This document shows positions 1-60,463 of a stretch of 60,463 nucleotides of DNA, piece by piece; position 1 is the first letter of the stretch; each line of letters starts with the position of its first letter. Where the stretch lies: IMG/VR virus record IMGVR_UViG_3300031861_000003, positions 1 to 60,463 of that record. One strand, written 5' to 3'. This DNA comes from a virus (taxonomy: Duplodnaviria; Caudoviricetes). Position numbers and translations under genes: made by a program. A model generated the notes under the pieces. The model was given only the letters and a program-made list of their open reading frames with translations. It was not told the DNA's origin and searched no databases.

Positions 1-359
1 AATCCCCAAAGATCTTTAATCTTATTAACAACTTCTTGTGGATTTTGTGTAAAATCCTTAATGTTTGTTTTTATTGCTTTCTTCTTCTTTTCTTCAAGCT
101 CTTTCACAGCTAATGCGTTTTCTTCTTCAAGTAGTTTAAGCTTCTCTTCATATTCCTCCACTATTCTTCTTTGTTCATCTATTTGTTTCTGGTGGAACAT
201 ATTTAGAATTCTAATGTCTTCTTTGTGATTTTCTGCTTGAGCCTCAATTGCTGCTTTGTATGCGCTTGTACTCTGGTATGAATAAACCGAAAAGACGGAG
301 AGCGCAATAATCGCCACCGTCTTCCAGTTCTTTAAGAAATCTTCTAGCAGATTAGACAT
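1..359 (-). CDS. Membrane-anchored coiled-coil protein, probable i-spanin-like lysis protein (runs off window edge)
   Basis: Not in ORF track. Read manually from ATG at 359: MSNLLEDFLKNWKTVAIIALSVFSVYSYQSTSAYKAAIEAQAENHKEDIRILNMFHQKQIDEQRRIVEEYEKKLKLLEEE..., one N-terminal hydrophobic helix then a charged coiled coil, directly after a holin-like gene. Confidence 0.6.
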   Translation of the reverse strand, partial: MSNLLEDFLKNWKTVAIIALSVFSVYSYQSTSAYKAAIEAQAENHKEDIRILNMFHQKQIDEQRRIVEEYEEKLKLLEEENALAVKELEEKKKKAIKTNIKDFTQNPQEVVNKIKDLWG

Positions 360-366
360 CAGTGGT

Positions 367-570
367 TTAAGCACTAGGATATCCTCTAAGTTTTACGATT
401 GCATCGATAACACCTTGACTTCCAAGATAGATTGCTGAGATAATAACCCAGTCTCCACTTTCTAGACCTCCTGATAAGGTTAGCGCTGTTGCGGTTACCC
501 ATACTAGTAGCTTTCTAGAAATTGCTTTTTCGAGTGCTCTATCTGCTGCACCTTTGATCATGTTTTTCAT
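367..570 (-). CDS. Small holin-like membrane protein
   Basis: 67 aa, SRK motif followed by two hydrophobic segments, basic C-terminus; GGAGG RBS; late-type motif upstream. Confidence 0.6.
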   Translation of the reverse strand: MKNMIKGAADRALEKAISRKLLVWVTATALTLSGGLESGDWVIISAIYLGSQGVIDAIVKLRGYPSA

Positions 571-602
571 TTTTTGATACCTCCCATTTTAGCATCCTTC
601 AT

Positions 603-610
603 TAATTAGT
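603..610 (-). promoter_or_regulatory. Putative late promoter motif ACTAATTA
   Basis: Variant of the recurrent (A)CTANTTA motif, upstream of the holin-like gene. Confidence 0.5.
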
Positions 611-621
611 TAAAAATAAAA

Positions 622-3600
622 TTACTCTACTCTTACCTGTGCGTATTCTCCATTCTTTTCTATAAGAATCTGTGTATCAACACAATCTTTTAAGTTATCT
701 AAGTGGGTAATAAGGACTACTGTTTTAAAATAACACTTGATCATATCAAGAATTCTTACAAAACCTTCCATGTTGCCTTCATCCAAGGCAGTGCCTGGTT
801 CATCAAGTATAAATATATCCGACTTTGGCAACGAAGAGACAGAAAGCAGTGCTAGGCGGATGGCCATGGCCGCAATTGACTTTTCTGCTCCCGAACCCAT
901 ACTAAGCGGTCGAGCATCATGTTTGGGGTGTTTGATGTATATGTTTAGGCGCTTGCCTTCATTCTCAAAGAACACCTGAAAATCAACAATATTGGCAAGA
1001 ACCTTTGCGATCTCTTCGTTGATGACTGGAAGCTTGCTTTTAATGATCCCATAAGCTAATCCGTTTGGATGCATTGCCTTCATATATAGATTATAGGCAG
1101 AGAACTCTTCTTCTAGTTCTTGGAGATCTTTGATATTCTTCTTAGTATTCTCAACCCTTTGTTCTAAAGAACCAATGCCTCGACTAAGCTCCATGAGAGA
1201 TTCGTTGCATTCATCTTCTTTAGATAGGAGTTGATTCTTCTGAGCTTCTGCTAGAGATTTTGCTGCAACCAATTCTTCAAAATTATCAATTGCTTCTTTA
1301 TTTTCTTCTTGTAAAGAAATCGTTTTCTCCAAAGAATCTATCTCTGTTTCGAGGCGAGTCTCCACTTCATCATCACGAGAGATAATGAGATTAGATGATT
1401 CTGTTTCCCTCTCGATATTGGAATATAGTTCAACTGCATGCTCATATTTGTTTAACAAATCTTGAACTTCTCTCGGATTAAGATTTTCTATTTCTCTATC
1501 GTAGTTTCCGATTAAGACTCCAAGGTCGGTGATTTCTTTTTCTTCATCCGGTATTCTTGCTTTTGCCGCGTAGGCATCCGAAATGAATTTGCAAGTTGGA
1601 AACTTTGTTCCACAAGGTATATTCTCAAGTAACTCAACCTTTCCTTGACATCTTGTTAGTTTTCTGTGCTTAATTCCAAGTTCAGAAGTTAGATCTGTTA
1701 CTTTTTGATTTAGATCTTCTATCTTATTAAACTTTTCTTTAACCTCTTCAATATCGATACTTATAAAAAGCTTATCAAGTTTTTGCTTTTTAGTGATGTT
1801 GGACTTAATAACCTTTCTGTTATCTTTAAGGCTTTCCTTAATCCCAAAAAGTTGCTTCTTCTTATCAATAACCTGTACTTTTAACTTTCCAATATCTGCT
1901 ATATCTTCTGGAATATTATCTATTTTTTCTTGGATTTGTATTACAAGATCTGCCTTGTCATCTATCTTTGTTTTATAAGACTTACACATTTCTTTATAGT
2001 TATTAAGATTAGTCCTACATTGCTCTAGATCTGATTCTGCATCTTCTAGCTCTTCTTTGTAGGAATTGTTCTCTAGCTTTCGTATGGCGCCTCGAAGGTC
2101 TGCGCTATCTTCTTTCGCAAGGTTAAACTTAGTTTCAAATAATTCTAGATCTAGAAATTTAGCTAAGACTTCTTTTCTTTTTGTTGATCCCTCTTCAATA
2201 AAAGATAAGGCGCCGAACTGAGAAGACATGGAGGTTAATAGGAAATCATCAATAGTTCCAAAGTTTTTGCGAATTGCTGCATCTGTTTGGTTTCTAGTAG
2301 TGCCGTTAAGAGAGGATCTCTCGCCAGTATTTCTATCAACAACCTCAAAATCTAATAAAGTTTTTGCTTCCTGAGTCTCTGATCCCTTGAGGCGCTTAGT
2401 GTATTTCTCTGCTCTGCGATGGATATAATAATCTTTATTTCCAGAAGTTATACATAATTTAGTATCACATTCGCTTTGATGCTGGTTGATAATGTTAATT
2501 GTTTTTCTTTCATTCTTGGAAGTAGTATTAAATACTGAGTATAATAGACTATCTATTACACTAGATTTGCCGCTGAAGTTCTTCCCGAAGATGCCAACAA
2601 TGCCTTCGAGTTTATCAAAGTCTATATAATTGTTTTTTCCGTAATTAAAAAGGTTATGCCATTCAAGTGTTCGAACTCTCCAATTAACATTTCTCAGAAC
2701 ATCTTCTTTTTCCTCGGCCATTCTGTTGTATTTTTGGTTGAGATCTAAAACTTTCTCAACTAGTTCATCTTCAGCATTAAAATCTTCAAGATATTCACAA
2801 ATAAGTTGTTTCTGTATTTTTGGATCTCTAAGATTTAATGAGAGATTTTCTTCTTCGGAGCCTCCGAGTTGTTTGTTTGATCCTGCCTTGCTAACATAGG
2901 TAACACTTTCGGCGTTAAATCTGTGTCGTGCAGCGTCGACGGCCTTACTAACAACATTAATTGGAAGATTGGTTTTAGAAATAAGTCGAAGTCTAGCCTT
3001 TTCTGGTATATTGTTCAGTCCTCGTGGAAATTTGCCACCCTGAGTTAGCTCAATACTTATAAAGGGGCGAGGATTGTGTAGCTTAATATGTCGACATGTG
3101 AAAGTATCCTTATTTTCAATCTCCCAAATAAGAAAACCCTTGTCGTTAGTCTCTCCAAAGTTCTGCTGTACTGTAGAGCCTGGGTATCTGATTGTTCCTT
3201 TTAAATTTAGCTGCTGATTTGTCTTGTGAATGTCTCCGAGGAATGCATAATCGTGCTTATCAAACACGCGGACGGAATGATCTGTGTGTTCCATCGCCCA
3301 GTTGGTGTCTGTTTTCGAACCAGCTATACCGCCATGGTATAAGGCGATGTTAATCTTGTTTAAATCAGATGGGTCGACCCAATTATCCTCGTCAAAAACG
3401 GATAATACATTAAATGTTACAATATTATCTAATGAAAACTCTCCAGAATTCTTAAGAAGGTGCAAATTCTTATGATTTAGGGCTGCGACAATGGGAGTAA
3501 TGGCGTCTTGGCGACTAGAATTGCGTAAATTTCCGTCATGATTTCCCAAGATTAACACCGTTGGCGCAATATCTGCTAGATTTGAGAGGAAATTTGAACA

Positions 3601-3777
3601 CATTTCCACAAATTCTGGGCTTATTTGGGTCTTTGTATGGGCGATATCGCCGCAATGAACGATATAATCAGGCTTTTCTACCCTTAGTTTTTGGTATAAA
3701 TCATCGAATGCGACCCTATATTCGTAATGATATTTAAGATTTCTGATATGTGTGTCACTTAAATGTGCAATTTTCAA
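622..3777 (-). CDS. sbcCD: Mre11/SbcD nuclease - Rad50/SbcC ATPase fusion (T4 gp47-gp46-like recombination nuclease)
   Basis: Phosphoesterase motifs DTH, GDIAH, GNHD, GDIH; Walker A GKNFSGKS, long coiled coil, signature GSGAEK, Walker B ILDEP, H-switch LITH; TTG start with AGGAG RBS. Confidence 0.93.
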   Translation of the reverse strand: MKIAHLSDTHIRNLKYHYEYRVAFDDLYQKLRVEKPDYIVHCGDIAHTKTQISPEFVEMCSNFLSNLADIAPTVLILGNHDGNLRNSSRQDAITPIVAALNHKNLHLLKNSGEFSLDNIVTFNVLSVFDEDNWVDPSDLNKINIALYHGGIAGSKTDTNWAMEHTDHSVRVFDKHDYAFLGDIHKTNQQLNLKGTIRYPGSTVQQNFGETNDKGFLIWEIENKDTFTCRHIKLHNPRPFISIELTQGGKFPRGLNNIPEKARLRLISKTNLPINVVSKAVDAARHRFNAESVTYVSKAGSNKQLGGSEEENLSLNLRDPKIQKQLICEYLEDFNAEDELVEKVLDLNQKYNRMAEEKEDVLRNVNWRVRTLEWHNLFNYGKNNYIDFDKLEGIVGIFGKNFSGKSSVIDSLLYSVFNTTSKNERKTINIINQHQSECDTKLCITSGNKDYYIHRRAEKYTKRLKGSETQEAKTLLDFEVVDRNTGERSSLNGTTRNQTDAAIRKNFGTIDDFLLTSMSSQFGALSFIEEGSTKRKEVLAKFLDLELFETKFNLAKEDSADLRGAIRKLENNSYKEELEDAESDLEQCRTNLNNYKEMCKSYKTKIDDKADLVIQIQEKIDNIPEDIADIGKLKVQVIDKKKQLFGIKESLKDNRKVIKSNITKKQKLDKLFISIDIEEVKEKFNKIEDLNQKVTDLTSELGIKHRKLTRCQGKVELLENIPCGTKFPTCKFISDAYAAKARIPDEEKEITDLGVLIGNYDREIENLNPREVQDLLNKYEHAVELYSNIERETESSNLIISRDDEVETRLETEIDSLEKTISLQEENKEAIDNFEELVAAKSLAEAQKNQLLSKEDECNESLMELSRGIGSLEQRVENTKKNIKDLQELEEEFSAYNLYMKAMHPNGLAYGIIKSKLPVINEEIAKVLANIVDFQVFFENEGKRLNIYIKHPKHDARPLSMGSGAEKSIAAMAIRLALLSVSSLPKSDIFILDEPGTALDEGNMEGFVRILDMIKCYFKTVVLITHLDNLKDCVDTQILIEKNGEYAQVRVE

Positions 3778-3799
3778 GCGTACTTCTCCTGTTTATAAT

Positions 3800-3828
3800 A
3801 GTATAACATCAATCGCGAGGACTGTCAA
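3800..3828 (-). promoter_or_regulatory. Sigma70-type promoter for Mre11-Rad50
   Basis: TTGACA-17 nt-TATACT with TG extended -10. Confidence 0.8.
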
Positions 3829-3835
3829 GTATTAT

Positions 3836-4156
3836 TTATAAATCCAGTGCTAATTGGTCAATGACATCTAGAACTTTTTGCATGTCACCCTCAACACGCG
3901 AGTGGGATGCACTGGCTGTTGATAAATTGGATATTTTCATTACTTGATCTCTCATATCATCGAGCATGACTTCGATTGTTTTTTCTATCGGAATTTCTCC
4001 CGCAGGCATTTCGTCGGGGGCGCCTAAACTAATATCGGTGTTTGGTCTGCCTCTAGAAGTTTTATTTTTGAAATCAACAGGGACAACTTCACCTTCCAGC
4101 AAAGCCTTAATTTCTTGTTCAATAATTATTTTTAGTTTACTCTTAGTTATTTTCAT
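3836..4156 (-). CDS. Hypothetical protein, possible head-internal protein
   Basis: N-terminus MKITKSKLKIIIEQEIKALLEG, an amphipathic leader ending in an L-x-E motif. Confidence 0.6.
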   Translation of the reverse strand: MKITKSKLKIIIEQEIKALLEGEVVPVDFKNKTSRGRPNTDISLGAPDEMPAGEIPIEKTIEVMLDDMRDQVMKISNLSTASASHSRVEGDMQKVLDVIDQLALDL

Positions 4157-4325
4157 TGTTAGTATCCAGACAAGAAGTTTGAGTCTCTAGCAAAGTTACG
4201 AGTGTATCAAGCTTGGTGAGAATATCATCCAACTTTTCTGTAAGAGCGCCGGCGGCGATTTCCTCTAAGTCTGGATCGACTGTAATTGTTAGTATTTCTT
4301 CTAATCTAGTTAAATCATTAGACAT
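4143..4325 (-). CDS. Small hypothetical protein
   Basis: 60 aa, GGGGG RBS, ACTATTTA motif upstream at 4367-4374. Confidence 0.55.
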   Translation of the reverse strand: MSNDLTRLEEILTITVDPDLEEIAAGALTEKLDDILTKLDTLVTLLETQTSCLDTNNENN

Positions 4326-4336
4326 TTTGTGTCCCC

Positions 4337-5287
4337 CTATAAGCTTATGTTTGTTATAGCTTGATGTAAATAGTTTGTCTCATTTATAAATGTTGCTTTA
4401 TTTAATACTTTTGTAAACTGTTTTTTTGTCATCTCGCCAACATCCTCAAAGCCTTCTGTATCTATTTCTCTAACTTCAATTCCGTATTTAAGAAATAGCT
4501 TTTTTATTCTCGAAGACTTCTTTGTAGCGTCTGCATCGAGGGCTAGTATTACTGGAGTATCGTTTTCCACTATCTTCCGAAATAGCTTTCCTCTTTCTGT
4601 TAAGTTTGATCCAAGAATTGGAATTGCGTTTTTTCCTGCCTTGATTGCATCAAAGACACCTTCCACGATGATGACTTCTTTATCAAAGTTAATCATTAAT
4701 TCATTAAATACAATATTTCTGCTTACTGGTGGGTTTAGATATCGTCTAGGGTGTCCATCGAATGATCGTGCTACAAAGTAACTTATGTTGCCTTGTGTGT
4801 CAAATGAGGGGATAATGACGCGGCTTTTGTATGGTCCCGTGGAACAATAGCCCATGCGCCACCAGAGAGCGTCTTGTTGGGTGATTCCCCGCTTTATAAG
4901 GTATGATTTGGCCTTGCGGTAAGACAAGCTAGTAGAAGGCTCAGAAAGGGTCTTGTAGCCCTCGGGAAGAGGTACAACCTGGAGTTCTTCAGTTTCCTCG
5001 CCGGTAATGGCGTTGAACATGTCTACACCGAAGCGGCTGAGTGCTGGTGCTGTGCCTGTTAGCTCTCTCCATTGGTCCTTTTGTTTGAAAGAACCAAAGC
5101 GTCGGATTAGGCGATAAATGTCTTTGGAGCCAGTGCCGCATACCCAGCATTGATATGCGTTCTTTTCTAAATTGACAGATAGTTTCTTTTTGTGATGATT
5201 ACAGAAAGGACACTGGAAAAGTGATTCTTCTCCGGATGTATAGAAGTCTCCGAGAATGTTCCGTAGAATCTTTAGCTGTTCTGTCAT
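4337..5287 (-). CDS. dnaG: DNA primase (Zn finger + TOPRIM)
   Basis: CPFC..HH..CWVC zinc finger; RVIIP, FVARS; TOPRIM EGVFDA and DAD. Confidence 0.92.
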   Translation of the reverse strand: MTEQLKILRNILGDFYTSGEESLFQCPFCNHHKKKLSVNLEKNAYQCWVCGTGSKDIYRLIRRFGSFKQKDQWRELTGTAPALSRFGVDMFNAITGEETEELQVVPLPEGYKTLSEPSTSLSYRKAKSYLIKRGITQQDALWWRMGYCSTGPYKSRVIIPSFDTQGNISYFVARSFDGHPRRYLNPPVSRNIVFNELMINFDKEVIIVEGVFDAIKAGKNAIPILGSNLTERGKLFRKIVENDTPVILALDADATKKSSRIKKLFLKYGIEVREIDTEGFEDVGEMTKKQFTKVLNKATFINETNYLHQAITNISL

Positions 5288-5293
5288 GTATAT

Positions 5294-5322
5294 ATTATAA
5301 CTTAGATAGGATTGCTTGTCAA
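5294..5322 (-). promoter_or_regulatory. Perfect sigma70 promoter; primase mRNA probably leaderless
   Basis: TTGACA-17 nt-TATAAT, 6 nt (ATATAC), then ATG; no SD sequence. Confidence 0.85.
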
Positions 5323-5341
5323 GTTAATTTAAAATATTTGA
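5316..5341. repeat. 26-bp direct repeat R2, copy 1 (other copy 6283-6308)
   Basis: TTGTCAAGTTAA(T/C)TTAAAATATTTGA, 25/26 identical. Confidence 0.9.
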
Positions 5342-6205
5342 TTATGTACTTGGCTCCATATTACTAACATTAAAATCTTTGATTGCTGGACTCAATGTTT
5401 TTATAATAAATTGGGCGCCTCCGTACAATTCGGTTAATGCATCCCAGACTTTCATCACGCCGCCGCTTATTACGTCTCCAAGTACGCTCTTTAGGGCGCC
5501 TTCAACCTTTTCCTTTATAAACCCAATTACTTTTTCTTGAATTTCTGTAACAAACCATGTTACGAAAACTTTAATAGTTGCATCAACAGGGCCTGCTTCG
5601 GGGCCGGCTGCAATGATAGGTAAGAGATCAGCTATTTTTCCTAGACCATCTTCAACTAAACCTCCCATTTTATCCCATATATATTGTAAGGCAAGCGCAA
5701 GTGCGGTGACGCCTATCGCTTTTTGCAGGCCGGAGAAATTTTTAATGCGGGTCTCCACTTCATTGTACCATTTCAAAACTGTCTTCGCAGCTTTTATGAC
5801 AGGAGATAAAATCTTGCGTGATATATCAGAAAGATTATCTAAAAGGGCTCCGAGTTTATCTCGAATAATTATAAAAAATTTTAATATTGGGCCAGCGTCT
5901 TCGTCGGCGGCTTCATCTACTTCTTTATAATAATCTTCAATTTCATTTGGATCTGACCAGACTGTATGCAAAGCTTTTAAGAAATCCTTAATCTGTCCTG
6001 GCATTTCTTTAACATCTGACCAAAATCCTTCGAAGAGCATTTGTTCTTGAAGAATCTGATTTTGTAAATGAAAAGAATAAGGGTGCGATTCATTAAGTGG
6101 GATAGGAATTCCCAGAACCTTTGTGATATAAGCTTCATTGGCTAATAGGGCATCTCTTTTTTCAAACTTATTCCAACTTTCCATTATAACTTGCATTTCA
6201 GACAT
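5342..6205 (-). CDS. Hypothetical helical protein with MSEMQVIME leader (cassette 2)
   Basis: 287 aa; first 9 residues identical to the neighbouring ORF; hydrophobic/amphipathic helices; LFEG motif. Confidence 0.75.
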   Translation of the reverse strand: MSEMQVIMESWNKFEKRDALLANEAYITKVLGIPIPLNESHPYSFHLQNQILQEQMLFEGFWSDVKEMPGQIKDFLKALHTVWSDPNEIEDYYKEVDEAADEDAGPILKFFIIIRDKLGALLDNLSDISRKILSPVIKAAKTVLKWYNEVETRIKNFSGLQKAIGVTALALALQYIWDKMGGLVEDGLGKIADLLPIIAAGPEAGPVDATIKVFVTWFVTEIQEKVIGFIKEKVEGALKSVLGDVISGGVMKVWDALTELYGGAQFIIKTLSPAIKDFNVSNMEPST

Positions 6206-6285
6206 CTTTAGTTTTCTCCTGCAATAAATAGTATCCTGCTTTGGAAATAACTATGGCGTCTACAATGTCATAATAATGTTGTTTG
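6180..6285. repeat. 106-bp direct repeat R1, copy 1 (other copy 6996-7101)
   Basis: 105/106 identical (mismatch 6262 A vs 7078 G); contains the ruvC 3' end, ACTATTTA motif, AGGAG RBS and the start of the leader peptide. Confidence 0.95.
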
Positions 6286-6308
6286 TCAAGTTAACTTAAA
6301 ATATTTGA
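6283..6308. repeat. 26-bp direct repeat R2, copy 2
   Basis: Encodes QIF* of ORF 6296..7021 and an orphan TTGACA. Confidence 0.9.
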
Positions 6309-7021
6309 AGTCTTGATCCAACATCCGAATAATGGGCAAATAGATCTGGGTCTGTATTTTCCATATCTCTTATTATATCCGTTGATGCCTGTAAAACACC
6401 TTTGAGGCCCGAGTCGAGAGCTTCGAGATCTTTTAAACTAAAAGTTTCTGAACTTTGTTGAGCAGTGTCTAAAATTTTAATAGCTTTTCCAAATAATAAA
6501 TGTGTATCAACCACTTCTGCTCCTCGTGCGACTTTATCTTCGGCATATTTGTGGATAAACCCTCGAACTGCTTCATATTCATCCTGGGACAAGGGGGAAC
6601 CTCCATGCTCAACTGCTGCCATCGCGTCGTTCGAACCTAGATAGCTTGATACAGAATATAATACTAAAGCAACTACTACCATTTTTATTGCAAAGCAAAT
6701 CATTTTGTGGGCTGCACAAAATTTCTGCATCTTATCCCACAGATTTGAGGCTAGTTTTATAGCTGGCATTATTGCTTTTTTAGTTTTTTGAACTATCTCT
6801 ATTGCCTTAAAAATTGCCATAACAACAAAGTCGTTTACTTTCTTAGAAGCCTTCGCATACAAATCCTTGCCGGCAGCTACACCTTTTTTAAGAATCTCCA
6901 GTACCCCTTCTTCTAATAACTCGTTATATTCATTTAATAAAAACGCTTCATAATGCTCCACTAAAAGTTTGTCTGATGAAAATCTTTTCCAATTCTCCAT
7001 TATAACTTGCATTTCAGACAT
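6296..7021 (-). CDS. Hypothetical protein with MSEMQVIME leader and central TM helix (cassette 1)
   Basis: 241 aa; LLNE/LLEEG motifs; hydrophobic segment ICFAIKMVVVALVLYSVSSYL; start overlaps ruvC stop. Confidence 0.75.
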   Translation of the reverse strand: MSEMQVIMENWKRFSSDKLLVEHYEAFLLNEYNELLEEGVLEILKKGVAAGKDLYAKASKKVNDFVVMAIFKAIEIVQKTKKAIMPAIKLASNLWDKMQKFCAAHKMICFAIKMVVVALVLYSVSSYLGSNDAMAAVEHGGSPLSQDEYEAVRGFIHKYAEDKVARGAEVVDTHLLFGKAIKILDTAQQSSETFSLKDLEALDSGLKGVLQASTDIIRDMENTDPDLFAHYSDVGSRLQIF

Positions 7022-7101
7022 CTTTAGTTTTCTCCTGCAATAAATAGTATCCTGCTTTGGAAATAACTATGGCGTCTGCAATGTCATAATAATGTTGTTT
7101 G
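6996..7101. repeat. 106-bp direct repeat R1, copy 2 (native ruvC 3' end)
   Basis: Matches 6180-6285 at offset 816. Confidence 0.95.
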
Positions 7102-7544
7102 ATGTTACCGAATCGCGTGTATTCAACTTCAAACATTTTTTCGTTATCAATACAATGTTGCATGACAACTAGCTTCGCTTTAGTTCCTCTGGGAACTTTT
7201 AAACCCACAAGCTTTCTTGCTTCTCCGGCCATGATATGCTGGGGAGTTAAGGTAAACTCGTGATAACAGATCCAAGAAACAATTCCATTAAACTTCTGCA
7301 ACGTTGCCATTGTTTTGGCGGAGGAGCCTCCGGAGTTAAAAAATGTGAAGGGCTGCTCGATAAAGATATGAGTTATCTGGTATTTTGAATATAGAGATAC
7401 AAGAGTATCTTCTATCTTCACTGCCTTCTGATAAATGTCTTTTATCTTTTTGAGATCTATGTGTTCAATGTGAACAAGTTCTCCGTCTTTATTTAATACG
7501 GCGAGGCCTGTTACACTTGTGCTTACGTCTAGTCCAAGTATCAT
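7014..7544 (-). CDS. ruvC: RuvC-like Holliday junction resolvase
   Basis: ILGLDVSTSVTG, IFIEQP, DIADA acidic catalytic motifs. Confidence 0.85.
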   Translation of the reverse strand: MILGLDVSTSVTGLAVLNKDGELVHIEHIDLKKIKDIYQKAVKIEDTLVSLYSKYQITHIFIEQPFTFFNSGGSSAKTMATLQKFNGIVSWICYHEFTLTPQHIMAGEARKLVGLKVPRGTKAKLVVMQHCIDNEKMFEVEYTRFGNIKQHYYDIADAIVISKAGYYLLQEKTKDV

Positions 7545-7551
7545 TCTATAT

Positions 7552-7580
7552 ATTATAACCTACTTTTTACTAAATGTCAA
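7552..7580 (-). promoter_or_regulatory. Perfect sigma70 promoter; ruvC mRNA probably leaderless
   Basis: TTGACA-17 nt-TATAAT, 7 nt, then ATG; -35 lies in the last codons (LDI*) of the upstream gene. Confidence 0.85.
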
Positions 7581-8709
7581 GTTTTAATTTAAATGTAAAG
7601 TCTCTTTCTTCTGTTTTCTTTACTGGAGTTGCTAGATTTGCTATGCCTATTAAATTCCTATTCTCGTCGTAAATACCCACTTTTGATATATAAGTTGTTT
7701 TTTCAAAAGAGCCGGTTGGATCTGCGTATGGTGTTTTCACAGTATTCTTAATTGTTTTTTCTTTCTCGGAGTAAAATAGGGAACTTGTTGCTGGCTCTAA
7801 TGCTTTATCGCCATAATCAATAAATGTTGGGTTTGAAGAATAATTGATCTCGCCTCTTTCAGCATGCGCTAGCATCGTGATTGTGTTGGCGTAAGTTGTT
7901 CCATTAAAAACAATGCGGGACGAGATCTCATCATCGGGTGTTGAACCATCATTTGCGCCTTCAGCGAAATCTAGCCACCCCTTGCTGTCGGTAAGTTCCC
8001 AGGAGCCAGTTAGGAGGATAACTCCCTGGTCGTATAGGCAAACCCCCGCGATATCGCCGTCATTTGTATCGACGGCGCCGGAGCTTTGAATTAATTCTCC
8101 GTTTCTTTTAGAGTCGGTTAATCGTCCAGCAAGTGATCCACTACAAAAGAAGTCTAAAGATATACTTCCTTTTTTGATTGTTGAGCCATAAAAGAGAGAG
8201 GGAATATAAATAACATTTATTTCCTGAGTTGCTTTATCTCCGAGGCTGGAGTTATATGCGTAATGTTTTGAAAGCTTTTTATTATAATCAAGCGTATTTC
8301 TTAGAGCATCAACATGTCTGCGAGGCAAAGATGCTCCGGTGTGTTCCCTGGTGATGCTTGCTGATAGCGGGTAAGAGCCTGTGATCATATCTCCGTAATT
8401 AAAATCTTGATTAAACTCGCTTGTTGTAACTGTTCCAAAAGAGGAAAGCGTTCCGTCTTTTGTGATGAAGGGATATATTAGTCCTGTTTGTGTTTCATTT
8501 CTGTCAACGTTTAATTCGTAAAGACTCACATGTCCTGTCGGTATATTCGGAACATTGTCGGTAAATACACCAGTCAGGGCATTTTCATTTTGATAGTAGA
8601 TTGAACCAGATGTGCTTGTTAACGGAGAATGTACATCAAACTGAACCTTTGGGTGCATTTTGAGCCTATTATATATGAGGTCGTTTTCGTTGAACTTCTT
8701 AAATGCCAT
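7570..8709 (-). CDS. Virion structural protein (tail/baseplate), paralog of 9373..10329
   Basis: C-terminal NYSSNPT ... SKVGIYDENRNLIGIANLATPVKK..FKLKLD shared with the paralog; S/T/G-rich; ACTAGTTA motif upstream at 8718-8725. Confidence 0.7.
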   Translation of the reverse strand: MAFKKFNENDLIYNRLKMHPKVQFDVHSPLTSTSGSIYYQNENALTGVFTDNVPNIPTGHVSLYELNVDRNETQTGLIYPFITKDGTLSSFGTVTTSEFNQDFNYGDMITGSYPLSASITREHTGASLPRRHVDALRNTLDYNKKLSKHYAYNSSLGDKATQEINVIYIPSLFYGSTIKKGSISLDFFCSGSLAGRLTDSKRNGELIQSSGAVDTNDGDIAGVCLYDQGVILLTGSWELTDSKGWLDFAEGANDGSTPDDEISSRIVFNGTTYANTITMLAHAERGEINYSSNPTFIDYGDKALEPATSSLFYSEKEKTIKNTVKTPYADPTGSFEKTTYISKVGIYDENRNLIGIANLATPVKKTEERDFTFKLKLDI

Positions 8710-8720
8710 AACACTTATAA

Positions 8721-9371
8721 CTAGTCCTTTGCTTCATTTGCCTTTACTTTCGAAGAGATTGAGTGCATAAGATCCACATAATTCTTCAATAGTCCTTCTC
8801 TTTTTTCTTCATCGTCCTCGTCGCTCCATGCCCAAGCATAAGTTCCAGACGCCTGTTTAATTTTGTTTTGAACTGTTGAAGCTTCTTCCTGGAGAAGTTT
8901 AAGTTGGCTATCTCGTAAGGGTGGAAGGCTTATTTCTAACTCTAATGCAATTTGGCTTAATTGATAAAAGTTTCCTGCTTTAGCTTCTTTCTGGGCTTTG
9001 ATGAATAATTCTGTCTTTTCTTTCTGCTCTTCTTCAGATAGTCTGAGAAGTTTGTCGGGATGACACATGAGGGCGATCAGCTTAAAAAGCTTTTTTAGGT
9101 CTCTGTCTTTAATCTCGACAATTTCTGATTCGAGTATTTCTAATGAGTCCGATGTCTTTGGGTTTTGAGGTTTCGGTGCTGCTCCTGCGAATAAATCAAT
9201 CTCGCGCTCTTCGCAGTATGCGGTAAGCGCTTCCTGGAATGATACAGAGGCGCCTTCTAATTCTTCCTCGTGAAAATCTAGCTCAGAATATAGATACTGA
9301 AGTTCTAGTATCAGGTTCTTGTATTTGCGCTGCAAGCGCCTCATCTTGCGTATGCCTTTGCCGGCGGACAT
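8721..9371 (-). CDS. J-domain (DnaJ-like, HPD motif) co-chaperone
   Basis: LKKLFKLIALMCHPDK followed by helix III (KTELFIKAQ); coiled coils on both sides. Confidence 0.75.
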   Translation of the reverse strand: MSAGKGIRKMRRLQRKYKNLILELQYLYSELDFHEEELEGASVSFQEALTAYCEEREIDLFAGAAPKPQNPKTSDSLEILESEIVEIKDRDLKKLFKLIALMCHPDKLLRLSEEEQKEKTELFIKAQKEAKAGNFYQLSQIALELEISLPPLRDSQLKLLQEEASTVQNKIKQASGTYAWAWSDEDDEEKREGLLKNYVDLMHSISSKVKANEAKD

Positions 9372-9372
9372 T

Positions 9373-10329
9373 TTAGTAGTCCATTCTTACGCGAAGGGTC
9401 AGGGCATTGGAATCTGTTTTCTTAATTGGCTCTGAGAGTTTTGCGACAGCTAGAAGCTCATTGTCTGCTGAATAAAGGCCGATTGTTGTGATGTAGGAAA
9501 CAGGTTGGTCAGATGAAATGTTCTTGACTGTTACCCTGCTATCACTTACATATGTTGGATTAGATGAGTAATTGAACTCATTTGGGTTGAGGCGACAGAA
9601 GTAAATTGTAGAGTTAAGCTCTGTTGTGTTGTTAAAGCTATTATCGGTCCATTCACTTCGAACTGAATCTGCGGCGCCAGAGATGGAAAGTGAGCCCGTA
9701 AAATCAAGGTATTCACTAAATGTATCTGCTGAAGATGTGAGCACTGCTATACCCGCTTGATAATAGATGTGACCAACAACACTTCCTCCGCCATCTGATG
9801 CAGTGTAAAGTAGACCATATTCACCAGCGGGTGAGTTGATTTTGTAAGAGTTCTGGGCGCCTGCATCATATAGTGTATTGGTTGTTAATTCTAAAGTATA
9901 AGAACCTTTCTTTACTTCATCCTTAGTTAGCAACCTGGAATAGTTTAGGAAAACACATTCGTTCATTGTGTCTCCGCCTGCTGCATAATTGCCGTCTAGA
10001 TCAAACTTTCTAATGCTGCTGGTTACATCGTAGCCTGCTAGAACTTGTGCCATTTGATTATAAATGTTTCTCTTTTTGGCGTCTTGTGTGTTGGTTGCTC
10101 CTGTACTAGAAGTTACATAGCCATAAGTTATATCAAAGATGTGGTTTGAAGAAGCGCTTAAAACAGGGTAGTCGTAGACACTCTGAAACATACCGTGAGT
10201 ATAATTCTGAATGTTTTCATCATCATATGTTCCCGACACGATTGTCCCCGTTAGTGGGATTGCTTCGTTTAGCAAAGTCTTAGTTTGCGCCACGTCGTTG
10301 TTTGTTAAATTTTTAAATACTGTTGCCAT
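9373..10329 (-). CDS. Virion structural protein (tail/baseplate)
   Basis: EFNYSSNPTY ... TTIGLYSADNELLAVAKLSEPIKK..LRVRMDY. Confidence 0.7.
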   Translation of the reverse strand: MATVFKNLTNNDVAQTKTLLNEAIPLTGTIVSGTYDDENIQNYTHGMFQSVYDYPVLSASSNHIFDITYGYVTSSTGATNTQDAKKRNIYNQMAQVLAGYDVTSSIRKFDLDGNYAAGGDTMNECVFLNYSRLLTKDEVKKGSYTLELTTNTLYDAGAQNSYKINSPAGEYGLLYTASDGGGSVVGHIYYQAGIAVLTSSADTFSEYLDFTGSLSISGAADSVRSEWTDNSFNNTTELNSTIYFCRLNPNEFNYSSNPTYVSDSRVTVKNISSDQPVSYITTIGLYSADNELLAVAKLSEPIKKTDSNALTLRVRMDY

Positions 10330-10349
10330 TTTGTTTTACCTTTTATAAA

Positions 10350-11270
10350 TTAGCTTGCGTTCTTGTGGAGTCTTACAGGAATGTCGATTCTGTATCCAGT
10401 GGTTAAGCCGGTTACTCTTACTGTTGTATCAATGAAATAGTCAGTGGTGTCAGCGGTGTCTCCCAATAGTGTAAAGAAATAGTTTGTACTTACAATATCT
10501 TCTGTGGGCTGTAACCTAAACCTCAAAGTTGTTCCTCTTGGGCCGGCAATAACTTGCTGATCGGTGGTGCCCGTTCCGCTTTCCGCAATCGTTTCAGAAC
10601 TTGTGTTATTATCAACAAAGTTACTATCAGTTGCGAGAGTTACCGTATAATTTGCGATTTTGTCATCATCAATAAATGACTCTTGTGCTGGAGACGGAGT
10701 GCCGATTCCTGGAATTAGCTGGATTAATCTAGAATCTAATTCTACCATATATTTTGTTTCTTGTAAATCAGATGATAAGTCTCTGGTTGGGCTAATTTCG
10801 TCTGTGTCTAAACCCTGGTCTAGCCTGATTGGTGTGAAGTTCGCCAGGTCATAACCCGAAAGATAGCTTTTGGCTGAAGCGGGGGTACCTGGGCCAGATG
10901 GGAGTACATTTGTTACTTTAATATTAAATATATTATTTGATCCCATTACGGCTGAAGTAGATGCTGACTCATTCAACTCTATAACCGGTAGATATAATAG
11001 GTTAGAGTTTGGAATACTAATAATCTTAGAATTCATCGTTGAGGTGTTATTTGTGAAAGCCTCCAAAACTGGGGTTTGTAGAATCTCCAAATCGTAATAT
11101 GCTGACCCACTGGCATGATTCTTATCATACAAGTTGTAGTCGATCTCGTCATCGCCAAGTGCGAATTTCTGAATCTTGAAAGAACCGTCGCCCTTTGCTA
11201 AACGCATTCTGCCGGTGTCTGTTAATACGGCATCTAGTATGATGTCGCCTGAATTATCTAAAAAGCCCAT
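10350..11270 (-). CDS. Virion structural protein (baseplate/tail-fibre attachment-like)
   Basis: N-terminal ILDAVLTDTGRMRLA..FKIQKFALGDDEIDY, resembling tail-collar fibre N-termini; paralogous start to 17464..18558. Confidence 0.7.
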   Translation of the reverse strand: MGFLDNSGDIILDAVLTDTGRMRLAKGDGSFKIQKFALGDDEIDYNLYDKNHASGSAYYDLEILQTPVLEAFTNNTSTMNSKIISIPNSNLLYLPVIELNESASTSAVMGSNNIFNIKVTNVLPSGPGTPASAKSYLSGYDLANFTPIRLDQGLDTDEISPTRDLSSDLQETKYMVELDSRLIQLIPGIGTPSPAQESFIDDDKIANYTVTLATDSNFVDNNTSSETIAESGTGTTDQQVIAGPRGTTLRFRLQPTEDIVSTNYFFTLLGDTADTTDYFIDTTVRVTGLTTGYRIDIPVRLHKNAS

Positions 11271-11287
11271 TTATAACTCTCCTAATG

Positions 11288-11311
11288 TAAATAGTATTAT
11301 CAGTAAATAGT
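11288..11311 (-). promoter_or_regulatory. Tandem pair of putative late promoters ACTATTTA
   Basis: Two copies (11288-11295, 11304-11311) just upstream of an AGGAG RBS. Confidence 0.7.
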
Positions 11312-11324
11312 TCTATTGTTGTTT

Positions 11325-13790
11325 TCATTTCTTCTCTTTTAGTATAAATCCAACATTAAAGTCTATTTGTTTGCCCGATCTCTTCGAAGTAAGCCTTATT
11401 TTGAATCTCGAAGGCTTATCTTCTGAACTGAAGAGGCTTTCGCCTCCGGTAGTTCCAAGAGTTGGTGCCGAATCAAAGTCCGTGCTATCATAGTTAACGG
11501 CGGACTGTGCGAAGGTTGGTACAACTCTAAATAGTTTTTTCATACTCTTTGTTGCTACTTTCGGTGATTTAATGTTGAAATCATAAATTTTTAGTTCTGG
11601 ATAAACTGCTCCATCTGCATCTATTAAAATATATTCGAATACCGCAGAAGGGTTTGAGATTTTGTTATGATAATCAACTGAACGAAATGTATAATAGTAT
11701 TTCTTATTTGGTTCTATATTATCTATAATCTCGGCTGATGAATAGTCTTGGCTTGACAGTGTATACAACAGTTTGTTTGCGAAGCTGTTGTAGTTTTGTG
11801 GAGGCTCCTCCATTCTATAAACCTCAAATGATTTTGTTCCTTCATCAGATGAAAACCTGATTTCTCCTGTTGGTCTAGCTTGTGCTATTCTTATTTGATT
11901 TATTAAATCTCTTTCTGAATCATCAAAGGTTATTGGAATTAGGTTGTATTCTCCGACTGCGGAGTCAAGGGATAATAATACTTTGTTGTTGACTCCTCTG
12001 TAGGGAATGAAATTAACTTCTGGTGCCACTGGAGGATCATCTATTATTTTGCCTCCGAATGTTAATTGGTCGATTTCTATTAGGCGAACATCTGGTTCTA
12101 GCGAATATGTCATCAGTGCTTTAAATGGACCCACTGATTCTCCGCTGTCCGTTAACTCTATTGATTTGTATTTTGTTCCGATGGCCATTTTATATGTTGT
12201 TAGTTTATATGTGTAATCTGTGTTAAATTTAACTTGTGTATCAAAAAATCTTATTACATCGATTTCATTTGAATTGGAGAACCAAAAGTTCTGTAGCTCT
12301 TCTCCATCAGCAGACGTTCCTGCAAATTTGCTTATTTTATAAATAACGTCTTCTGAATATGTTGCTTTTTTAGCCTCGAAAATATCGCACATGTTTGATA
12401 TAAAGCGATCTTTGATTATTTGTTTTAATCCACCTGCAAAAGCAATCCAAGAAATTATCTTTGCAAATTTGTTTGTAACATTATTGATATCATTCTCAGA
12501 AGCATTTTCTTCAGTCTTATATCCCACAAAGAACTGATCTTCGAGATTAATGTGGCTTTCGGTTGAAGATCCAAACCAATCTTTCTCCCACCATTCAGAA
12601 ATACTTATTGTTCTTTTCGGGGATGTTGTTTCTTGAATTGAGTTCTCATCTAACTCCAAAGATGTCTCTCTTTTTATTATAATATTTATTTCCGTTGTAT
12701 CAGAAGAGAAACCATCTTGGGCGTAATTTATTAATGCGGATCCTAGTTTTGCATTTTGTAGAGATTGTGCGAACTGAGTTGAGCTATCTGTATTAAATTC
12801 TATATTTGTTGACATTGGAAAAGAATAGTGTTCTATCATGCCCTCTTCCATTATATCTCTACTGCTAGCTGGAAATATGACGTTTTTCATGTGGTTTGTT
12901 AGTTGGCTTCTTTGGGTGGGGGTTAGTGTTGATAGTCTTTCAAAATAAGTCTCGAAAACATCATTTGCTGTTTTTTCATTTTTTGAGGGGCTGACAGAAA
13001 ATCCAAGTTTATTATAAATTTCGTTTAACCAATTGGAAATTTCAATTCCGGAGTCATTCGCGAGGGTTGTGAGTATTAATCCATACTGGTTTGGTAATGT
13101 GCTGTCGGGAACAGCGTTAATTCCCTCTTCATATTTCTTGGATAGAAAGTTATAATCGAATAGCGCTTTGAGGTAAAAAGAAGAGTAGTCCAAATTTGAT
13201 TTTGCTTTATTTGTGAGTAATTCTACGTTGTCAATATCAATATTAAAGTAATACTGTTCTGAGTTATTGTTTTCAAAAGTATATTTTCCGAGATCTCCAA
13301 AAGAAAACTCATAACCAGTGTCAGATGCAACTTTCTCATAAAATTGTATTTTTGTTGGAGTTCCCGATGTTAAATTGTTTTCAGTATAACTAACTGTTTG
13401 GGTTGCCTTAAAAAATGGCATTTTGTCGATAATTTCTATTTCTGGTTCATCACAGCTTTTATTATATTTAATACTTGGTGGGCCGGTATAGAACGGCACA
13501 GTGGCAATATTTTCTTCTGTATCTGGAAGACTTATCGCTTCAGAAGTATCTGTACTAGCTTCTGGTACAGTGTCGATATCAGACGATACAACATTTGTTA
13601 ATTTATGAACGTGATCTAAATAAGAACCCTCTTCCATTGCATATAATTCTATGGTATGAGAATGCCCCTGTACAAAACTAGTTGTTCCGTTACCAGCGCT
13701 ATCTAGCGAATAAGTGTGTCTGTGTAGAGTTCCGCCTGATATACTGTCTTCTTCCGTCCAATATAAAATTGTTGTGCTTTTTTTTGCCAT
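11325..13790 (-). CDS. Virion structural protein with N-terminal HxH repeats and Ig/FN3-like C-terminal part
   Basis: HRH, HSH and HVH in the first 65 aa; IEPNKKYYYTFRSVD FN3-like strand pattern; structural gene context. Confidence 0.6.
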   Translation of the reverse strand: MAKKSTTILYWTEEDSISGGTLHRHTYSLDSAGNGTTSFVQGHSHTIELYAMEEGSYLDHVHKLTNVVSSDIDTVPEASTDTSEAISLPDTEENIATVPFYTGPPSIKYNKSCDEPEIEIIDKMPFFKATQTVSYTENNLTSGTPTKIQFYEKVASDTGYEFSFGDLGKYTFENNNSEQYYFNIDIDNVELLTNKAKSNLDYSSFYLKALFDYNFLSKKYEEGINAVPDSTLPNQYGLILTTLANDSGIEISNWLNEIYNKLGFSVSPSKNEKTANDVFETYFERLSTLTPTQRSQLTNHMKNVIFPASSRDIMEEGMIEHYSFPMSTNIEFNTDSSTQFAQSLQNAKLGSALINYAQDGFSSDTTEINIIIKRETSLELDENSIQETTSPKRTISISEWWEKDWFGSSTESHINLEDQFFVGYKTEENASENDINNVTNKFAKIISWIAFAGGLKQIIKDRFISNMCDIFEAKKATYSEDVIYKISKFAGTSADGEELQNFWFSNSNEIDVIRFFDTQVKFNTDYTYKLTTYKMAIGTKYKSIELTDSGESVGPFKALMTYSLEPDVRLIEIDQLTFGGKIIDDPPVAPEVNFIPYRGVNNKVLLSLDSAVGEYNLIPITFDDSERDLINQIRIAQARPTGEIRFSSDEGTKSFEVYRMEEPPQNYNSFANKLLYTLSSQDYSSAEIIDNIEPNKKYYYTFRSVDYHNKISNPSAVFEYILIDADGAVYPELKIYDFNIKSPKVATKSMKKLFRVVPTFAQSAVNYDSTDFDSAPTLGTTGGESLFSSEDKPSRFKIRLTSKRSGKQIDFNVGFILKEKK

Positions 13791-13791
13791 C

Positions 13792-16700
13792 TTAGAATCC
13801 CACCATGGTCATAACTGGTGTTATGCTTATTGTTGTCATTATGTTTGTTTCGGATAATACTTCGTTAGTAAGTACTGTTTCTGTTATTATATTTTCTTGA
13901 ATTCCCGGTAAAGTGGCCGGCTGTATTGGGCCTGGGGCCTGGGCAAGAATTACTTCAGCAGTTACAACTTCAATATCCGGCTGCGCCAGTGTTGTCCCGA
14001 CTACAGCGCTTATCGGGGTAGAAGTGCTAACAGGAAGACTAGTAGTTGTGGGTATCACTGTTATTTCTTCTTCTGTCTTGGTTAACAAAAAATATTGATT
14101 GTACAGGGGAAGATTATCGTCGTCTAGCCCGATACCCAAAGTTGAATTTGAATATTTGGAGATTCTGCATAGTATAGCGTCACCGATATCTAGTCTACTA
14201 TCTAAAAAACTAAAACCCATTGTTTTCCAGGTTGGCTTTCCAAAAATAGATACGATAGAGTTACTAAACCCGCTTAAATATTCTATTTTACATAGAGTTC
14301 CATAACTATATCGAAATACCTGGCTATATCTAAAATCATTAATAACATCAATTCCTTCTGATTTCCAGCTTTTTCTTAGAGATTCTGAGGAAGTCATCCC
14401 TGACATGTCTGAAATGAGACTTTTTATTTGATTAGGGACCAGCTTCGAAGCTGCTTGTTCTGGAGTCTCTGCCAATCCTGTACCCAATATTGCAGATACT
14501 GGTCCTGCTGTTGCTTCTTGAATTAGCTTATTTATAACATTTTGGTCATTTTCAACAATATTATAACTCTCTACGCTTAAATTGTCTTCATTGTCTTTTC
14601 TTCTTTCTTTCACAAAAATACTGGAGATTGCTTGATAAATTAATTCAATGTTTTTAACTTTGTGCGTTTCACTTTTAAACTGCTCATCTGTTAGAATATC
14701 TATGTTTGCCTCTTGTCTTAGCATTTCATCATCTGTGAGTTGCCCGCTTTCTTCGAACATCTTTTCAGATGATAAGGTATTGTTCGTGTCGATTTTTCTT
14801 TTATTGTCTCTGATATCAACGCCAAGGGTGTTTAAGAAATTATCGTAGATTGTTATTCTTTTTGTTGGTTCTCCGGGGCCTTCAAACTCTAGTATATTAT
14901 TTTTTGCTGTTGAGGTACCCATCTCTAATTCAGAAGAAACTCCAACTAAACTAAAAGTATCTGGGTTGAATATTTGACTTCCACCTGGAGTTCTGACAAC
15001 ATGATCTCTCTTGTTTTTATTTAAAATGATTCTTGATGGACTAAAGTAAATATATTTGTTTTGTTCTAAATCTGTGAGAAAAGGCTTATCTTCTGAAGAG
15101 AAGCTGAAAGATGGTTCCGCACTTGTCCAATATGTTAATACTTCATCTTTTGCTCGCTTCATAAAATCAGATACAGTATGCGCTTGGATTCCTTTATCAT
15201 TTTTATCTGATAAGTTAAGAAAATTATAACCGGAACTTGTTTTATCAACATCGATTATCGTCTTAAAAGCTTTTTTAGCTTTCATATTTAAAGAGTCTCC
15301 ACGATTGCTAGAGCTTGCGGATCTTTGAGTAAAGTTTTGTTCGTCATCTGTCTGTAGACGAGTACCCAACACATCTTCTATTTCATCGATGAGGTTGTTT
15401 AAAACTTCTAAATATTCAGATACAGCATTTAAATTTCCTGTTGAGGGTTTAATAGAGGATAAAATAGAAGTTGCGGCGCTGATCATACTATCCTTACCAG
15501 ACTCTGGGTTTATTGCCAGGAGAGTACTTAAATATAAAAGGACTGCTTCGTTCCATGGTCTTTGAAAGGGAGGCTTATCATTATAGTAATCCGCCAACTT
15601 TTGTGTAAATTGAAGGGTTTTCTTATTGTAGAAGCCCGTGGTGCCTCCGATTGTTGAAGCTGTATCATAATATTCTTTTGCAACCTCTTTTGCCTTTTTG
15701 AGTTGTTTCAGGGCGTTATTTAAATAATCTATAGTTCCGTCGTGTATTGTTACTTCAATCGTGTATCTATATTTTCCGTAAGATAATCCTCTGGTGCTTT
15801 TGTCTCGGAAAGTATAAAATCTGATACCACTACTCTGTATTGCTGGGCTTGTGTTTCCCAATAACTTAAAGTTTGATCCTGATATTTGTTTTAGATTATC
15901 TAGGCTTTCGTCGGAGGATTGTAGAACTCCCTCAACTTCGCCGGCTAAAGCAATCGTCGTGGGCAAACTTAGATTTGGTTCGTAAGTTGCAATTTCTACA
16001 TTTTTGGAGCCAAGTTGGTTTAGGCTGTTTAACTCTTCAACTCTTTCTCTGGTTATTTTAATTTCTTTTATTTTGCATAATCCATAAATTTCATTAACTT
16101 TTGAGTCCGGGAGGCCCATGTTCACGAGTCCTCCGAATAGTGCGTTCTTAGTGACAATGCCTCGAAAATCTACGAAGAAAGAGCCGTTCACTTCTCGGTC
16201 TTCTTGCATTGCGATATAACATTCGGATACATACTTTTCTGGAATTTGAACAAATATGTCTTGTGGTTTTAATCTGCTGTTCCTTATTGCTCCTCGAACG
16301 GAAAAGGTGTTTGCCTCATCCACAGCTTCCCTGCTTTGCATGGCGTACTCTAGATCAGGGGATTGCCAGTAAGAGCTTATGTTGTTAGGAAGTGGTGATT
16401 TTGAGACATATCTCTTATCAACGATCTTTTCTGTTGAGTTTAGGGTGCCATCCGAAATAATGTTATATGCTGAAGCATCTCCCTTAATATTAGAAAAAAC
16501 TCCGGTTTGCTCTGGTTCTAAGCTTATTCCGTAAGATGCTGCTATCGAGTCCAGATCTAGATATACGAATACAAAGTAAGATAAGTGCTCAAGTGAATCA
16601 CCTAATTTATCTATGTCGATAGTATGAACTAATGTTTTTTGTATATTAACAAATCTGTTTCTTTCATTTGAATTATTAATAAAATAATCCGAGATGTCTT

Positions 16701-17421
16701 CGCCGTCATCGATTAGGGTTCTCGGGAATAGATCTTCGTCATCGGTGTCGGTGTCGTATGAATTTATTTCAGTTATATCATCCGTATGTGCATCTGCCAA
16801 AATATCAATCTGTTCCAAGATATTTAGATATTGCCCAGCAGATGTTTGGTTTATTGTCTTTTGATTAGTTGCTGAAACTGTGCGATGAGGGACAGTGGGA
16901 GATAAGATATCTTTTATTTTGTCTAAATTAGTATTAATTCCCAGAAGCTCTGGAGATGATAGTTGATAAAACTCATTACCTGCTAAGAATTCCTCTAGCT
17001 GAACAATCTGCTCGCTGATAATAGTTTGGTTGTATGAAGTCACATTATTTGTTTTATCTCTTAAAATTACCTTTCTTATGTTCGAGGTCCAACTTTTTAT
17101 TACAGACAAAAAGGACAATTCTTGTGTTTCCGTTTCTGACTTTGAACAAACAAACTGAACTCTCATATTATTTACTACATCGGAATTATAGAACCAAGTT
17201 GTTTCGCCATCTGCATTAATGTAATCTTTTATTACATAATCTATTTCTACCTGCAAGACTCCACTGCTTAAATCTGTATTTGTCTTATCTTGTATTAATG
17301 CGCCAGTTCCTGGTAGGGAGGCGCCATATTCTGTTAATTTGTCTACTCTGATTTGTTTGAAATAGACATTTGGCAAAAATTCACCAACTTGTTCGTTAAT
17401 TTTATCAGATACTTCAGACAT
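13792..17421 (-). CDS. Large virion structural protein
   Basis: 1209 aa in the tail block; Pro/Thr-rich C-terminal tail; ACTATTTA at 17442-17449. Confidence 0.55.
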   Translation of the reverse strand: MSEVSDKINEQVGEFLPNVYFKQIRVDKLTEYGASLPGTGALIQDKTNTDLSSGVLQVEIDYVIKDYINADGETTWFYNSDVVNNMRVQFVCSKSETETQELSFLSVIKSWTSNIRKVILRDKTNNVTSYNQTIISEQIVQLEEFLAGNEFYQLSSPELLGINTNLDKIKDILSPTVPHRTVSATNQKTINQTSAGQYLNILEQIDILADAHTDDITEINSYDTDTDDEDLFPRTLIDDGEDISDYFINNSNERNRFVNIQKTLVHTIDIDKLGDSLEHLSYFVFVYLDLDSIAASYGISLEPEQTGVFSNIKGDASAYNIISDGTLNSTEKIVDKRYVSKSPLPNNISSYWQSPDLEYAMQSREAVDEANTFSVRGAIRNSRLKPQDIFVQIPEKYVSECYIAMQEDREVNGSFFVDFRGIVTKNALFGGLVNMGLPDSKVNEIYGLCKIKEIKITRERVEELNSLNQLGSKNVEIATYEPNLSLPTTIALAGEVEGVLQSSDESLDNLKQISGSNFKLLGNTSPAIQSSGIRFYTFRDKSTRGLSYGKYRYTIEVTIHDGTIDYLNNALKQLKKAKEVAKEYYDTASTIGGTTGFYNKKTLQFTQKLADYYNDKPPFQRPWNEAVLLYLSTLLAINPESGKDSMISAATSILSSIKPSTGNLNAVSEYLEVLNNLIDEIEDVLGTRLQTDDEQNFTQRSASSSNRGDSLNMKAKKAFKTIIDVDKTSSGYNFLNLSDKNDKGIQAHTVSDFMKRAKDEVLTYWTSAEPSFSFSSEDKPFLTDLEQNKYIYFSPSRIILNKNKRDHVVRTPGGSQIFNPDTFSLVGVSSELEMGTSTAKNNILEFEGPGEPTKRITIYDNFLNTLGVDIRDNKRKIDTNNTLSSEKMFEESGQLTDDEMLRQEANIDILTDEQFKSETHKVKNIELIYQAISSIFVKERRKDNEDNLSVESYNIVENDQNVINKLIQEATAGPVSAILGTGLAETPEQAASKLVPNQIKSLISDMSGMTSSESLRKSWKSEGIDVINDFRYSQVFRYSYGTLCKIEYLSGFSNSIVSIFGKPTWKTMGFSFLDSRLDIGDAILCRISKYSNSTLGIGLDDDNLPLYNQYFLLTKTEEEITVIPTTTSLPVSTSTPISAVVGTTLAQPDIEVVTAEVILAQAPGPIQPATLPGIQENIITETVLTNEVLSETNIMTTISITPVMTMVGF

Positions 17422-17441
17422 TAAAACCTTTTCCTTCTTTA

Positions 17442-17449
17442 TAAATAGT
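17442..17449 (-). promoter_or_regulatory. Putative late promoter ACTATTTA
   Basis: Intergenic, 21 nt upstream of the ATG at 17421. Confidence 0.65.
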
Positions 17450-17463
17450 GCTGCCCCTGAGTT

Positions 17464-18558
17464 TTATTTTCTAGTAATCTGCGCTTGAGGAGGCTTGTCT
17501 GGATCATCAGTAGAACAGATGTTTGCTTGAGCACTGTCTGCATAGATATCTAGTTTAACTGGTTTTGTTATGAACTCTTGACAATTGAAGGCTTCATCTT
17601 TCAAGAATCCTCGGGATTTAAGTTTTCCAACGCTTTCGCAAATAGTCTTTTCATCTATTTCTCCGTCCACAAGAATATCAAAATAGTATTCTACATAAGT
17701 GTCATCTACGCTGGTGTTTGCGAGTGGTTTTTCTTTCGGGATCTCCAAAACTCCTTGAGAATTTATATTATCTTCTTTCGTTTTAAAACTTAATGGCGTA
17801 AGTTCTTTTCTATCATCAGAATATTTAAAGACTTCAATATCGAAATTCTCTGTTTGGAAGTCGTTGTTTTCTTCTAGGACTTGTGCTAGGACAAATTCTG
17901 GTGTAATAATATAAAATTTTCCATCAGAAGTTAAACCTAAGTTTAATTCGTCGGCTTGTACTAGAGAACTATAATCGTTTCCCACTAAGTTAATATCTCC
18001 GGGAGATGGATTCTTTATATCTGATAATCTCCAATTATGAACTGCATTTATTTCTAGTTGTGGGATGTGTTGGTTTTGGTGGCCCATATTTAATACTTCG
18101 GAGGAACGGCTGATCTCCGTTTCTAACATAGCAATATCCCAGGAGGGAGACCTGTCATTATATACTTGTGTTGTTCCTAGTGGCTGAGTTAAAGAGAATA
18201 GCTTTTCCTCTGTTGGGGGAATCTGGATTCTATTCATCTCATTTGTATTGGGATCTCCTCGGTCTTTCACAAACGCTGCATGGGTTCCTAAATCAAATTG
18301 TTCATCATAAAATCTTTTAAAACTTGTTTCGAGGCCGCTAAAGACATGTTGCGTCATAATTTGTGGTGTGTTTTCTTGTATTCTCGGTTCTATATCGTTT
18401 TGTTCTTCCGAGCCATCCGCATATGTAATGTCGTATAAAATATTGTCGTCAAAGAACGCATAATAAACTGGCTTTAACTTTCCTACGGAGAGGAGGTGTT
18501 TTCCATATTGTGTAAGTTGTAAATCAATGACTTGTTCTTTCTTATTAAAAAATTGCAT
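17464..18558 (-). CDS. Virion structural protein (baseplate-like)
   Basis: IDLQLTQYGKHLLS..KPVYYAFFDDNILYD aligns by eye with the N-terminus of 10350..11270. Confidence 0.65.
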   Translation of the reverse strand: MQFFNKKEQVIDLQLTQYGKHLLSVGKLKPVYYAFFDDNILYDITYADGSEEQNDIEPRIQENTPQIMTQHVFSGLETSFKRFYDEQFDLGTHAAFVKDRGDPNTNEMNRIQIPPTEEKLFSLTQPLGTTQVYNDRSPSWDIAMLETEISRSSEVLNMGHQNQHIPQLEINAVHNWRLSDIKNPSPGDINLVGNDYSSLVQADELNLGLTSDGKFYIITPEFVLAQVLEENNDFQTENFDIEVFKYSDDRKELTPLSFKTKEDNINSQGVLEIPKEKPLANTSVDDTYVEYYFDILVDGEIDEKTICESVGKLKSRGFLKDEAFNCQEFITKPVKLDIYADSAQANICSTDDPDKPPQAQITRK

Positions 18559-21500
18559 TATTTCCCTCCCTTAACTGTCGGGTCTTCTTCTAACGCGGTT
18601 TCATCACTGGTCGGAGAACTGGTCAGAGGCTTTTCAATAAAGGTTATTTCTTCTTCTATTTGTGCTAGTTCTACTAAAGAGAAGAAGTCATAGGGCCAGT
18701 TGTAACTATAATCTGGAATGTTAATTTTGCTTACGGTGCTTCTTCCTGTAAATTCATTCATGACTGGTATTTTATATGTTGCTTGGCTCTCTCTTGTGTT
18801 TGTTCCATAAGTTTTACTATAGTAATCTTTTTGTGCTTTCTTTTTAACTTTAAAGACCATCCAGCGTAGTTTACCTTGCTTAAGTTTTGTGGAAGATAAT
18901 AATTTCATTTCCGATGATAATAATGGATGACTAATCGAAGTTTCTTGTTCCTCAAACTTAGTTCCTATTTCTGGTGGTAGGTTCTGCCAAATATCTGCTA
19001 GGTCTTGCTGGTTTAGGGTGTGTTTAAATTCAAAGATGTACATTGCAAATGGCGCAAGGTCTTCATTAGTATAAAAATCCATTGTTGGGGGGAATATATA
19101 GTTACCCATCTTCCTTATCATTCCTGCAATTGAATCATCTGCATTAAGGGCATTGATTTTATTATCTGTGATATAACTTCTTATATTTTTTGTCTGTCTA
19201 TTATTAAATGTAAAGAAATTTTTCTTTCCACTTTCGATTAGAAAAGGTACCGCAACAACTGCTTCACTAATTTCTTTTGATTCTGCTACTTGGCCTAGCT
19301 TTTTTTGACCCGAAGTAAATCCAACTAGATCAATAAGAGAACCAGTTGCTGATGCATCATATCCTAATGCGGAATAAATTAGTTTATCAACTTCAGATAA
19401 ATTTAAATAGATACCCTCATCTTCTGTAAGTTTTCCATATTGGTGCCACATTCCTCTAGCGCAAGATTCTGAGCCGTGTGTAGGCAGTGTTATAGGTGCG
19501 TCTATAAAGTTTAAAATTGGTGTTTCAAATTTAGTCTGTATTGCCCAAACTTTTACATTTTTAGTCGGATCGTCAGCAGCAGCGAGGGGGCGGCCTGTTG
19601 TTGCTTCAAAAGTTATTGATGGAATATCCATTTGTTGTGTTAGGTTCACGGAAGCAGAAATTTGCATTGCATTCCTGTTATATATGTCAACTGAAGAATC
19701 ACATATATGATATCTAGTTCCGAGGCCGGTACCCGAAGAGGATATAACTGTGACCGATCCCATTTGCGGGCCTTTTAATAAATTAGTGATGGTCGCGCCG
19801 GATTCGCTACCAGTCAGTGGGTTAGAAGTATAAGAATTGTTTATCCAATCTATTGTGTCCTGTTTCGAAATATCCAAGCAAGAATCAACATCAGGGCCGA
19901 GAAAACAGTTATTTCTACCAGTACTAAAACGACTTAGAAATTCGTTTAGGCCATATGATTTGGAGGGATTAGCAGTGGCGAAAGAAGTGTTTCTAATATA
20001 TTCTATTTCTAAATTATTGTGTATTTCTTGAATAGTATACTGTTTATTTTCTTGTGCTTTAAAGGTCAATAGTGCCCAAGAAGATCCATCATAATAAGGG
20101 GGTGTAAATGGTGCGTTAAACCCAGAATTTGAACCACCGTTATGTGGCATTGTACTGCCCTGGCTAGGTGGGCCGAGGATGGATACTGAAGACGAAAGAT
20201 AGTTAGCGGTAGATGGTGGGCCGAAAGCTGCTGGGTTGCTGTACATAGTTATTGTTTCTGGGGATTTGCTCCCAGGTTCCGGTATCGGAGATGGTATACC
20301 TGTTTTGCCTTTTGAATATCCACGATCGTCGAATGGGAATACTAGTGTTGGAGAATCATCCTTAACAGTTTTTCCTAATTTCATTAATGCAGAATATGAT
20401 TTTCCAGATTTACATTCTTTAAATTTATTTTCTGGCAATGTAACATATGCCGACATATTGTTTCCTTCTAAAAAGAATTCTGGTACTTCTGCTAAAAAAT
20501 TATTCATAGCAAATTTATAAAGATTGGTTCCTTGCCCATCCCAAGAGGCTGTTGTGTTTGTGCTTGCTGATGGGTGTGGTTCCATATTAACAATTGGTAC
20601 TTTTTTCATATAAAGCTCTGGATTTATAAGAGCCTCGAATGGAACTCTTTTGTGAAAGAACAGTTCATCAATATATGATCCAGTATACGGGATTTCGTCG
20701 AGGTTAGTGCCTATCGTTCCATCTAAAGTAACAGTACTAAAACTACCAGTAAAAATTGGATAATCAACTGCTATACCTGACTTGATTGTGTTAAAAAGAA
20801 TTCCGGGCTTCATAAATGGCTGCAAATATGTGTTCCAAACATTTGCTTGTGTATTATCCATCTGTGCTGTACCAGTGGCAGCAGTACTATCGGCGGTGGG
20901 ATAGCTATCTAGATCGTTGTGGTTATTAACATGCTTACCATAAGATTGAGAGAACAATGTTCCTAACTGGACACACCTATTCACTGGATAAAATCCACCA
21001 TAAGGGATAAATTTGATCAAGGCCTTGCATTTCAGAGTTAACTCGCTTGATTTGTGATCAGAATCAAGAACTTCAAAATGCTTCATAAAATCAGAGTGAC
21101 TATAAACTTTATAAAAATCCTCCTCTCCGCTTGTTTCTATGTCCGAGCCAGTGATTGTAAAAAGTCCACTTCCAGTTGATAAAAAGTTATCTTTTTGAAG
21201 ATATCTCTCCATATGTTCTGAAATGCGGAATTCTGGAAGAATGGAGTAGCCGTGTGTTTTTCCCTTCATATCTTCAAGATAATGATTATAGTCCTTATAA
21301 TAGAATGGGTTTTTACCAGATTGTTCTCCTGCCTCCCACTTTGTGTCTCCACCAAAGATGCGAGATATAGAAGAGGTGTCTGTAGAAATTGTTGTAGATG
21401 GTATCCTTCCACCAAGTATGTCAAGACCCTTACCATATCCGCTAAATGCCATAGTTGATGCCGACATCGGCAGTGTTTGGCGGCGGGCGTATTGTAGGCC

Positions 21501-24500
21501 AGAGAATAGCGGGCGATTGACTGTTGCGGAGCCACCAGCAGTCGCGACTTTTATCTGCCCGTGTAACTGTGGTGCTGGTGATTGTAGTTCACCTTCTCCT
21601 CCGTGATAATGTGGGTAAAATGCTCCGACATTTCCGCAAGTATTATTGGAGGATGTTCCCATCTCTGTAACCCAATCATATGCTGTATCTGCTGTTTCAA
21701 AGTTCATCCGAGCGTCGAGGGGCCACATGCTTTGTGAGAAGCAAGTTAAATAAGTTATGTCATCATCGGTTCCAACTCCTCCAAAAGAAGCTGAATCGAG
21801 GACAAGTGTTCCGCTTTGAATGTTCTGAGAGTTTGTTGAGGAATTAACTAGATTTCTATCTGTTCTCGAATCTTTCCAGAACTTACATTCGAACTGTGTT
21901 CTAGAGCGGATTTTTCCTGTTGCCCAGTTTGCCTCTGCGGGATAGACTATTTCTGGGTATTTTAGTGATACAAATGCATCGATTGGGTTTGCATCGAGAT
22001 CAATTGAATCTCCTATGTAATACTCTTTTAGTGTGTCGAAAGATTGTTTTGTGTTTTTAATGAGGTTTGTTAGCTGAACTAGTCTAGCGTTTGAGAAGCT
22101 GGATAAGTTATTTCCGTAGGGTAGGCTTAATCTGATGTTGTTTGTTACTTTTCCAGCATCTCCGTATGTTGCGACTATTATTTCTAGTGTAAGATCTTTG
22201 TATTTTGATAATACTGGTGTTTCTTGATATCTCTCAAGAGGAAGTAGATCGGATTGAACCGCTGTTGTGCCAGCGTTTATTGTTGTTAGGTAATCTTTGT
22301 TTGGAGGATTAATTGTTATTGTATTATTAGCTCTGTAATATCTTGTTAATGGATTTTGGTCTCCGCGTATTTGTTTCCAAGAAGGCCAACCGTATGGCCC
22401 TTGGCGATGGAGGAGGAGTGAGTTTAGAATAAAAGAATTTCCGTCCTGGAGTCCCCAAGTCGGATTCTCCGGAGTAATCCCAAATATATGACCGTGATTT
22501 AAAACATAAGATGAAACCCCAGAAGCAGGAGGATATCCTAGTAGTGCAGTCTCTGGTGTTAAAAGATCCGTAATGTTAAAGTTGGTGCCTGCGAAATCCG
22601 TAAATCTTTGTGAATTAGGCAGTAGAGAAAGTAGCGGTGGACTATTTTTAGAAAAAGCAAAGTAACGAGGATTGCCTCCCGTCAAATCCTTGGCAGAAAT
22701 GGCATCACTCGCACTAACAAATTGCATATCTGCGGATGTAGTAAGACATTGATCTGATATCGTTGATGCTGTGATCCAAGCATATCGATAATCGTTGCGA
22801 GGGATATTGTGTTGAACGTAATAGTTGTCGTATTTTGTGCCGCAGGAGGATCCTGGAATATTGGAGGTTGGATGATATTCCGTGTTTCTATTAACTTGAT
22901 AGGGAGAACCAACTCCGCTGTAGTCCAAGGCGTTTGCCGATGAGCCGGCAGCTTCCTTTACATTTATGCCCGAGAAGTATCCGAACTGATTAACATGCGA
23001 AGATAAGATACTATTATTGACGCCTCTAACATCTAGATTTCTAGAGTTCATATCGTTGTTTGGCGAATATTCCCCGGAGTACCTGTCTAATCCCCAGCCA
23101 CCATCTGAATCACCCATCGTAGAGGGGTCTCCTGGCGCCGAGAAGCGATTCACGAAGACATGCTCGGTTCTACCACGGATAACCTTTTCAACGTCGCTAA
23201 GGGGGGAACCTGGGAATGAGGAGGAGATATAGTCTGTTGTTAAATCAAAGCCCTCGCTTTTCACGAAGTGAGCGTTGTTTTCATAGCGGCCCATTGTATG
23301 AACAATCTCGAAGTCTTTGGTATAGTTGCCAAGAGAATTGGTTTTGATGTTCTTAATATTAACTGGTCTTTTCGCTACGAAATCTCTGTAGTAAATTGCT
23401 CTCGGACTATTCAGGGCCTGAGTGACTATTTTTACTTCGCCAACAGAAGTTTCTAGCTTCCAGGGCTCAGGGCGAGTTGCTGGAGCTTCAAATAATTCTG
23501 TATGCCTATGCTGGTTTCCTCCCACAAATTTCTCTGTGAATGGACTCTGCATTGGCGCGGAGAAATCTCCGAATCCCTGGTTGTATGAATCATTGTGATA
23601 ATTCTTTAAACCGTAATTCCCGATACTTGTTGTTAACTTTCCGTCTTCGTCTACATATAGAGAAAATGGTGCAGTTATATCACCCTTTGGTGAAGTATAA
23701 CCTATTTCATCTCCAACTCTTTCTAGGGAGAAACCGGTTTTGTTTTTTGTTTCCAAGTCATCGAAATCTATACAATCGAGTTCTTGTGCAATATTACTTT
23801 GTTTAATTGTTAATTCTTCGGAGCCTCCGACCTTAAGTGTTGATTTTATGAAACCAGTGTTTCTGTTTCTGAAACTTAATGTTTCTGAGTCTACTACTGA
23901 TTGATCGAGCTTATACGGAGTGCTTAGTTTTCTATCAAATATTGATTTCTTTGCTTGATATATTTTAGTTCTATTCGCATTTTCTGGAACTCTTTTTATG
24001 TCTTGCCACAAACAGTTTTTATTATCAACCATTGGGATCGGAGCGTGGCCATGTTTCCAATCATAAGAAACCTCGCTAACTCCTCGTAATGCAGCTTCTG
24101 GATCTTCCTGCTTCATTTCTAGCGTTGGGAATTTTGTCCAATATTTGTTTCTTTCTAGAACATGACTCTCGACCATATTGCGGATTCTGTCAGAGAAATT
24201 TGCCGATGCTGGAATCAGTTGTTCTAGGAATTTGTTAAGCGAATCATCGATCCATTTGTAGAAATCAACGAATTTGTCTAAATCTGCTCCTGCTCCAACT
24301 CTTTCAAAAAAGAGGGCTCTGAGCTTTTGCATTGATTTATATTCTTGTCTGTATCTATTAACGGGGTCTCCGATAAGATTATTGAAGTCTGTGACGGTTG
24401 CGAAGATATTTAACATCTCGTCAGTAATCGCCTGATACATGCTTTTCTCAAATGCATAGTAATATTGTATTGGTCTTGTTTGTCTTGTGAAGGTATTATC

Positions 24501-27374
24501 ATCTTGCGACATAATATTAACAAGATCGGCTTCTGAAATTTGTTCTGGTGGTAGTTGCTTACCGGCATAGATATATTTTAGGTCTGCTACCTTGTTATCA
24601 TTTTCTATAAAGAAGTCTCCGACACCAGTATGAAGCTTTTTAGATGTTTCGCTATACCACCCATATCGATCGGTGTCGGATGAAGAGCCGGAGGAAAAGT
24701 CAATAACAGAGAATTGTCCAGCGGCGTTAGAGGAAGAGACTTGATTGAATTCCCAATCTAGAAATAGTGTTTCTACTTCTGGAATTCTAATGTTTTCTAG
24801 TTGTGAGGGCCATAAATAAGTATTTTTGCTGGGGTTTAGAGTTCCATAGTTCTGTGGATCTCTTGCGTGTGTTTTTATTACATCGTTATCGAGATAGGAA
24901 CCCCAGTATCTAACTGACGAAATCTTAACATCTGTCTTGTTTATATTGCTGCCCGTGAAATTTGTAACATGGGATCCAGCGTAAACTCTCTTTGCTTGTG
25001 TTAAAAATGATTGGCCAACTGAGGAAGAGGGTAATGATGCGGTTAATAGGAATTCATTTTTATTAACCCCGGCCTCGCTGTTAACCCCGTAAAATTCTAA
25101 AGTATAGTCTTGGAGATCTGCGCTTTCAACTGCGCCTGCACCATAAGCTGGTTTATAGCGTATAGCGAAATTCCATTTTTCGTTTTCGTAAGTGTCTAAA
25201 TATGTGTCCGTTTCTAAGTTTATAGCTCCGTGACTACTGGTGAGAACAAACTTTACATTTTTAGATTCAACTTCCTCTCGGATTGCATATACTCTAACAT
25301 CTGGATCTTGCCACGTAAAGTCGGTTCCATCGGATGCATCTGCTCCGTGAAATCCAAATAGTGATGAAGTTATAAAGTTTGTGCTAAAATAGCTTTCGTG
25401 TGTTTGTTCTAGTTTTATCGGGAAGATGACTTCGCTTTCTAGAGTGAAAGAAGTATATTTAGCATCGTCGCTAGCGCTTATAAAGGAAATTGAGTTTGCG
25501 TCCGAGGAGGTTTGTTGGTATACTGAGCCATCAAATCTATCTGGGCCATTAAAATCTATATATTTCTTTTTTACAGTATCTACTCTAAATTTATCTTCAT
25601 TGACCTCGACTTGTGTATTATTCCCGTATAGGTTTAGTCTGACTAAGCTGTCGTCAACACCATAACATCTTATGAGATTTCGGAAGGTTTTTGAAGTGCC
25701 CTTTGTTTTATAGATGTACAGGAGGTTGTTGTAGATGTTTTTATAAATCGTATTTTTAATATCGTTTAGATCTAGATCAAAGTTTCTGTCTTCATCTCTG
25801 TTTAAAATTGTATTGATGACATCTGCATTTGCGAAGATCTCGGGAGTTATCATGCCGTAACCTTCCAAGAGGTGCTTTGAAAGGATATTTGGCTTTTCAT
25901 CTTCATCCAACAGAGGATAACTCATGTCTTTCAATGTTGGGAGTGCTTCTATTTGTAGGTGGAGAGTATCAAAATAGCTGCTCATTACTTGAGTTAGTTT
26001 TAATAATGTATCTCCATTCTGCACTCGGTCTTCATCAATTATCCAATCTGGCATTGTATGATAGATTGATGCGTTGTTTTGAAAGTCGTGTGCTGAACCT
26101 GATCTGGTAAGATTTGCTTTTAAAGTAACAATATCTGGATGTTCCTCATAAATGATTGGATCTTCGAACTCTCTGATTGCTGCTGAAGCTTCAACCATTG
26201 CAGAGCCGGTACTTCTGAAGTTTGTTGTGCCATCATATCCTGTCCACGTTCCATTTGAGAATCTACCAGAATAATCAAGTATTGTTGAGTCAGTTGTAGA
26301 ATTTCCAGTGATGCCTTCATTAAACTTGAAATAAACACCTAGATCTGTGTTTGCTAGGTCTGTGTTTGTTCCTCCACCGATATGAGTAAACCAGTTGCGG
26401 CCAATTTCTTCTGAAGTTCTTTTTGTTTTCCAGAAACGAAATTCGTCGATGGAACCAGACCACTGTCCTGGTGCTAGAAGATCGTGGGCTGCTACATCTC
26501 CAATGGTTAAAATCTCCGGAGACCCCATTATGTAGTCGGTGGGGAATGCGGTGCCGTATTGAGTTCCGTCTAATTCTCCATTGACGTACCATTTATACTC
26601 GGGGCCGGGTCCACCCACTACAACCCTATCCTCAGTATGATAAAAGGAAAGTGCTACATGATTCCAAGACCCGCTTACAAACTTATCGGGATCTAAAATA
26701 CTTGTTGTGGCTGCTCCTGCTCCATCTAAACGAAGGTGTACTCTCATATCATAGTCAGATCCATCAGGTCTGACATAAACTTTAATTTCTGCATTAGAGC
26801 CGGTAAGTTGAAACAAGAGATTTCCATGAGAGGGTACCAACTCTCCTGGTTTTATCCAACACTCAACTGTAATACCTTCCGATCCAGAAATAACAGTCTG
26901 CAAATTTGATTCTCGATTGTCCTCGACATCATAGATGTTTGCTTTATCAAATTTCTCTGGAGTTTCTTTGTTAATATGTTCGGGTGGCGCCTCATTTGGT
27001 CCGCCCTTCACAGTTATATAACTATTGCCATCAAAAGTCACATATCCATTTGTTCGAGGATAGAGATTATCTAGGATGTATAAATCTAGATAAGTTGACT
27101 CATTGCGGAACTCTGTTCTTTCTTTTAGAGATCCGTCATAGGGATAAGAGTTAACGACTCTGCCGATAGCGTCATTATAGTATTGCTCCGCAGAGCCATA
27201 TCTTGCGAAGTTGTCTGGAATAGAGAAATCAACTTGAGGGATGAATCTGTTGTCTTCCGCAATAGCTGCTTTTATATTACCATCAGATTCTGCTTCTGCG
27301 CCTCGCTCTTCTTGGCTTTTAGCGTCCAAAAACTTTTCTGGGATATCTTTATTGAATAGGTCTTTTATACTCAT
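18558..27374 (-). CDS. Giant baseplate/tail protein with LamG/concanavalin-A-like domains
   Basis: 2938 aa; ITVECWIK, WNHVAL, YVNGEL, GSIDEFRFW LamG motifs; IYKTKGT..FRNLIRCYG baseplate-wedge-like motif. Confidence 0.75.
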   Translation of the reverse strand: MSIKDLFNKDIPEKFLDAKSQEERGAEAESDGNIKAAIAEDNRFIPQVDFSIPDNFARYGSAEQYYNDAIGRVVNSYPYDGSLKERTEFRNESTYLDLYILDNLYPRTNGYVTFDGNSYITVKGGPNEAPPEHINKETPEKFDKANIYDVEDNRESNLQTVISGSEGITVECWIKPGELVPSHGNLLFQLTGSNAEIKVYVRPDGSDYDMRVHLRLDGAGAATTSILDPDKFVSGSWNHVALSFYHTEDRVVVGGPGPEYKWYVNGELDGTQYGTAFPTDYIMGSPEILTIGDVAAHDLLAPGQWSGSIDEFRFWKTKRTSEEIGRNWFTHIGGGTNTDLANTDLGVYFKFNEGITGNSTTDSTILDYSGRFSNGTWTGYDGTTNFRSTGSAMVEASAAIREFEDPIIYEEHPDIVTLKANLTRSGSAHDFQNNASIYHTMPDWIIDEDRVQNGDTLLKLTQVMSSYFDTLHLQIEALPTLKDMSYPLLDEDEKPNILSKHLLEGYGMITPEIFANADVINTILNRDEDRNFDLDLNDIKNTIYKNIYNNLLYIYKTKGTSKTFRNLIRCYGVDDSLVRLNLYGNNTQVEVNEDKFRVDTVKKKYIDFNGPDRFDGSVYQQTSSDANSISFISASDDAKYTSFTLESEVIFPIKLEQTHESYFSTNFITSSLFGFHGADASDGTDFTWQDPDVRVYAIREEVESKNVKFVLTSSHGAINLETDTYLDTYENEKWNFAIRYKPAYGAGAVESADLQDYTLEFYGVNSEAGVNKNEFLLTASLPSSSVGQSFLTQAKRVYAGSHVTNFTGSNINKTDVKISSVRYWGSYLDNDVIKTHARDPQNYGTLNPSKNTYLWPSQLENIRIPEVETLFLDWEFNQVSSSNAAGQFSVIDFSSGSSSDTDRYGWYSETSKKLHTGVGDFFIENDNKVADLKYIYAGKQLPPEQISEADLVNIMSQDDNTFTRQTRPIQYYYAFEKSMYQAITDEMLNIFATVTDFNNLIGDPVNRYRQEYKSMQKLRALFFERVGAGADLDKFVDFYKWIDDSLNKFLEQLIPASANFSDRIRNMVESHVLERNKYWTKFPTLEMKQEDPEAALRGVSEVSYDWKHGHAPIPMVDNKNCLWQDIKRVPENANRTKIYQAKKSIFDRKLSTPYKLDQSVVDSETLSFRNRNTGFIKSTLKVGGSEELTIKQSNIAQELDCIDFDDLETKNKTGFSLERVGDEIGYTSPKGDITAPFSLYVDEDGKLTTSIGNYGLKNYHNDSYNQGFGDFSAPMQSPFTEKFVGGNQHRHTELFEAPATRPEPWKLETSVGEVKIVTQALNSPRAIYYRDFVAKRPVNIKNIKTNSLGNYTKDFEIVHTMGRYENNAHFVKSEGFDLTTDYISSSFPGSPLSDVEKVIRGRTEHVFVNRFSAPGDPSTMGDSDGGWGLDRYSGEYSPNNDMNSRNLDVRGVNNSILSSHVNQFGYFSGINVKEAAGSSANALDYSGVGSPYQVNRNTEYHPTSNIPGSSCGTKYDNYYVQHNIPRNDYRYAWITASTISDQCLTTSADMQFVSASDAISAKDLTGGNPRYFAFSKNSPPLLSLLPNSQRFTDFAGTNFNITDLLTPETALLGYPPASGVSSYVLNHGHIFGITPENPTWGLQDGNSFILNSLLLHRQGPYGWPSWKQIRGDQNPLTRYYRANNTITINPPNKDYLTTINAGTTAVQSDLLPLERYQETPVLSKYKDLTLEIIVATYGDAGKVTNNIRLSLPYGNNLSSFSNARLVQLTNLIKNTKQSFDTLKEYYIGDSIDLDANPIDAFVSLKYPEIVYPAEANWATGKIRSRTQFECKFWKDSRTDRNLVNSSTNSQNIQSGTLVLDSASFGGVGTDDDITYLTCFSQSMWPLDARMNFETADTAYDWVTEMGTSSNNTCGNVGAFYPHYHGGEGELQSPAPQLHGQIKVATAGGSATVNRPLFSGLQYARRQTLPMSASTMAFSGYGKGLDILGGRIPSTTISTDTSSISRIFGGDTKWEAGEQSGKNPFYYKDYNHYLEDMKGKTHGYSILPEFRISEHMERYLQKDNFLSTGSGLFTITGSDIETSGEEDFYKVYSHSDFMKHFEVLDSDHKSSELTLKCKALIKFIPYGGFYPVNRCVQLGTLFSQSYGKHVNNHNDLDSYPTADSTAATGTAQMDNTQANVWNTYLQPFMKPGILFNTIKSGIAVDYPIFTGSFSTVTLDGTIGTNLDEIPYTGSYIDELFFHKRVPFEALINPELYMKKVPIVNMEPHPSASTNTTASWDGQGTNLYKFAMNNFLAEVPEFFLEGNNMSAYVTLPENKFKECKSGKSYSALMKLGKTVKDDSPTLVFPFDDRGYSKGKTGIPSPIPEPGSKSPETITMYSNPAAFGPPSTANYLSSSVSILGPPSQGSTMPHNGGSNSGFNAPFTPPYYDGSSWALLTFKAQENKQYTIQEIHNNLEIEYIRNTSFATANPSKSYGLNEFLSRFSTGRNNCFLGPDVDSCLDISKQDTIDWINNSYTSNPLTGSESGATITNLLKGPQMGSVTVISSSGTGLGTRYHICDSSVDIYNRNAMQISASVNLTQQMDIPSITFEATTGRPLAAADDPTKNVKVWAIQTKFETPILNFIDAPITLPTHGSESCARGMWHQYGKLTEDEGIYLNLSEVDKLIYSALGYDASATGSLIDLVGFTSGQKKLGQVAESKEISEAVVAVPFLIESGKKNFFTFNNRQTKNIRSYITDNKINALNADDSIAGMIRKMGNYIFPPTMDFYTNEDLAPFAMYIFEFKHTLNQQDLADIWQNLPPEIGTKFEEQETSISHPLLSSEMKLLSSTKLKQGKLRWMVFKVKKKAQKDYYSKTYGTNTRESQATYKIPVMNEFTGRSTVSKINIPDYSYNWPYDFFSLVELAQIEEEITFIEKPLTSSPTSDETALEEDPTVKGGK

Positions 27375-29605
27375 TGACTATCTAAATCCTCTACTCTGAA
27401 TTTCCAAGCTTGTCTTTGTTCGACATAAGATTTAGTAGAAGGATTGTAGAAGGCGACTTTAATACCATAAGCGTAATCGGGCTGTAGTAACGACATATCT
27501 AGATTGAAGTGATTTCCCTTCTCGTCATAGGACATGATAGTATGATTATCGCTTCCTGTTCCGTATGGTATTACTTCCAAATCGTCCACAACTCTATAAA
27601 CCTTATAAGCAGCTTTCTCAATTGGTGTTGTTTCAATATCTTGGCTTGCTACAGTATAAATAGTTGGTGACCAATCTTTTGGTCTTACATAAAGCTGCAT
27701 TCTTGGACTCTCGTATGTGGAATAAACTGGCTTTAGATTTGTGATGTTACAATAGTATTTTGTGTTTGGCTGATATGTTGAGCCCGCATGGGTTTTAACA
27801 TCAATCGTGCCGGTGTGGAAATCGACTCTTTCTTCTCCTGATCCGCTGTGCCAAACATCATAAATAACACTAGCTGTTGTTTCTAGGGCGAATGATGCTG
27901 AATAAATTCCAGTTGAGACTCTGCCAACTGTGGGGTTGCCCAAGGATGAGCCGCCCAATGTTGCATATAATCTTAAATCCAAATCTGTATAATTCGGTAT
28001 GTCTGCATACTGACCTCGTGAGATATTGTATAAATAAATGGTATTTAGGTTGTCTGCTGCTGGGACCATAGAACTACTAGCATAGAAATCACCCCTATCA
28101 TCCTGAATGCTTGAGTTCCAGCGAGCTTCGATGACGGGTCTCTTGAAGAAGAACTCTGAGGATCTTGCGAAGAATTTCTTGGTGTAGTAGTTTAGAGTTG
28201 AGCCTTCGACATTAATTAGTTGGCCGCTGGTAGCATCTTGAGCCAAAATGCCTCCTCCTCCTGCACAAACACTAGCAGTAATCGCCATGGTGCCCGATCC
28301 TGTTGCATATAAATTATATGTTCCAACTTGGTCGTAAATACTAGCAGTAAGGGGTGGTGTTCCGAGGTGGATTTCATCTCTTGGATCATCTCCGTTTACC
28401 CACCAATTCTTAAGAGAAGCTTGGCTGCTATGAATCTCTTTAAGGTTGCTTGGGCATCCATTATTATAAATTTCTAATACTTCTGCTGCTGATAATTCTT
28501 TATCATAAAATGCTATGTCGTCGATGGATCCGGTCATTAAATGCATGCCGGTACTGGCTTGGCCGATCCTGAAATTAACTAAATCTCTTCGCACGGAAGT
28601 TGATGGATTAGACCTATTATCATTTATATTGCCCAAAGACTGAGAAATTCCATTTAAATATAATGTAGGCAAGTTATTGTCGAGTACTCCTGGTGCTATA
28701 TCATCTAGAGTCATTGCAATATGGGTCCATCCATTATCAGCGAGAAGGCCCGGAGATGTATCACATGATATTTCTCCATCACTCCAACTCCGAAGAAATT
28801 GCAAACCCTTATTACTTTGTCTGCCCAGCCTTAAAGCACGAGTAGGTATATCATCAGAACCCCAAAGAGCGATGGCGCGATTACCAAGATTGTCCATTTG
28901 AACCCATGCTGAGAAGGATAGTTTTCCAGATGAAGAGCTTACTTCATTGTCTCCAGAGCCAGATAGCCACGCTAACTGATCAAAAGTAACTGATTCTCTT
29001 GGATAATAATCTGCGTAATAGGCTTCTTCTGATGCAGTCAATTGAAGACCTATGCCATAATTGCTTCCGTTTAACACCCAGTCCTCGACTAGAGTGGTGA
29101 TATCTATTTCTAAATCTTCGGTACCTTTTTCAAAGGTTTGTTTATATTCGGTTCCCGTATAATCTCCGCCCATACGAACCCAAGCAGCGGTGTTTGATGC
29201 CGAAATCCAAGTTGCGCCTGCATTGCCGTATGTCTTGTCTTTGTATTCTTCCATATCAAGACCAATACCTTCTTGCCAATCTGTTATTACTTTCTTAGCA
29301 GATAATGTAAAGTTTCTTGGAAGAGTTTGTGAGTGAGGAGCATTGTGCATTTTAAGATAAAAGTTGACTTTTCCAACAGCGGGAATTTCCTCGGCTGCTC
29401 TATCGGAGATTATTTCATCAACTGGGAACTTAATAAGTGTTCTCTCTAGTTCAGAAGAGGTTCCTCCATTCTGGCCATAAAGTGAAAATATTTCAAGGAT
29501 ATCAGATGCTCCCATATTGGCGTCTGTGCCTCGCTTTGTTAAGTTGCTCTCAAAAGCGTTTGTGATGGTGGTGTCTGAATTTGCTGTATATCTCTTAATA
29601 GCCAT
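27371..29605 (-). CDS. Baseplate/tail protein with internal LamG domain
   Basis: SFSAWV, WTHIAMT, LYLNG, GSIDDIAFYDKELSAAEV; translationally coupled to neighbours. Confidence 0.7.
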   Translation of the reverse strand: MAIKRYTANSDTTITNAFESNLTKRGTDANMGASDILEIFSLYGQNGGTSSELERTLIKFPVDEIISDRAAEEIPAVGKVNFYLKMHNAPHSQTLPRNFTLSAKKVITDWQEGIGLDMEEYKDKTYGNAGATWISASNTAAWVRMGGDYTGTEYKQTFEKGTEDLEIDITTLVEDWVLNGSNYGIGLQLTASEEAYYADYYPRESVTFDQLAWLSGSGDNEVSSSSGKLSFSAWVQMDNLGNRAIALWGSDDIPTRALRLGRQSNKGLQFLRSWSDGEISCDTSPGLLADNGWTHIAMTLDDIAPGVLDNNLPTLYLNGISQSLGNINDNRSNPSTSVRRDLVNFRIGQASTGMHLMTGSIDDIAFYDKELSAAEVLEIYNNGCPSNLKEIHSSQASLKNWWVNGDDPRDEIHLGTPPLTASIYDQVGTYNLYATGSGTMAITASVCAGGGGILAQDATSGQLINVEGSTLNYYTKKFFARSSEFFFKRPVIEARWNSSIQDDRGDFYASSSMVPAADNLNTIYLYNISRGQYADIPNYTDLDLRLYATLGGSSLGNPTVGRVSTGIYSASFALETTASVIYDVWHSGSGEERVDFHTGTIDVKTHAGSTYQPNTKYYCNITNLKPVYSTYESPRMQLYVRPKDWSPTIYTVASQDIETTPIEKAAYKVYRVVDDLEVIPYGTGSDNHTIMSYDEKGNHFNLDMSLLQPDYAYGIKVAFYNPSTKSYVEQRQAWKFRVEDLDSQ

Positions 29606-31404
29606 TATACAACTGCTCCTTTAATATCTTGAGTTGGAAATTTGATTTCAAAAACAACGTTCTTTGGTGATGCGACAAAAGTGCCGTCAGCCGATATAAG
29701 ATCTTGTATTGTTAAGAACTGGGAAGAATTAGAATAATTCCCTCCTTGTTTAAAATTAATCTTTACATCTTTTGTATCAACAACACCAATTGTGTTATTT
29801 AGGGTTTTGTAGATCTCGGAGATTCTTAGGGATTCTCCAAATGCCATTGGAATTTCAAACATCTTCTTGACATTCTCTAGACATAAGTTTAAAACATCAA
29901 ACTTGTTCTTGTCTTTATCAACTGTTACTTTGAAGTCAATTCCGAGATTTATGATGAATCCATCTAGAATGTCGATTGTGTCGTTAATCATCTTATATTG
30001 GTTGAGCCATGTTTTGACGTTTTCTTTTAGGGTCTCGGAAGCTATATCAAGTTTGCCGCTTGTATCTTCTCCTAGAACAAATAGATTTAAGTTTCTACGA
30101 AAAGAATCTTTATCTTTAATAATTGTACACCTTTTCACAGATCCAAATTTAGATGGCATTGAATATAGAATTGCTTCATAGTCTTGCTTTGTGACTGCCC
30201 TATTCTGTGTTGCAAAATAATGATAAGTTCTGTTTCTGATTTCTTCTGAAGTGGGGAGCGAAATATCACCAGTGATGGAATCTTCATTGAATACTTCTAG
30301 AGATCTCCTTACGGCATTAACTTTTGTTGTTGACAGTGATGGACGATCTGCAAAAGTGAATATTGGTGTCACTACTTTGTTTAGTGTACCTGCGGGTGCA
30401 TTGACATTATCAGAATTATTTACTCGATATACAATCGTAAGTGTTGTATTCGCTGGACATATTCCAAATTTATCGCCTTCTAAAAGTTTGGAGGGATCAA
30501 AAGAAGAATCTGAAATGTATCCTCTTCCATATATATCCAATACTGTATTGCTTGGTTCAACTACTTCTAATTCAGATGACTCTGCATCTGAGCCGTATCC
30601 AAATTGTAAATAATAGTTATTGCCCTCTGAATCTAAAACAAAGCGCCTTGGAACTGCAAACGGTCTCAAAACATTTGGTACCGTGAGTTTATCGGATTTG
30701 TTATTGTTGACTTCTTTATAAATGACATCTTGCGATAGATAATCAACTTGATAGTATTCATTTCCATCAGAATCAAAAACAGAAATAACCTCTGAAACGT
30801 TCTGAGTTGATAAATCTGTTTTTCTGAATCTTGTAAAATCTCCGAGAGCGGTGATGTCTCGAACTAAATTTCCAGAGATTACTTTTCCTTTTAATCTGAT
30901 AGCGTAGCTGGTTGGTATGCCTGTTGTTTCATTGACACTCGCAACTACAACTTCACTATTTATATTAGCGAAGTTAATGTCTTCTGTTAAAATAAAGTTT
31001 ACATCTCCCGATGCTAGTGTACTTCCCTTTTTAAGAATTGGAAGATAAGCAGTATCTGGACCTAAGCCTGTGCTGTTTGCTGGAACTGTAATATAGAAAG
31101 ATAAAATTCCACTTGAGCTTGGATTTACACTTAGTTTGAATCCCAGTTGTCTAGCTAACCTTACCACATTATTGTATTCAATTGCAGTATCTAGAAATGA
31201 TTCATTTGCCTGATAATCTACATAGAAGGATAAGACATCTCCAATATAGGACACCGTGTCAAGCATGAGGGAGCCGAAAGAGGCTTCGTTAAAATCTCTA
31301 TATGTTTCGGGATAATATCTCTTAACATAATTAACCAATTCTTCTTTTATGGTAGCAAAGTCTCTTGCTGTATATTTTATAGGAATTTTTTTGTTACTTG
31401 CCAT
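29605..31404 (-). CDS. Baseplate wedge subunit (T4 gp6/J-like)
   Basis: YTARDFATIKEEL, ESFLDTA, QNRAVTKQDY motifs. Confidence 0.88.
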   Translation of the reverse strand: MASNKKIPIKYTARDFATIKEELVNYVKRYYPETYRDFNEASFGSLMLDTVSYIGDVLSFYVDYQANESFLDTAIEYNNVVRLARQLGFKLSVNPSSSGILSFYITVPANSTGLGPDTAYLPILKKGSTLASGDVNFILTEDINFANINSEVVVASVNETTGIPTSYAIRLKGKVISGNLVRDITALGDFTRFRKTDLSTQNVSEVISVFDSDGNEYYQVDYLSQDVIYKEVNNNKSDKLTVPNVLRPFAVPRRFVLDSEGNNYYLQFGYGSDAESSELEVVEPSNTVLDIYGRGYISDSSFDPSKLLEGDKFGICPANTTLTIVYRVNNSDNVNAPAGTLNKVVTPIFTFADRPSLSTTKVNAVRRSLEVFNEDSITGDISLPTSEEIRNRTYHYFATQNRAVTKQDYEAILYSMPSKFGSVKRCTIIKDKDSFRRNLNLFVLGEDTSGKLDIASETLKENVKTWLNQYKMINDTIDILDGFIINLGIDFKVTVDKDKNKFDVLNLCLENVKKMFEIPMAFGESLRISEIYKTLNNTIGVVDTKDVKINFKQGGNYSNSSQFLTIQDLISADGTFVASPKNVVFEIKFPTQDIKGAVV

Positions 31405-31453
31405 TTCTTCTTGTTTCTCCCACTTATGCTGTAATTAGATTTTAAAATAACTT

Positions 31454-31849
31454 TTATACTGTAATTGGCAACGAAAGGATATCTTTAATGTCATATCCCT
31501 TAATCCTATACACTATTTTTAAATTTATGGTGTTTGTTTCAAATTGAGTTTCGCTTTCAGAGTTGTTGTTAAAAGCAACCTCTCTAATGTCAATATAATT
31601 CAAATATTCTTTAGTTTGTTCTAAAATTCTAACCCGAATGGCCTCGTAGGTAGACGGTGTGTTGTTCTCAAAAAGAAAAGTCCTTATTCCAACGCCAAAC
31701 TCGCTATCCATTATCCTCTCTCCGGGATTTGTTAATACCAACATTTTTAGATTTTGAGATGCCATATCCTTGACTGTTTTTATAAGTGTATAATATCCAT
31801 CGTCATCAGAATGTGTGAGTGGTAATTTTGGTGAAAATCCAGAGGCCAT
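31454..31849 (-). CDS. Baseplate wedge/sheath initiator (gp25/W-like)
   Basis: NLKMLVLTNPGERIMDSEFGVGI..FLFE. Confidence 0.9.
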   Translation of the reverse strand: MASGFSPKLPLTHSDDDGYYTLIKTVKDMASQNLKMLVLTNPGERIMDSEFGVGIRTFLFENNTPSTYEAIRVRILEQTKEYLNYIDIREVAFNNNSESETQFETNTINLKIVYRIKGYDIKDILSLPITV

Positions 31850-31917
31850 TTAATTTCTCCTATCTATAAATACTACTTCTTTAACATTTATGTTTACTTT
31901 AAAGACATAACTCATAT

Positions 31918-34900
31918 TTAAATAATCTCTGTAGAGGTTGGTATTACCAAGCCGAGGGTGATTAGTTTATTGTCTCTTGGCTGTTTTAACGATTTTTGAG
32001 AAATGTTTTTCTTGCTCAACTTTGTGTCTGGGATATTATTTCTCTTTAAGGCTACTTGGCTTGGATTATCTTCTTTTATGAATTTGTTAGATGTTTTCTC
32101 ATATTTAGAATAATATAGGCCCTCGAACAAAGTTTTACAAACTTGCTTTGTGTTATCAAATAAGCCCTTATCAATTGAAAAGAAAAGTTTATCCAAGTTT
32201 GAGCGTTCTCCAAAGCTATTTTTATATTTTGTTCGACGGCGCAGAGAACTCATAAAATAATCCTGGTGATAAGTGACTGCTAATGAAACAAGTGTCTTGA
32301 TTGGGAAGAAATATTCAAAATATAATTTATAACTTTCAGTTTCCATAAGATTGTTGGAAAGACATGGGAATTGAGAGTTATAGTTTGAAATACTAACTGC
32401 CGTTGCCAGGGCTTGACGGGCGGTTAAAGAGGATACTGAATCTAGCGGAATTGAGGTTTCACAAATTATTGAAGAAGCAATTGGCTTATCAACACTTGTA
32501 CCTGTTACCGTGTCATCTGTGCCAATTCCTGTTATAACTGCTTTTGTTCTTTTTGCACTCTTTTTGGCATCGAAACTTAGATTTTCTCTTAAATGTGATC
32601 CAAGCTCATATTCTTTTCCGGAAGATTTATCCTTGTAAAGTAAGACTACTCTGAGTCCTATTGAAACTGATTCAAATAAATCTTCGAAGGAATACCCATC
32701 AAAAAGCCCTGCCTCAACTTTACTATTTAAAACATCAAAATTAATTACGCCCTGCATTTCTTCAAGATTTAAAATATCCCTTATTGATTCTGGAATCTCG
32801 CTCTTGGGGTGTATTTTAACAAATTTCTCCAAGATAAGAGGGCTTTCTGCAAGATTGCTTGCTTCATAAGATTCACTATACCAATCATCCTCTATATTTT
32901 TAGGAATGTTACAGGGCCAATTAGTTGGATCATGCTTACTTTGGAAGAATTGACTGTCTGGTGATTTATTCCCAAAGAACAATGATTGTATATTCTTTAT
33001 TGGTGGGTTAAGCCTGTCTGAAAAAGCGCTTGTTACTTTTTCTAATTCTTCCACGATGTATCTTCTTAAAATAATGTCCGAATATTTTTCTGTCTCTGTC
33101 ATAAATCTGCTGTATTTTTGTGCCTTGGCTGTTTCTTTGTTTGGTGCTGATTTTGGTTCTTTCCAATGTGATTGTTTGAGATTAATAATATCCAACGCAA
33201 TTTGTTCTTGCATTGTGGGTGTTATTCCACCTGTCTTAATTCTATTACTAAAACTTTGAACGATTTGTTCTTTAAAATTATAATAAAATGTTTTTTTAGT
33301 ATACTGGGTTCCATAAGACTTTAAATCCCCAAGTCTTATGAGTTCCTGTTTAACTTTCTCTATTAATATATTTGCATAAACATGATTTAAAATTCCATCT
33401 TTTTCTATCTCTAATTTAGTCATTGAATTCATGTGTAGCATGTTCATAAGCTGTTCAGTTAAAATTGTTCTTAATGTTGTTCTCAATATTGCTTCTATGG
33501 AGGCTGCTCCGTAAGTGTCAACGATTAAACCAAACGGCGGCTCGATAACGCATGAAGGATCTTCTGATTGAAGCCTCTCATCTTCCGGAAATTCTTCAAC
33601 ATTCTTTGATGCTTTTTCTGCTATATCATCGTAATTCATAAAGAATTCTGCTTCAGAATCTATTTCTGGTGATGGTGATAGTTTTAAATAACTCTTATAA
33701 TATCCATCATAATTATTAGAGTAGTCTCCACTATAAAAGAATGCTGGGTCTTCTATACTTCCAACTCCCAACACTTCCATTGCGGCTTCTGAATAATTAG
33801 TTGTGTCTGGTTGGTCCGTATTATACCCATGTAAATAATATTCACTCGCTTCATAGCCAGCGAATAGTTTATGCACGTTCAGGTACATTCCTTTTAAGAT
33901 GGGCGCCCAACTTATAACTGGAGCTAGCGGGAAAAATCTTTCTAAATCTGATTTTGATTTATTGGTAAAAATAGCAGATGGTGTGGTATCTGTGGCCAAA
34001 TCTGCATTTCCAAAGTATTGTGAATATTGTGCTAAATTAAAATCTTTAGAGTAGGTTCCAGTTAGACTATATTCTGAAAGGTTGTTTTTTATTTGTAAAG
34101 AGTAAAGATTGTCATTTAGAAAGTTAAATTTAATGTGGCCACTAGATATTGGGATTTGTACATTTTTGTTGCTGTGTTTTAGGAAAGAATTGTTTATCTC
34201 TATAACAGCATCTAATTTTGTTCCCGCGCCCGATTCATATTCCATGTCTTCTAAGTAAGTGGTTCTTTCTGTATTCTTTTTATATACAATTCTGCCTACT
34301 CCGCTATCATCTCCAAATATTTGTTTTCTAAAGGAATTGTAATCATTTATATCATTTATTGTTTCATACTCAGAATATCCACTATATGTCCTTTGATCAA
34401 CAGTTAGGGGGAGTCTCTCGGCTGCGCTCTTCCCAGAACGCACTAGTGCGGCTGCTGCTGTTTTGAAACTAACTCCGTCTATAGAGGATAATACATAATC
34501 AAAATATCCAGAAACATCATTTATCAAAGAAGATTCGATGGTTTTAAATAAATCTTTAAAATCTTCATTTAATTCCTCCTGATAAGAGGAAGTCTTACCC
34601 TCCAATAAATCCTCTAGCTCGTTCGCTTGCGGAGAGCCATCTTCCGGGAGACAAGACAGCTTTGGAGGCTTTGGCTGCATAAGTGAATCTGGATTTAACA
34701 ATACACCTAAAAAATCAGAAGCAGCGTCGAGATTTCTCTGCTTCGCTTTATCTATTTGTTTTTGGGCCTGTTCGGGAGTTAATCCTTTATTTTGCCAAAT
34801 TTGTTTTCTCAGATCATCAAAATCTTTTAAACTGGTTGGGTCTTTACATATATCAGAGTTAAAAGGTGCTGATGCATCTCCTTCTAACACCTCATTTATG

Positions 34901-37728
34901 AGATCATCATCAATAAGATTCCCCAATCCAGAAAATAAGCTTCCAAACTGTTCTGGTGAAGAGAATATGCTTGTCATGTCACAATCATCAGGCAATGTTC
35001 TGGCCAGTGAAAAGATAATTTTTAATGTTTCCTCTGATGCTACTCCATTTAATAGGGTTTTTACTTCACCGTTTGTTAATACTGAAGAGATAGAATCTAT
35101 AAATTTTTGCATACACTCGTCAGTTGGCTTAGTTGTACCATCCCAGGCGCCTATGGCGTCGGCAATCTCATTAACTGCGGCTGCTATTGATTCATCATCT
35201 GTATTCAGTGCATATGGATCTTCTTCTGGTTCTTCTCCACACAATGATTCTTCTAATAGGGCTCTAAGATTACATCCTCCCTCAAGAAAGTCTGCCGTCG
35301 TTGCTGCGATTGCTTGGCATGCTAGATCAACAGTAGTTGATAGGGCTTTTCCAAGAACAAGTTTAAATGCACCGAAGGCCAAGTCTTCTAGCTTTTTAAA
35401 GACGGTTTCTCTTATACTAAAATAAGTATCATCCCAAGCTTGTATATTTTTATATTTTGTAAAAGTTGGGGCAGTCCACCTTGTTGGCTCTGAACCACAC
35501 GGATCGAAAGTGAGTGTTTTTGCGAGATCTCTTAGGGGAGGATCAAAAAGCGGTGGGGCGCCGCATTTATTATCCCCAACCACATCTACTGTAAAATTCA
35601 ATACCTCAAAAACTGCTCTGCCTATTCCGGTATTGCTCAAAGATTCTTTAAGTTTTTCTAGCTCTTCCTGGACGGCAGAATCTAACAATCCCAACATATA
35701 ATCTGTAAATACATCCAAAATATCATCAGCCAAAGTTCCAAGGGTTCCTGCTGCTCCAAAATTTTTAACAACTCCGTTATGGTTTATGTCGACGCGATAG
35801 GGTCCATTTTCTGTTTGAATAATTAATTTTCCAGGAGGTCTTTCCTTCACACCAATGATAAAATTATCTTCTGTTATATCTCCCTCTGATATCTCGTCTT
35901 CCGGAATTAATCCACTTGGGCCGGCCACGCCAGGATCATAAAATCCACCTTTGTACTTCGATTCCCAGGGATAAATTCCTGATGCCGTTGCTTGTTCAAA
36001 TGCCTGACGAAATCCGACTTCCATTTCATCTGGTAATACTTCTATTATTTGTCTTATTTTATCTTCACTATCAACTGCTTTTATAATTTCTTTAAGGCCC
36101 AATAATATGATATCCTCCTCTCCAAAACCCTGTGCCACACAATCTAGTGTTTCTTTTATTATGCCAAGAATTGTACACTGATCTATTTTGGGAAAAAAGT
36201 TTTTGAACAGATCTTTAAAATTAGTTAATTTCTTAGAATCATTTACCTTATCTTTTTTGGTATATTGGTTTGCAGATATTTGAGCACAGGCGCTATCTTC
36301 CTTGGTAGATCCGGGGGCTCCAAGATTTAAGCCAAATCGTTTCTTCTGAGGTTTTCCTAACAGATTAAAAATTAATTCTGAAAATAAAGAATCGTCTGCA
36401 CAAAGCTCTCGAAGTTTTGCGTCTTTTAATCTTCGAATTCGTTCTTCTGTATTTTTTATTCTATTTTCAGCCTCTTTCTTTAATTTAATATAATCTTCTG
36501 GAGTTTTTGCTTGTCTTAGGGATTTACATAGTTCTTCAGTGAATGTATTAAAAATTGCTTCGGGATATGAAATTATTTCATTATTTATATTTCTTCCAAC
36601 TTTTTTAAATGACTGCTTTGCTTTTTCTTTTACTTTTTCTATATTTTTACATTTACTGTTTGCTTGTGAGGTATCTGATATACTAGAAGAATCAAAGCTG
36701 AATTCGGTTTGTCCAGATGAATTCTCTTTTACGAGGCTTTCTGAGATATCGGGTGGCAAAAAGTTAGTAACAAATTCTTCCCAGGAAGCTTGTTCTCCGG
36801 AGGATTTAAAATAAGCAACTGATTGTTCCATTTGGGAGAACAATATATTATTTATAAAATTTATCATAGGAGAAGAATTTAGATATGTTATCTTTTTCTT
36901 CTTTATTTCTTTATAATCGCATCCTATTTTCTTTACTTCAATTTTTTTTATCTTACTAAAATCTTCTTTATAATAAATTTTTATTCCATCAACTTTCTCA
37001 AAATTAAAAATTAAGTTATCTTTTAAAAAATCAAAAATGTTATTAGTATATTTTCTCATATGATGATAACTTTCTATTAAAGAAAAAACTTTTAATACAG
37101 CTTTTTGTTCAATTCTTGCCTTATCAAATAAAAATGATAAATATAGAAGACCATTCAAGTAAGTATCAACATTAGATTCAAATTCCTTAGGATTATAAAA
37201 CACATCTACTGGGGGTTTCTCCTCATCACTATCTTCATTATTTTCTGGCGGTTGGTCTTCCTCTGGGAGTTCTGGTATAGATGGAATAGAATTAAAAATA
37301 TCTGCTGGAACTGTTATTAAAACCTTTATTGGAACATATTTTGTATTAACATAAAAATCTAAATTTGTTATATCTTCTGGAGTTGCAGTTTCTAATAAAA
37401 ATTGATGTACACTAACTCCAGTATATACTTCATATAGAGGATCCTTATCATAAAAGTTAATTAATCCCGCTATTCCCTCTAACATTGCGGAAGTTAACAT
37501 CAATGATAGTTGCTCATCTCCTTCAATTACTTTATAGTCAGTTTCCACAACAATTGAATATTTACATGTCTTTTCATTTAGAAATGGTTCTGTTTGGTCT
37601 AGTGTCGTCCAATCGGGGATAGTTGCATTTGGGTTTGGAATACAAGTTGGACAGTCTACTGAGGGTATAATAACTTCACAAACTTCATTATCAATATTTA
37701 ATATTGCTTCTTTAAAATTATTTGCCAT
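31918..37728 (-). CDS. Very large, mostly helical, Cys-containing virion-associated protein
   Basis: 1936 aa between spike and gp25 genes; N-terminal CPTC; no family recognised. Confidence 0.55.
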   Translation of the reverse strand: MANNFKEAILNIDNEVCEVIIPSVDCPTCIPNPNATIPDWTTLDQTEPFLNEKTCKYSIVVETDYKVIEGDEQLSLMLTSAMLEGIAGLINFYDKDPLYEVYTGVSVHQFLLETATPEDITNLDFYVNTKYVPIKVLITVPADIFNSIPSIPELPEEDQPPENNEDSDEEKPPVDVFYNPKEFESNVDTYLNGLLYLSFLFDKARIEQKAVLKVFSLIESYHHMRKYTNNIFDFLKDNLIFNFEKVDGIKIYYKEDFSKIKKIEVKKIGCDYKEIKKKKITYLNSSPMINFINNILFSQMEQSVAYFKSSGEQASWEEFVTNFLPPDISESLVKENSSGQTEFSFDSSSISDTSQANSKCKNIEKVKEKAKQSFKKVGRNINNEIISYPEAIFNTFTEELCKSLRQAKTPEDYIKLKKEAENRIKNTEERIRRLKDAKLRELCADDSLFSELIFNLLGKPQKKRFGLNLGAPGSTKEDSACAQISANQYTKKDKVNDSKKLTNFKDLFKNFFPKIDQCTILGIIKETLDCVAQGFGEEDIILLGLKEIIKAVDSEDKIRQIIEVLPDEMEVGFRQAFEQATASGIYPWESKYKGGFYDPGVAGPSGLIPEDEISEGDITEDNFIIGVKERPPGKLIIQTENGPYRVDINHNGVVKNFGAAGTLGTLADDILDVFTDYMLGLLDSAVQEELEKLKESLSNTGIGRAVFEVLNFTVDVVGDNKCGAPPLFDPPLRDLAKTLTFDPCGSEPTRWTAPTFTKYKNIQAWDDTYFSIRETVFKKLEDLAFGAFKLVLGKALSTTVDLACQAIAATTADFLEGGCNLRALLEESLCGEEPEEDPYALNTDDESIAAAVNEIADAIGAWDGTTKPTDECMQKFIDSISSVLTNGEVKTLLNGVASEETLKIIFSLARTLPDDCDMTSIFSSPEQFGSLFSGLGNLIDDDLINEVLEGDASAPFNSDICKDPTSLKDFDDLRKQIWQNKGLTPEQAQKQIDKAKQRNLDAASDFLGVLLNPDSLMQPKPPKLSCLPEDGSPQANELEDLLEGKTSSYQEELNEDFKDLFKTIESSLINDVSGYFDYVLSSIDGVSFKTAAAALVRSGKSAAERLPLTVDQRTYSGYSEYETINDINDYNSFRKQIFGDDSGVGRIVYKKNTERTTYLEDMEYESGAGTKLDAVIEINNSFLKHSNKNVQIPISSGHIKFNFLNDNLYSLQIKNNLSEYSLTGTYSKDFNLAQYSQYFGNADLATDTTPSAIFTNKSKSDLERFFPLAPVISWAPILKGMYLNVHKLFAGYEASEYYLHGYNTDQPDTTNYSEAAMEVLGVGSIEDPAFFYSGDYSNNYDGYYKSYLKLSPSPEIDSEAEFFMNYDDIAEKASKNVEEFPEDERLQSEDPSCVIEPPFGLIVDTYGAASIEAILRTTLRTILTEQLMNMLHMNSMTKLEIEKDGILNHVYANILIEKVKQELIRLGDLKSYGTQYTKKTFYYNFKEQIVQSFSNRIKTGGITPTMQEQIALDIINLKQSHWKEPKSAPNKETAKAQKYSRFMTETEKYSDIILRRYIVEELEKVTSAFSDRLNPPIKNIQSLFFGNKSPDSQFFQSKHDPTNWPCNIPKNIEDDWYSESYEASNLAESPLILEKFVKIHPKSEIPESIRDILNLEEMQGVINFDVLNSKVEAGLFDGYSFEDLFESVSIGLRVVLLYKDKSSGKEYELGSHLRENLSFDAKKSAKRTKAVITGIGTDDTVTGTSVDKPIASSIICETSIPLDSVSSLTARQALATAVSISNYNSQFPCLSNNLMETESYKLYFEYFFPIKTLVSLAVTYHQDYFMSSLRRRTKYKNSFGERSNLDKLFFSIDKGLFDNTKQVCKTLFEGLYYSKYEKTSNKFIKEDNPSQVALKRNNIPDTKLSKKNISQKSLKQPRDNKLITLGLVIPTSTEII

Positions 37729-38645
37729 TATGTCGACCTCACAGATTTACTTTTAATGCTAGTTTCTTTCACCCCAAGATATGTTTCCTTAAAGTAATCC
37801 AAATTCTTTTTAAACTTTTCCATCTTATCCTTTCTCATATTAATTTTTAAATTTGTCACTGGAACTTTTGATAATAAAGATACAGATGGTGAATCGGGAC
37901 CAACTGGAGTTATATGTGTGTGATTCGCCAGTGCATTATTAAACTTCTTCTGTATATCATAAAATGTTTTTAAATCGGAGGATAACAACTGTACTTCCTT
38001 AATCAGCGAATCTAAGAAAGCTTCCAGATTATCTCCCTTTACGATTGGCTGTAAATAATTATATCTTTTTCCGCCTTCTTTAAAGGTACCATCAGATATA
38101 CCAGCCAAGAAGTCTATTCCTTTTGATGTTTTAATCTTTCCAAACAATGAGTTTGGTTCTGTTCCTGGGTTTAGTGTACTTATTTTAATACCCTCTCTTG
38201 CTACAATCCTGACGCTATCTGCCTTCAATCCTATCGCAGATCTAGATCCAGACTTACCAACAAACCCGTCTGATATTTGCCATTCTTTATCAATATTAGT
38301 TCTTTGAGAAATTAATACTGTTGCTGCATCTTGTGATGATGTAGCGATAGATGGTATGAATTTCTTTAATTTTAAAAAATGATTAGTTGCGCCAAGGCCT
38401 GCAATAAGCTGAATCTGCCCAGATCTGTTTGCTCCTCTAAACATAGATTCTTGGCTTTTCCCCAATATTATATGAGCATTCGTGGGATTTGATATTACTT
38501 TCTCTGTTGGCTTTCTATCATAAACCGTTCCCTGCTCAAGCATTTTATCGCCGTCGAGTCCCTGGAATGGATTAATATTTATTGACTTTTTTTCGTATTG
38601 GCTAAGATTATCAGTATCTCTTTCTTTAGTTATTTCGTCAGGCAT
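37728..38645 (-). CDS. Baseplate central spike protein (gp5 C-terminal/gpV-like)
   Basis: Beta-repeat segments (IGLKADSVRIVAREGIKI), PIVKGDNL and HTH (NHTHITPVGP) tip motif; TCTATTTA upstream at 38671-38678. Confidence 0.65.
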   Translation of the reverse strand: MPDEITKERDTDNLSQYEKKSININPFQGLDGDKMLEQGTVYDRKPTEKVISNPTNAHIILGKSQESMFRGANRSGQIQLIAGLGATNHFLKLKKFIPSIATSSQDAATVLISQRTNIDKEWQISDGFVGKSGSRSAIGLKADSVRIVAREGIKISTLNPGTEPNSLFGKIKTSKGIDFLAGISDGTFKEGGKRYNYLQPIVKGDNLEAFLDSLIKEVQLLSSDLKTFYDIQKKFNNALANHTHITPVGPDSPSVSLLSKVPVTNLKINMRKDKMEKFKKNLDYFKETYLGVKETSIKSKSVRST

Positions 38646-38697
38646 TTATATATTCTCCGATGCAATATAATAAATAGATTGCTGATAAAGTATTTGT

Positions 38698-40200
38698 TTA
38701 TTCATCCGTGCCGTCTGTTTGTAAAGGCATTGAATTAACTGAATCTGATGTTGGTAAAGAATTCCCATCCCAAGTTTCGTGAAATCTATTTATAACACTA
38801 AAAACATTAACTTTTTTGTTAGTATTATTGAATCTCCAGTGCCATCGTTCACTTTTCACCGTCCTGTAAAAGCCATATTTATACATGTTATTAACCATCC
38901 AGGTATAATTTTCGGGAGGTGATGTATTAAGATCAATAGCAAACCCAGATTCATGTTTACTTCTTCCGACTGGAGCTACCTTTACTCTACAATTTGTTGT
39001 TGTATCGTTTGGGCAATCGAAGTAATTTCTCAAGCTTCTCTGAGAAGACAAAATTTTAGTATTAGGATTGAGAGTTTCTAGAAAATTTTTGAGAGCATAT
39101 ATATTAATTTCTCCAATCTGAGTATCTGGAACTCTATTCCAATTAGAATATGTTTTAGTTGGTCGTTCTGCTTCTCTATTAACTGCTTTTAAAACGTCTC
39201 CTACTGTAAGAATTGGTATACTAGGTCTGAAAGATGAGTTAACCTTTAAATTGTATCCCTCTACTGAAGACATTAACATTACTCTAATTGCTGGCTTTAA
39301 GACTTCTTCTGATTCTAAAATAACGAAAAGGTTTTGTACTTTATTCCCATAATGAGATAAATTAAAATTATTATAATTAGTTGAGGCGCCAGATCTAGGA
39401 GATAAATTAAACATTAAAATAGTTTGTTTTCCGTTTATTACTGGGCCGGGGAGAGCATTATCTGCAATTTTTGCGATCCTGTCTTCAAAAGGTTTATATT
39501 CCATTTGGCCGATAGTTACAAGTGGGCCAAGATCATCGTTAATAATATTCTGTGCCGAAGTATCAAATTGATTTCTTAATGATTGTGGTGTTTGAACTGT
39601 ATTGGGATCAGTTGCTTCTGATATATTTCCTAATTTATACCCATCCTTATAAACCCCAAGATAAGTTCCAGTTTTGTGCTGCTTATCATCATATTTAACT
39701 TTTATGAGAGATCCGGGGGTTGGTATTTGATTTTCCTCTGCATTTTCATTATTTTGGTTTGGAAGCTCTTGAATAAAACAGGGATGTTGTCTCACTAATA
39801 CTAAATCTCTCATGATACTTTTAGTTTTTGTCACTACCCCAGATGGTCTAAAATTTTTAAATGTATCTGGCATTGGTAATGCTGAATCGAATTCAGGAAC
39901 TCTAGCATAAATTTTAAGATATTTTTTAAGCTCATCTGTTTCATTTGCAGTGGAAGATGGAATAGTATTTGGTGGATAGGGCGACATAACAATTTCGACT
40001 AACATTGCTAATGCATAGTGCTCACCCTTATCCATTAATAATTTTGATTCTCTATCTTTTTTATTTCGCTCTTGAGTTGAGGCTAAACCTGAATTGACAT
40101 TTGAGGCTCCAATTCCGGCTCTGTTGTTAATTGTTGGTTCATCAAGCTTATTTATCATCCCAGGTGTAGGATCTAATATTGGCTGGTCTTCTTCGGGCAC
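38698..40200 (-). CDS. Baseplate hub/gp5 N-terminal-like protein fused to an M15 (VanY-like) peptidoglycan peptidase
   Basis: IYARVPE..P.PGSLIKV OB-like region; NSSFR, APVGRSKHESGFAIDL, KYGF, ERWHW zinc peptidase motifs. Confidence 0.75.
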   Translation of the reverse strand: MPEEDQPILDPTPGMINKLDEPTINNRAGIGASNVNSGLASTQERNKKDRESKLLMDKGEHYALAMLVEIVMSPYPPNTIPSSTANETDELKKYLKIYARVPEFDSALPMPDTFKNFRPSGVVTKTKSIMRDLVLVRQHPCFIQELPNQNNENAEENQIPTPGSLIKVKYDDKQHKTGTYLGVYKDGYKLGNISEATDPNTVQTPQSLRNQFDTSAQNIINDDLGPLVTIGQMEYKPFEDRIAKIADNALPGPVINGKQTILMFNLSPRSGASTNYNNFNLSHYGNKVQNLFVILESEEVLKPAIRVMLMSSVEGYNLKVNSSFRPSIPILTVGDVLKAVNREAERPTKTYSNWNRVPDTQIGEINIYALKNFLETLNPNTKILSSQRSLRNYFDCPNDTTTNCRVKVAPVGRSKHESGFAIDLNTSPPENYTWMVNNMYKYGFYRTVKSERWHWRFNNTNKKVNVFSVINRFHETWDGNSLPTSDSVNSMPLQTDGTDE

Positions 40201-40202
40201 AC

Positions 40203-40523
40203 CTATTCCTCCCTTTCATCAACGACTTTATCTTGTATCATATCGAATAGAGTATCCTTGTCTTTTTCGGATAAGTTGTTATTCTCTTTTGAGCCCTTCG
40301 CCATTAACGCGGATATTTTAACAAGCTGTTCGTTGGATCTTTGTAGCGTCTCTACATATTTCGCTGCTATTAGACCAACTTCTTTGTGCCGTTCTTCATT
40401 TTGTGCTAGATAGCCCATAGCGTCTTGTAGCAGACGCTTTGTTGTATCTCTGTCTTCTCGGATGTTATCTACTGCTTCTGATAGATAATCTTCTAGTTCC
40501 TCTAAATTTGTCCTACGTCCCAT
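40203..40523 (-). CDS. Hypothetical coiled-coil protein
   Basis: 106 aa helical, KYVETLQRSNEQLVK; overlaps the sigma gene end. Confidence 0.65.
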   Translation of the reverse strand: MGRRTNLEELEDYLSEAVDNIREDRDTTKRLLQDAMGYLAQNEERHKEVGLIAAKYVETLQRSNEQLVKISALMAKGSKENNNLSEKDKDTLFDMIQDKVVDEREE

Positions 40524-41206
40524 TTTTCTTTAAAAACCTTATACTTTATACGAACCTTGTTAAGCGAATTAACAATCTGCTTTGTGCTTAATCCGGTGAT
40601 CTCTCGCATGTATAAGTAAATAGCTTTCTTATTGAAAATTTCTATATCATCAGAGGAATGTAATAGTATTTTGATGGCCTCGATTACTTTTCTATCATTT
40701 GCCTTAAGTTTTGTTACATCCCAATTTTCTATTTCTTTCCAGAGAAGAGAAATAAACTCATCTGCTTCTCTCACATTCTCATATTCATTTTGAACAGAGC
40801 AGAATTCAATCTCTGCTTTTTTTGACATTTCGTTAATATCAACTTCTGTATAATTTCTTCTCTTGTTCTTCTTTGTTTTTTGGATGAACCAGTTCTTGGT
40901 AATAACTGAGAAGTATGCAAAAGCTCTATGTCCCTTATCTGGATTATATTTATCAATGATTGTATTAAGCCATGATTTACATTCTTCTCTTAGTTCTTGC
41001 GAGTTTGGGAGGGCTGTAAATCTAAAACGAAATACAATTTTATCAACCATCTCTGAGAATACTGGTTGTATCATTTTTACATATAAGTTTTCTCTTTCTT
41101 CTCGATCATCAGACTTAATATAATCAATTATTGCTTGCTCATGTTCATCTCTAAAATAATGATTCTTTTTACTCTTACTCTTAGTTCTTCTTGCTCTACG
41201 TGCCAA
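40502..41206 (-). CDS. Phage late-transcription sigma factor (T4 gp55-like)
   Basis: HYF.., DKYNPDKG..AFAYFSVITKNWF region-2-like motif resembling gp55 FAYFTQI; TTG start with GGAG. Confidence 0.8.
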   Translation of the reverse strand: MARRARRTKSKSKKNHYFRDEHEQAIIDYIKSDDREERENLYVKMIQPVFSEMVDKIVFRFRFTALPNSQELREECKSWLNTIIDKYNPDKGHRAFAYFSVITKNWFIQKTKKNKRRNYTEVDINEMSKKAEIEFCSVQNEYENVREADEFISLLWKEIENWDVTKLKANDRKVIEAIKILLHSSDDIEIFNKKAIYLYMREITGLSTKQIVNSLNKVRIKYKVFKEKWDVGQI

Positions 41207-41217
41207 ACCTGTTTCTC

Positions 41218-41487
41218 CTATTCGGTTAAGTATTCTCTTATCACTTCTGATAACTCTTTGGCATGTCTTAAGAGATGAGCTAATGTTTCATCACCGTAGA
41301 ACATTTCCATTTCATGGACTTGATCTACATGATCTGCAAAATTATCAATAACTGCTTTCATTTCTTCTAGGTTCTCGCTTAATTTGAGAACCATAGTGGC
41401 CGCTCTAAACGAGTACCAAAACAGAAATATATTAGCAGCTATTGAAAGTGATGACAAAATAATAAGCATAATTGATAAATTGCTCAT
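41218..41487 (-). CDS. Small membrane-anchored protein
   Basis: N-terminal TM helix, coiled coil, EMFYGDETL motif. Confidence 0.65.
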   Translation of the reverse strand: MSNLSIMLIILSSLSIAANIFLFWYSFRAATMVLKLSENLEEMKAVIDNFADHVDQVHEMEMFYGDETLAHLLRHAKELSEVIREYLTE

Positions 41488-41741
41488 TCGTATTCTTTCC
41501 TTAATTCATTTTTCATTTCTTTCAATGACTGTTTGTTATCTTCAATGTATTCTTTGACAATATCACCAGCTTGTGGATCTATGTCTTGGCCCTTATTTAA
41601 AAGGGACACGGGTGTCGAAGGTACTCTCGTAAGAGTATCTTCAAATTCGCAAGCGGGACATGTGTTTAATGTCTCGCTCATTGAATGCCTTGTTTCATTA
41701 TATTGTTCACACTCTGAACAATAATAAGTATACTTAGGCAC
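41484..41741 (-). CDS. FmdB-family zinc-ribbon protein
   Basis: MPKYTYYCSEC...CPAC. Confidence 0.8.
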   Translation of the reverse strand: MPKYTYYCSECEQYNETRHSMSETLNTCPACEFEDTLTRVPSTPVSLLNKGQDIDPQAGDIVKEYIEDNKQSLKEMKNELRKEYE

Positions 41742-41955
41742 TAGTTTCTTCGTCCTCGACTTGTAAATCAGTATTAACTGTTGGAGGATTTTTGACGACT
41801 AATCCTTCGTTCGTGTTAACTAACTCAAATCCCTGTAGAACCGGAACTATGTCCGTTTGTGTTAAGAGGCTATTTTGTAACGCCATCATAACTGCTCCCA
41901 GAGCTTGATTCGATAGTTTCAGTGTCGTTTCCGTTGTTGTTTCTTGTTGACTCAT
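41734..41955 (-). CDS. Hypothetical protein
   Basis: 73 aa, first gene after the sigma70 promoter. Confidence 0.65.
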   Translation of the reverse strand: MSQQETTTETTLKLSNQALGAVMMALQNSLLTQTDIVPVLQGFELVNTNEGLVVKNPPTVNTDLQVEDEETSA

Positions 41956-42004
41956 TGTTGTTTCCTTTTCTATTGTCTTATAAGATTATAATCATCCTAT
42001 AACT

Positions 42005-42033
42005 AATATAGCCCGTTATACCTTACTTGTCAA
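42005..42033 (-). promoter_or_regulatory. Sigma70-type promoter for the operon containing the phage sigma factor
   Basis: TTGACA-17 nt-TATATT. Confidence 0.75.
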
Positions 42034-42054
42034 GTTTTTTCCTTGATAAGTTAT

Positions 42055-42624
42055 TTATACCTTCTTAATTAAAACCCCTAAAGCTGGATGCATTGTATTT
42101 AAAAATGCTTTATTTGATAATTTTTGTGGATATTGTCCCATTGTATTATTACAAACAAATAATATAAATTTATTGGAAACCGTTTCAGATAAATTTATTA
42201 ATTCTTCTGGCTTATATTCTCTAATATGATATTTGTTTTTGCATTTAAAAACATTATAGTTTGGAGTACTTATAAAAATACCTTCTGTACAAATTCTAAA
42301 CATATGTTTTATGAAAGCTTCATCATCTGGGATATGCTCTATTACATCGAAGGCTGTTACAAATTGAAAGGAGTTATCTTGTATTTTTGATATGTCTTCT
42401 TTAATATCTGCACTAAGTTCTGGTGCAGGTTCTTGAAGTGTTACTACGTTTTCATTTTGTGAAAGCCTTGATCTTGAATTTCCCAATCCGCTTCCAATAT
42501 CTAAAATTGATTTTTTTATTAATGTTCTTCCAATAAAATTTTGCCATCCTGGCTGTGAGTCTCTTCGTCCTGTCGATCCTCCCAAAAATGCTAAATCTAC
42601 AAACTCTTCATTTTCTCTCATCAT
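42055..42624 (-). CDS. Class I SAM-dependent methyltransferase
   Basis: ILDIGSGLG, FDVIEHI, ISTPN, HIREY motifs typical of glycan-locus methyltransferases. Confidence 0.85.
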   Translation of the reverse strand: MMRENEEFVDLAFLGGSTGRRDSQPGWQNFIGRTLIKKSILDIGSGLGNSRSRLSQNENVVTLQEPAPELSADIKEDISKIQDNSFQFVTAFDVIEHIPDDEAFIKHMFRICTEGIFISTPNYNVFKCKNKYHIREYKPEELINLSETVSNKFILFVCNNTMGQYPQKLSNKAFLNTMHPALGVLIKKV

Positions 42625-43243
42625 TATTTCTCTCTTTTTTTATTTTTTCTACCCTTTCTAACATAATTTGATGATATTCATAATGTTTTGGGTTTTGACA
42701 TAAAGCGCGGGAATCTTCTTTGACTATTAATTTAGGAGATATTAAAACTTTTTTATAGGTATTCATGTTTGTGAATAATAGATCCGCCTCTCTATACAAA
42801 ATTTCATCTTCTTCAAAATACATTTTATATTCTTTAAATATATTTAAAGAATCTTTTTCAAAAATGGAGCCCCACCCAACAAATTTATTTCTTGGGATAT
42901 TTAACCAATGTGTTTGAGGACAATTAGCAAGAATGCTACATTCTGATTTTAAATAATTTATATACATCTTTGATATGTTAGTTGGCATTTGATCATCATC
43001 TTGTACATAAATAATATTGTTAGATGCCATTGCTGCTGCTTCATATCTACCCAAAGTTATTTTATTAATATTTGAATTATTAATTACAATGTTAATATCT
43101 TTAAACATGTTTTCTTTATATTCACGAGTAACATCATTATTCCATAAAATAATTTCTGAAATTCCTCTCATATTGTAGATAGAATTAACTAAATAATTTG
43201 TTATTTCATGTCGTTTCCATACTAATATTATTGCTGTTATCAT
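42608..43243 (-). CDS. GT-A fold glycosyltransferase (GT2/GT64-like)
   Basis: EIILWNN, GRY, IYVQDDD (DxD). Confidence 0.7.
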   Translation of the reverse strand: MITAIILVWKRHEITNYLVNSIYNMRGISEIILWNNDVTREYKENMFKDINIVINNSNINKITLGRYEAAAMASNNIIYVQDDDQMPTNISKMYINYLKSECSILANCPQTHWLNIPRNKFVGWGSIFEKDSLNIFKEYKMYFEEDEILYREADLLFTNMNTYKKVLISPKLIVKEDSRALCQNPKHYEYHQIMLERVEKIKKERNNDERK

Positions 43244-43254
43244 TATTGTTTGAA

Positions 43255-44109
43255 TTAATATATATTTAATGCTTCTATGAAAATATTAATTGAATTATTA
43301 GATATTTTTCGCATTTCTTCAATTAGTTTTTTACCATCTTTTTTAAACCATGATTCAGATGCTGCACCAATTAATTTTTCTTGGGTTATAACCTTACAAT
43401 TTAACATTTTTGCTTCAACTACAATTCTTCCACAAGTTTCAAGATGGCCAGTCATAAAAATTAATCCATGATAACTACTCAATTTCTTTAAAAACTTTCT
43501 ATGGTCTGGAGAGGAGATTAGTTCAAAAGACAAATTATTATTTTTACAATATTTGATACAATCACTAGTTCTTTTAATTGGGTTATTCGAATCCATTATC
43601 GCATATTTATTATTTTTTGAAGTTTTTAAAAGAACTTCAATATAATCTAAATCCTCGGAAGTCCAGACGGAGGAACCCATTTTCTTAATATTCTTTAGGC
43701 CTGTGTTCTTTTCTATTGTATCTACTGCTAAATTTGTTAAGCACACAACTGCTTTTGCTTTTTCATAAAAATCACGGTTTATAATATCATTGGGTGGTGC
43801 TTTAAAGTTTTTATAAAATATTGGGTTTCTTGTTCTTAAATATTTGTGATCATGTTCATAAATTACATAATTTAAATTATGTCGTATATATTGCTTATTA
43901 GTTTCATTCAAAGTTACAAAATTAGAAATAATAAATGGTTTTTTTCTATTGTTCTCTAAAAATTCTATAGTCACATTTTTACAATGCACTTTTTTAACTG
44001 CAATATCATTTTTGCTAAAATATTTAAGAAGAGAATAATCATTTAGCTCCGCTCCTCCAGTTAGATCTTCATAAAAGAAATCTGCTATGAAATAAATTTC
44101 ACTATACAT
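43255..44109 (-). CDS. GT-B fold glycosyltransferase-like protein
   Basis: GGAELND start, YEHDHKY, ETCGRIVVEAKMLNCKVI. Confidence 0.7.
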   Translation of the reverse strand: MYSEIYFIADFFYEDLTGGAELNDYSLLKYFSKNDIAVKKVHCKNVTIEFLENNRKKPFIISNFVTLNETNKQYIRHNLNYVIYEHDHKYLRTRNPIFYKNFKAPPNDIINRDFYEKAKAVVCLTNLAVDTIEKNTGLKNIKKMGSSVWTSEDLDYIEVLLKTSKNNKYAIMDSNNPIKRTSDCIKYCKNNNLSFELISSPDHRKFLKKLSSYHGLIFMTGHLETCGRIVVEAKMLNCKVITQEKLIGAASESWFKKDGKKLIEEMRKISNNSINIFIEALNIY

Positions 44110-45358
44110 CTGTCATTTCTTCCAGTTCTCTAAACCATTCCTCAACAGCCGGGTCTGGATTATAAATCCCACTCACATACTTCTCATCAATCACTTCTTC
44201 ACTGAATTCTTTCTTTACCCATTTCTGTAGTTTCTGGGCCTTCTTCTTCCAATTCCCATACCCAGTGCGGACTTCTCGTAAACGTCGCTTAAAAGACCCT
44301 TCTCGGGCGAAAGACCACATAGAATCGGCCACGAGAACACCATCCCAAACAGCTTCCTTTTGAATAGGCTGTAAATCGTATTCTACGCTTGCGAACATGG
44401 GTTTATTTCTCTTCTTATTCTTTGGATCTGGAACATAAAGAAAATCACATTGTCCGGACCATCCTGGAACGATTACAGGCATTGCATTGTATACTGCTTC
44501 AAAGATAGGAAGCCCGAAGCCTTCTCCATGGCTTGTGCTTGTATAACACTTAATTTGAGGGTGATTATATAGAGAATTCATTTCTTGTTCATTCATATTT
44601 CCGTGTAAGAGATATACCTTGCACTTTCTATTTGGGAAGTTATTTAATACAACCTCCAACATTTCTTCTGTATGTTCTCTATCGATTCTATTATTCTTCT
44701 TAATCGAGGTCTTAACAACTAGTCCAACCTCTTGATCGAAGTTCTCCTCGCAGAACCATTGGATAAGTGTACCAAGATTCTTTCGAGGGCCCATTTGACA
44801 AACTGTTAGATAATTGAAATCATAGTCTAGTTTGAATCCAAGATCAATTACTTCATGTTCTTTTACTGGATATCCTACAACCTCGATAGGAGTAGTTAAG
44901 CTTAGAGTTACAGTTTCACCAGTTTCTGGATGTTGGCCTGTATAAACTGTATTCTCGAATACGTTCTTTGAGTGTTCTGAAATGGTGATCACTTTATCCA
45001 TCTCATTTGCTTTTTGTAGCCACTCTGGTGCAACCTTTGTTGTTTCAATTCCCGCTGTAATACCAATATTAACTGGAGCTAGCCTTTCCCATTCATTTGG
45101 GATTGTGACTTGTAGTGAAATATCAAAGTGTTCTTTATTATTGATGGCTATTTGAGTCTCCGCAATAATCTTATCTAGATCTTTGCGCTCTTGTGTGTCT
45201 TCTGAAATCCAGCCAGTTTGACCCCAGTTAGCTGGTACCACATACAACTTGAATAAGTCTGGACGCTTGGCCAGTGAACGATATACTGTTCTAGCGTGTA
45301 CTCCATAGCCTGAAGATGTTAAAATTGGACCTCTGATTAAAATTCTCTTAATTGACAT
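44102..45358 (-). CDS. GT4-family glycosyltransferase
   Basis: SGYGVHAR, PRKNL, HGEGFGLPIFEA, VIVPGWSG. Confidence 0.88.
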   Translation of the reverse strand: MSIKRILIRGPILTSSGYGVHARTVYRSLAKRPDLFKLYVVPANWGQTGWISEDTQERKDLDKIIAETQIAINNKEHFDISLQVTIPNEWERLAPVNIGITAGIETTKVAPEWLQKANEMDKVITISEHSKNVFENTVYTGQHPETGETVTLSLTTPIEVVGYPVKEHEVIDLGFKLDYDFNYLTVCQMGPRKNLGTLIQWFCEENFDQEVGLVVKTSIKKNNRIDREHTEEMLEVVLNNFPNRKCKVYLLHGNMNEQEMNSLYNHPQIKCYTSTSHGEGFGLPIFEAVYNAMPVIVPGWSGQCDFLYVPDPKNKKRNKPMFASVEYDLQPIQKEAVWDGVLVADSMWSFAREGSFKRRLREVRTGYGNWKKKAQKLQKWVKKEFSEEVIDEKYVSGIYNPDPAVEEWFRELEEMTDV

Positions 45359-46619
45359 TTCCTACCTCCTTGATTTCCCAAGCTTCATAGCCTTCTCTTG
45401 TTTCCCAAGAGCCGTGACGTTCGTGAATAGATGTGATTTCATCAACCCATCGTTTGGTGAAGTCTTCAAAATTATAGTTTTTAGCAACGTGCTTTTTCCC
45501 TTGAGAAATCATTTTCTTTCTTTTTGTTTTGGACATCTTATACATTTCTCTTAAAGCATTAATAAAATCTTCTTTCGAAACACGATCTTCATAAATGTAT
45601 GGAACGGACTGTGATCCGATAATTGCTTTTGATGCTGGTTCAATACCAATCCCAAACCACTTCTTGCCATCTGTAACCTGTTCTTGAAGTCCACCAGTCA
45701 TACTCACAATAATTGGAGTACCACAGGACAAAGACTCCAGTGTCGCCAAGCCAAATCCTTCTGCATCTGAAATATTGATTGTACAATCTGAAATGTTATA
45801 CATTACAGCTAGGGCCTCGGGTGGAATCTTTTTAGTTGATAACATGATTCTACCATCATCTGCTTCAAGATGATTGATAATGTGAGCTAAGTCTTGGCCG
45901 TGCTTATCTTTTGGATCAGTATGCATAATGAGCCTTACGTTCTCTGGTCCAACTTGTTCTGCGAATTCGTTAAACCAATGAACAAGACTTCCGCTCATCT
46001 TGCGTCGTGCATTTCTGTTATTCCAAAAGAATGTAAATCTCTGATCATCTTCAAAGTGTTGTTCTTTAAGTTCCTGTACTGTTTCTTCTGGGAAAGCTTG
46101 GAAGACTTCTGAGTTAACCGCGTGTGGTAAATAATGTGCTTCTACGTTTGGAGATACCGTTGTAACAATATCGTGAGTTACTTTCGAGATGTTAAACACA
46201 ACATCTGTAGACTGATAAAATTTATTATTATAGTGTGGATATGGATAATTATCCCAAACGTGATAATAAACCATCGGAATGTGTGGCCGGACCTCGTTTT
46301 CAATTTCCCACAACCAAGCCCAGTATCTTGGGTCGGTCATAAAGAATAATAGATCTGGCTTCTCTGTCCAAATAGCAGAACGAATCATTTCTTGTGTTCC
46401 GTATCCGTCTACTGGAATGACTGTCCAGTCTTCTCCGTATTCTTCTGTTCTCTGAGGCTTATAGCTAGCATGTTTAAGTGCTCCTCCGAGGTTAATGATT
46501 GAAAACTTACCTGTTTTAAGGAGGGCTTCACAAATATATTTTAATTGTGTTCCAACTCCAGAAGGTGCGAAAGGAGAATCTCCTAACATTAGTATTTTTA
46601 TTTTCTTATTCTCTGACAT
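45348..46619 (-). CDS. GT4-family glycosyltransferase
   Basis: PSGVG, NRNARRK, AEGFGLATLESLSCGTPII..TGGLQE. Confidence 0.9.
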   Translation of the reverse strand: MSENKKIKILMLGDSPFAPSGVGTQLKYICEALLKTGKFSIINLGGALKHASYKPQRTEEYGEDWTVIPVDGYGTQEMIRSAIWTEKPDLLFFMTDPRYWAWLWEIENEVRPHIPMVYYHVWDNYPYPHYNNKFYQSTDVVFNISKVTHDIVTTVSPNVEAHYLPHAVNSEVFQAFPEETVQELKEQHFEDDQRFTFFWNNRNARRKMSGSLVHWFNEFAEQVGPENVRLIMHTDPKDKHGQDLAHIINHLEADDGRIMLSTKKIPPEALAVMYNISDCTINISDAEGFGLATLESLSCGTPIIVSMTGGLQEQVTDGKKWFGIGIEPASKAIIGSQSVPYIYEDRVSKEDFINALREMYKMSKTKRKKMISQGKKHVAKNYNFEDFTKRWVDEITSIHERHGSWETREGYEAWEIKEVGNVN

Positions 46620-46631
46620 TTATTGGCTATC

Positions 46632-47456
46632 CTATGGGCAATGTTTAGTTTTATGAAACTCACATTTTGCACATGATAAGCGGTTTTTAATATGTCTGTT
46701 TCTCTGAATATTATTAACTGCTTTTTCTAAGAGGGCCATAGCATTATCAGTTTTCTTTTCACCACTGGTTACTCTGAAAATTTCTACTCTGTTTTTCTTA
46801 GAAGTTCTTTTAAGGAGTGCAAAATGAGTTTCTATTAATTTTGTATCGATATTATGCTTTTTAGCAAAGAAATGCTTGTAAAGCGTCAACTGATAAGTGA
46901 TAAGTTTATCAGTTCGTTTTTGAAGATTCCAACCCCAGCTACATGTTTTCCAATCAATGATATGATATTTACCATCTGCTGTTTTAACTACTAAATCAAT
47001 GAAGCCTTTGAAGTTGTTATCGTCTCCGAAGGCTTCGATGAGTTCATAGAGTTCTTCTTCTGTATTAACTACTTCGTATTCTCCAAAGTATTCTTTAACT
47101 GCTGGAAGTACTTCTGGTAGAATATCTCTTCCCTGTGTTTCCATTTGACGAATTAAATCTTCTCTTAATTCAAGATCAGAGGGTAAAGAAATTAACTCTC
47201 TTTCAAATTCTTTTTCAAACAGAACTTCTGTATTAATATCTTCTGTTAATAGAAGACTTTCACAAACAGTATGAACCGCAGTACCAAAGGCTGTGAATTC
47301 ATTACCCTTAAATTCTTTAATTTTATCTAGATATATAAGTTTATGTTTATAAGCACATTCAGACCAAATTCTCATTTCTGAGAAACTTATGTGCTTTCTT
47401 TTTTGACTTTGAAGATTTTTTTGATTTACGTTTTGACTTTTTGTTGTTGTTGTCAA
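46632..47456 (-). CDS. PD-(D/E)xK nuclease, Cas4/AddB-like (start uncertain)
   Basis: ISFS..C, FGTAVH, GFIDL, IIDWKT, QLTLY, C-terminal CAKCEF...C. Confidence 0.85.
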   Translation of the reverse strand: MTTTTKSQNVNQKNLQSQKRKHISFSEMRIWSECAYKHKLIYLDKIKEFKGNEFTAFGTAVHTVCESLLLTEDINTEVLFEKEFERELISLPSDLELREDLIRQMETQGRDILPEVLPAVKEYFGEYEVVNTEEELYELIEAFGDDNNFKGFIDLVVKTADGKYHIIDWKTCSWGWNLQKRTDKLITYQLTLYKHFFAKKHNIDTKLIETHFALLKRTSKKNRVEIFRVTSGEKKTDNAMALLEKAVNNIQRNRHIKNRLSCAKCEFHKTKHCP

Positions 47457-47796
47457 TTATGATCTCTACTTGTTCTTGTTCATTACTTAATATAACATCT
47501 TTTGTTGGTTTGTCAAGTGGTTTTTCAATAATTATTTCTTTTTCTGGTAAATTAAACTCAAATCTTCCAGTACACAAGCCTTTATTAACATTATTTAAGT
47601 TGTGCCCATAAGTCATTTTACCAACTTCAATATTATTATCTCTTAACCATTGGGTGACTTCACTCTTTGTACATGACATCCTGACTGGTTGATAGTTTTT
47701 TTCATATGGTGCCATTTCAACTGTTACTAGAACTGTTTCATTTATTGTTTCAGAACTTATTCTCTTATAAGATTCTTTAATTATTATATTGTACAT
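47359..47796 (-). CDS. Hypothetical protein with Lys/Ser-rich C-terminus
   Basis: 145 aa; overlaps the nuclease ORF and contains a TTGACA-16-TATATT promoter (47489-47516). Confidence 0.5.
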   Translation of the reverse strand: MYNIIIKESYKRISSETINETVLVTVEMAPYEKNYQPVRMSCTKSEVTQWLRDNNIEVGKMTYGHNLNNVNKGLCTGRFEFNLPEKEIIIEKPLDKPTKDVILSNEQEQVEIIIDNNNKKSKRKSKKSSKSKKKAHKFLRNENLV

Positions 47797-48506
47797 TCTT
47801 TATGAATTTCCCCTATTTTAGTAAATAGGGCTGGACTAATTTGTTTGAGGTATTTTCTTTCATCTAAGAAGTAATATTCAAATCCAGTAGCAAAATATTC
47901 TCTTATAGAGGTTGCTGCATAAGGAGAAGTAAAAATACCTTGTTGTGAGAAAATTACATTCAATAATTCATAACCGATATCTTTATAAAGAAATTCATCT
48001 AATTCCTTTGAGTATTCTGAATCAATGAATAAAGCTTGATTTGTTTTAAAACCCATTTCTTCTAAAATCTTCATTAACTTAACTCTTTTTCTTATGAATT
48101 CATCTTCTATCTTACTATCTCCATAAATTAGAAAGGAATACTTTGTTTCTAAAGAATGAGCAGTTTCATGAATGATATCATCTAATAAATCTGATTCATT
48201 ATCTTGAACATTACTGATGTATATTGCTCCATCTTTATAAAGAGCATTCAGGTCATGGTTAATTAACATCTCAAACTCTCCAATATACATTGAATCTATT
48301 TCTTCAAACATACTATCTGGTAAAGTTGTTTTCAACTGATCAATTACATTATTAAGATCAATCTTATTTTTAAAATTATCTTTTATATAAATATTAATAT
48401 TATTTAACTTGTATTCTTTATTCTCTGTCATATTATTTCTCCAAGAGTATTTTAAGTATTCTAAATGATAAACATTACCATCTATCTTAATCTTCTTATT
48501 AAACAT
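47784..48506 (-). CDS. Zincin-like metallopeptidase-fold protein
   Basis: IIHETAHSLE and YAATSIREYFATGFE. Start revised to ATG 48506 (leaderless) or the SD-led MTENK ATG at 48431, because the track start at 48542 is the -35 box. Confidence 0.7.
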   Translation of the reverse strand: MFNKKIKIDGNVYHLEYLKYSWRNNMTENKEYKLNNINIYIKDNFKNKIDLNNVIDQLKTTLPDSMFEEIDSMYIGEFEMLINHDLNALYKDGAIYISNVQDNESDLLDDIIHETAHSLETKYSFLIYGDSKIEDEFIRKRVKLMKILEEMGFKTNQALFIDSEYSKELDEFLYKDIGYELLNVIFSQQGIFTSPYAATSIREYFATGFEYYFLDERKYLKQISPALFTKIGEIHKECTI

Positions 48507-48513
48507 CTTATAT

Positions 48514-48542
48514 AGTATAGCATCCTTTTTGCTCGTTGTCAA
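48514..48542 (-). promoter_or_regulatory. Sigma70-type promoter with -35 inside a 9-bp inverted repeat
   Basis: TTGACA-17 nt-TATACT, TG extension, 7 nt to an in-frame ATG. Confidence 0.75.
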
Positions 48543-48559
48543 ATTCTTTTGACAACATT

Positions 48560-49867
48560 TTACAAGATCTTCGCTGCAAGGGTTGCAACTTCTGATCTTT
48601 CTCCCTTTTTGAGAGTGACGTGTCCAGCAATTCCGTATTCCTTGAACTGCTCAACAGCATGAGTTAATCCATTTGTAAGTTCATTAATATAAATATTATC
48701 AATCTGCTCAATATCTCCAGTTAATACTATTTTTGAGTTCTCTCCAACTCTTGTTAAAATAGTTTTTACTTCATGAGGAGTAATGTTTTGACACTCATCA
48801 ATAATAATAAAAGAATCTGGAATGCTTCGTCCTCGAATGAAACTGATTGCCTCAATCTCAATTGTTTTCTTATCCATATACATCTCCAGGGTTGCTTCAT
48901 CAGAACCAAGTAAATATTGAAGATTATCTTGAATTGGTTTAAGCCAGGGAAGCATTTTTTCTTCTAATGTACCAGGAAGAAAACCAATATCTTTTCCTAC
49001 GGGCTGAACAGGTCGAGAAATAAGTATTTTCTTATAAGATCCCGTGCCAAGCGTTAGAGTTTGTTCTAATCCAGCGGCGGAAGCAATAAGAGTTTTGCCT
49101 GCTCCTGGTGTACCTACCAGTGATACAACTTTAATATTTGGATCCAATAATAAATCCATAGCAAACATCTGCTCTTTGTTTCTCGGACATACTCCCCATA
49201 TTCCTTTTTTAAGGTCCGTTGGAAGCCTTCTTAAAGGAGTGTGTGGGTTAGTATATCTTGCTAATGCACTTTTCTTTTCATCCGTAGAACATACTAAAAT
49301 TAAGAATTCATTTGGTTTACAATCTTCGAGATCTAAAAAGACTTCTTCTCCAGCATAAAAACCATCGATGATATCTATATCGACAATAATCTCAGAATAT
49401 CCACTATAGAGGTTATCTCTTTTATCTATTACTCTGTTAGCAGTGTATTCTTCGACTTTAAGTCCCAAACTATCGCTGATAACTCTCATATTAATATCGC
49501 AAGTCACAACTACAACTTCTTCATTTGTTTCTTTCTGAGCAGCCAGCGCTGTCGACATTATAAGATGATCAGCATGCTTAAGATCTAAATCCTTTGGTAA
49601 TAATTCAGGACTGTGAGCCATAACTTTTACAATTCCTTGATATTCATTTAAAACAACACCCTCTCTAAGTGATCCTACATTTCTTAGATCGTCCAGAGTT
49701 CGAATTAGTTTTCTTGCTTGGAGGCCGACTCCATCTTGTCTATTTTTATGTTTATCCAGTTCTTCTAAAACCTTTATGGGTATAACAATATTATTATCTT
49801 CGAACTGGAAAATAGATTCTGCATCTGTTAAATAAACACTAGTATCAAGTATATATGTTTTCTTCAA
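48560..49867 (-). CDS. phoH: PIN-PhoH (PhoH2/YlaK-type) protein
   Basis: PIN: ILDTSV, VLEELD, ADHLI, VTCDINMR; PhoH: GTPGAGKT, IGFLPG, FIRGRS, IIDECQN, GDIEQID. Confidence 0.93.
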   Translation of the reverse strand: MKKTYILDTSVYLTDAESIFQFEDNNIVIPIKVLEELDKHKNRQDGVGLQARKLIRTLDDLRNVGSLREGVVLNEYQGIVKVMAHSPELLPKDLDLKHADHLIMSTALAAQKETNEEVVVVTCDINMRVISDSLGLKVEEYTANRVIDKRDNLYSGYSEIIVDIDIIDGFYAGEEVFLDLEDCKPNEFLILVCSTDEKKSALARYTNPHTPLRRLPTDLKKGIWGVCPRNKEQMFAMDLLLDPNIKVVSLVGTPGAGKTLIASAAGLEQTLTLGTGSYKKILISRPVQPVGKDIGFLPGTLEEKMLPWLKPIQDNLQYLLGSDEATLEMYMDKKTIEIEAISFIRGRSIPDSFIIIDECQNITPHEVKTILTRVGENSKIVLTGDIEQIDNIYINELTNGLTHAVEQFKEYGIAGHVTLKKGERSEVATLAAKIL

Positions 49868-49899
49868 GTTTGGTACCTCCGAGGTTTAATGTTCCGATG

Positions 49900-49932
49900 T
49901 AAGTAGTTGTTTGTAAACCGAAACACTACTTA
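49900..49932. promoter_or_regulatory. Back-to-back ACTACTTA late-type motifs at the strand switch
   Basis: TAAGTAGT (49900-49907) and ACTACTTA (49925-49932), pointing at phoH and the tRNA respectively. Confidence 0.6.
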
Positions 49933-49949
49933 TAAATATAAGATGGTAT

Positions 49950-50025
49950 GGGGGTGTAGCTCATCTGGGAGAGCATCTGCTTTGCACGCAGAAGGTAGCA
50001 GGTTCGAGTCCTGTCACCTCCACCA
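49950..50025 (+). tRNA. trnA: tRNA-Ala (anticodon TGC) with encoded CCA
   Basis: Acceptor stem GGGGGTG/CACCTCC with G3:U70, anticodon arm TCTGC-TTTGCAC-GCAGA, T-loop GTTCGAG, ACCA end; 76 nt. Confidence 0.97.
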
Positions 50026-50050
50026 TTTTATTGAAAATATGTTTATTTTC

Positions 50051-50079
50051 TTGACTTTTTACAATATATGTGTTACATT
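50051..50079 (+). promoter_or_regulatory. Sigma70-type promoter, probably leaderless transcript
   Basis: TTGACT-17 nt-TACATT with TG extension, then ATATAC and ATG at 50086. Confidence 0.7.
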
Positions 50080-50085
50080 ATATAC

Positions 50086-50304
50086 ATGGAAGAAAAAGAT
50101 ACATACCCTAGCTGGAAATACAAAAACGCAAATCACTTTGAAAGTCTTAACTTAGAACCAAAATTGGTTGTTAAAAAAGTTAAGATAGGCTCTAATAAGG
50201 GAAAGTGGTATTACAAGAAATATCGTAATAAAGAAATTTCAGAGTATTATGAGACTCATATTGAGGCTTTAGACGAGGCGACAAGAAGTGCAGAAATCAT
50301 TTAA
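50086..50304 (+). CDS. Small hypothetical protein (start revised to MEEKD)
   Basis: In-frame ATG 6 nt after the -10 box. Confidence 0.6.
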   Translation: MEEKDTYPSWKYKNANHFESLNLEPKLVVKKVKIGSNKGKWYYKKYRNKEISEYYETHIEALDEATRSAEII

Positions 50305-50362
50305 TGGATAAAATAATTCTATTCGATGCACCTTCTCCTACTTACTTTGTCGAGGAGGCGCC

Positions 50363-50686
50363 TTGATTTTGAGTACAAAAATAAAGCCAGAAATTCAGAA
50401 CTTTATATTACAATACGTTGAAATACTCTATAAAGATGTTTTAACAATGAATGATGGAACGGATCCTCCGATTCCATATCAAATTATTATTCTACCAGAT
50501 GATTTAAAAGAAATGTGGATCATGGATAATACAACCAAGAAAATGATAAGAATTTATACAGGAATGGAGGTATTAATAACAGATGCTCCAGATGAAGAAG
50601 GATATGTTAAAATAGTTTCAGATAATATACCACGAGGCTATGCAGAGATTCCTTTAAAATACATTAAACAGATAGGTTATAACTAA
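50363..50686 (+). CDS. Hypothetical protein
   Basis: GAGGAGG RBS; CTACTTA late motif just upstream. Confidence 0.6.
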   Translation: MILSTKIKPEIQNFILQYVEILYKDVLTMNDGTDPPIPYQIIILPDDLKEMWIMDNTTKKMIRIYTGMEVLITDAPDEEGYVKIVSDNIPRGYAEIPLKYIKQIGYN

Positions 50687-50714
50687 ACAAGACTAGTTAT
50701 TGTTGGAGGCCCAA

Positions 50715-51062
50715 ATGAACAAAAAACAAATTAAAGAATTAGTTATTGAGGCAAACCAGGAACTCTTATCTGAAAGATATCCTCAATACGGTGATGAACA
50801 GGCAGCGGAGATCAAACAAGACATAACCAAGTTTGATAAGTATAGTAGCCAAACCTACCAGTTACTTCAACAATTACAAAGAGATATCGTAGCTGATTAC
50901 CAAGCAGGAAATGTCACAGAAATTCAATTAGAGTATATAATGACAACTGTATTGCCAAACATTTCACAGCAAGTACAATATACTCACCAAATGTTAGATG
51001 CAATGAAAACCCAAGGCGTAAAGCATGTAGATTCTCGGGATTTTAATCCTTATGAAGAATAA
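50715..51062 (+). CDS. Hypothetical protein, possible head-internal protein
   Basis: ACTAGTTA (50692-50699), GGAGG, ATG at 50715; leader MNKKQIKELVIEANQELLSE. Confidence 0.65.
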   Translation: MNKKQIKELVIEANQELLSERYPQYGDEQAAEIKQDITKFDKYSSQTYQLLQQLQRDIVADYQAGNVTEIQLEYIMTTVLPNISQQVQYTHQMLDAMKTQGVKHVDSRDFNPYEE

Positions 51063-51064
51063 AG

Positions 51065-51526
51065 ATGTGGTTAACTGGAAATGGGAAAAAGATATCATTT
51101 GAAGAAGTTGTTAGTATCACTAAAGAATATTCTAAAAAGGGTGCTAATGTATATATTGGGTGTGATAGCCAAAAAAGCAGGACAGACTGTGTGTTTGCTA
51201 GCAGCATCTGTCTACACGGAGCCAGAGAACAAGCGGGCGGAATTTACTTTTACAAACGAAACAGCAAACTTGCAGATAAATTTCCAACTATAATGCTTCG
51301 TGTTCTTCACGAGGTAGAAATGACAATAGAACTTGGAAACTTGCTTACAGAAGAAATACCAGACATTAACATTGAGTTACATCTGGATATTAACCCAAAA
51401 GAAGGTGCATATACTAATAAGTTTGTTAACATGCTAACGGGCTATACCAGGGGTTCTGGATTTAAATATAAACTCAAGCCTGAATCTTGGGCTTCCTCTT
51501 CGGTCGCGGATAAACATTCCAAATGA
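51065..51526 (+). CDS. RNase H-like YkuK/DUF458 family protein
   Basis: VYIGCDSQ, LHEVE, ELHLDIN, KPESWASSSVAD. Confidence 0.8.
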   Translation: MWLTGNGKKISFEEVVSITKEYSKKGANVYIGCDSQKSRTDCVFASSICLHGAREQAGGIYFYKRNSKLADKFPTIMLRVLHEVEMTIELGNLLTEEIPDINIELHLDINPKEGAYTNKFVNMLTGYTRGSGFKYKLKPESWASSSVADKHSK

Positions 51527-51747
51527 AATTAATCGGAGAAGAATTAAAAGAAAAGTTTAAAGTGGGAGATATAGTATATACAAAACCTCTTATAAGGGAT
51601 AAATTCGTAACGGGAGTTATTCTGAAAATATACGATGCTGAAATGGCTAACAAATTATTACCAGCAGCAACGATCTATCTCTTCGAAGATAAAGTTACTA
51701 GAGACTATTTATTAGAGGTACTGCGCATCAAGGAACAAGAAGCATGA
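51523..51747 (+). CDS. Small SH3/KOW-like protein
   Basis: FKVGDIV...GVILKI pattern. Confidence 0.55.
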   Translation: MKLIGEELKEKFKVGDIVYTKPLIRDKFVTGVILKIYDAEMANKLLPAATIYLFEDKVTRDYLLEVLRIKEQEA

Positions 51748-52763
51748 ATAATCAAGATTTTAAAAAACTTCTCAGAGAAAGTATAGAAGCAAGAAAAGAG
51801 AAAGAACTTGAAGAGGGTTTTTTCGCCAATAAGCTTGAACAATTAATTGGGAAAGCCATCGATTGGGTGGATGATAACGCAGTAAAAACAGATTCAAGAA
51901 ATATTGATGATCCTAGTAGGTTCAAAGATAAAGAAGATAGAACATTACAAGTGATACATGTATTTCGAAAAGTAGTCAAGAAGGAAGCAAAAAAGCAAAT
52001 TAGTGATTTTAATAAAGATAAAGAAGAAGAAAAACAAATGAAGAAAACTGAAAAAGAAATTAATTATATATCCCAAGTTATAGCTATGAATATATTTGAA
52101 ACCCTAAAAGAAAGTCCAAATGCAAATCCTAAAGAAATACAAGAAATTGCAAAAAAGGAAATTTCTAATTGGCTAGATATACCAGTTAAAAAAGATGACA
52201 ACGATTCCGAAGAGGAGAATAATGATGATTTGCCCTCAGGCGATGGGGAGGTGGAAGACCCAAATGCAAATGCTTCTGATGATTTTTTAGATCCCAAAGT
52301 TAATGCAGCATCAATTACAAAACAAATTAATAGATGGCTACGCTCACAAATTTATGTATTAACAAGATCTAATGCGGGAAAAGAATCAAAAAAAGAATCA
52401 ATTAAATTTATTCAAAATTTAAATATTATTTTAAAGAAAGATAATCCAGAAATTTTTAAACAATTTCTAGTAGCCACATTTAAAAAACATCGCACAAGAG
52501 GTGCTACAAAAACAAGATCAGGAGGCAGCGGATCCTGGATTGTTAATCATCCCGGAAATTTAGATAGATTAAGTTTAAACAACTTTAAAAAAATAATGGA
52601 ATACTTATTAAAAAATACAAAAATGAAGCCAATTTTTAATGCAGTTGACTCCCTAGAAGAATCCAAAAAAAGTTTGTCACACTCGCGCCTTCATGAATCT
52701 CATCAAAAAGAAAGAGATGAAGAAATATACAACAAACTAATGAAAAGACTAAACAACCAATGA
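51744..52763 (+). CDS. Hypothetical protein, possible head-internal protein
   Basis: Leader FKKLLRESIE..ELEEG; acidic linker; C-terminal IYNKLMKRL. Confidence 0.65.
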   Translation: MNNQDFKKLLRESIEARKEKELEEGFFANKLEQLIGKAIDWVDDNAVKTDSRNIDDPSRFKDKEDRTLQVIHVFRKVVKKEAKKQISDFNKDKEEEKQMKKTEKEINYISQVIAMNIFETLKESPNANPKEIQEIAKKEISNWLDIPVKKDDNDSEEENNDDLPSGDGEVEDPNANASDDFLDPKVNAASITKQINRWLRSQIYVLTRSNAGKESKKESIKFIQNLNIILKKDNPEIFKQFLVATFKKHRTRGATKTRSGGSGSWIVNHPGNLDRLSLNNFKKIMEYLLKNTKMKPIFNAVDSLEESKKSLSHSRLHESHQKERDEEIYNKLMKRLNNQ

Positions 52764-53245
52764 AAATAACAAATAACTCACATATGCAAAGATTCGAGGA
52801 GTTACAAGAACTACTAAAAGAGTTCTGTCCTTTCGCAAAAGAAAAAATGGGCTTTTCAAATTATCCCTCGAATATAACTTTCCAAGACGATGCAGAGAAC
52901 GCATCAAACATGTTAGGAAAAACAGCACATTATGATCCAGCATCCAGCAGTATTACTGTATTTGTGACAAACCGTCATCCAAAAGATATTTTAAAGTCAA
53001 TATCCCATGAACTCGTACATCACGTACAGAATGAACGCGGAGAGTTCAGTAGAGATATGGAAATGGGTGAAGGATACGCTCAGAAAGATGATCATCTCAA
53101 TTTAATGGAGAAAGAAGCATACACAGAAGGTTGTATGATATTTCGAGAGTTTGAAGACACGAAAAAAACAACAGGTCTACAAGAAGCCTTCAACAGAAGA
53201 GGTGTCAGGCTGTATGATAGATTAATGAAAAGATTACTTAGATAA
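52760..53245 (+). CDS. HExxH metallopeptidase-fold protein
   Basis: RHPKDILKSISHELVHHVQ ... MEKEAY; C-terminal LYDRLMKRL. Confidence 0.75.
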   Translation: MKITNNSHMQRFEELQELLKEFCPFAKEKMGFSNYPSNITFQDDAENASNMLGKTAHYDPASSSITVFVTNRHPKDILKSISHELVHHVQNERGEFSRDMEMGEGYAQKDDHLNLMEKEAYTEGCMIFREFEDTKKTTGLQEAFNRRGVRLYDRLMKRLLR

Positions 53246-53257
53246 GGAGAAATATAA

Positions 53258-54775
53258 ATGATCACCGATCTAAGCCCTAATAATCATACTTTTACTGAAG
53301 TGGGTTCTCCTATTTTAGAAGAAACTAATGGCCCTCATGGAAATCCGGTTTACTGGTATGATGGTGCTTCCTCTTTTGAAATAAGTGACTTTACTAAATT
53401 ACCAGAATTTACAATTTCTTTTTGGGTGTCTATTGATTCTCCTCCACAGGGATATAACGTTGGAAATGTAGGTTTCCCACATTATAGAGCAGGTATTGTA
53501 TATTATAGCTCAGGATATGATGGGTGGGGAATGTATGTTCATACGGTTAATAGTACTTATCAGGTTTTTAAAACATCTATAAGTAGCCCGCCCATCTCTA
53601 GATACGAACAAACAATATTAGATTATGATGCAGCAGCCCCTGGCTGGTATTATATAACAACAACATATAATAACCAAGGATCCGGAGGAACACTAACTTC
53701 ATATGTAAATGGTCAACAAGTTATACAAAATTCACATTATATTGTTAATTCAAACCAACAAACTCCAACAAACTTATTATCCATTGGAAATTATGGCGAC
53801 AACACTGGGGAGAATTACATTGGTTATATCTCGGAAGTATTAATTTTAAATAAAGAACTCAATTCAATTGAGGTTACAAATATATACAATTCTCAATTGT
53901 CTAACGGAGAAACCTTAACAGAAGTCGGACTCAATAACTTACCATTTGCAGCATCAAATGTTGAGTTGTGGACTAAAGAAGAAGTAGATGATATTACGGG
54001 CCCGGTTATAACTTTAAACGGCGGAAACACGATAACAATAGAACAAAATTCAACCTGGAATGATCCCGGTGCTACAGCATTGGATGCAGTTGACGGTGCA
54101 GTTTCAGTATCAATTTTCCCGGAGTATATTGATACTTCTATAATTGGTCCAGAAACTATCTCATATATTGCTTCAGACAACACTGGTAATGAAACAATTA
54201 TCTATAGAGAATTAATTATAGAAGCACCAGTGGCCTTTGATAAGGGCGATAAACCTCCTTTACTAAATTCAGATTTTATAATAAATACACACAAATTGGT
54301 AAATCATGAATCCTCTACCGCTTCACAAAGAGCAGTTCCATTTGCGGGGTCTTCAAAAACATCTTCCAACATCAGAAAAGCTGAAAATATATATTCAAGA
54401 GAAGATAAAAACATTCGAGAAATAAAAGAAGCCCTTAAGTTAAAGGATAGACAACCAGAAATATATAAACGCAAACATAAGCTAACAGAGTCGACAATCA
54501 ATTCAAAACATACTAAGGTGAAATTACAAGAAGCTATTAAAAACAAAAATATAAAAATAGTTTATAATGATATTGTGGGAGATCTAGGCTCTACTTATAG
54601 TACTTCTCTTTTAAGTGAATTTTCTGAAGAATTAGAAAGATTAGATTATTTATTAGACTCTAAAACAATCAGAGAAGATATAAGAGATGCGATAGTCGAA
54701 GGAGATGGAATTGCACCGTTTGAAGATATATCAGCAATTGAATCAATAGTTTTAAACGCAAGATCTAATAACTAA
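53258..54775 (+). CDS. LamG + Ig-like (DUF5011-type) domain protein, probable virion surface protein
   Basis: FTISFWV, WYYITTT, YVNG, GYISEV; GPVITLNG..W.DPGATALDAVDG..ISYIASDNTGN. Confidence 0.75.
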   Translation: MITDLSPNNHTFTEVGSPILEETNGPHGNPVYWYDGASSFEISDFTKLPEFTISFWVSIDSPPQGYNVGNVGFPHYRAGIVYYSSGYDGWGMYVHTVNSTYQVFKTSISSPPISRYEQTILDYDAAAPGWYYITTTYNNQGSGGTLTSYVNGQQVIQNSHYIVNSNQQTPTNLLSIGNYGDNTGENYIGYISEVLILNKELNSIEVTNIYNSQLSNGETLTEVGLNNLPFAASNVELWTKEEVDDITGPVITLNGGNTITIEQNSTWNDPGATALDAVDGAVSVSIFPEYIDTSIIGPETISYIASDNTGNETIIYRELIIEAPVAFDKGDKPPLLNSDFIINTHKLVNHESSTASQRAVPFAGSSKTSSNIRKAENIYSREDKNIREIKEALKLKDRQPEIYKRKHKLTESTINSKHTKVKLQEAIKNKNIKIVYNDIVGDLGSTYSTSLLSEFSEELERLDYLLDSKTIREDIRDAIVEGDGIAPFEDISAIESIVLNARSNN

Positions 54776-54795
54776 TACCATAAACGAAAAAACAA

Positions 54796-54803
54796 ACTAT
54801 TTA
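54796..54803 (+). promoter_or_regulatory. Putative late promoter ACTATTTA
   Basis: Intergenic, upstream of AGGAG RBS and ATG 54831. Confidence 0.65.
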
Positions 54804-54830
54804 TAGTATTAGACCTAAAAGGAGTTAATT

Positions 54831-55217
54831 ATGGCTAGTCCAAGAAAAAGAAGAGAAAGAAAGGCAGCAAGACTTGCTGCGCAACAAGCAGCAGAACAAG
54901 CTAAACAAGCTAGGCTACAACCAGTAGTCGCTGAAACGCCTGCTCAAAGCAATGAAACAGTAAAGGCTGTACAAATTGAACAAGCAGTTGAAGCTGTTAA
55001 AACTATCGAGGCCGAAAGAGAAGAAAGAATCAATAAGGCCCAGCAAGAAAGAATTAGACAGCAAATCCAGGCATCAGAACAAGAATTAAAGGAGAGAGAG
55101 ACACTAATCACTAGTGCTCGCAGATTAGATGAAGAAACAAAAACTAAAACAACTAGCAAAGCCGCTAAGAAAGTCACTAAGAAGACCACTACGAAAAAGG
55201 TTAAGAGTGAAGAATAA
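54831..55217 (+). CDS. Ala/Gln/Glu coiled-coil protein with basic termini
   Basis: MASPRKRRERK start; KTKTTSKAAKKVTKKTTTKKVK tail. Confidence 0.7.
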   Translation: MASPRKRRERKAARLAAQQAAEQAKQARLQPVVAETPAQSNETVKAVQIEQAVEAVKTIEAEREERINKAQQERIRQQIQASEQELKERETLITSARRLDEETKTKTTSKAAKKVTKKTTTKKVKSEE

Positions 55218-55220
55218 ATA

Positions 55221-55475
55221 ATGCCTAATCTTATGAACATGACAAGAAAGTTTCTTTTAGGAGAATGGACTCAAAATGCCAGTCCTGCTTCACACCTTCA
55301 GGGTTTAAAGGAAGTACTACAAAATATGCGTCCTCGGACCTTATCTGAAAAGAGAAGGCTTGAGGTTGCTATGGGTCACCTAAGAGAAATAAGAAGAAGT
55401 CATAAAAGATTAGAAGAAAAGTTGCACATTCTTGAAGAACAGGTTAAGATAATAGAAGAACAGAAGGGAGATTAA
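55221..55475 (+). CDS. Hypothetical coiled-coil protein
   Basis: 84 aa, operonic spacing. Confidence 0.65.
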   Translation: MPNLMNMTRKFLLGEWTQNASPASHLQGLKEVLQNMRPRTLSEKRRLEVAMGHLREIRRSHKRLEEKLHILEEQVKIIEEQKGD

Positions 55476-55476
55476 A

Positions 55477-57636
55477 ATGGGTGGTGTTGGCGGTCACATG
55501 ATGCACCTATATGATAATCCTCTTCTCACATTTAGTGAGATGAGAGAAATCTTTGATCTCGCCGCAGCAGGAGCCCTTAAGGGAACAGAAAAGACAGATG
55601 GTCAAAATCTGTTTATTTCCTATTCTATTAAAGATGGCAAAGCTAAAGCTGCTAGAAACAAGTCAAATATCAAAGCAGGTGGTTTAACCGCCACTGAGCT
55701 AGCTGAAAAGTTCGCTGGTCGAGGATCCTTAGAAAAAACATTTGTTGAATCTTTTGAAGCCTTTGAAAGAGTTGCTCAACGCCTAAGACCAGAACAGCAA
55801 GAGAACATATTTGGACCAGACACTAATATTTATTATAGTGCAGAGGTTTTGGATCCTCGAAGTGTAAATGTCATCAGTTATGATACAAAATCACTAGTAA
55901 TCCATAGATCTGCTTCAGAATTTGATAGAAATACAGGAAACCCTACAGATAGGGATGTAAGCGGCAACATTACCTTCCTCTCAGACGCCCTAGAGAACGA
56001 GCAAGAGAATATGGCGGAAGATGACTATGGAGTGCAGTTGGACGCCATACAAGACCTACAGGAGTTCCTAGATCAAGAGTTCTTGCAAGAAACACAATCG
56101 AGGCTAACAGATCTACTAAAAGAACAGAGTATTTCAGATGATCAAACAATTTTAGACTTTATGATCTCCAAAATAAAGAAAACTCTCTATAATGAATATA
56201 ATTTAACGGAGAACATTTCAAGAGAAGTCTTGAAATACATTATTACATCAAATTCAATAATTAAAGATAAGTATAATATCTCCAGAAGAGCCTCTAAGAA
56301 CAATATTGTAAAACTAGCCCAGAATCCCGAAGAGGCTAAAAATGCAACCGAGGCGATGAATAACACAAAAGAAATAATGTCAGATTCACTAATGGGATTA
56401 GAAGACATAGTGCATGACTTTTCAGTAGAAGCGGTGAAGGGCCTAAGAAGCTTATTCATTTTAGATGATAAGCAAGAAAAAGAAATGCTTCGCTTAAGAA
56501 GAGAGACAGAAAGAGCAATAACAGCAATCGAGAACTCTGGTAATGAAGAGGCGATGTTTATTCTCCAGAAACAAATGAAAAAGCTGAAATCATTAGAAAA
56601 TATTAATACAGCCTCAGAAGGTTTTGTTTTTGACTATGATGGTAGCACTTATAAATTTACAGGCAACTTCGCCCCGATGAATCAACTACTTGGTTTATTC
56701 AAATATGGCAGAGGCTCAGTTCCTCCGCTAGAAAAACTAGATGAATTCTCTATTAATGATGATCCGGGATATACTATGCCACAAAAGAAGAAAGATCTTG
56801 TTGTTGTATACCCAGGAAGGTTTCAACCAATGGGAAAACATCACGCCGCTGCATTTAGCGGATTACAAAGAGAATTCGGAGAAAATAATGTATATGTTGT
56901 TTCTTCCAATGTGGTTTCTCCACCAAAATCTCCATTTAATTTTGAAGAGAAGAAAAAGATTATAATGGCTCATGGAATTCCAGAGGATAGGATAATACAA
57001 GCTAGAAATCCGTATGCACCGGTAGAATTGTTATCCAGCCTCTCGCCAGACACTGTTGTTTTATTCGCAGTAGGTGATAAGGATATGAGAGAGAGTCCAA
57101 GATTTAGGGTTGGCCTTAAAAAGAACGGAGAACCTTCTTATTTTAGACACTATAGAAATAATATAGATAATCTTGAGTCCTATGAAAAACATGGTTATTT
57201 AACAGTATTACCACACCAATCACTTGATGTTGAGGGATATGGTGAAATGAGTGGCACAACTCTCAGAAAAGTCCTCGCAGGTGCAGATAAACAAACCTTT
57301 GAAAATATCATGGGTTTCTTCAACGAAGAAATTTATAATCTAATGAAAGAGAAATTAGTAAGTGAGGTTAGAGAATCATTCTCGCTCCCTTTTTTGGATG
57401 CTCTGGTTGAAGAAGTATTAAATGAAGTCCATTCAGAGAAACAAAGAAGGTGGGCTTGCTCGCAAATGGAAGAACCAAGGGAACTCACCAAAGCACAAGC
57501 AAAAGAAATGTGTTATTCTAAGGATTTGGAAGAAGAGGAAGAGCTTGAAGAAATGTCATCTATGGGAGCAGGATCCGTAGAGGGTTATTCCGGCTCGACT
57601 AAAAAGAAGAAGCCACAAAGTATTATACGCCAGTAA
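55477..57636 (+). CDS. Fusion of a ligase-type nucleotidyltransferase domain and a HIGH-superfamily cytidylyltransferase/NMNAT-like domain
   Basis: TEKTDGQN (KxDG), ARNK, SAEV, SEGFVF, YKFTG; then YPGRFQPMGKHH, SPFNFEEK, MSGTTLR. Confidence 0.75.
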   Translation: MGGVGGHMMHLYDNPLLTFSEMREIFDLAAAGALKGTEKTDGQNLFISYSIKDGKAKAARNKSNIKAGGLTATELAEKFAGRGSLEKTFVESFEAFERVAQRLRPEQQENIFGPDTNIYYSAEVLDPRSVNVISYDTKSLVIHRSASEFDRNTGNPTDRDVSGNITFLSDALENEQENMAEDDYGVQLDAIQDLQEFLDQEFLQETQSRLTDLLKEQSISDDQTILDFMISKIKKTLYNEYNLTENISREVLKYIITSNSIIKDKYNISRRASKNNIVKLAQNPEEAKNATEAMNNTKEIMSDSLMGLEDIVHDFSVEAVKGLRSLFILDDKQEKEMLRLRRETERAITAIENSGNEEAMFILQKQMKKLKSLENINTASEGFVFDYDGSTYKFTGNFAPMNQLLGLFKYGRGSVPPLEKLDEFSINDDPGYTMPQKKKDLVVVYPGRFQPMGKHHAAAFSGLQREFGENNVYVVSSNVVSPPKSPFNFEEKKKIIMAHGIPEDRIIQARNPYAPVELLSSLSPDTVVLFAVGDKDMRESPRFRVGLKKNGEPSYFRHYRNNIDNLESYEKHGYLTVLPHQSLDVEGYGEMSGTTLRKVLAGADKQTFENIMGFFNEEIYNLMKEKLVSEVRESFSLPFLDALVEEVLNEVHSEKQRRWACSQMEEPRELTKAQAKEMCYSKDLEEEEELEEMSSMGAGSVEGYSGSTKKKKPQSIIRQ

Positions 57637-57650
57637 AACAAAAAACACAC

Positions 57651-57658
57651 ACTATTTA
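57651..57658 (+). promoter_or_regulatory. Putative late promoter ACTATTTA
   Basis: Intergenic, upstream of ORF 57688. Confidence 0.65.
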
Positions 57659-57687
57659 CTAGAAAAGGGTTAAAAGGAACAATCAAA

Positions 57688-58575
57688 ATGATTAATAGAG
57701 AAGAATTTATTGGAGAACAGCTTTTAAGAGAAGCAATCCAAAAACTTATTAAAAAGAAGAAGAGTAAGAGTATTCAAGAAGAGAAATCACTTCGTAAAGC
57801 AATCAGAGGCTTATTAAGAGAAGAAACAGCAAAGAAAACAATCTATCCCTATACTTCTCTTAATGTTCTCTCCGATTTCATCAAAAATCAAGTTTATAAA
57901 CCAACTTCCAACTTTAAATCGGCATATATGACGCTATCTTCAAGTAAAGAAGATCGGGAAAGGTTCCTACAACATATTCTAGATCTTTCGAGAGAAGACA
58001 TGAAAAGAATGGATATGAATATGGAGCCCCTCAAGGATCCTTCTAAAATGGAGAAAGATCAAGCAGATAAAGATGAGTTAGAAGCAACTCCAGAAGAGGA
58101 AGTCAACAAAGACGAACCTATTATAGTCACCATGCAAGATCTTGACTCAAAAGGAGGCATGGTTGGTGATGAAGATGAAGAACCAATCGGAATTCCCGGA
58201 GAAGAGAATTTACAAGAAGATGATGAAGAACCAGTATCTGATCCAGACAATCGCGCAGAAAGAGATGCAGTTAGAAACTACGCTAACGAGACTTATAAGG
58301 GTTTCGGCTCTTCTTTGAGAACATATTACGAGAAAGTTCCAGACAACATTGTAAAAGTCAATGTCGAGGGCGAAGAAAGACAAATATCAGAAAAAGAATT
58401 GTTCTCTCTTTATCTCGAAAAGAATCTAATTGCTCATTCACAGATGGCAGAGCAATATATGGATTCAGAGAGTACTCTCACAACAGATGTCCCTGACGCT
58501 GATTCTAGCGCAGGAGATTTAGAGGCTGATACAGAAGAAGCCTCGGGTATTGAAGACTTAGACTTGGATATCTAG
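57688..58575 (+). CDS. Acidic hypothetical protein, possible head-internal/scaffold-like
   Basis: Repeated LLREAIQKLI / LRKAIRGLLREE leader; D/E-rich linkers. Confidence 0.65.
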   Translation: MINREEFIGEQLLREAIQKLIKKKKSKSIQEEKSLRKAIRGLLREETAKKTIYPYTSLNVLSDFIKNQVYKPTSNFKSAYMTLSSSKEDRERFLQHILDLSREDMKRMDMNMEPLKDPSKMEKDQADKDELEATPEEEVNKDEPIIVTMQDLDSKGGMVGDEDEEPIGIPGEENLQEDDEEPVSDPDNRAERDAVRNYANETYKGFGSSLRTYYEKVPDNIVKVNVEGEERQISEKELFSLYLEKNLIAHSQMAEQYMDSESTLTTDVPDADSSAGDLEADTEEASGIEDLDLDI

Positions 58576-58961
58576 TGCCGAAGCGCCTAAAGTGGGAAAA
58601 GAAGCGTAAAAACACCAGGAAAGACCGGGGTGTTAATAAAAGCTATAGTATTCTCAACAAACTTCGCAAAGAAGGCAAAACAACAGAAGAGTTTGAGGTA
58701 ATGATGAATAACCTCTCACTTGAAGAACTTCTAGCCGCAAAATTAGAGCTAGCAACGAAACCAATGAACCATAGACTTTATGGGTTCAATGTTTGGTATG
58801 TAATGAAGCCAGTACTCGACTCAGCGCTGCTCATCTATGCTATGTCTGCTACTAGAACGAAAAGAGAAGCTATGAAATTTCTAGGCTTTAATAACTCAGA
58901 AGATTTTAACAAACTACTTAAGAAGTACAAGATTAAAGAAGTTTTTGAAGAAGATACTTGA
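58575..58961 (+). CDS. Protein with C-terminal Fis-type helix-turn-helix
   Basis: ALLIYAMSATRTKREAMKFLGF....FNKLLKKY resembles the Fis/HTH_8 pattern. Confidence 0.6.
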   Translation: MPKRLKWEKKRKNTRKDRGVNKSYSILNKLRKEGKTTEEFEVMMNNLSLEELLAAKLELATKPMNHRLYGFNVWYVMKPVLDSALLIYAMSATRTKREAMKFLGFNNSEDFNKLLKKYKIKEVFEEDT

Positions 58962-58986
58962 CATTTAGCACACACTATGTTATATT
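58958..58986 (+). promoter_or_regulatory. Sigma70-type promoter for a non-coding transcript
   Basis: TTGACA-17 nt-TATATT with TG extension; -35 overlaps the TGA stop of the Fis-like gene. Confidence 0.8.
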
Positions 58987-59000
58987 TAAGTATAATGTAA

Positions 59001-59215
59001 TAAAGAGGAGAATAGATAGGGTTATTGGTGGTAATTTAATATAATATAAGCATCAATAAGGAAAGAGTAAATATAATATAACGGTTTTGCACATTGTCTG
59101 TTTGTGCTTAGAATCAAGGAGAATATTACTTTCTTTTAAAATCTTAAATAAAACAGAATAGCATGTTGGCTCTGTAAGTAAACCAACCTGCTCTTTCTTT
59201 CCCTATCCCTCTTTA
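59001..59215 (+). ncRNA. Candidate structured non-coding RNA of unrecognised family
   Basis: ORF-free and bounded by promoter and terminator; nested helices 59001-59008/59208-59215, 59015-59021/59201-59207, 59022-59030/59051-59059, 59060-59069/59189-59198, 59089-59093/59103-59107, 59165-59169/59183-59187. Confidence 0.7.
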
Positions 59216-59219
59216 AATT

Positions 59220-59244
59220 AAACCCGGCGATTGTCGGGTTTTTT
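59220..59244 (+). terminator. Rho-independent terminator
   Basis: AAACCCGGC-GATT-GTCGGGTTT followed by a T run. Confidence 0.88.
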
Positions 59245-59246
59245 AC

Positions 59247-59275
59247 TTGACAATCATCTGCTCCTGTGTTATAAT
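59247..59275 (+). promoter_or_regulatory. Perfect sigma70 promoter for the lipoprotein gene
   Basis: TTGACA-17 nt-TATAAT, then AGGAG RBS and ATG 59292. Confidence 0.85.
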
Positions 59276-59291
59276 ATACATAAGGAGAAAG

Positions 59292-60230
59292 ATGAAACAC
59301 TTAATTAATCACTATGGCTTACTAATTCTATGTACAATCTTAATGGTTTTAACAGTTTTTCTAGCATCATGCGGAAACGATAATATTATCCTCGTTCTTG
59401 ACGATACTGATATCATAGATACAGAAGATACAGAAACTGATATTATTCTACCAGACGACGCTATCGGAGGATACTTAAAATATTCGTTAACCCAAATAGC
59501 GTGTCCTGCATGCTTTAACGAGACGGAAGAATTAGATGTACGGATGCAAGCGCTGTTCCACCTTCCCATAACAGGCTCTTGGACCTCGGCTCTACCACAG
59601 AGAGGAGAGTGTGTTTCTAACATATTAGAGATCACCCCATCAGTTAATCAAGTTAGAGTAGGTTATAAGATAGATTTCACTGGTGAGTGGTCAACAGGCT
59701 ATATGTATGAGCAGGGAACTGTAGCTCAGTCTGATTTCTTGTATACTACAGGTTATATGGCCGAAGCCAACTATAATAGAGATACTTGGCACGATTTATA
59801 TATTTCTGATCATGATGTCGCCATACCCAATGCGTTCAAGAGCATCCACGGCTTTGATTATGTTGAACCATACGAGCTAATGTGGATTGATCCTTCATAC
59901 GCCTTCGCAGTAACCCTATTTCGATCGGGAATGTCATTTTCTTGGGGCCCAAGTGGTAGTGATAGCGACTTCATGATAATGGTGGCATCATACGACCCCT
60001 ATAGTGGTGTTTACTTGGGCAATATAGCCTGTATGGGCGCTGATACAGGGCAAATGTACATTCCACCCGAATATGCAGCCCTCTTGCCCACAAACACCCT
60101 TGCAAGCGTCCATTTCCAACGCCATAGGGTTAGCAAATTTGCATTTGACCACTTTCCCTCTTATAACTTCAGTGTCGCGATTGAGACGCATATGTTCTGG
60201 GAAGCGGTTGGTACGGGATACATTGAATGA
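59292..60230 (+). CDS. Lipoprotein (start revised to MKHLINHYG)
   Basis: Signal peptide ending in lipobox FLASC, D/T-rich linker, CPAC and further Cys, beta-rich body. Confidence 0.75.
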   Translation: MKHLINHYGLLILCTILMVLTVFLASCGNDNIILVLDDTDIIDTEDTETDIILPDDAIGGYLKYSLTQIACPACFNETEELDVRMQALFHLPITGSWTSALPQRGECVSNILEITPSVNQVRVGYKIDFTGEWSTGYMYEQGTVAQSDFLYTTGYMAEANYNRDTWHDLYISDHDVAIPNAFKSIHGFDYVEPYELMWIDPSYAFAVTLFRSGMSFSWGPSGSDSDFMIMVASYDPYSGVYLGNIACMGADTGQMYIPPEYAALLPTNTLASVHFQRHRVSKFAFDHFPSYNFSVAIETHMFWEAVGTGYIE

Positions 60231-60256
60231 TAAAATTACTACAAATAGGAGACAAA

Positions 60257-60463
60257 ATGTCTAAATTTACCTCATTTTTGCTGTTTTTACTGCTTTTTTA
60301 CCCTCAAAACGGCTTTGCAGGTACTAAACTACTTAATAACTACCAAAATATGAATATATTGGCCGAAACACTACTAAATAACCCCCAACCAGATCGTAAT
60401 GTGCAGTTTATTAGGTTTTATGAGTCTGAAGGGGTCTCGGGGAAGCTTCATATCTACTCTCCA
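60257..60463 (+). CDS. Secreted/membrane protein, partial (runs off window edge)
   Basis: AGGAG then ATG; MSKFTSFLLFLLLFYPQNGFA signal-peptide-like; frame open to the end. Confidence 0.55.
   Translation, partial: MSKFTSFLLFLLLFYPQNGFAGTKLLNNYQNMNILAETLLNNPQPDRNVQFIRFYESEGVSGKLHIYSP

What the first reader, a model, noticed from the sequence alone, without database searches (positions are those of the whole stretch)
58958..59244. Stand-alone, highly structured ~220-250 nt non-coding RNA gene of unrecognised type
Seen: its own sigma70 promoter and intrinsic terminator, no ORF, and the next gene has a separate promoter, so this is not a 5' leader. The 5' and 3' ends pair (TAAAGAGG/CCTCTTTA; GATAGGG/CCCTATC). 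They enclose TTATTGGTG/CATCAATAA and GGAAAGAGTA/TGCTCTTTCT, which in turn closes GGTTTT/AAAATC, GCACA/TGTGC and GTTGG/CCAAC. The GCACA loop (TCTGTT, 59097-59102) can pair with AACAGA (59152-59157) as a pseudoknot. Inference: an early trans-acting RNA (ribozyme, protein decoy/antitoxin or RNAP regulator). I cannot match it to tmRNA, RNase P, SRP or 6S by eye.
Basis: partly seen in the sequence, partly recalled or inferred. Interest (0 to 1): 0.85.

Follow-up and report, generated by a model that had tools for sequence, protein, structure and literature searches.

The report
New pseudoknotted RNA gene in marine phages
This stretch is a real non-coding RNA gene of an uncultured marine phage, one member of a conserved, knotted RNA family that no RNA catalogue lists and whose job is still unknown.

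Summary
Window 58958-59245 (+) carries a near-consensus sigma70 promoter, about 250 nt with no conserved ORF, an intrinsic terminator, and then a separate consensus promoter for the next gene.

Rfam 15 has no match.

The RNA is not an orphan. A covariance model built from 11 relatives, without the window, hits 59075-59189 at 63 bits, E 1.5e-12.

I collected 80 distinct family members. All sit just downstream of a small Fis/NtrC-like HTH gene in uncultured marine phages of roughly 160-190 kb. There was one copy per record in the 7 of 10 records where a model scored.

In most relatives a tRNA or tmRNA follows within about 60 nt. In the window and its closest relative the RNA stands alone.

Function is not shown. 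My best guess is an early-made, stable, protein-bound RNA. A cis-acting leader, a riboswitch and a ribozyme remain open.

It may already be listed, unnamed, in the closed supplement of an IMG/VR screen (PMC10690425).

The parts
58575..58961 (+). Upstream gene p128: a 128-aa protein with a basic N-terminus and a Fis/NtrC-like C-terminal helix-turn-helix. It is the constant left neighbour of the RNA family.
   Evidence: ORF. 196 homologs. Weak Fis match at E 0.29 over the HTH. Foldseek ranks NtrC and Fis DNA-binding domains highest, but none is significant. It lies upstream of 4 of 4 members found by RNA pattern alone.
58958..58986 (+). Sigma70-type promoter of the RNA: TTGACA, 17 nt, TATATT, with an extended TG. 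The -35 hexamer overlaps the p128 stop codon.
   Evidence: 11 of 12 positions. A promoter-like match lies upstream of 69 of 80 distinct family members.
58993..59245 (+). Inferred transcript of about 250 nt. The start is inferred from the -10 box and the end from the terminator.
   Evidence: Inference. No transcript data were available (one search listed no run).
59001..59021 (+). 5' strands of the two outer helices (TAAAGAGG 59001-08, GATAGGG 59015-21).
   Evidence: An equivalent outer pairing with a different sequence exists in L091. This is a single comparison only.
59022..59059 (+). Peripheral 5' hairpin (TTATTGGTG / CATCAATAA).
   Evidence: I6. L091 has a hairpin of different sequence at the same place.
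59060..59069 (+). P1, 5' strand (GGAAAGAGTA). It pairs with 59189-59198.
   Evidence: I16. A flank duplex of a different sequence was found in 20 of 20 subfamily members; 17 of the 20 score z < -2 against shuffled flanks, and the window scores z -3.5. P1 covaries in the short forms (7 of 8 pairs).
59075..59189 (+). Conserved core, as matched by covariance model R2, which was built without the window.
   Evidence: 63.2 bits, E 1.5e-12. The next best match in the 60-kb window has E 0.22.
59089..59107 (+). H1 hairpin: GCACA, loop TTGTCTGTT, TGTGC.
   Evidence: The H1 helix is 99.5% paired, with 4 of 5 pairs changed on both sides, in alignment A5.
59097..59102 (+). Pseudoknot 5' strand (TCTGTT), inside the H1 loop.
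Evidence: In the family this helix is not part of either model, yet it is 92.7% paired in A5 and 99.2% paired in A6, with an extra pair seen as C-G 21, G-C 13 and A-U 12. By my own reading, the window's G59100-C59154 pair replaces the family's C-G pair. The model's alignment placed gaps at this spot.
59116..59136 (+). Variable middle hairpin (AAGGAGA / TTTCTTT).
   Evidence: Predicted only. Relatives have hairpins of differing length and sequence here.
59152..59157 (+). Pseudoknot 3' strand (AACAGA), preceded by an A-rich stretch.
59159..59162 (+). Nearly invariant TAGC between the pseudoknot and P3.
   Evidence: TA and G are invariant or nearly so in alignments A2, A4 and A6.
59163..59189 (+). 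P3 hairpin (GTTGG 59165-69 / CCAAC 59183-87) with a 13-nt loop.
   Evidence: P3 is 100% paired with 5 of 5 pairs changed on both sides in A5, and has 7 of 7 such pairs in A6.
59189..59215 (+). 3' strands of P1 (59189-98) and of the outer helices (59201-07, 59208-15).
59220..59245 (+). Intrinsic terminator: a 9-bp stem with 5 G-C pairs, a 4-nt loop and a T-run.
59247..59275 (+). Separate consensus promoter (12 of 12 positions) of the next gene.
   Evidence: The same layout is seen in L091.
59283..60230 (+). Downstream gene p315, lipoprotein-like. It is the right neighbour only here and in L091.
   Evidence: No Pfam or PHROG family. 73% identical to the L091 gene.

Best explanation
The interval is a self-contained gene for a structured non-coding RNA of about 250 nt.

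Its 115-nt core (59075-59189) belongs to a conserved RNA family with this layout: a closing helix P1; a hairpin H1 whose loop forms a pseudoknot with the stretch just 5' of a near-invariant UAGC; and a hairpin P3 that stacks directly on P1.

The family is not in Rfam 15. In the records searched it occurs once per record. It always lies right behind a small Fis/NtrC-like HTH gene whose stop codon lies in or next to the RNA's sigma70-type promoter. It is found in a lineage of uncultured marine myovirus-like phages of about 160-190 kb, usually at the head of their tRNA/tmRNA cluster.

Shown: the gene signals, the homology and the fold.

Inferred: host RNA polymerase makes the RNA early. In this phage it is released as a free, stable RNA at its own terminator; in most relatives it would be released by processing at the 5' end of the following tRNA or tmRNA. 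It then works as a compact protein-binding RNA in trans. The candidate partners are the upstream HTH protein or a host translation or RNA-processing factor.

I put about 0.9 on 'a real member of a new conserved RNA family' and about 0.45 on the trans-acting, protein-bound mode of action.
For: Gene signals:
- Promoter with 11 of 12 positions, terminator, and a second promoter with 12 of 12 positions for the next gene.
- No conserved ORF.

Homology:
- Model R2, built without the window, hits 59075-59189 at 63.2 bits, E 1.5e-12. It is the only match in the 60 kb below E 0.2.
- R1 and R2 together give 80 distinct sequences. Of the 56 matches kept in A6, 55 are on the + strand of their loci, just after the p128 homolog; the one minus-strand match (L179) lies just downstream of a minus-strand p128 homolog.
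- R1 and R2 cross-detect each other's members.

Fold:
- A5: 97.2% of 605 cells paired, 12 of 16 pairs changed on both sides, 0 of 500 shuffles as high. Slid controls give 42-56%.
- A6: 94.3% of 1291 cells paired, 21 of 26 pairs changed on both sides. Slid controls give 38-48%.
- The pseudoknot, which neither model contains, is 92.7% and 99.2% paired. Its extra pair occurs as C-G 21, G-C 13 and A-U 12.
- A P1-type flank duplex was found in 20 of 20 subfamily members, each with a different sequence. 17 of the 20 score z < -2.

Strand: frequent G-U pairs, for example U-G 23 and U-G 15.

Free-standing here: a strong terminator is followed by its own promoter, in the window and in the 74% relative L091 only.

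Stable-RNA company: 17 members are followed by a tRNA within 5-20 nt, and at least 24 by a tmRNA within 12-62 nt, out of the 78 members with at least 60 nt downstream.

Single copy: 1 match in each of the 7 of 10 records that scored.

Link to p128 without ascertainment bias: 4 of 4 members found by RNA pattern alone have p128 just upstream.

Precedent that phage HTH regulators bind structured RNA motifs: abstract of PMC13551039.
Against: - There is no transcript evidence. No RNA run was listed, which says nothing either way.
- No partner protein or target has been identified.
- In most relatives the RNA is at the very 5' end of a longer transcript, with no terminator and no second promoter before the next gene. 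A second promoter occurs in only 2 of 78 members. In some (L024, L068) a ribosome-binding site follows within about 10-15 nt. That layout is typical of a cis-acting leader.
- The upstream HTH gene also occurs in phages without the RNA, where the same promoter drives the tmRNA directly (e.g. L020, L021, L029).
- The outer helices and the 5' hairpin of the window rest on one relative only.
- H1 and P3 counts come from alignments fitted to those helices, so they lean towards the structure.
Confidence: 0.45

Rival explanations
1. It is a cis-acting 5' leader. The folded RNA acts on the complex that is transcribing it. One option is processive antitermination or protection from Rho, comparable in role to the put and nut elements or to the leaders of rRNA operons. 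The other is that it is the RNA operator through which the adjacent HTH protein controls whatever early genes lie downstream, as Aca proteins do.
For: - The RNA starts within about 5-30 nt of the -10 box in the short forms. A promoter-like match lies upstream of 69 of 80 members.
- The downstream genes differ (tRNA, tmRNA, cytidylyltransferase, epimerase, an 80-90 aa protein, a lipoprotein), while the left neighbour and the promoter are constant.
- Untranslated tRNA/tmRNA operons are natural Rho targets (established knowledge).
- In the window a terminator directly follows the RNA, which is the arrangement expected downstream of an antitermination element.
- Aca1 and Aca2 HTH proteins bind RNA motifs in 5' UTRs (abstract of PMC13551039).
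Against: - The window and L091 have an independent consensus promoter right after the RNA, so read-through is not needed there.
- 44 of 78 members have a U-run within 35 nt after the RNA, as an independent RNA gene would.
- The fold is far more elaborate than the known put, nut or Aca motifs (recalled from memory).
- No similarity to any Rfam leader.
Confidence: 0.3
2. It is a riboswitch-like aptamer. A small molecule stabilises the pseudoknot and P1, and P1 plus the following U-run then terminates transcription before the tRNA, tmRNA or early genes. The analogy is the glutamine riboswitch placed ahead of the tmRNA of phage Melnitz.
For: - The pseudoknotted junction has near-invariant unpaired nucleotides and variable peripheral hairpins.
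- It sits directly after the transcription start.
- A U-run lies right after P1 in many members (44 of 78).
- In the short forms two alternative pairings compete for the same bases: the top of H1 and the pseudoknot extension.
- Precedent: passages of PMC9004378 read describe an early promoter, then a glutamine riboswitch, then a tmRNA.
Against: - The downstream genes have no common metabolic theme.
- The window's RNA is insulated from the next gene by a terminator and a new promoter.
- No Rfam riboswitch class matches, including in E-value mode.
- The window lacks an evident antiterminator alternative (my reading).
Confidence: 0.1
3. It is a self-cleaving ribozyme. It might be a rewired relative of the pistol class, which also has a hairpin loop that pairs with a stretch flanked by A-rich and (A)GC nucleotides just before a hairpin. 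It would help to cut the RNA away from the following tRNA or tmRNA.
For: - The local layout resembles the pistol ribozyme as I recall it; this comes from memory, not from a call.
- Non-circular permutations of a ribozyme class do exist, for hammerheads (passages of PMC10085705).
- HDV-like ribozymes sit next to phage tRNAs (search listing and start of abstract of PMC10879173).
- 41 or more of 78 members abut a tRNA or tmRNA.
Against: - The Rfam pistol, hatchet, twister, twister-sister, hammerhead and HDV models give nothing at E <= 10.
- The connectivity differs from pistol: the closing helix encloses the pseudoknot hairpin.
- P3 runs straight into the 3' strand of P1 with no conserved unpaired dinucleotide where pistol cleaves.
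- RNase P already defines the tRNA and tmRNA 5' ends (established knowledge).
Confidence: 0.07
4. There is no functional RNA. On this view the interval is a spacer between genes with chance self-complementarity, a DNA-level element such as an origin with AT-rich repeats, or a decayed small gene.
For: - The region is AT-rich and has short direct repeats (TAAGTATAATGTAA / TAAATATAATATAA, and AGGAGAATA twice).
- The minus strand also folds better than shuffles (z -3.09).
Against: - Compensatory changes keep four helices across 80 distinct sequences, while slid controls fall to about 40-55% paired.
- G-U pairs fit one strand only.
- No ORF is shared with L091.
Confidence: 0.02

Closest known systems
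Phage T4 small stable RNAs rnaC and rnaD (species 1 and species 2 RNA)
   Same: They are phage-encoded, non-coding, stable RNAs of 119-139 nt that lie in the tRNA gene cluster (GenBank annotation). In relatives of the window the new RNA likewise abuts tRNA and tmRNA genes. That the T4 RNAs have no known function is recalled from memory, not taken from the record.
   Different: There is no detectable homology. Neither R1 nor R2, run with filters off, hits the rnaC or rnaD intervals at E <= 10. The T4 RNAs lie at the distal end of the cluster, whereas the new RNA lies at its promoter-proximal end.
Glutamine riboswitch ahead of the tmRNA gene of marine phage Melnitz
   Same: It is a structured RNA placed between an early promoter and a phage tmRNA gene in a marine myophage (passages of PMC9004378).
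   Different: No Rfam riboswitch model matches. The new RNA also precedes unrelated genes, and in the window it is a separate transcription unit. The p128 gene has no relative in GenBank phage records.
Pistol self-cleaving ribozyme
   Same: In both, a hairpin loop forms a pseudoknot of about 5-6 bp with a stretch that has an A-rich run on its 5' side and AGC followed by a hairpin on its 3' side. The pistol layout is recalled from memory.
   Different: The Rfam model gives no match. The strand order differs, and there is no conserved junction dinucleotide after P3. Cleavage has not been tested.
RNA motifs bound by phage HTH regulators (Aca1, Aca2)
   Same: A small phage HTH regulator gene lies next to a conserved structured RNA at the 5' end of an early transcript (abstract of PMC13551039).
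   Different: In those systems the motif lies in the 5' UTR of the regulator's own operon. Here the RNA follows the regulator gene, is much larger and is pseudoknotted. Binding has not been tested.
Unnamed candidate structured RNAs 'DNAVirus_N' from IMG/VR (Fremin, Bhatt, Kyrpides 2023)
   Same: They come from the same data source (IMG/VR intergenic regions) and the same kind of evidence (covariation), and give 8495 novel candidates of 29-151 nt (outline and passages of PMC10690425).
   Different: The main text that I read names no such RNA next to a tmRNA or an HTH gene. The list itself is in supplementary files, which I could not open, so prior listing can be neither confirmed nor excluded.

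Membership tests
New phage RNA family defined here (models R1 and R2) | Significant match to a covariance model built without the window | tested here: met
   R2 hits 59075-59189 (+) at 63.2 bits, E 1.5e-12. R1, the short-form model, does not reach E <= 10 on the window.
New phage RNA family defined here (models R1 and R2) | H1 hairpin whose loop pairs with the stretch just 5' of UAGC (pseudoknot) | tested here: met
   Window TCTGTT 59097-59102 pairs with AACAGA 59152-57, next to TAGC 59159-62. The family pseudoknot is 92.7% and 99.2% paired and covaries.
New phage RNA family defined here (models R1 and R2) | P3 hairpin directly after UAGC, stacked on the closing helix P1 | tested here: met
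   Window P3 is 59165-69 / 59183-87 and P1 is 59060-69 / 59189-98. The P1 flank duplex scores z -3.5 for the window.
New phage RNA family defined here (models R1 and R2) | Position just downstream of the p128 HTH gene, behind a sigma70-type promoter at its stop codon | tested here: met
   Also 4 of 4 members found by RNA pattern alone.
Any Rfam 15 family (tmRNA, RNase P, SRP, 6S, riboswitches, small ribozymes, GOLLD/ROOL and others) | Score at or above the family's gathering threshold | tested here: not met
   In the whole window only the tRNA at 49950-50022 passes. In E-value mode on 58800-59400 the best match has E 0.47 at 19.6 bits against a cut-off of 100. In 20 relatives' loci only tRNA and tmRNA pass. 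E-value mode on L012 and L027 returns only noise.
Pistol ribozyme | Strand order: hairpin, then 5' strand of the closing helix, then pseudoknot partner, then hairpin, then cleavage dinucleotide, then 3' strand (recalled from memory) | tested here: not met
   In the new family the 5' strand of the closing helix lies upstream of the pseudoknot hairpin, and no conserved unpaired dinucleotide follows P3.
Pistol ribozyme | Self-cleavage | not testable with these tools
   This needs an in vitro transcription and cleavage assay.
T4 rnaC / rnaD stable RNAs | Sequence and structure homology | tested here: not met
   R1 and R2, with filters off, on T4 positions 69000-76000 give no hit over rnaC (locus 1909-2047) or rnaD (locus 2054-2172) at E <= 10.
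Riboswitch | Association with functionally coherent downstream genes, and a ligand-dependent expression platform | tested here: not met
   The downstream genes are diverse. The window's RNA is followed by a terminator and a new promoter. Ligand binding cannot be tested here.
Retron msr-msd RNA | Adjacent reverse-transcriptase gene | tested here: not met
   The neighbours are the p128 HTH gene and the lipoprotein-like p315. Neither has a Pfam family, and none is an RT.
Type III toxin-antitoxin RNA antitoxin | Tandem direct repeats next to a toxin gene | tested here: not met
   No tandem repeat array: only two-copy short repeats of 9-30 nt.
Processive antitermination RNA (put- or nut-like) | Promoter-proximal structured RNA that lets RNA polymerase read through downstream terminators | tested here: inconclusive
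   The position fits, and a terminator follows in the window. The activity cannot be tested here.

The most novel reading that the evidence does not exclude
The core is a new catalytic RNA: a self-cleaving ribozyme related to the pistol class by a non-circular rearrangement of its strands. Marine phages would use it at the head of their tRNA/tmRNA operons. A second reading is nearly as novel and more likely, at about 0.2-0.3: an RNA that reprograms the transcribing RNA polymerase, or pairs with the Fis-like protein, to license expression of the phage's untranslated stable-RNA operon.
Probability: 0.07. Interest if true: 0.9.

Novelty: categorically new. Interest (0 to 1): 0.7.

Why it matters
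Phage-encoded structured RNAs with strong comparative support and no assigned class are rare starting points for new RNA biology. This one has four covarying helices, including a pseudoknot, and a fixed genomic address: behind a Fis-like regulator and in front of the phage's tRNA and tmRNA genes. It occurs in a widespread but uncultured group of large marine phages.

Whichever function turns out to be right, it bears on how phages take over host gene expression early in infection, and on why some phages carry their own tmRNA. The candidates are a protein-binding stable RNA, a polymerase-modifying leader, a sensor or a ribozyme.

The RNA is short enough (about 110-130 nt in the short forms) for direct structural and biochemical work. 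The covariance models built here allow it to be annotated in viromes.

One caveat on novelty: an automated IMG/VR screen (PMC10690425) may already list it as an unnamed candidate in supplements that I could not read.

Tried and rejected
Expression. The look-up of sequencing runs (kind rna) on window 58400-59700 listed no run (none was listed).

Known families. Rfam at gathering threshold and in E-value mode gave nothing relevant for the window or for relatives. The sub-threshold names returned (SQ2397, CopA, CLRN1-AS1 and others) are terminator or low-complexity noise.

Close relatives by single protein. p128 and p315 searched as single proteins against IMG/VR found nothing. blastn of the region and tblastn of p128 against GenBank phages found nothing. 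Relatives appeared only through p719 and through the p128 alignment A1.

L005, a 39% p128 relative, has no counterpart RNA. A cytidylyltransferase gene follows p128 directly there.

Cellular genomes. The short-form pattern matched 29 places in the GTDB representative genomes. This is of the order expected by chance (my estimate), and 0 of the 29 were confirmed by R1 at E <= 1. The exact pattern is insensitive, so absence from cells is not shown.

T4 rnaC and rnaD. No homology by R1 or R2.

Coding. No conserved small ORF.

Other kinds considered and dropped:
- Retron: no RT gene nearby.
- Type III antitoxin: no tandem repeats.
- CsrA sponge: no GGA loops.
- Replication origin or primer RNA: the covariation is at the RNA level, and the downstream content varies.
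- The boxA-like run in the window's P1 3' strand and the boxB-like P3 loops of some short forms: the P1 sequence is not conserved across the family, and the motifs themselves are recalled from memory.

My first motif scans by script mis-called several loci. They were replaced by the covariance models.

The model's alignment of the window's pseudoknot 3' strand contains misplaced gaps. The register I give for the window is my own reading.

p128 structure. The AlphaFold model is of only moderate confidence (mean pLDDT 67.8), and Foldseek found no significant match (best E 0.97). 'Fis-like' therefore remains a weak label.

I did not run complex prediction, the protein-atlas search, the search of protein representatives or the listing of cluster members.
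Full report
WHAT IS AT THE COORDINATES

The window is an IMG/VR virus record of 60,463 bp, estimated to be 33% complete. It has myovirus-like tail and baseplate genes, PhoH, an SbcC-like nuclease and one tRNA-Ala.

At 58958-58986 lies TTGACA, 17 nt, TATATT with an extended TG, matching 11 of 12 positions. At 59220-59241 lies a 9-bp hairpin with 5 G-C pairs, followed by a T-run. At 59247-59275 lies a perfect 12-of-12 promoter ahead of the ATG at 59283. The TGA stop of the upstream 128-aa gene (p128, 58575-58961) lies inside the -35 hexamer.

Between promoter and terminator there are only ORFs of 28, 31 and 54 aa. None has a counterpart in the closest relative.

GGTTTT/AAAATC competes with a local GGTTTT/AGAATC pairing that the MFE fold prefers.

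The + strand folds at -64.6 kcal/mol, z -3.54, with 1 of 200 shuffles as good. The minus strand gives z -3.09, so the energy is suggestive only.

IS IT KNOWN?

Rfam 15 at gathering threshold finds only the tRNA in the whole window. In E-value mode on 58800-59400 the best of 6 matches has E 0.47 and 19.6 bits against a cut-off of 100, and the matches are terminator-driven.

FINDING RELATIVES

DNA and single-protein searches failed.

The protein p128 has 196 homologs at E <= 1e-3 among 230 candidates. They range from 96% down to about 45% identity and come largely from marine metagenomes.

I aligned 23 of them (A1) and scanned two collections. In IMG/VR, 165 of 287 candidate stretches were confirmed as p128 relatives. 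In metagenome contigs, 361 of 598 were confirmed. The best 80 were kept from each.

The gene order p719, p295, p128 is widely conserved. In many loci a TTGACA-type promoter sits at the p128 stop codon, as it does in the window.

Reading the downstream DNA showed a recurring non-coding element, often followed at once by a tRNA-Gly or a tmRNA.

THE FAMILY

Thirteen short forms aligned well (A2) and gave model R1, which contains P1, H1 and P3.
- Over 84 sources, R1 gave 49 matches at E <= 10. Thirty-nine of these had E <= 0.04, and all 39 were on the + strand just after p128.
- Over the 80 metagenome loci, R1 gave 36 matches, 30 of them below E 0.06.
- R1 did not reach the window.

A second group looks like the window: L091, L062, L055, L072, L074, L089, L116, L162, L040, L045 and L088. 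These 11 were aligned without the window (A4) and gave model R2, which contains H1 and P3 only.
- R2 hits window 59075-59189 (+) at 63.2 bits, E 1.5e-12. The next best match in the 60 kb has E 0.22.
- Over 100 sources, R2 gave 46 matches. These include long forms that R1 also finds, which ties the groups into one family.

After removing identical sequences I count 80 distinct members.

STRUCTURE AND COVARIATION

The shared layout, from 5' to 3', is:
- the 5' strand of P1;
- an A/U-rich joiner;
- hairpin H1;
- a joiner, often carrying a variable hairpin and ending in an A-rich run;
- the pseudoknot partner of the H1 loop;
- a near-invariant UAGC;
- hairpin P3;
- the 3' strand of P1, directly after P3.

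Alignment A5 (46 matches, 42 distinct rows):
- 97.2% of 605 cells are standard pairs.
- 12 of 16 pairs show changes on both sides, in 90 cells.
- 0 of 500 shuffles reach these values.
- Partners slid by 1-3 columns give 42-56% paired.

Alignment A6 (56 matches, 51 distinct rows):
- With my first structure, 91.3% of cells are paired and 20 of 27 pairs are changed on both sides.
- I then replaced the weak top of H1 with a two-pair extension of the pseudoknot beyond a bulged U. This gives 94.3% of 1291 cells paired and 21 of 26 pairs changed on both sides, against 38-48% in slid controls.

H1, P3 and P1 are part of the models, so their counts lean towards the structure. The pseudoknot is in neither model. 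Even so, it is 92.7% paired in A5 and 99.2% paired in its five core pairs in A6. One of its pairs occurs as C-G 21, G-C 13, A-U 12, G-U 1 and other 4.

In the window subfamily, P1 was not in the model. A script found a duplex between the 5' and 3' flanks, of a different sequence each time, in 20 of 20 members. It scores z < -2 against shuffled flanks in 17 of the 20, and z -3.5 for the window.

The window's own pseudoknot, TCTGTT with AACAGA, fits the family register. It carries a G-C pair where the family has C-G. This is my own reading, because the model's alignment put gaps at that spot.

Frequent U-G pairs fix the strand.

The window's extra outer helices and its 5' hairpin have counterparts of different sequence in L091. 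That locus has a 74% identical p128 and the same neighbours. This is one comparison only.

CONTEXT

- Of the 80 distinct members, 69 have a promoter-like match within 140 nt upstream. In the short forms the model match begins 5-30 nt after the -10 box.
- Of the 78 members with at least 60 nt downstream, 17 are followed by the tRNA at 5-20 nt. Twenty-four are followed by a tmRNA at 12-62 nt by my regular expression. About 7 more, judged by eye in the listing, were missed by that expression.
- Forty-four of the 78 have a run of four or more T within 35 nt.
- Only 2 of the 78, the window and L091, have a second promoter within 120 nt.
- Other right-hand neighbours are a cytidylyltransferase, an epimerase, membrane proteins, and a conserved 80-90 aa protein in 12 of the 19 subfamily loci examined.
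- The RNA was found once in each of the 7 of 10 whole records where a model scored.
- In a complete 193-kb record, the tmRNA lies far from the RNA.
- Exact-pattern scans of IMG/VR returned 23 and 6 places. The four new true members (L179, L224, L225, L227) all have p128 directly upstream, and the one false match (L193) has not.
- The same pattern matched 29 places in GTDB genomes. None was confirmed by R1.

p128 has a basic N-terminus and a C-terminal helix-turn-helix. The HTH aligns weakly with Fis (E 0.29). Its fold ranks NtrC and Fis DNA-binding domains highest, but without significance.

WHAT IT DOES

Nothing in my calls shows function.

I favour a free, stable, protein-bound RNA made early, at about 0.45. 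In this phage and in its nearest relative it is a closed transcription unit. In most others it shares an operon with stable RNAs, from which RNase P processing would release it. It is single-copy, and its fold is as elaborate as those of RNAs that act as folded particles.

The main rival, at about 0.3, is a cis-acting leader. This could be an antitermination or anti-Rho element for an untranslated operon, or the RNA operator of the neighbouring HTH protein, as shown for Aca1 and Aca2 (abstract of PMC13551039). This reading fits the constant promoter-proximal position and the changing downstream genes.

A riboswitch has a precedent in phage Melnitz, where a glutamine riboswitch precedes the tmRNA (passages of PMC9004378). 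It fits the varied downstream genes poorly, so I give it about 0.1.

A ribozyme is suggested only by a recalled likeness to the pistol layout. It is weakened by the different strand order and by the lack of a conserved junction after P3, so I give it about 0.07.

LITERATURE

Three full-text searches found no description of this RNA.

Fremin, Bhatt and Kyrpides (PMC10690425) report 8495 unnamed candidates from IMG/VR. I read the outline and passages.

The T4 rnaC and rnaD RNAs are the nearest analogue by context, but they are not homologous.

VERDICT

The RNA belongs to a conserved family that is new to Rfam. Its mechanism remains open.

Noticed in passing
L013 3129-3371, L018 3044-3285, L027 2665-2976, L062 1424-1745 (relatives): Relatives of this phage encode their own one-piece tmRNA, with tag peptides such as ANDNVALSLAA, ANDNVSFDYALAA and ANNNNHFDSIRLAA. 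It usually lies 12-62 nt after the new RNA and is preceded by a conserved GTTCTTTAAAA..TAT leader. No tmRNA was found in the window itself, which holds only a third of the genome.
   Followed up: partly
L026, L027, L039, L067, L019, L025, L030 (long forms), about 60-90 nt upstream of H1: The long forms carry an extra 5' hairpin. Its loop contains GGTGCYAAAC, and the loop appears to pair with the 3' end of the RNA (for example CTATGAGGG with CCTTCATAG, and GCGTGGAGG with CCTCCGCGC). This would be a possible second pseudoknot. It was seen by eye and was not counted.
   Followed up: no
L072 3017-3286, L074, L089, L116, L040, L045, L088, L162, L108, L160, L134, L123: A conserved 78-90 aa protein (motifs DLAYSEY, SDDGGR, RT[IV]V[IV]Y) starts shortly after the end of the RNA, as set by hand, in 12 of the 19 window-like loci examined. 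The window has no homolog of it.
   Followed up: partly
window 55477-57636: The 719-aa protein carries a cytidylyltransferase-like domain at about residues 436-635 (PHROG 395, E 8e-9). In relatives (L005, L024, L011, L107, L132) a separate cytidylyltransferase gene lies after p128 or after the RNA. This suggests gene fusion or shuffling around this locus.
   Followed up: no
window 18558-27374 and 31918-37728 (- strand): Two giant ORFs of 2938 aa and 1936 aa lie in the structural module. The first has a Laminin_G_3 / concanavalin-like lectin domain (E 2.7e-15). The second has no Pfam family.
   Followed up: no
window 59006-59014 and 59117-59125: The Shine-Dalgarno-like 9-mer AGGAGAATA occurs twice inside the RNA, both times in purine-rich strands that pair with pyrimidine-rich strands. 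No usable start codon follows either copy.
   Followed up: partly
window 49950-50025: A tRNA-Ala (UGC) lies at the switch between the minus-strand structural genes and the plus-strand early-looking genes.
   Followed up: no
window 59283-60230 and L091 2209-3153: The gene after the RNA encodes a protein with a lipoprotein-like signal (hydrophobic stretch, then ...ASCG...). It has no Pfam or PHROG family, and I found it only in the window and in L091 (73% identity).
   Followed up: partly
L020, L021, L029, L033, L034, L080, L082, L083 (relatives): In these p128-bearing phages the promoter at the p128 stop codon drives the tmRNA directly, with no copy of the new RNA in between. The HTH gene and the promoter are therefore more widespread than the RNA.
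   Followed up: partly
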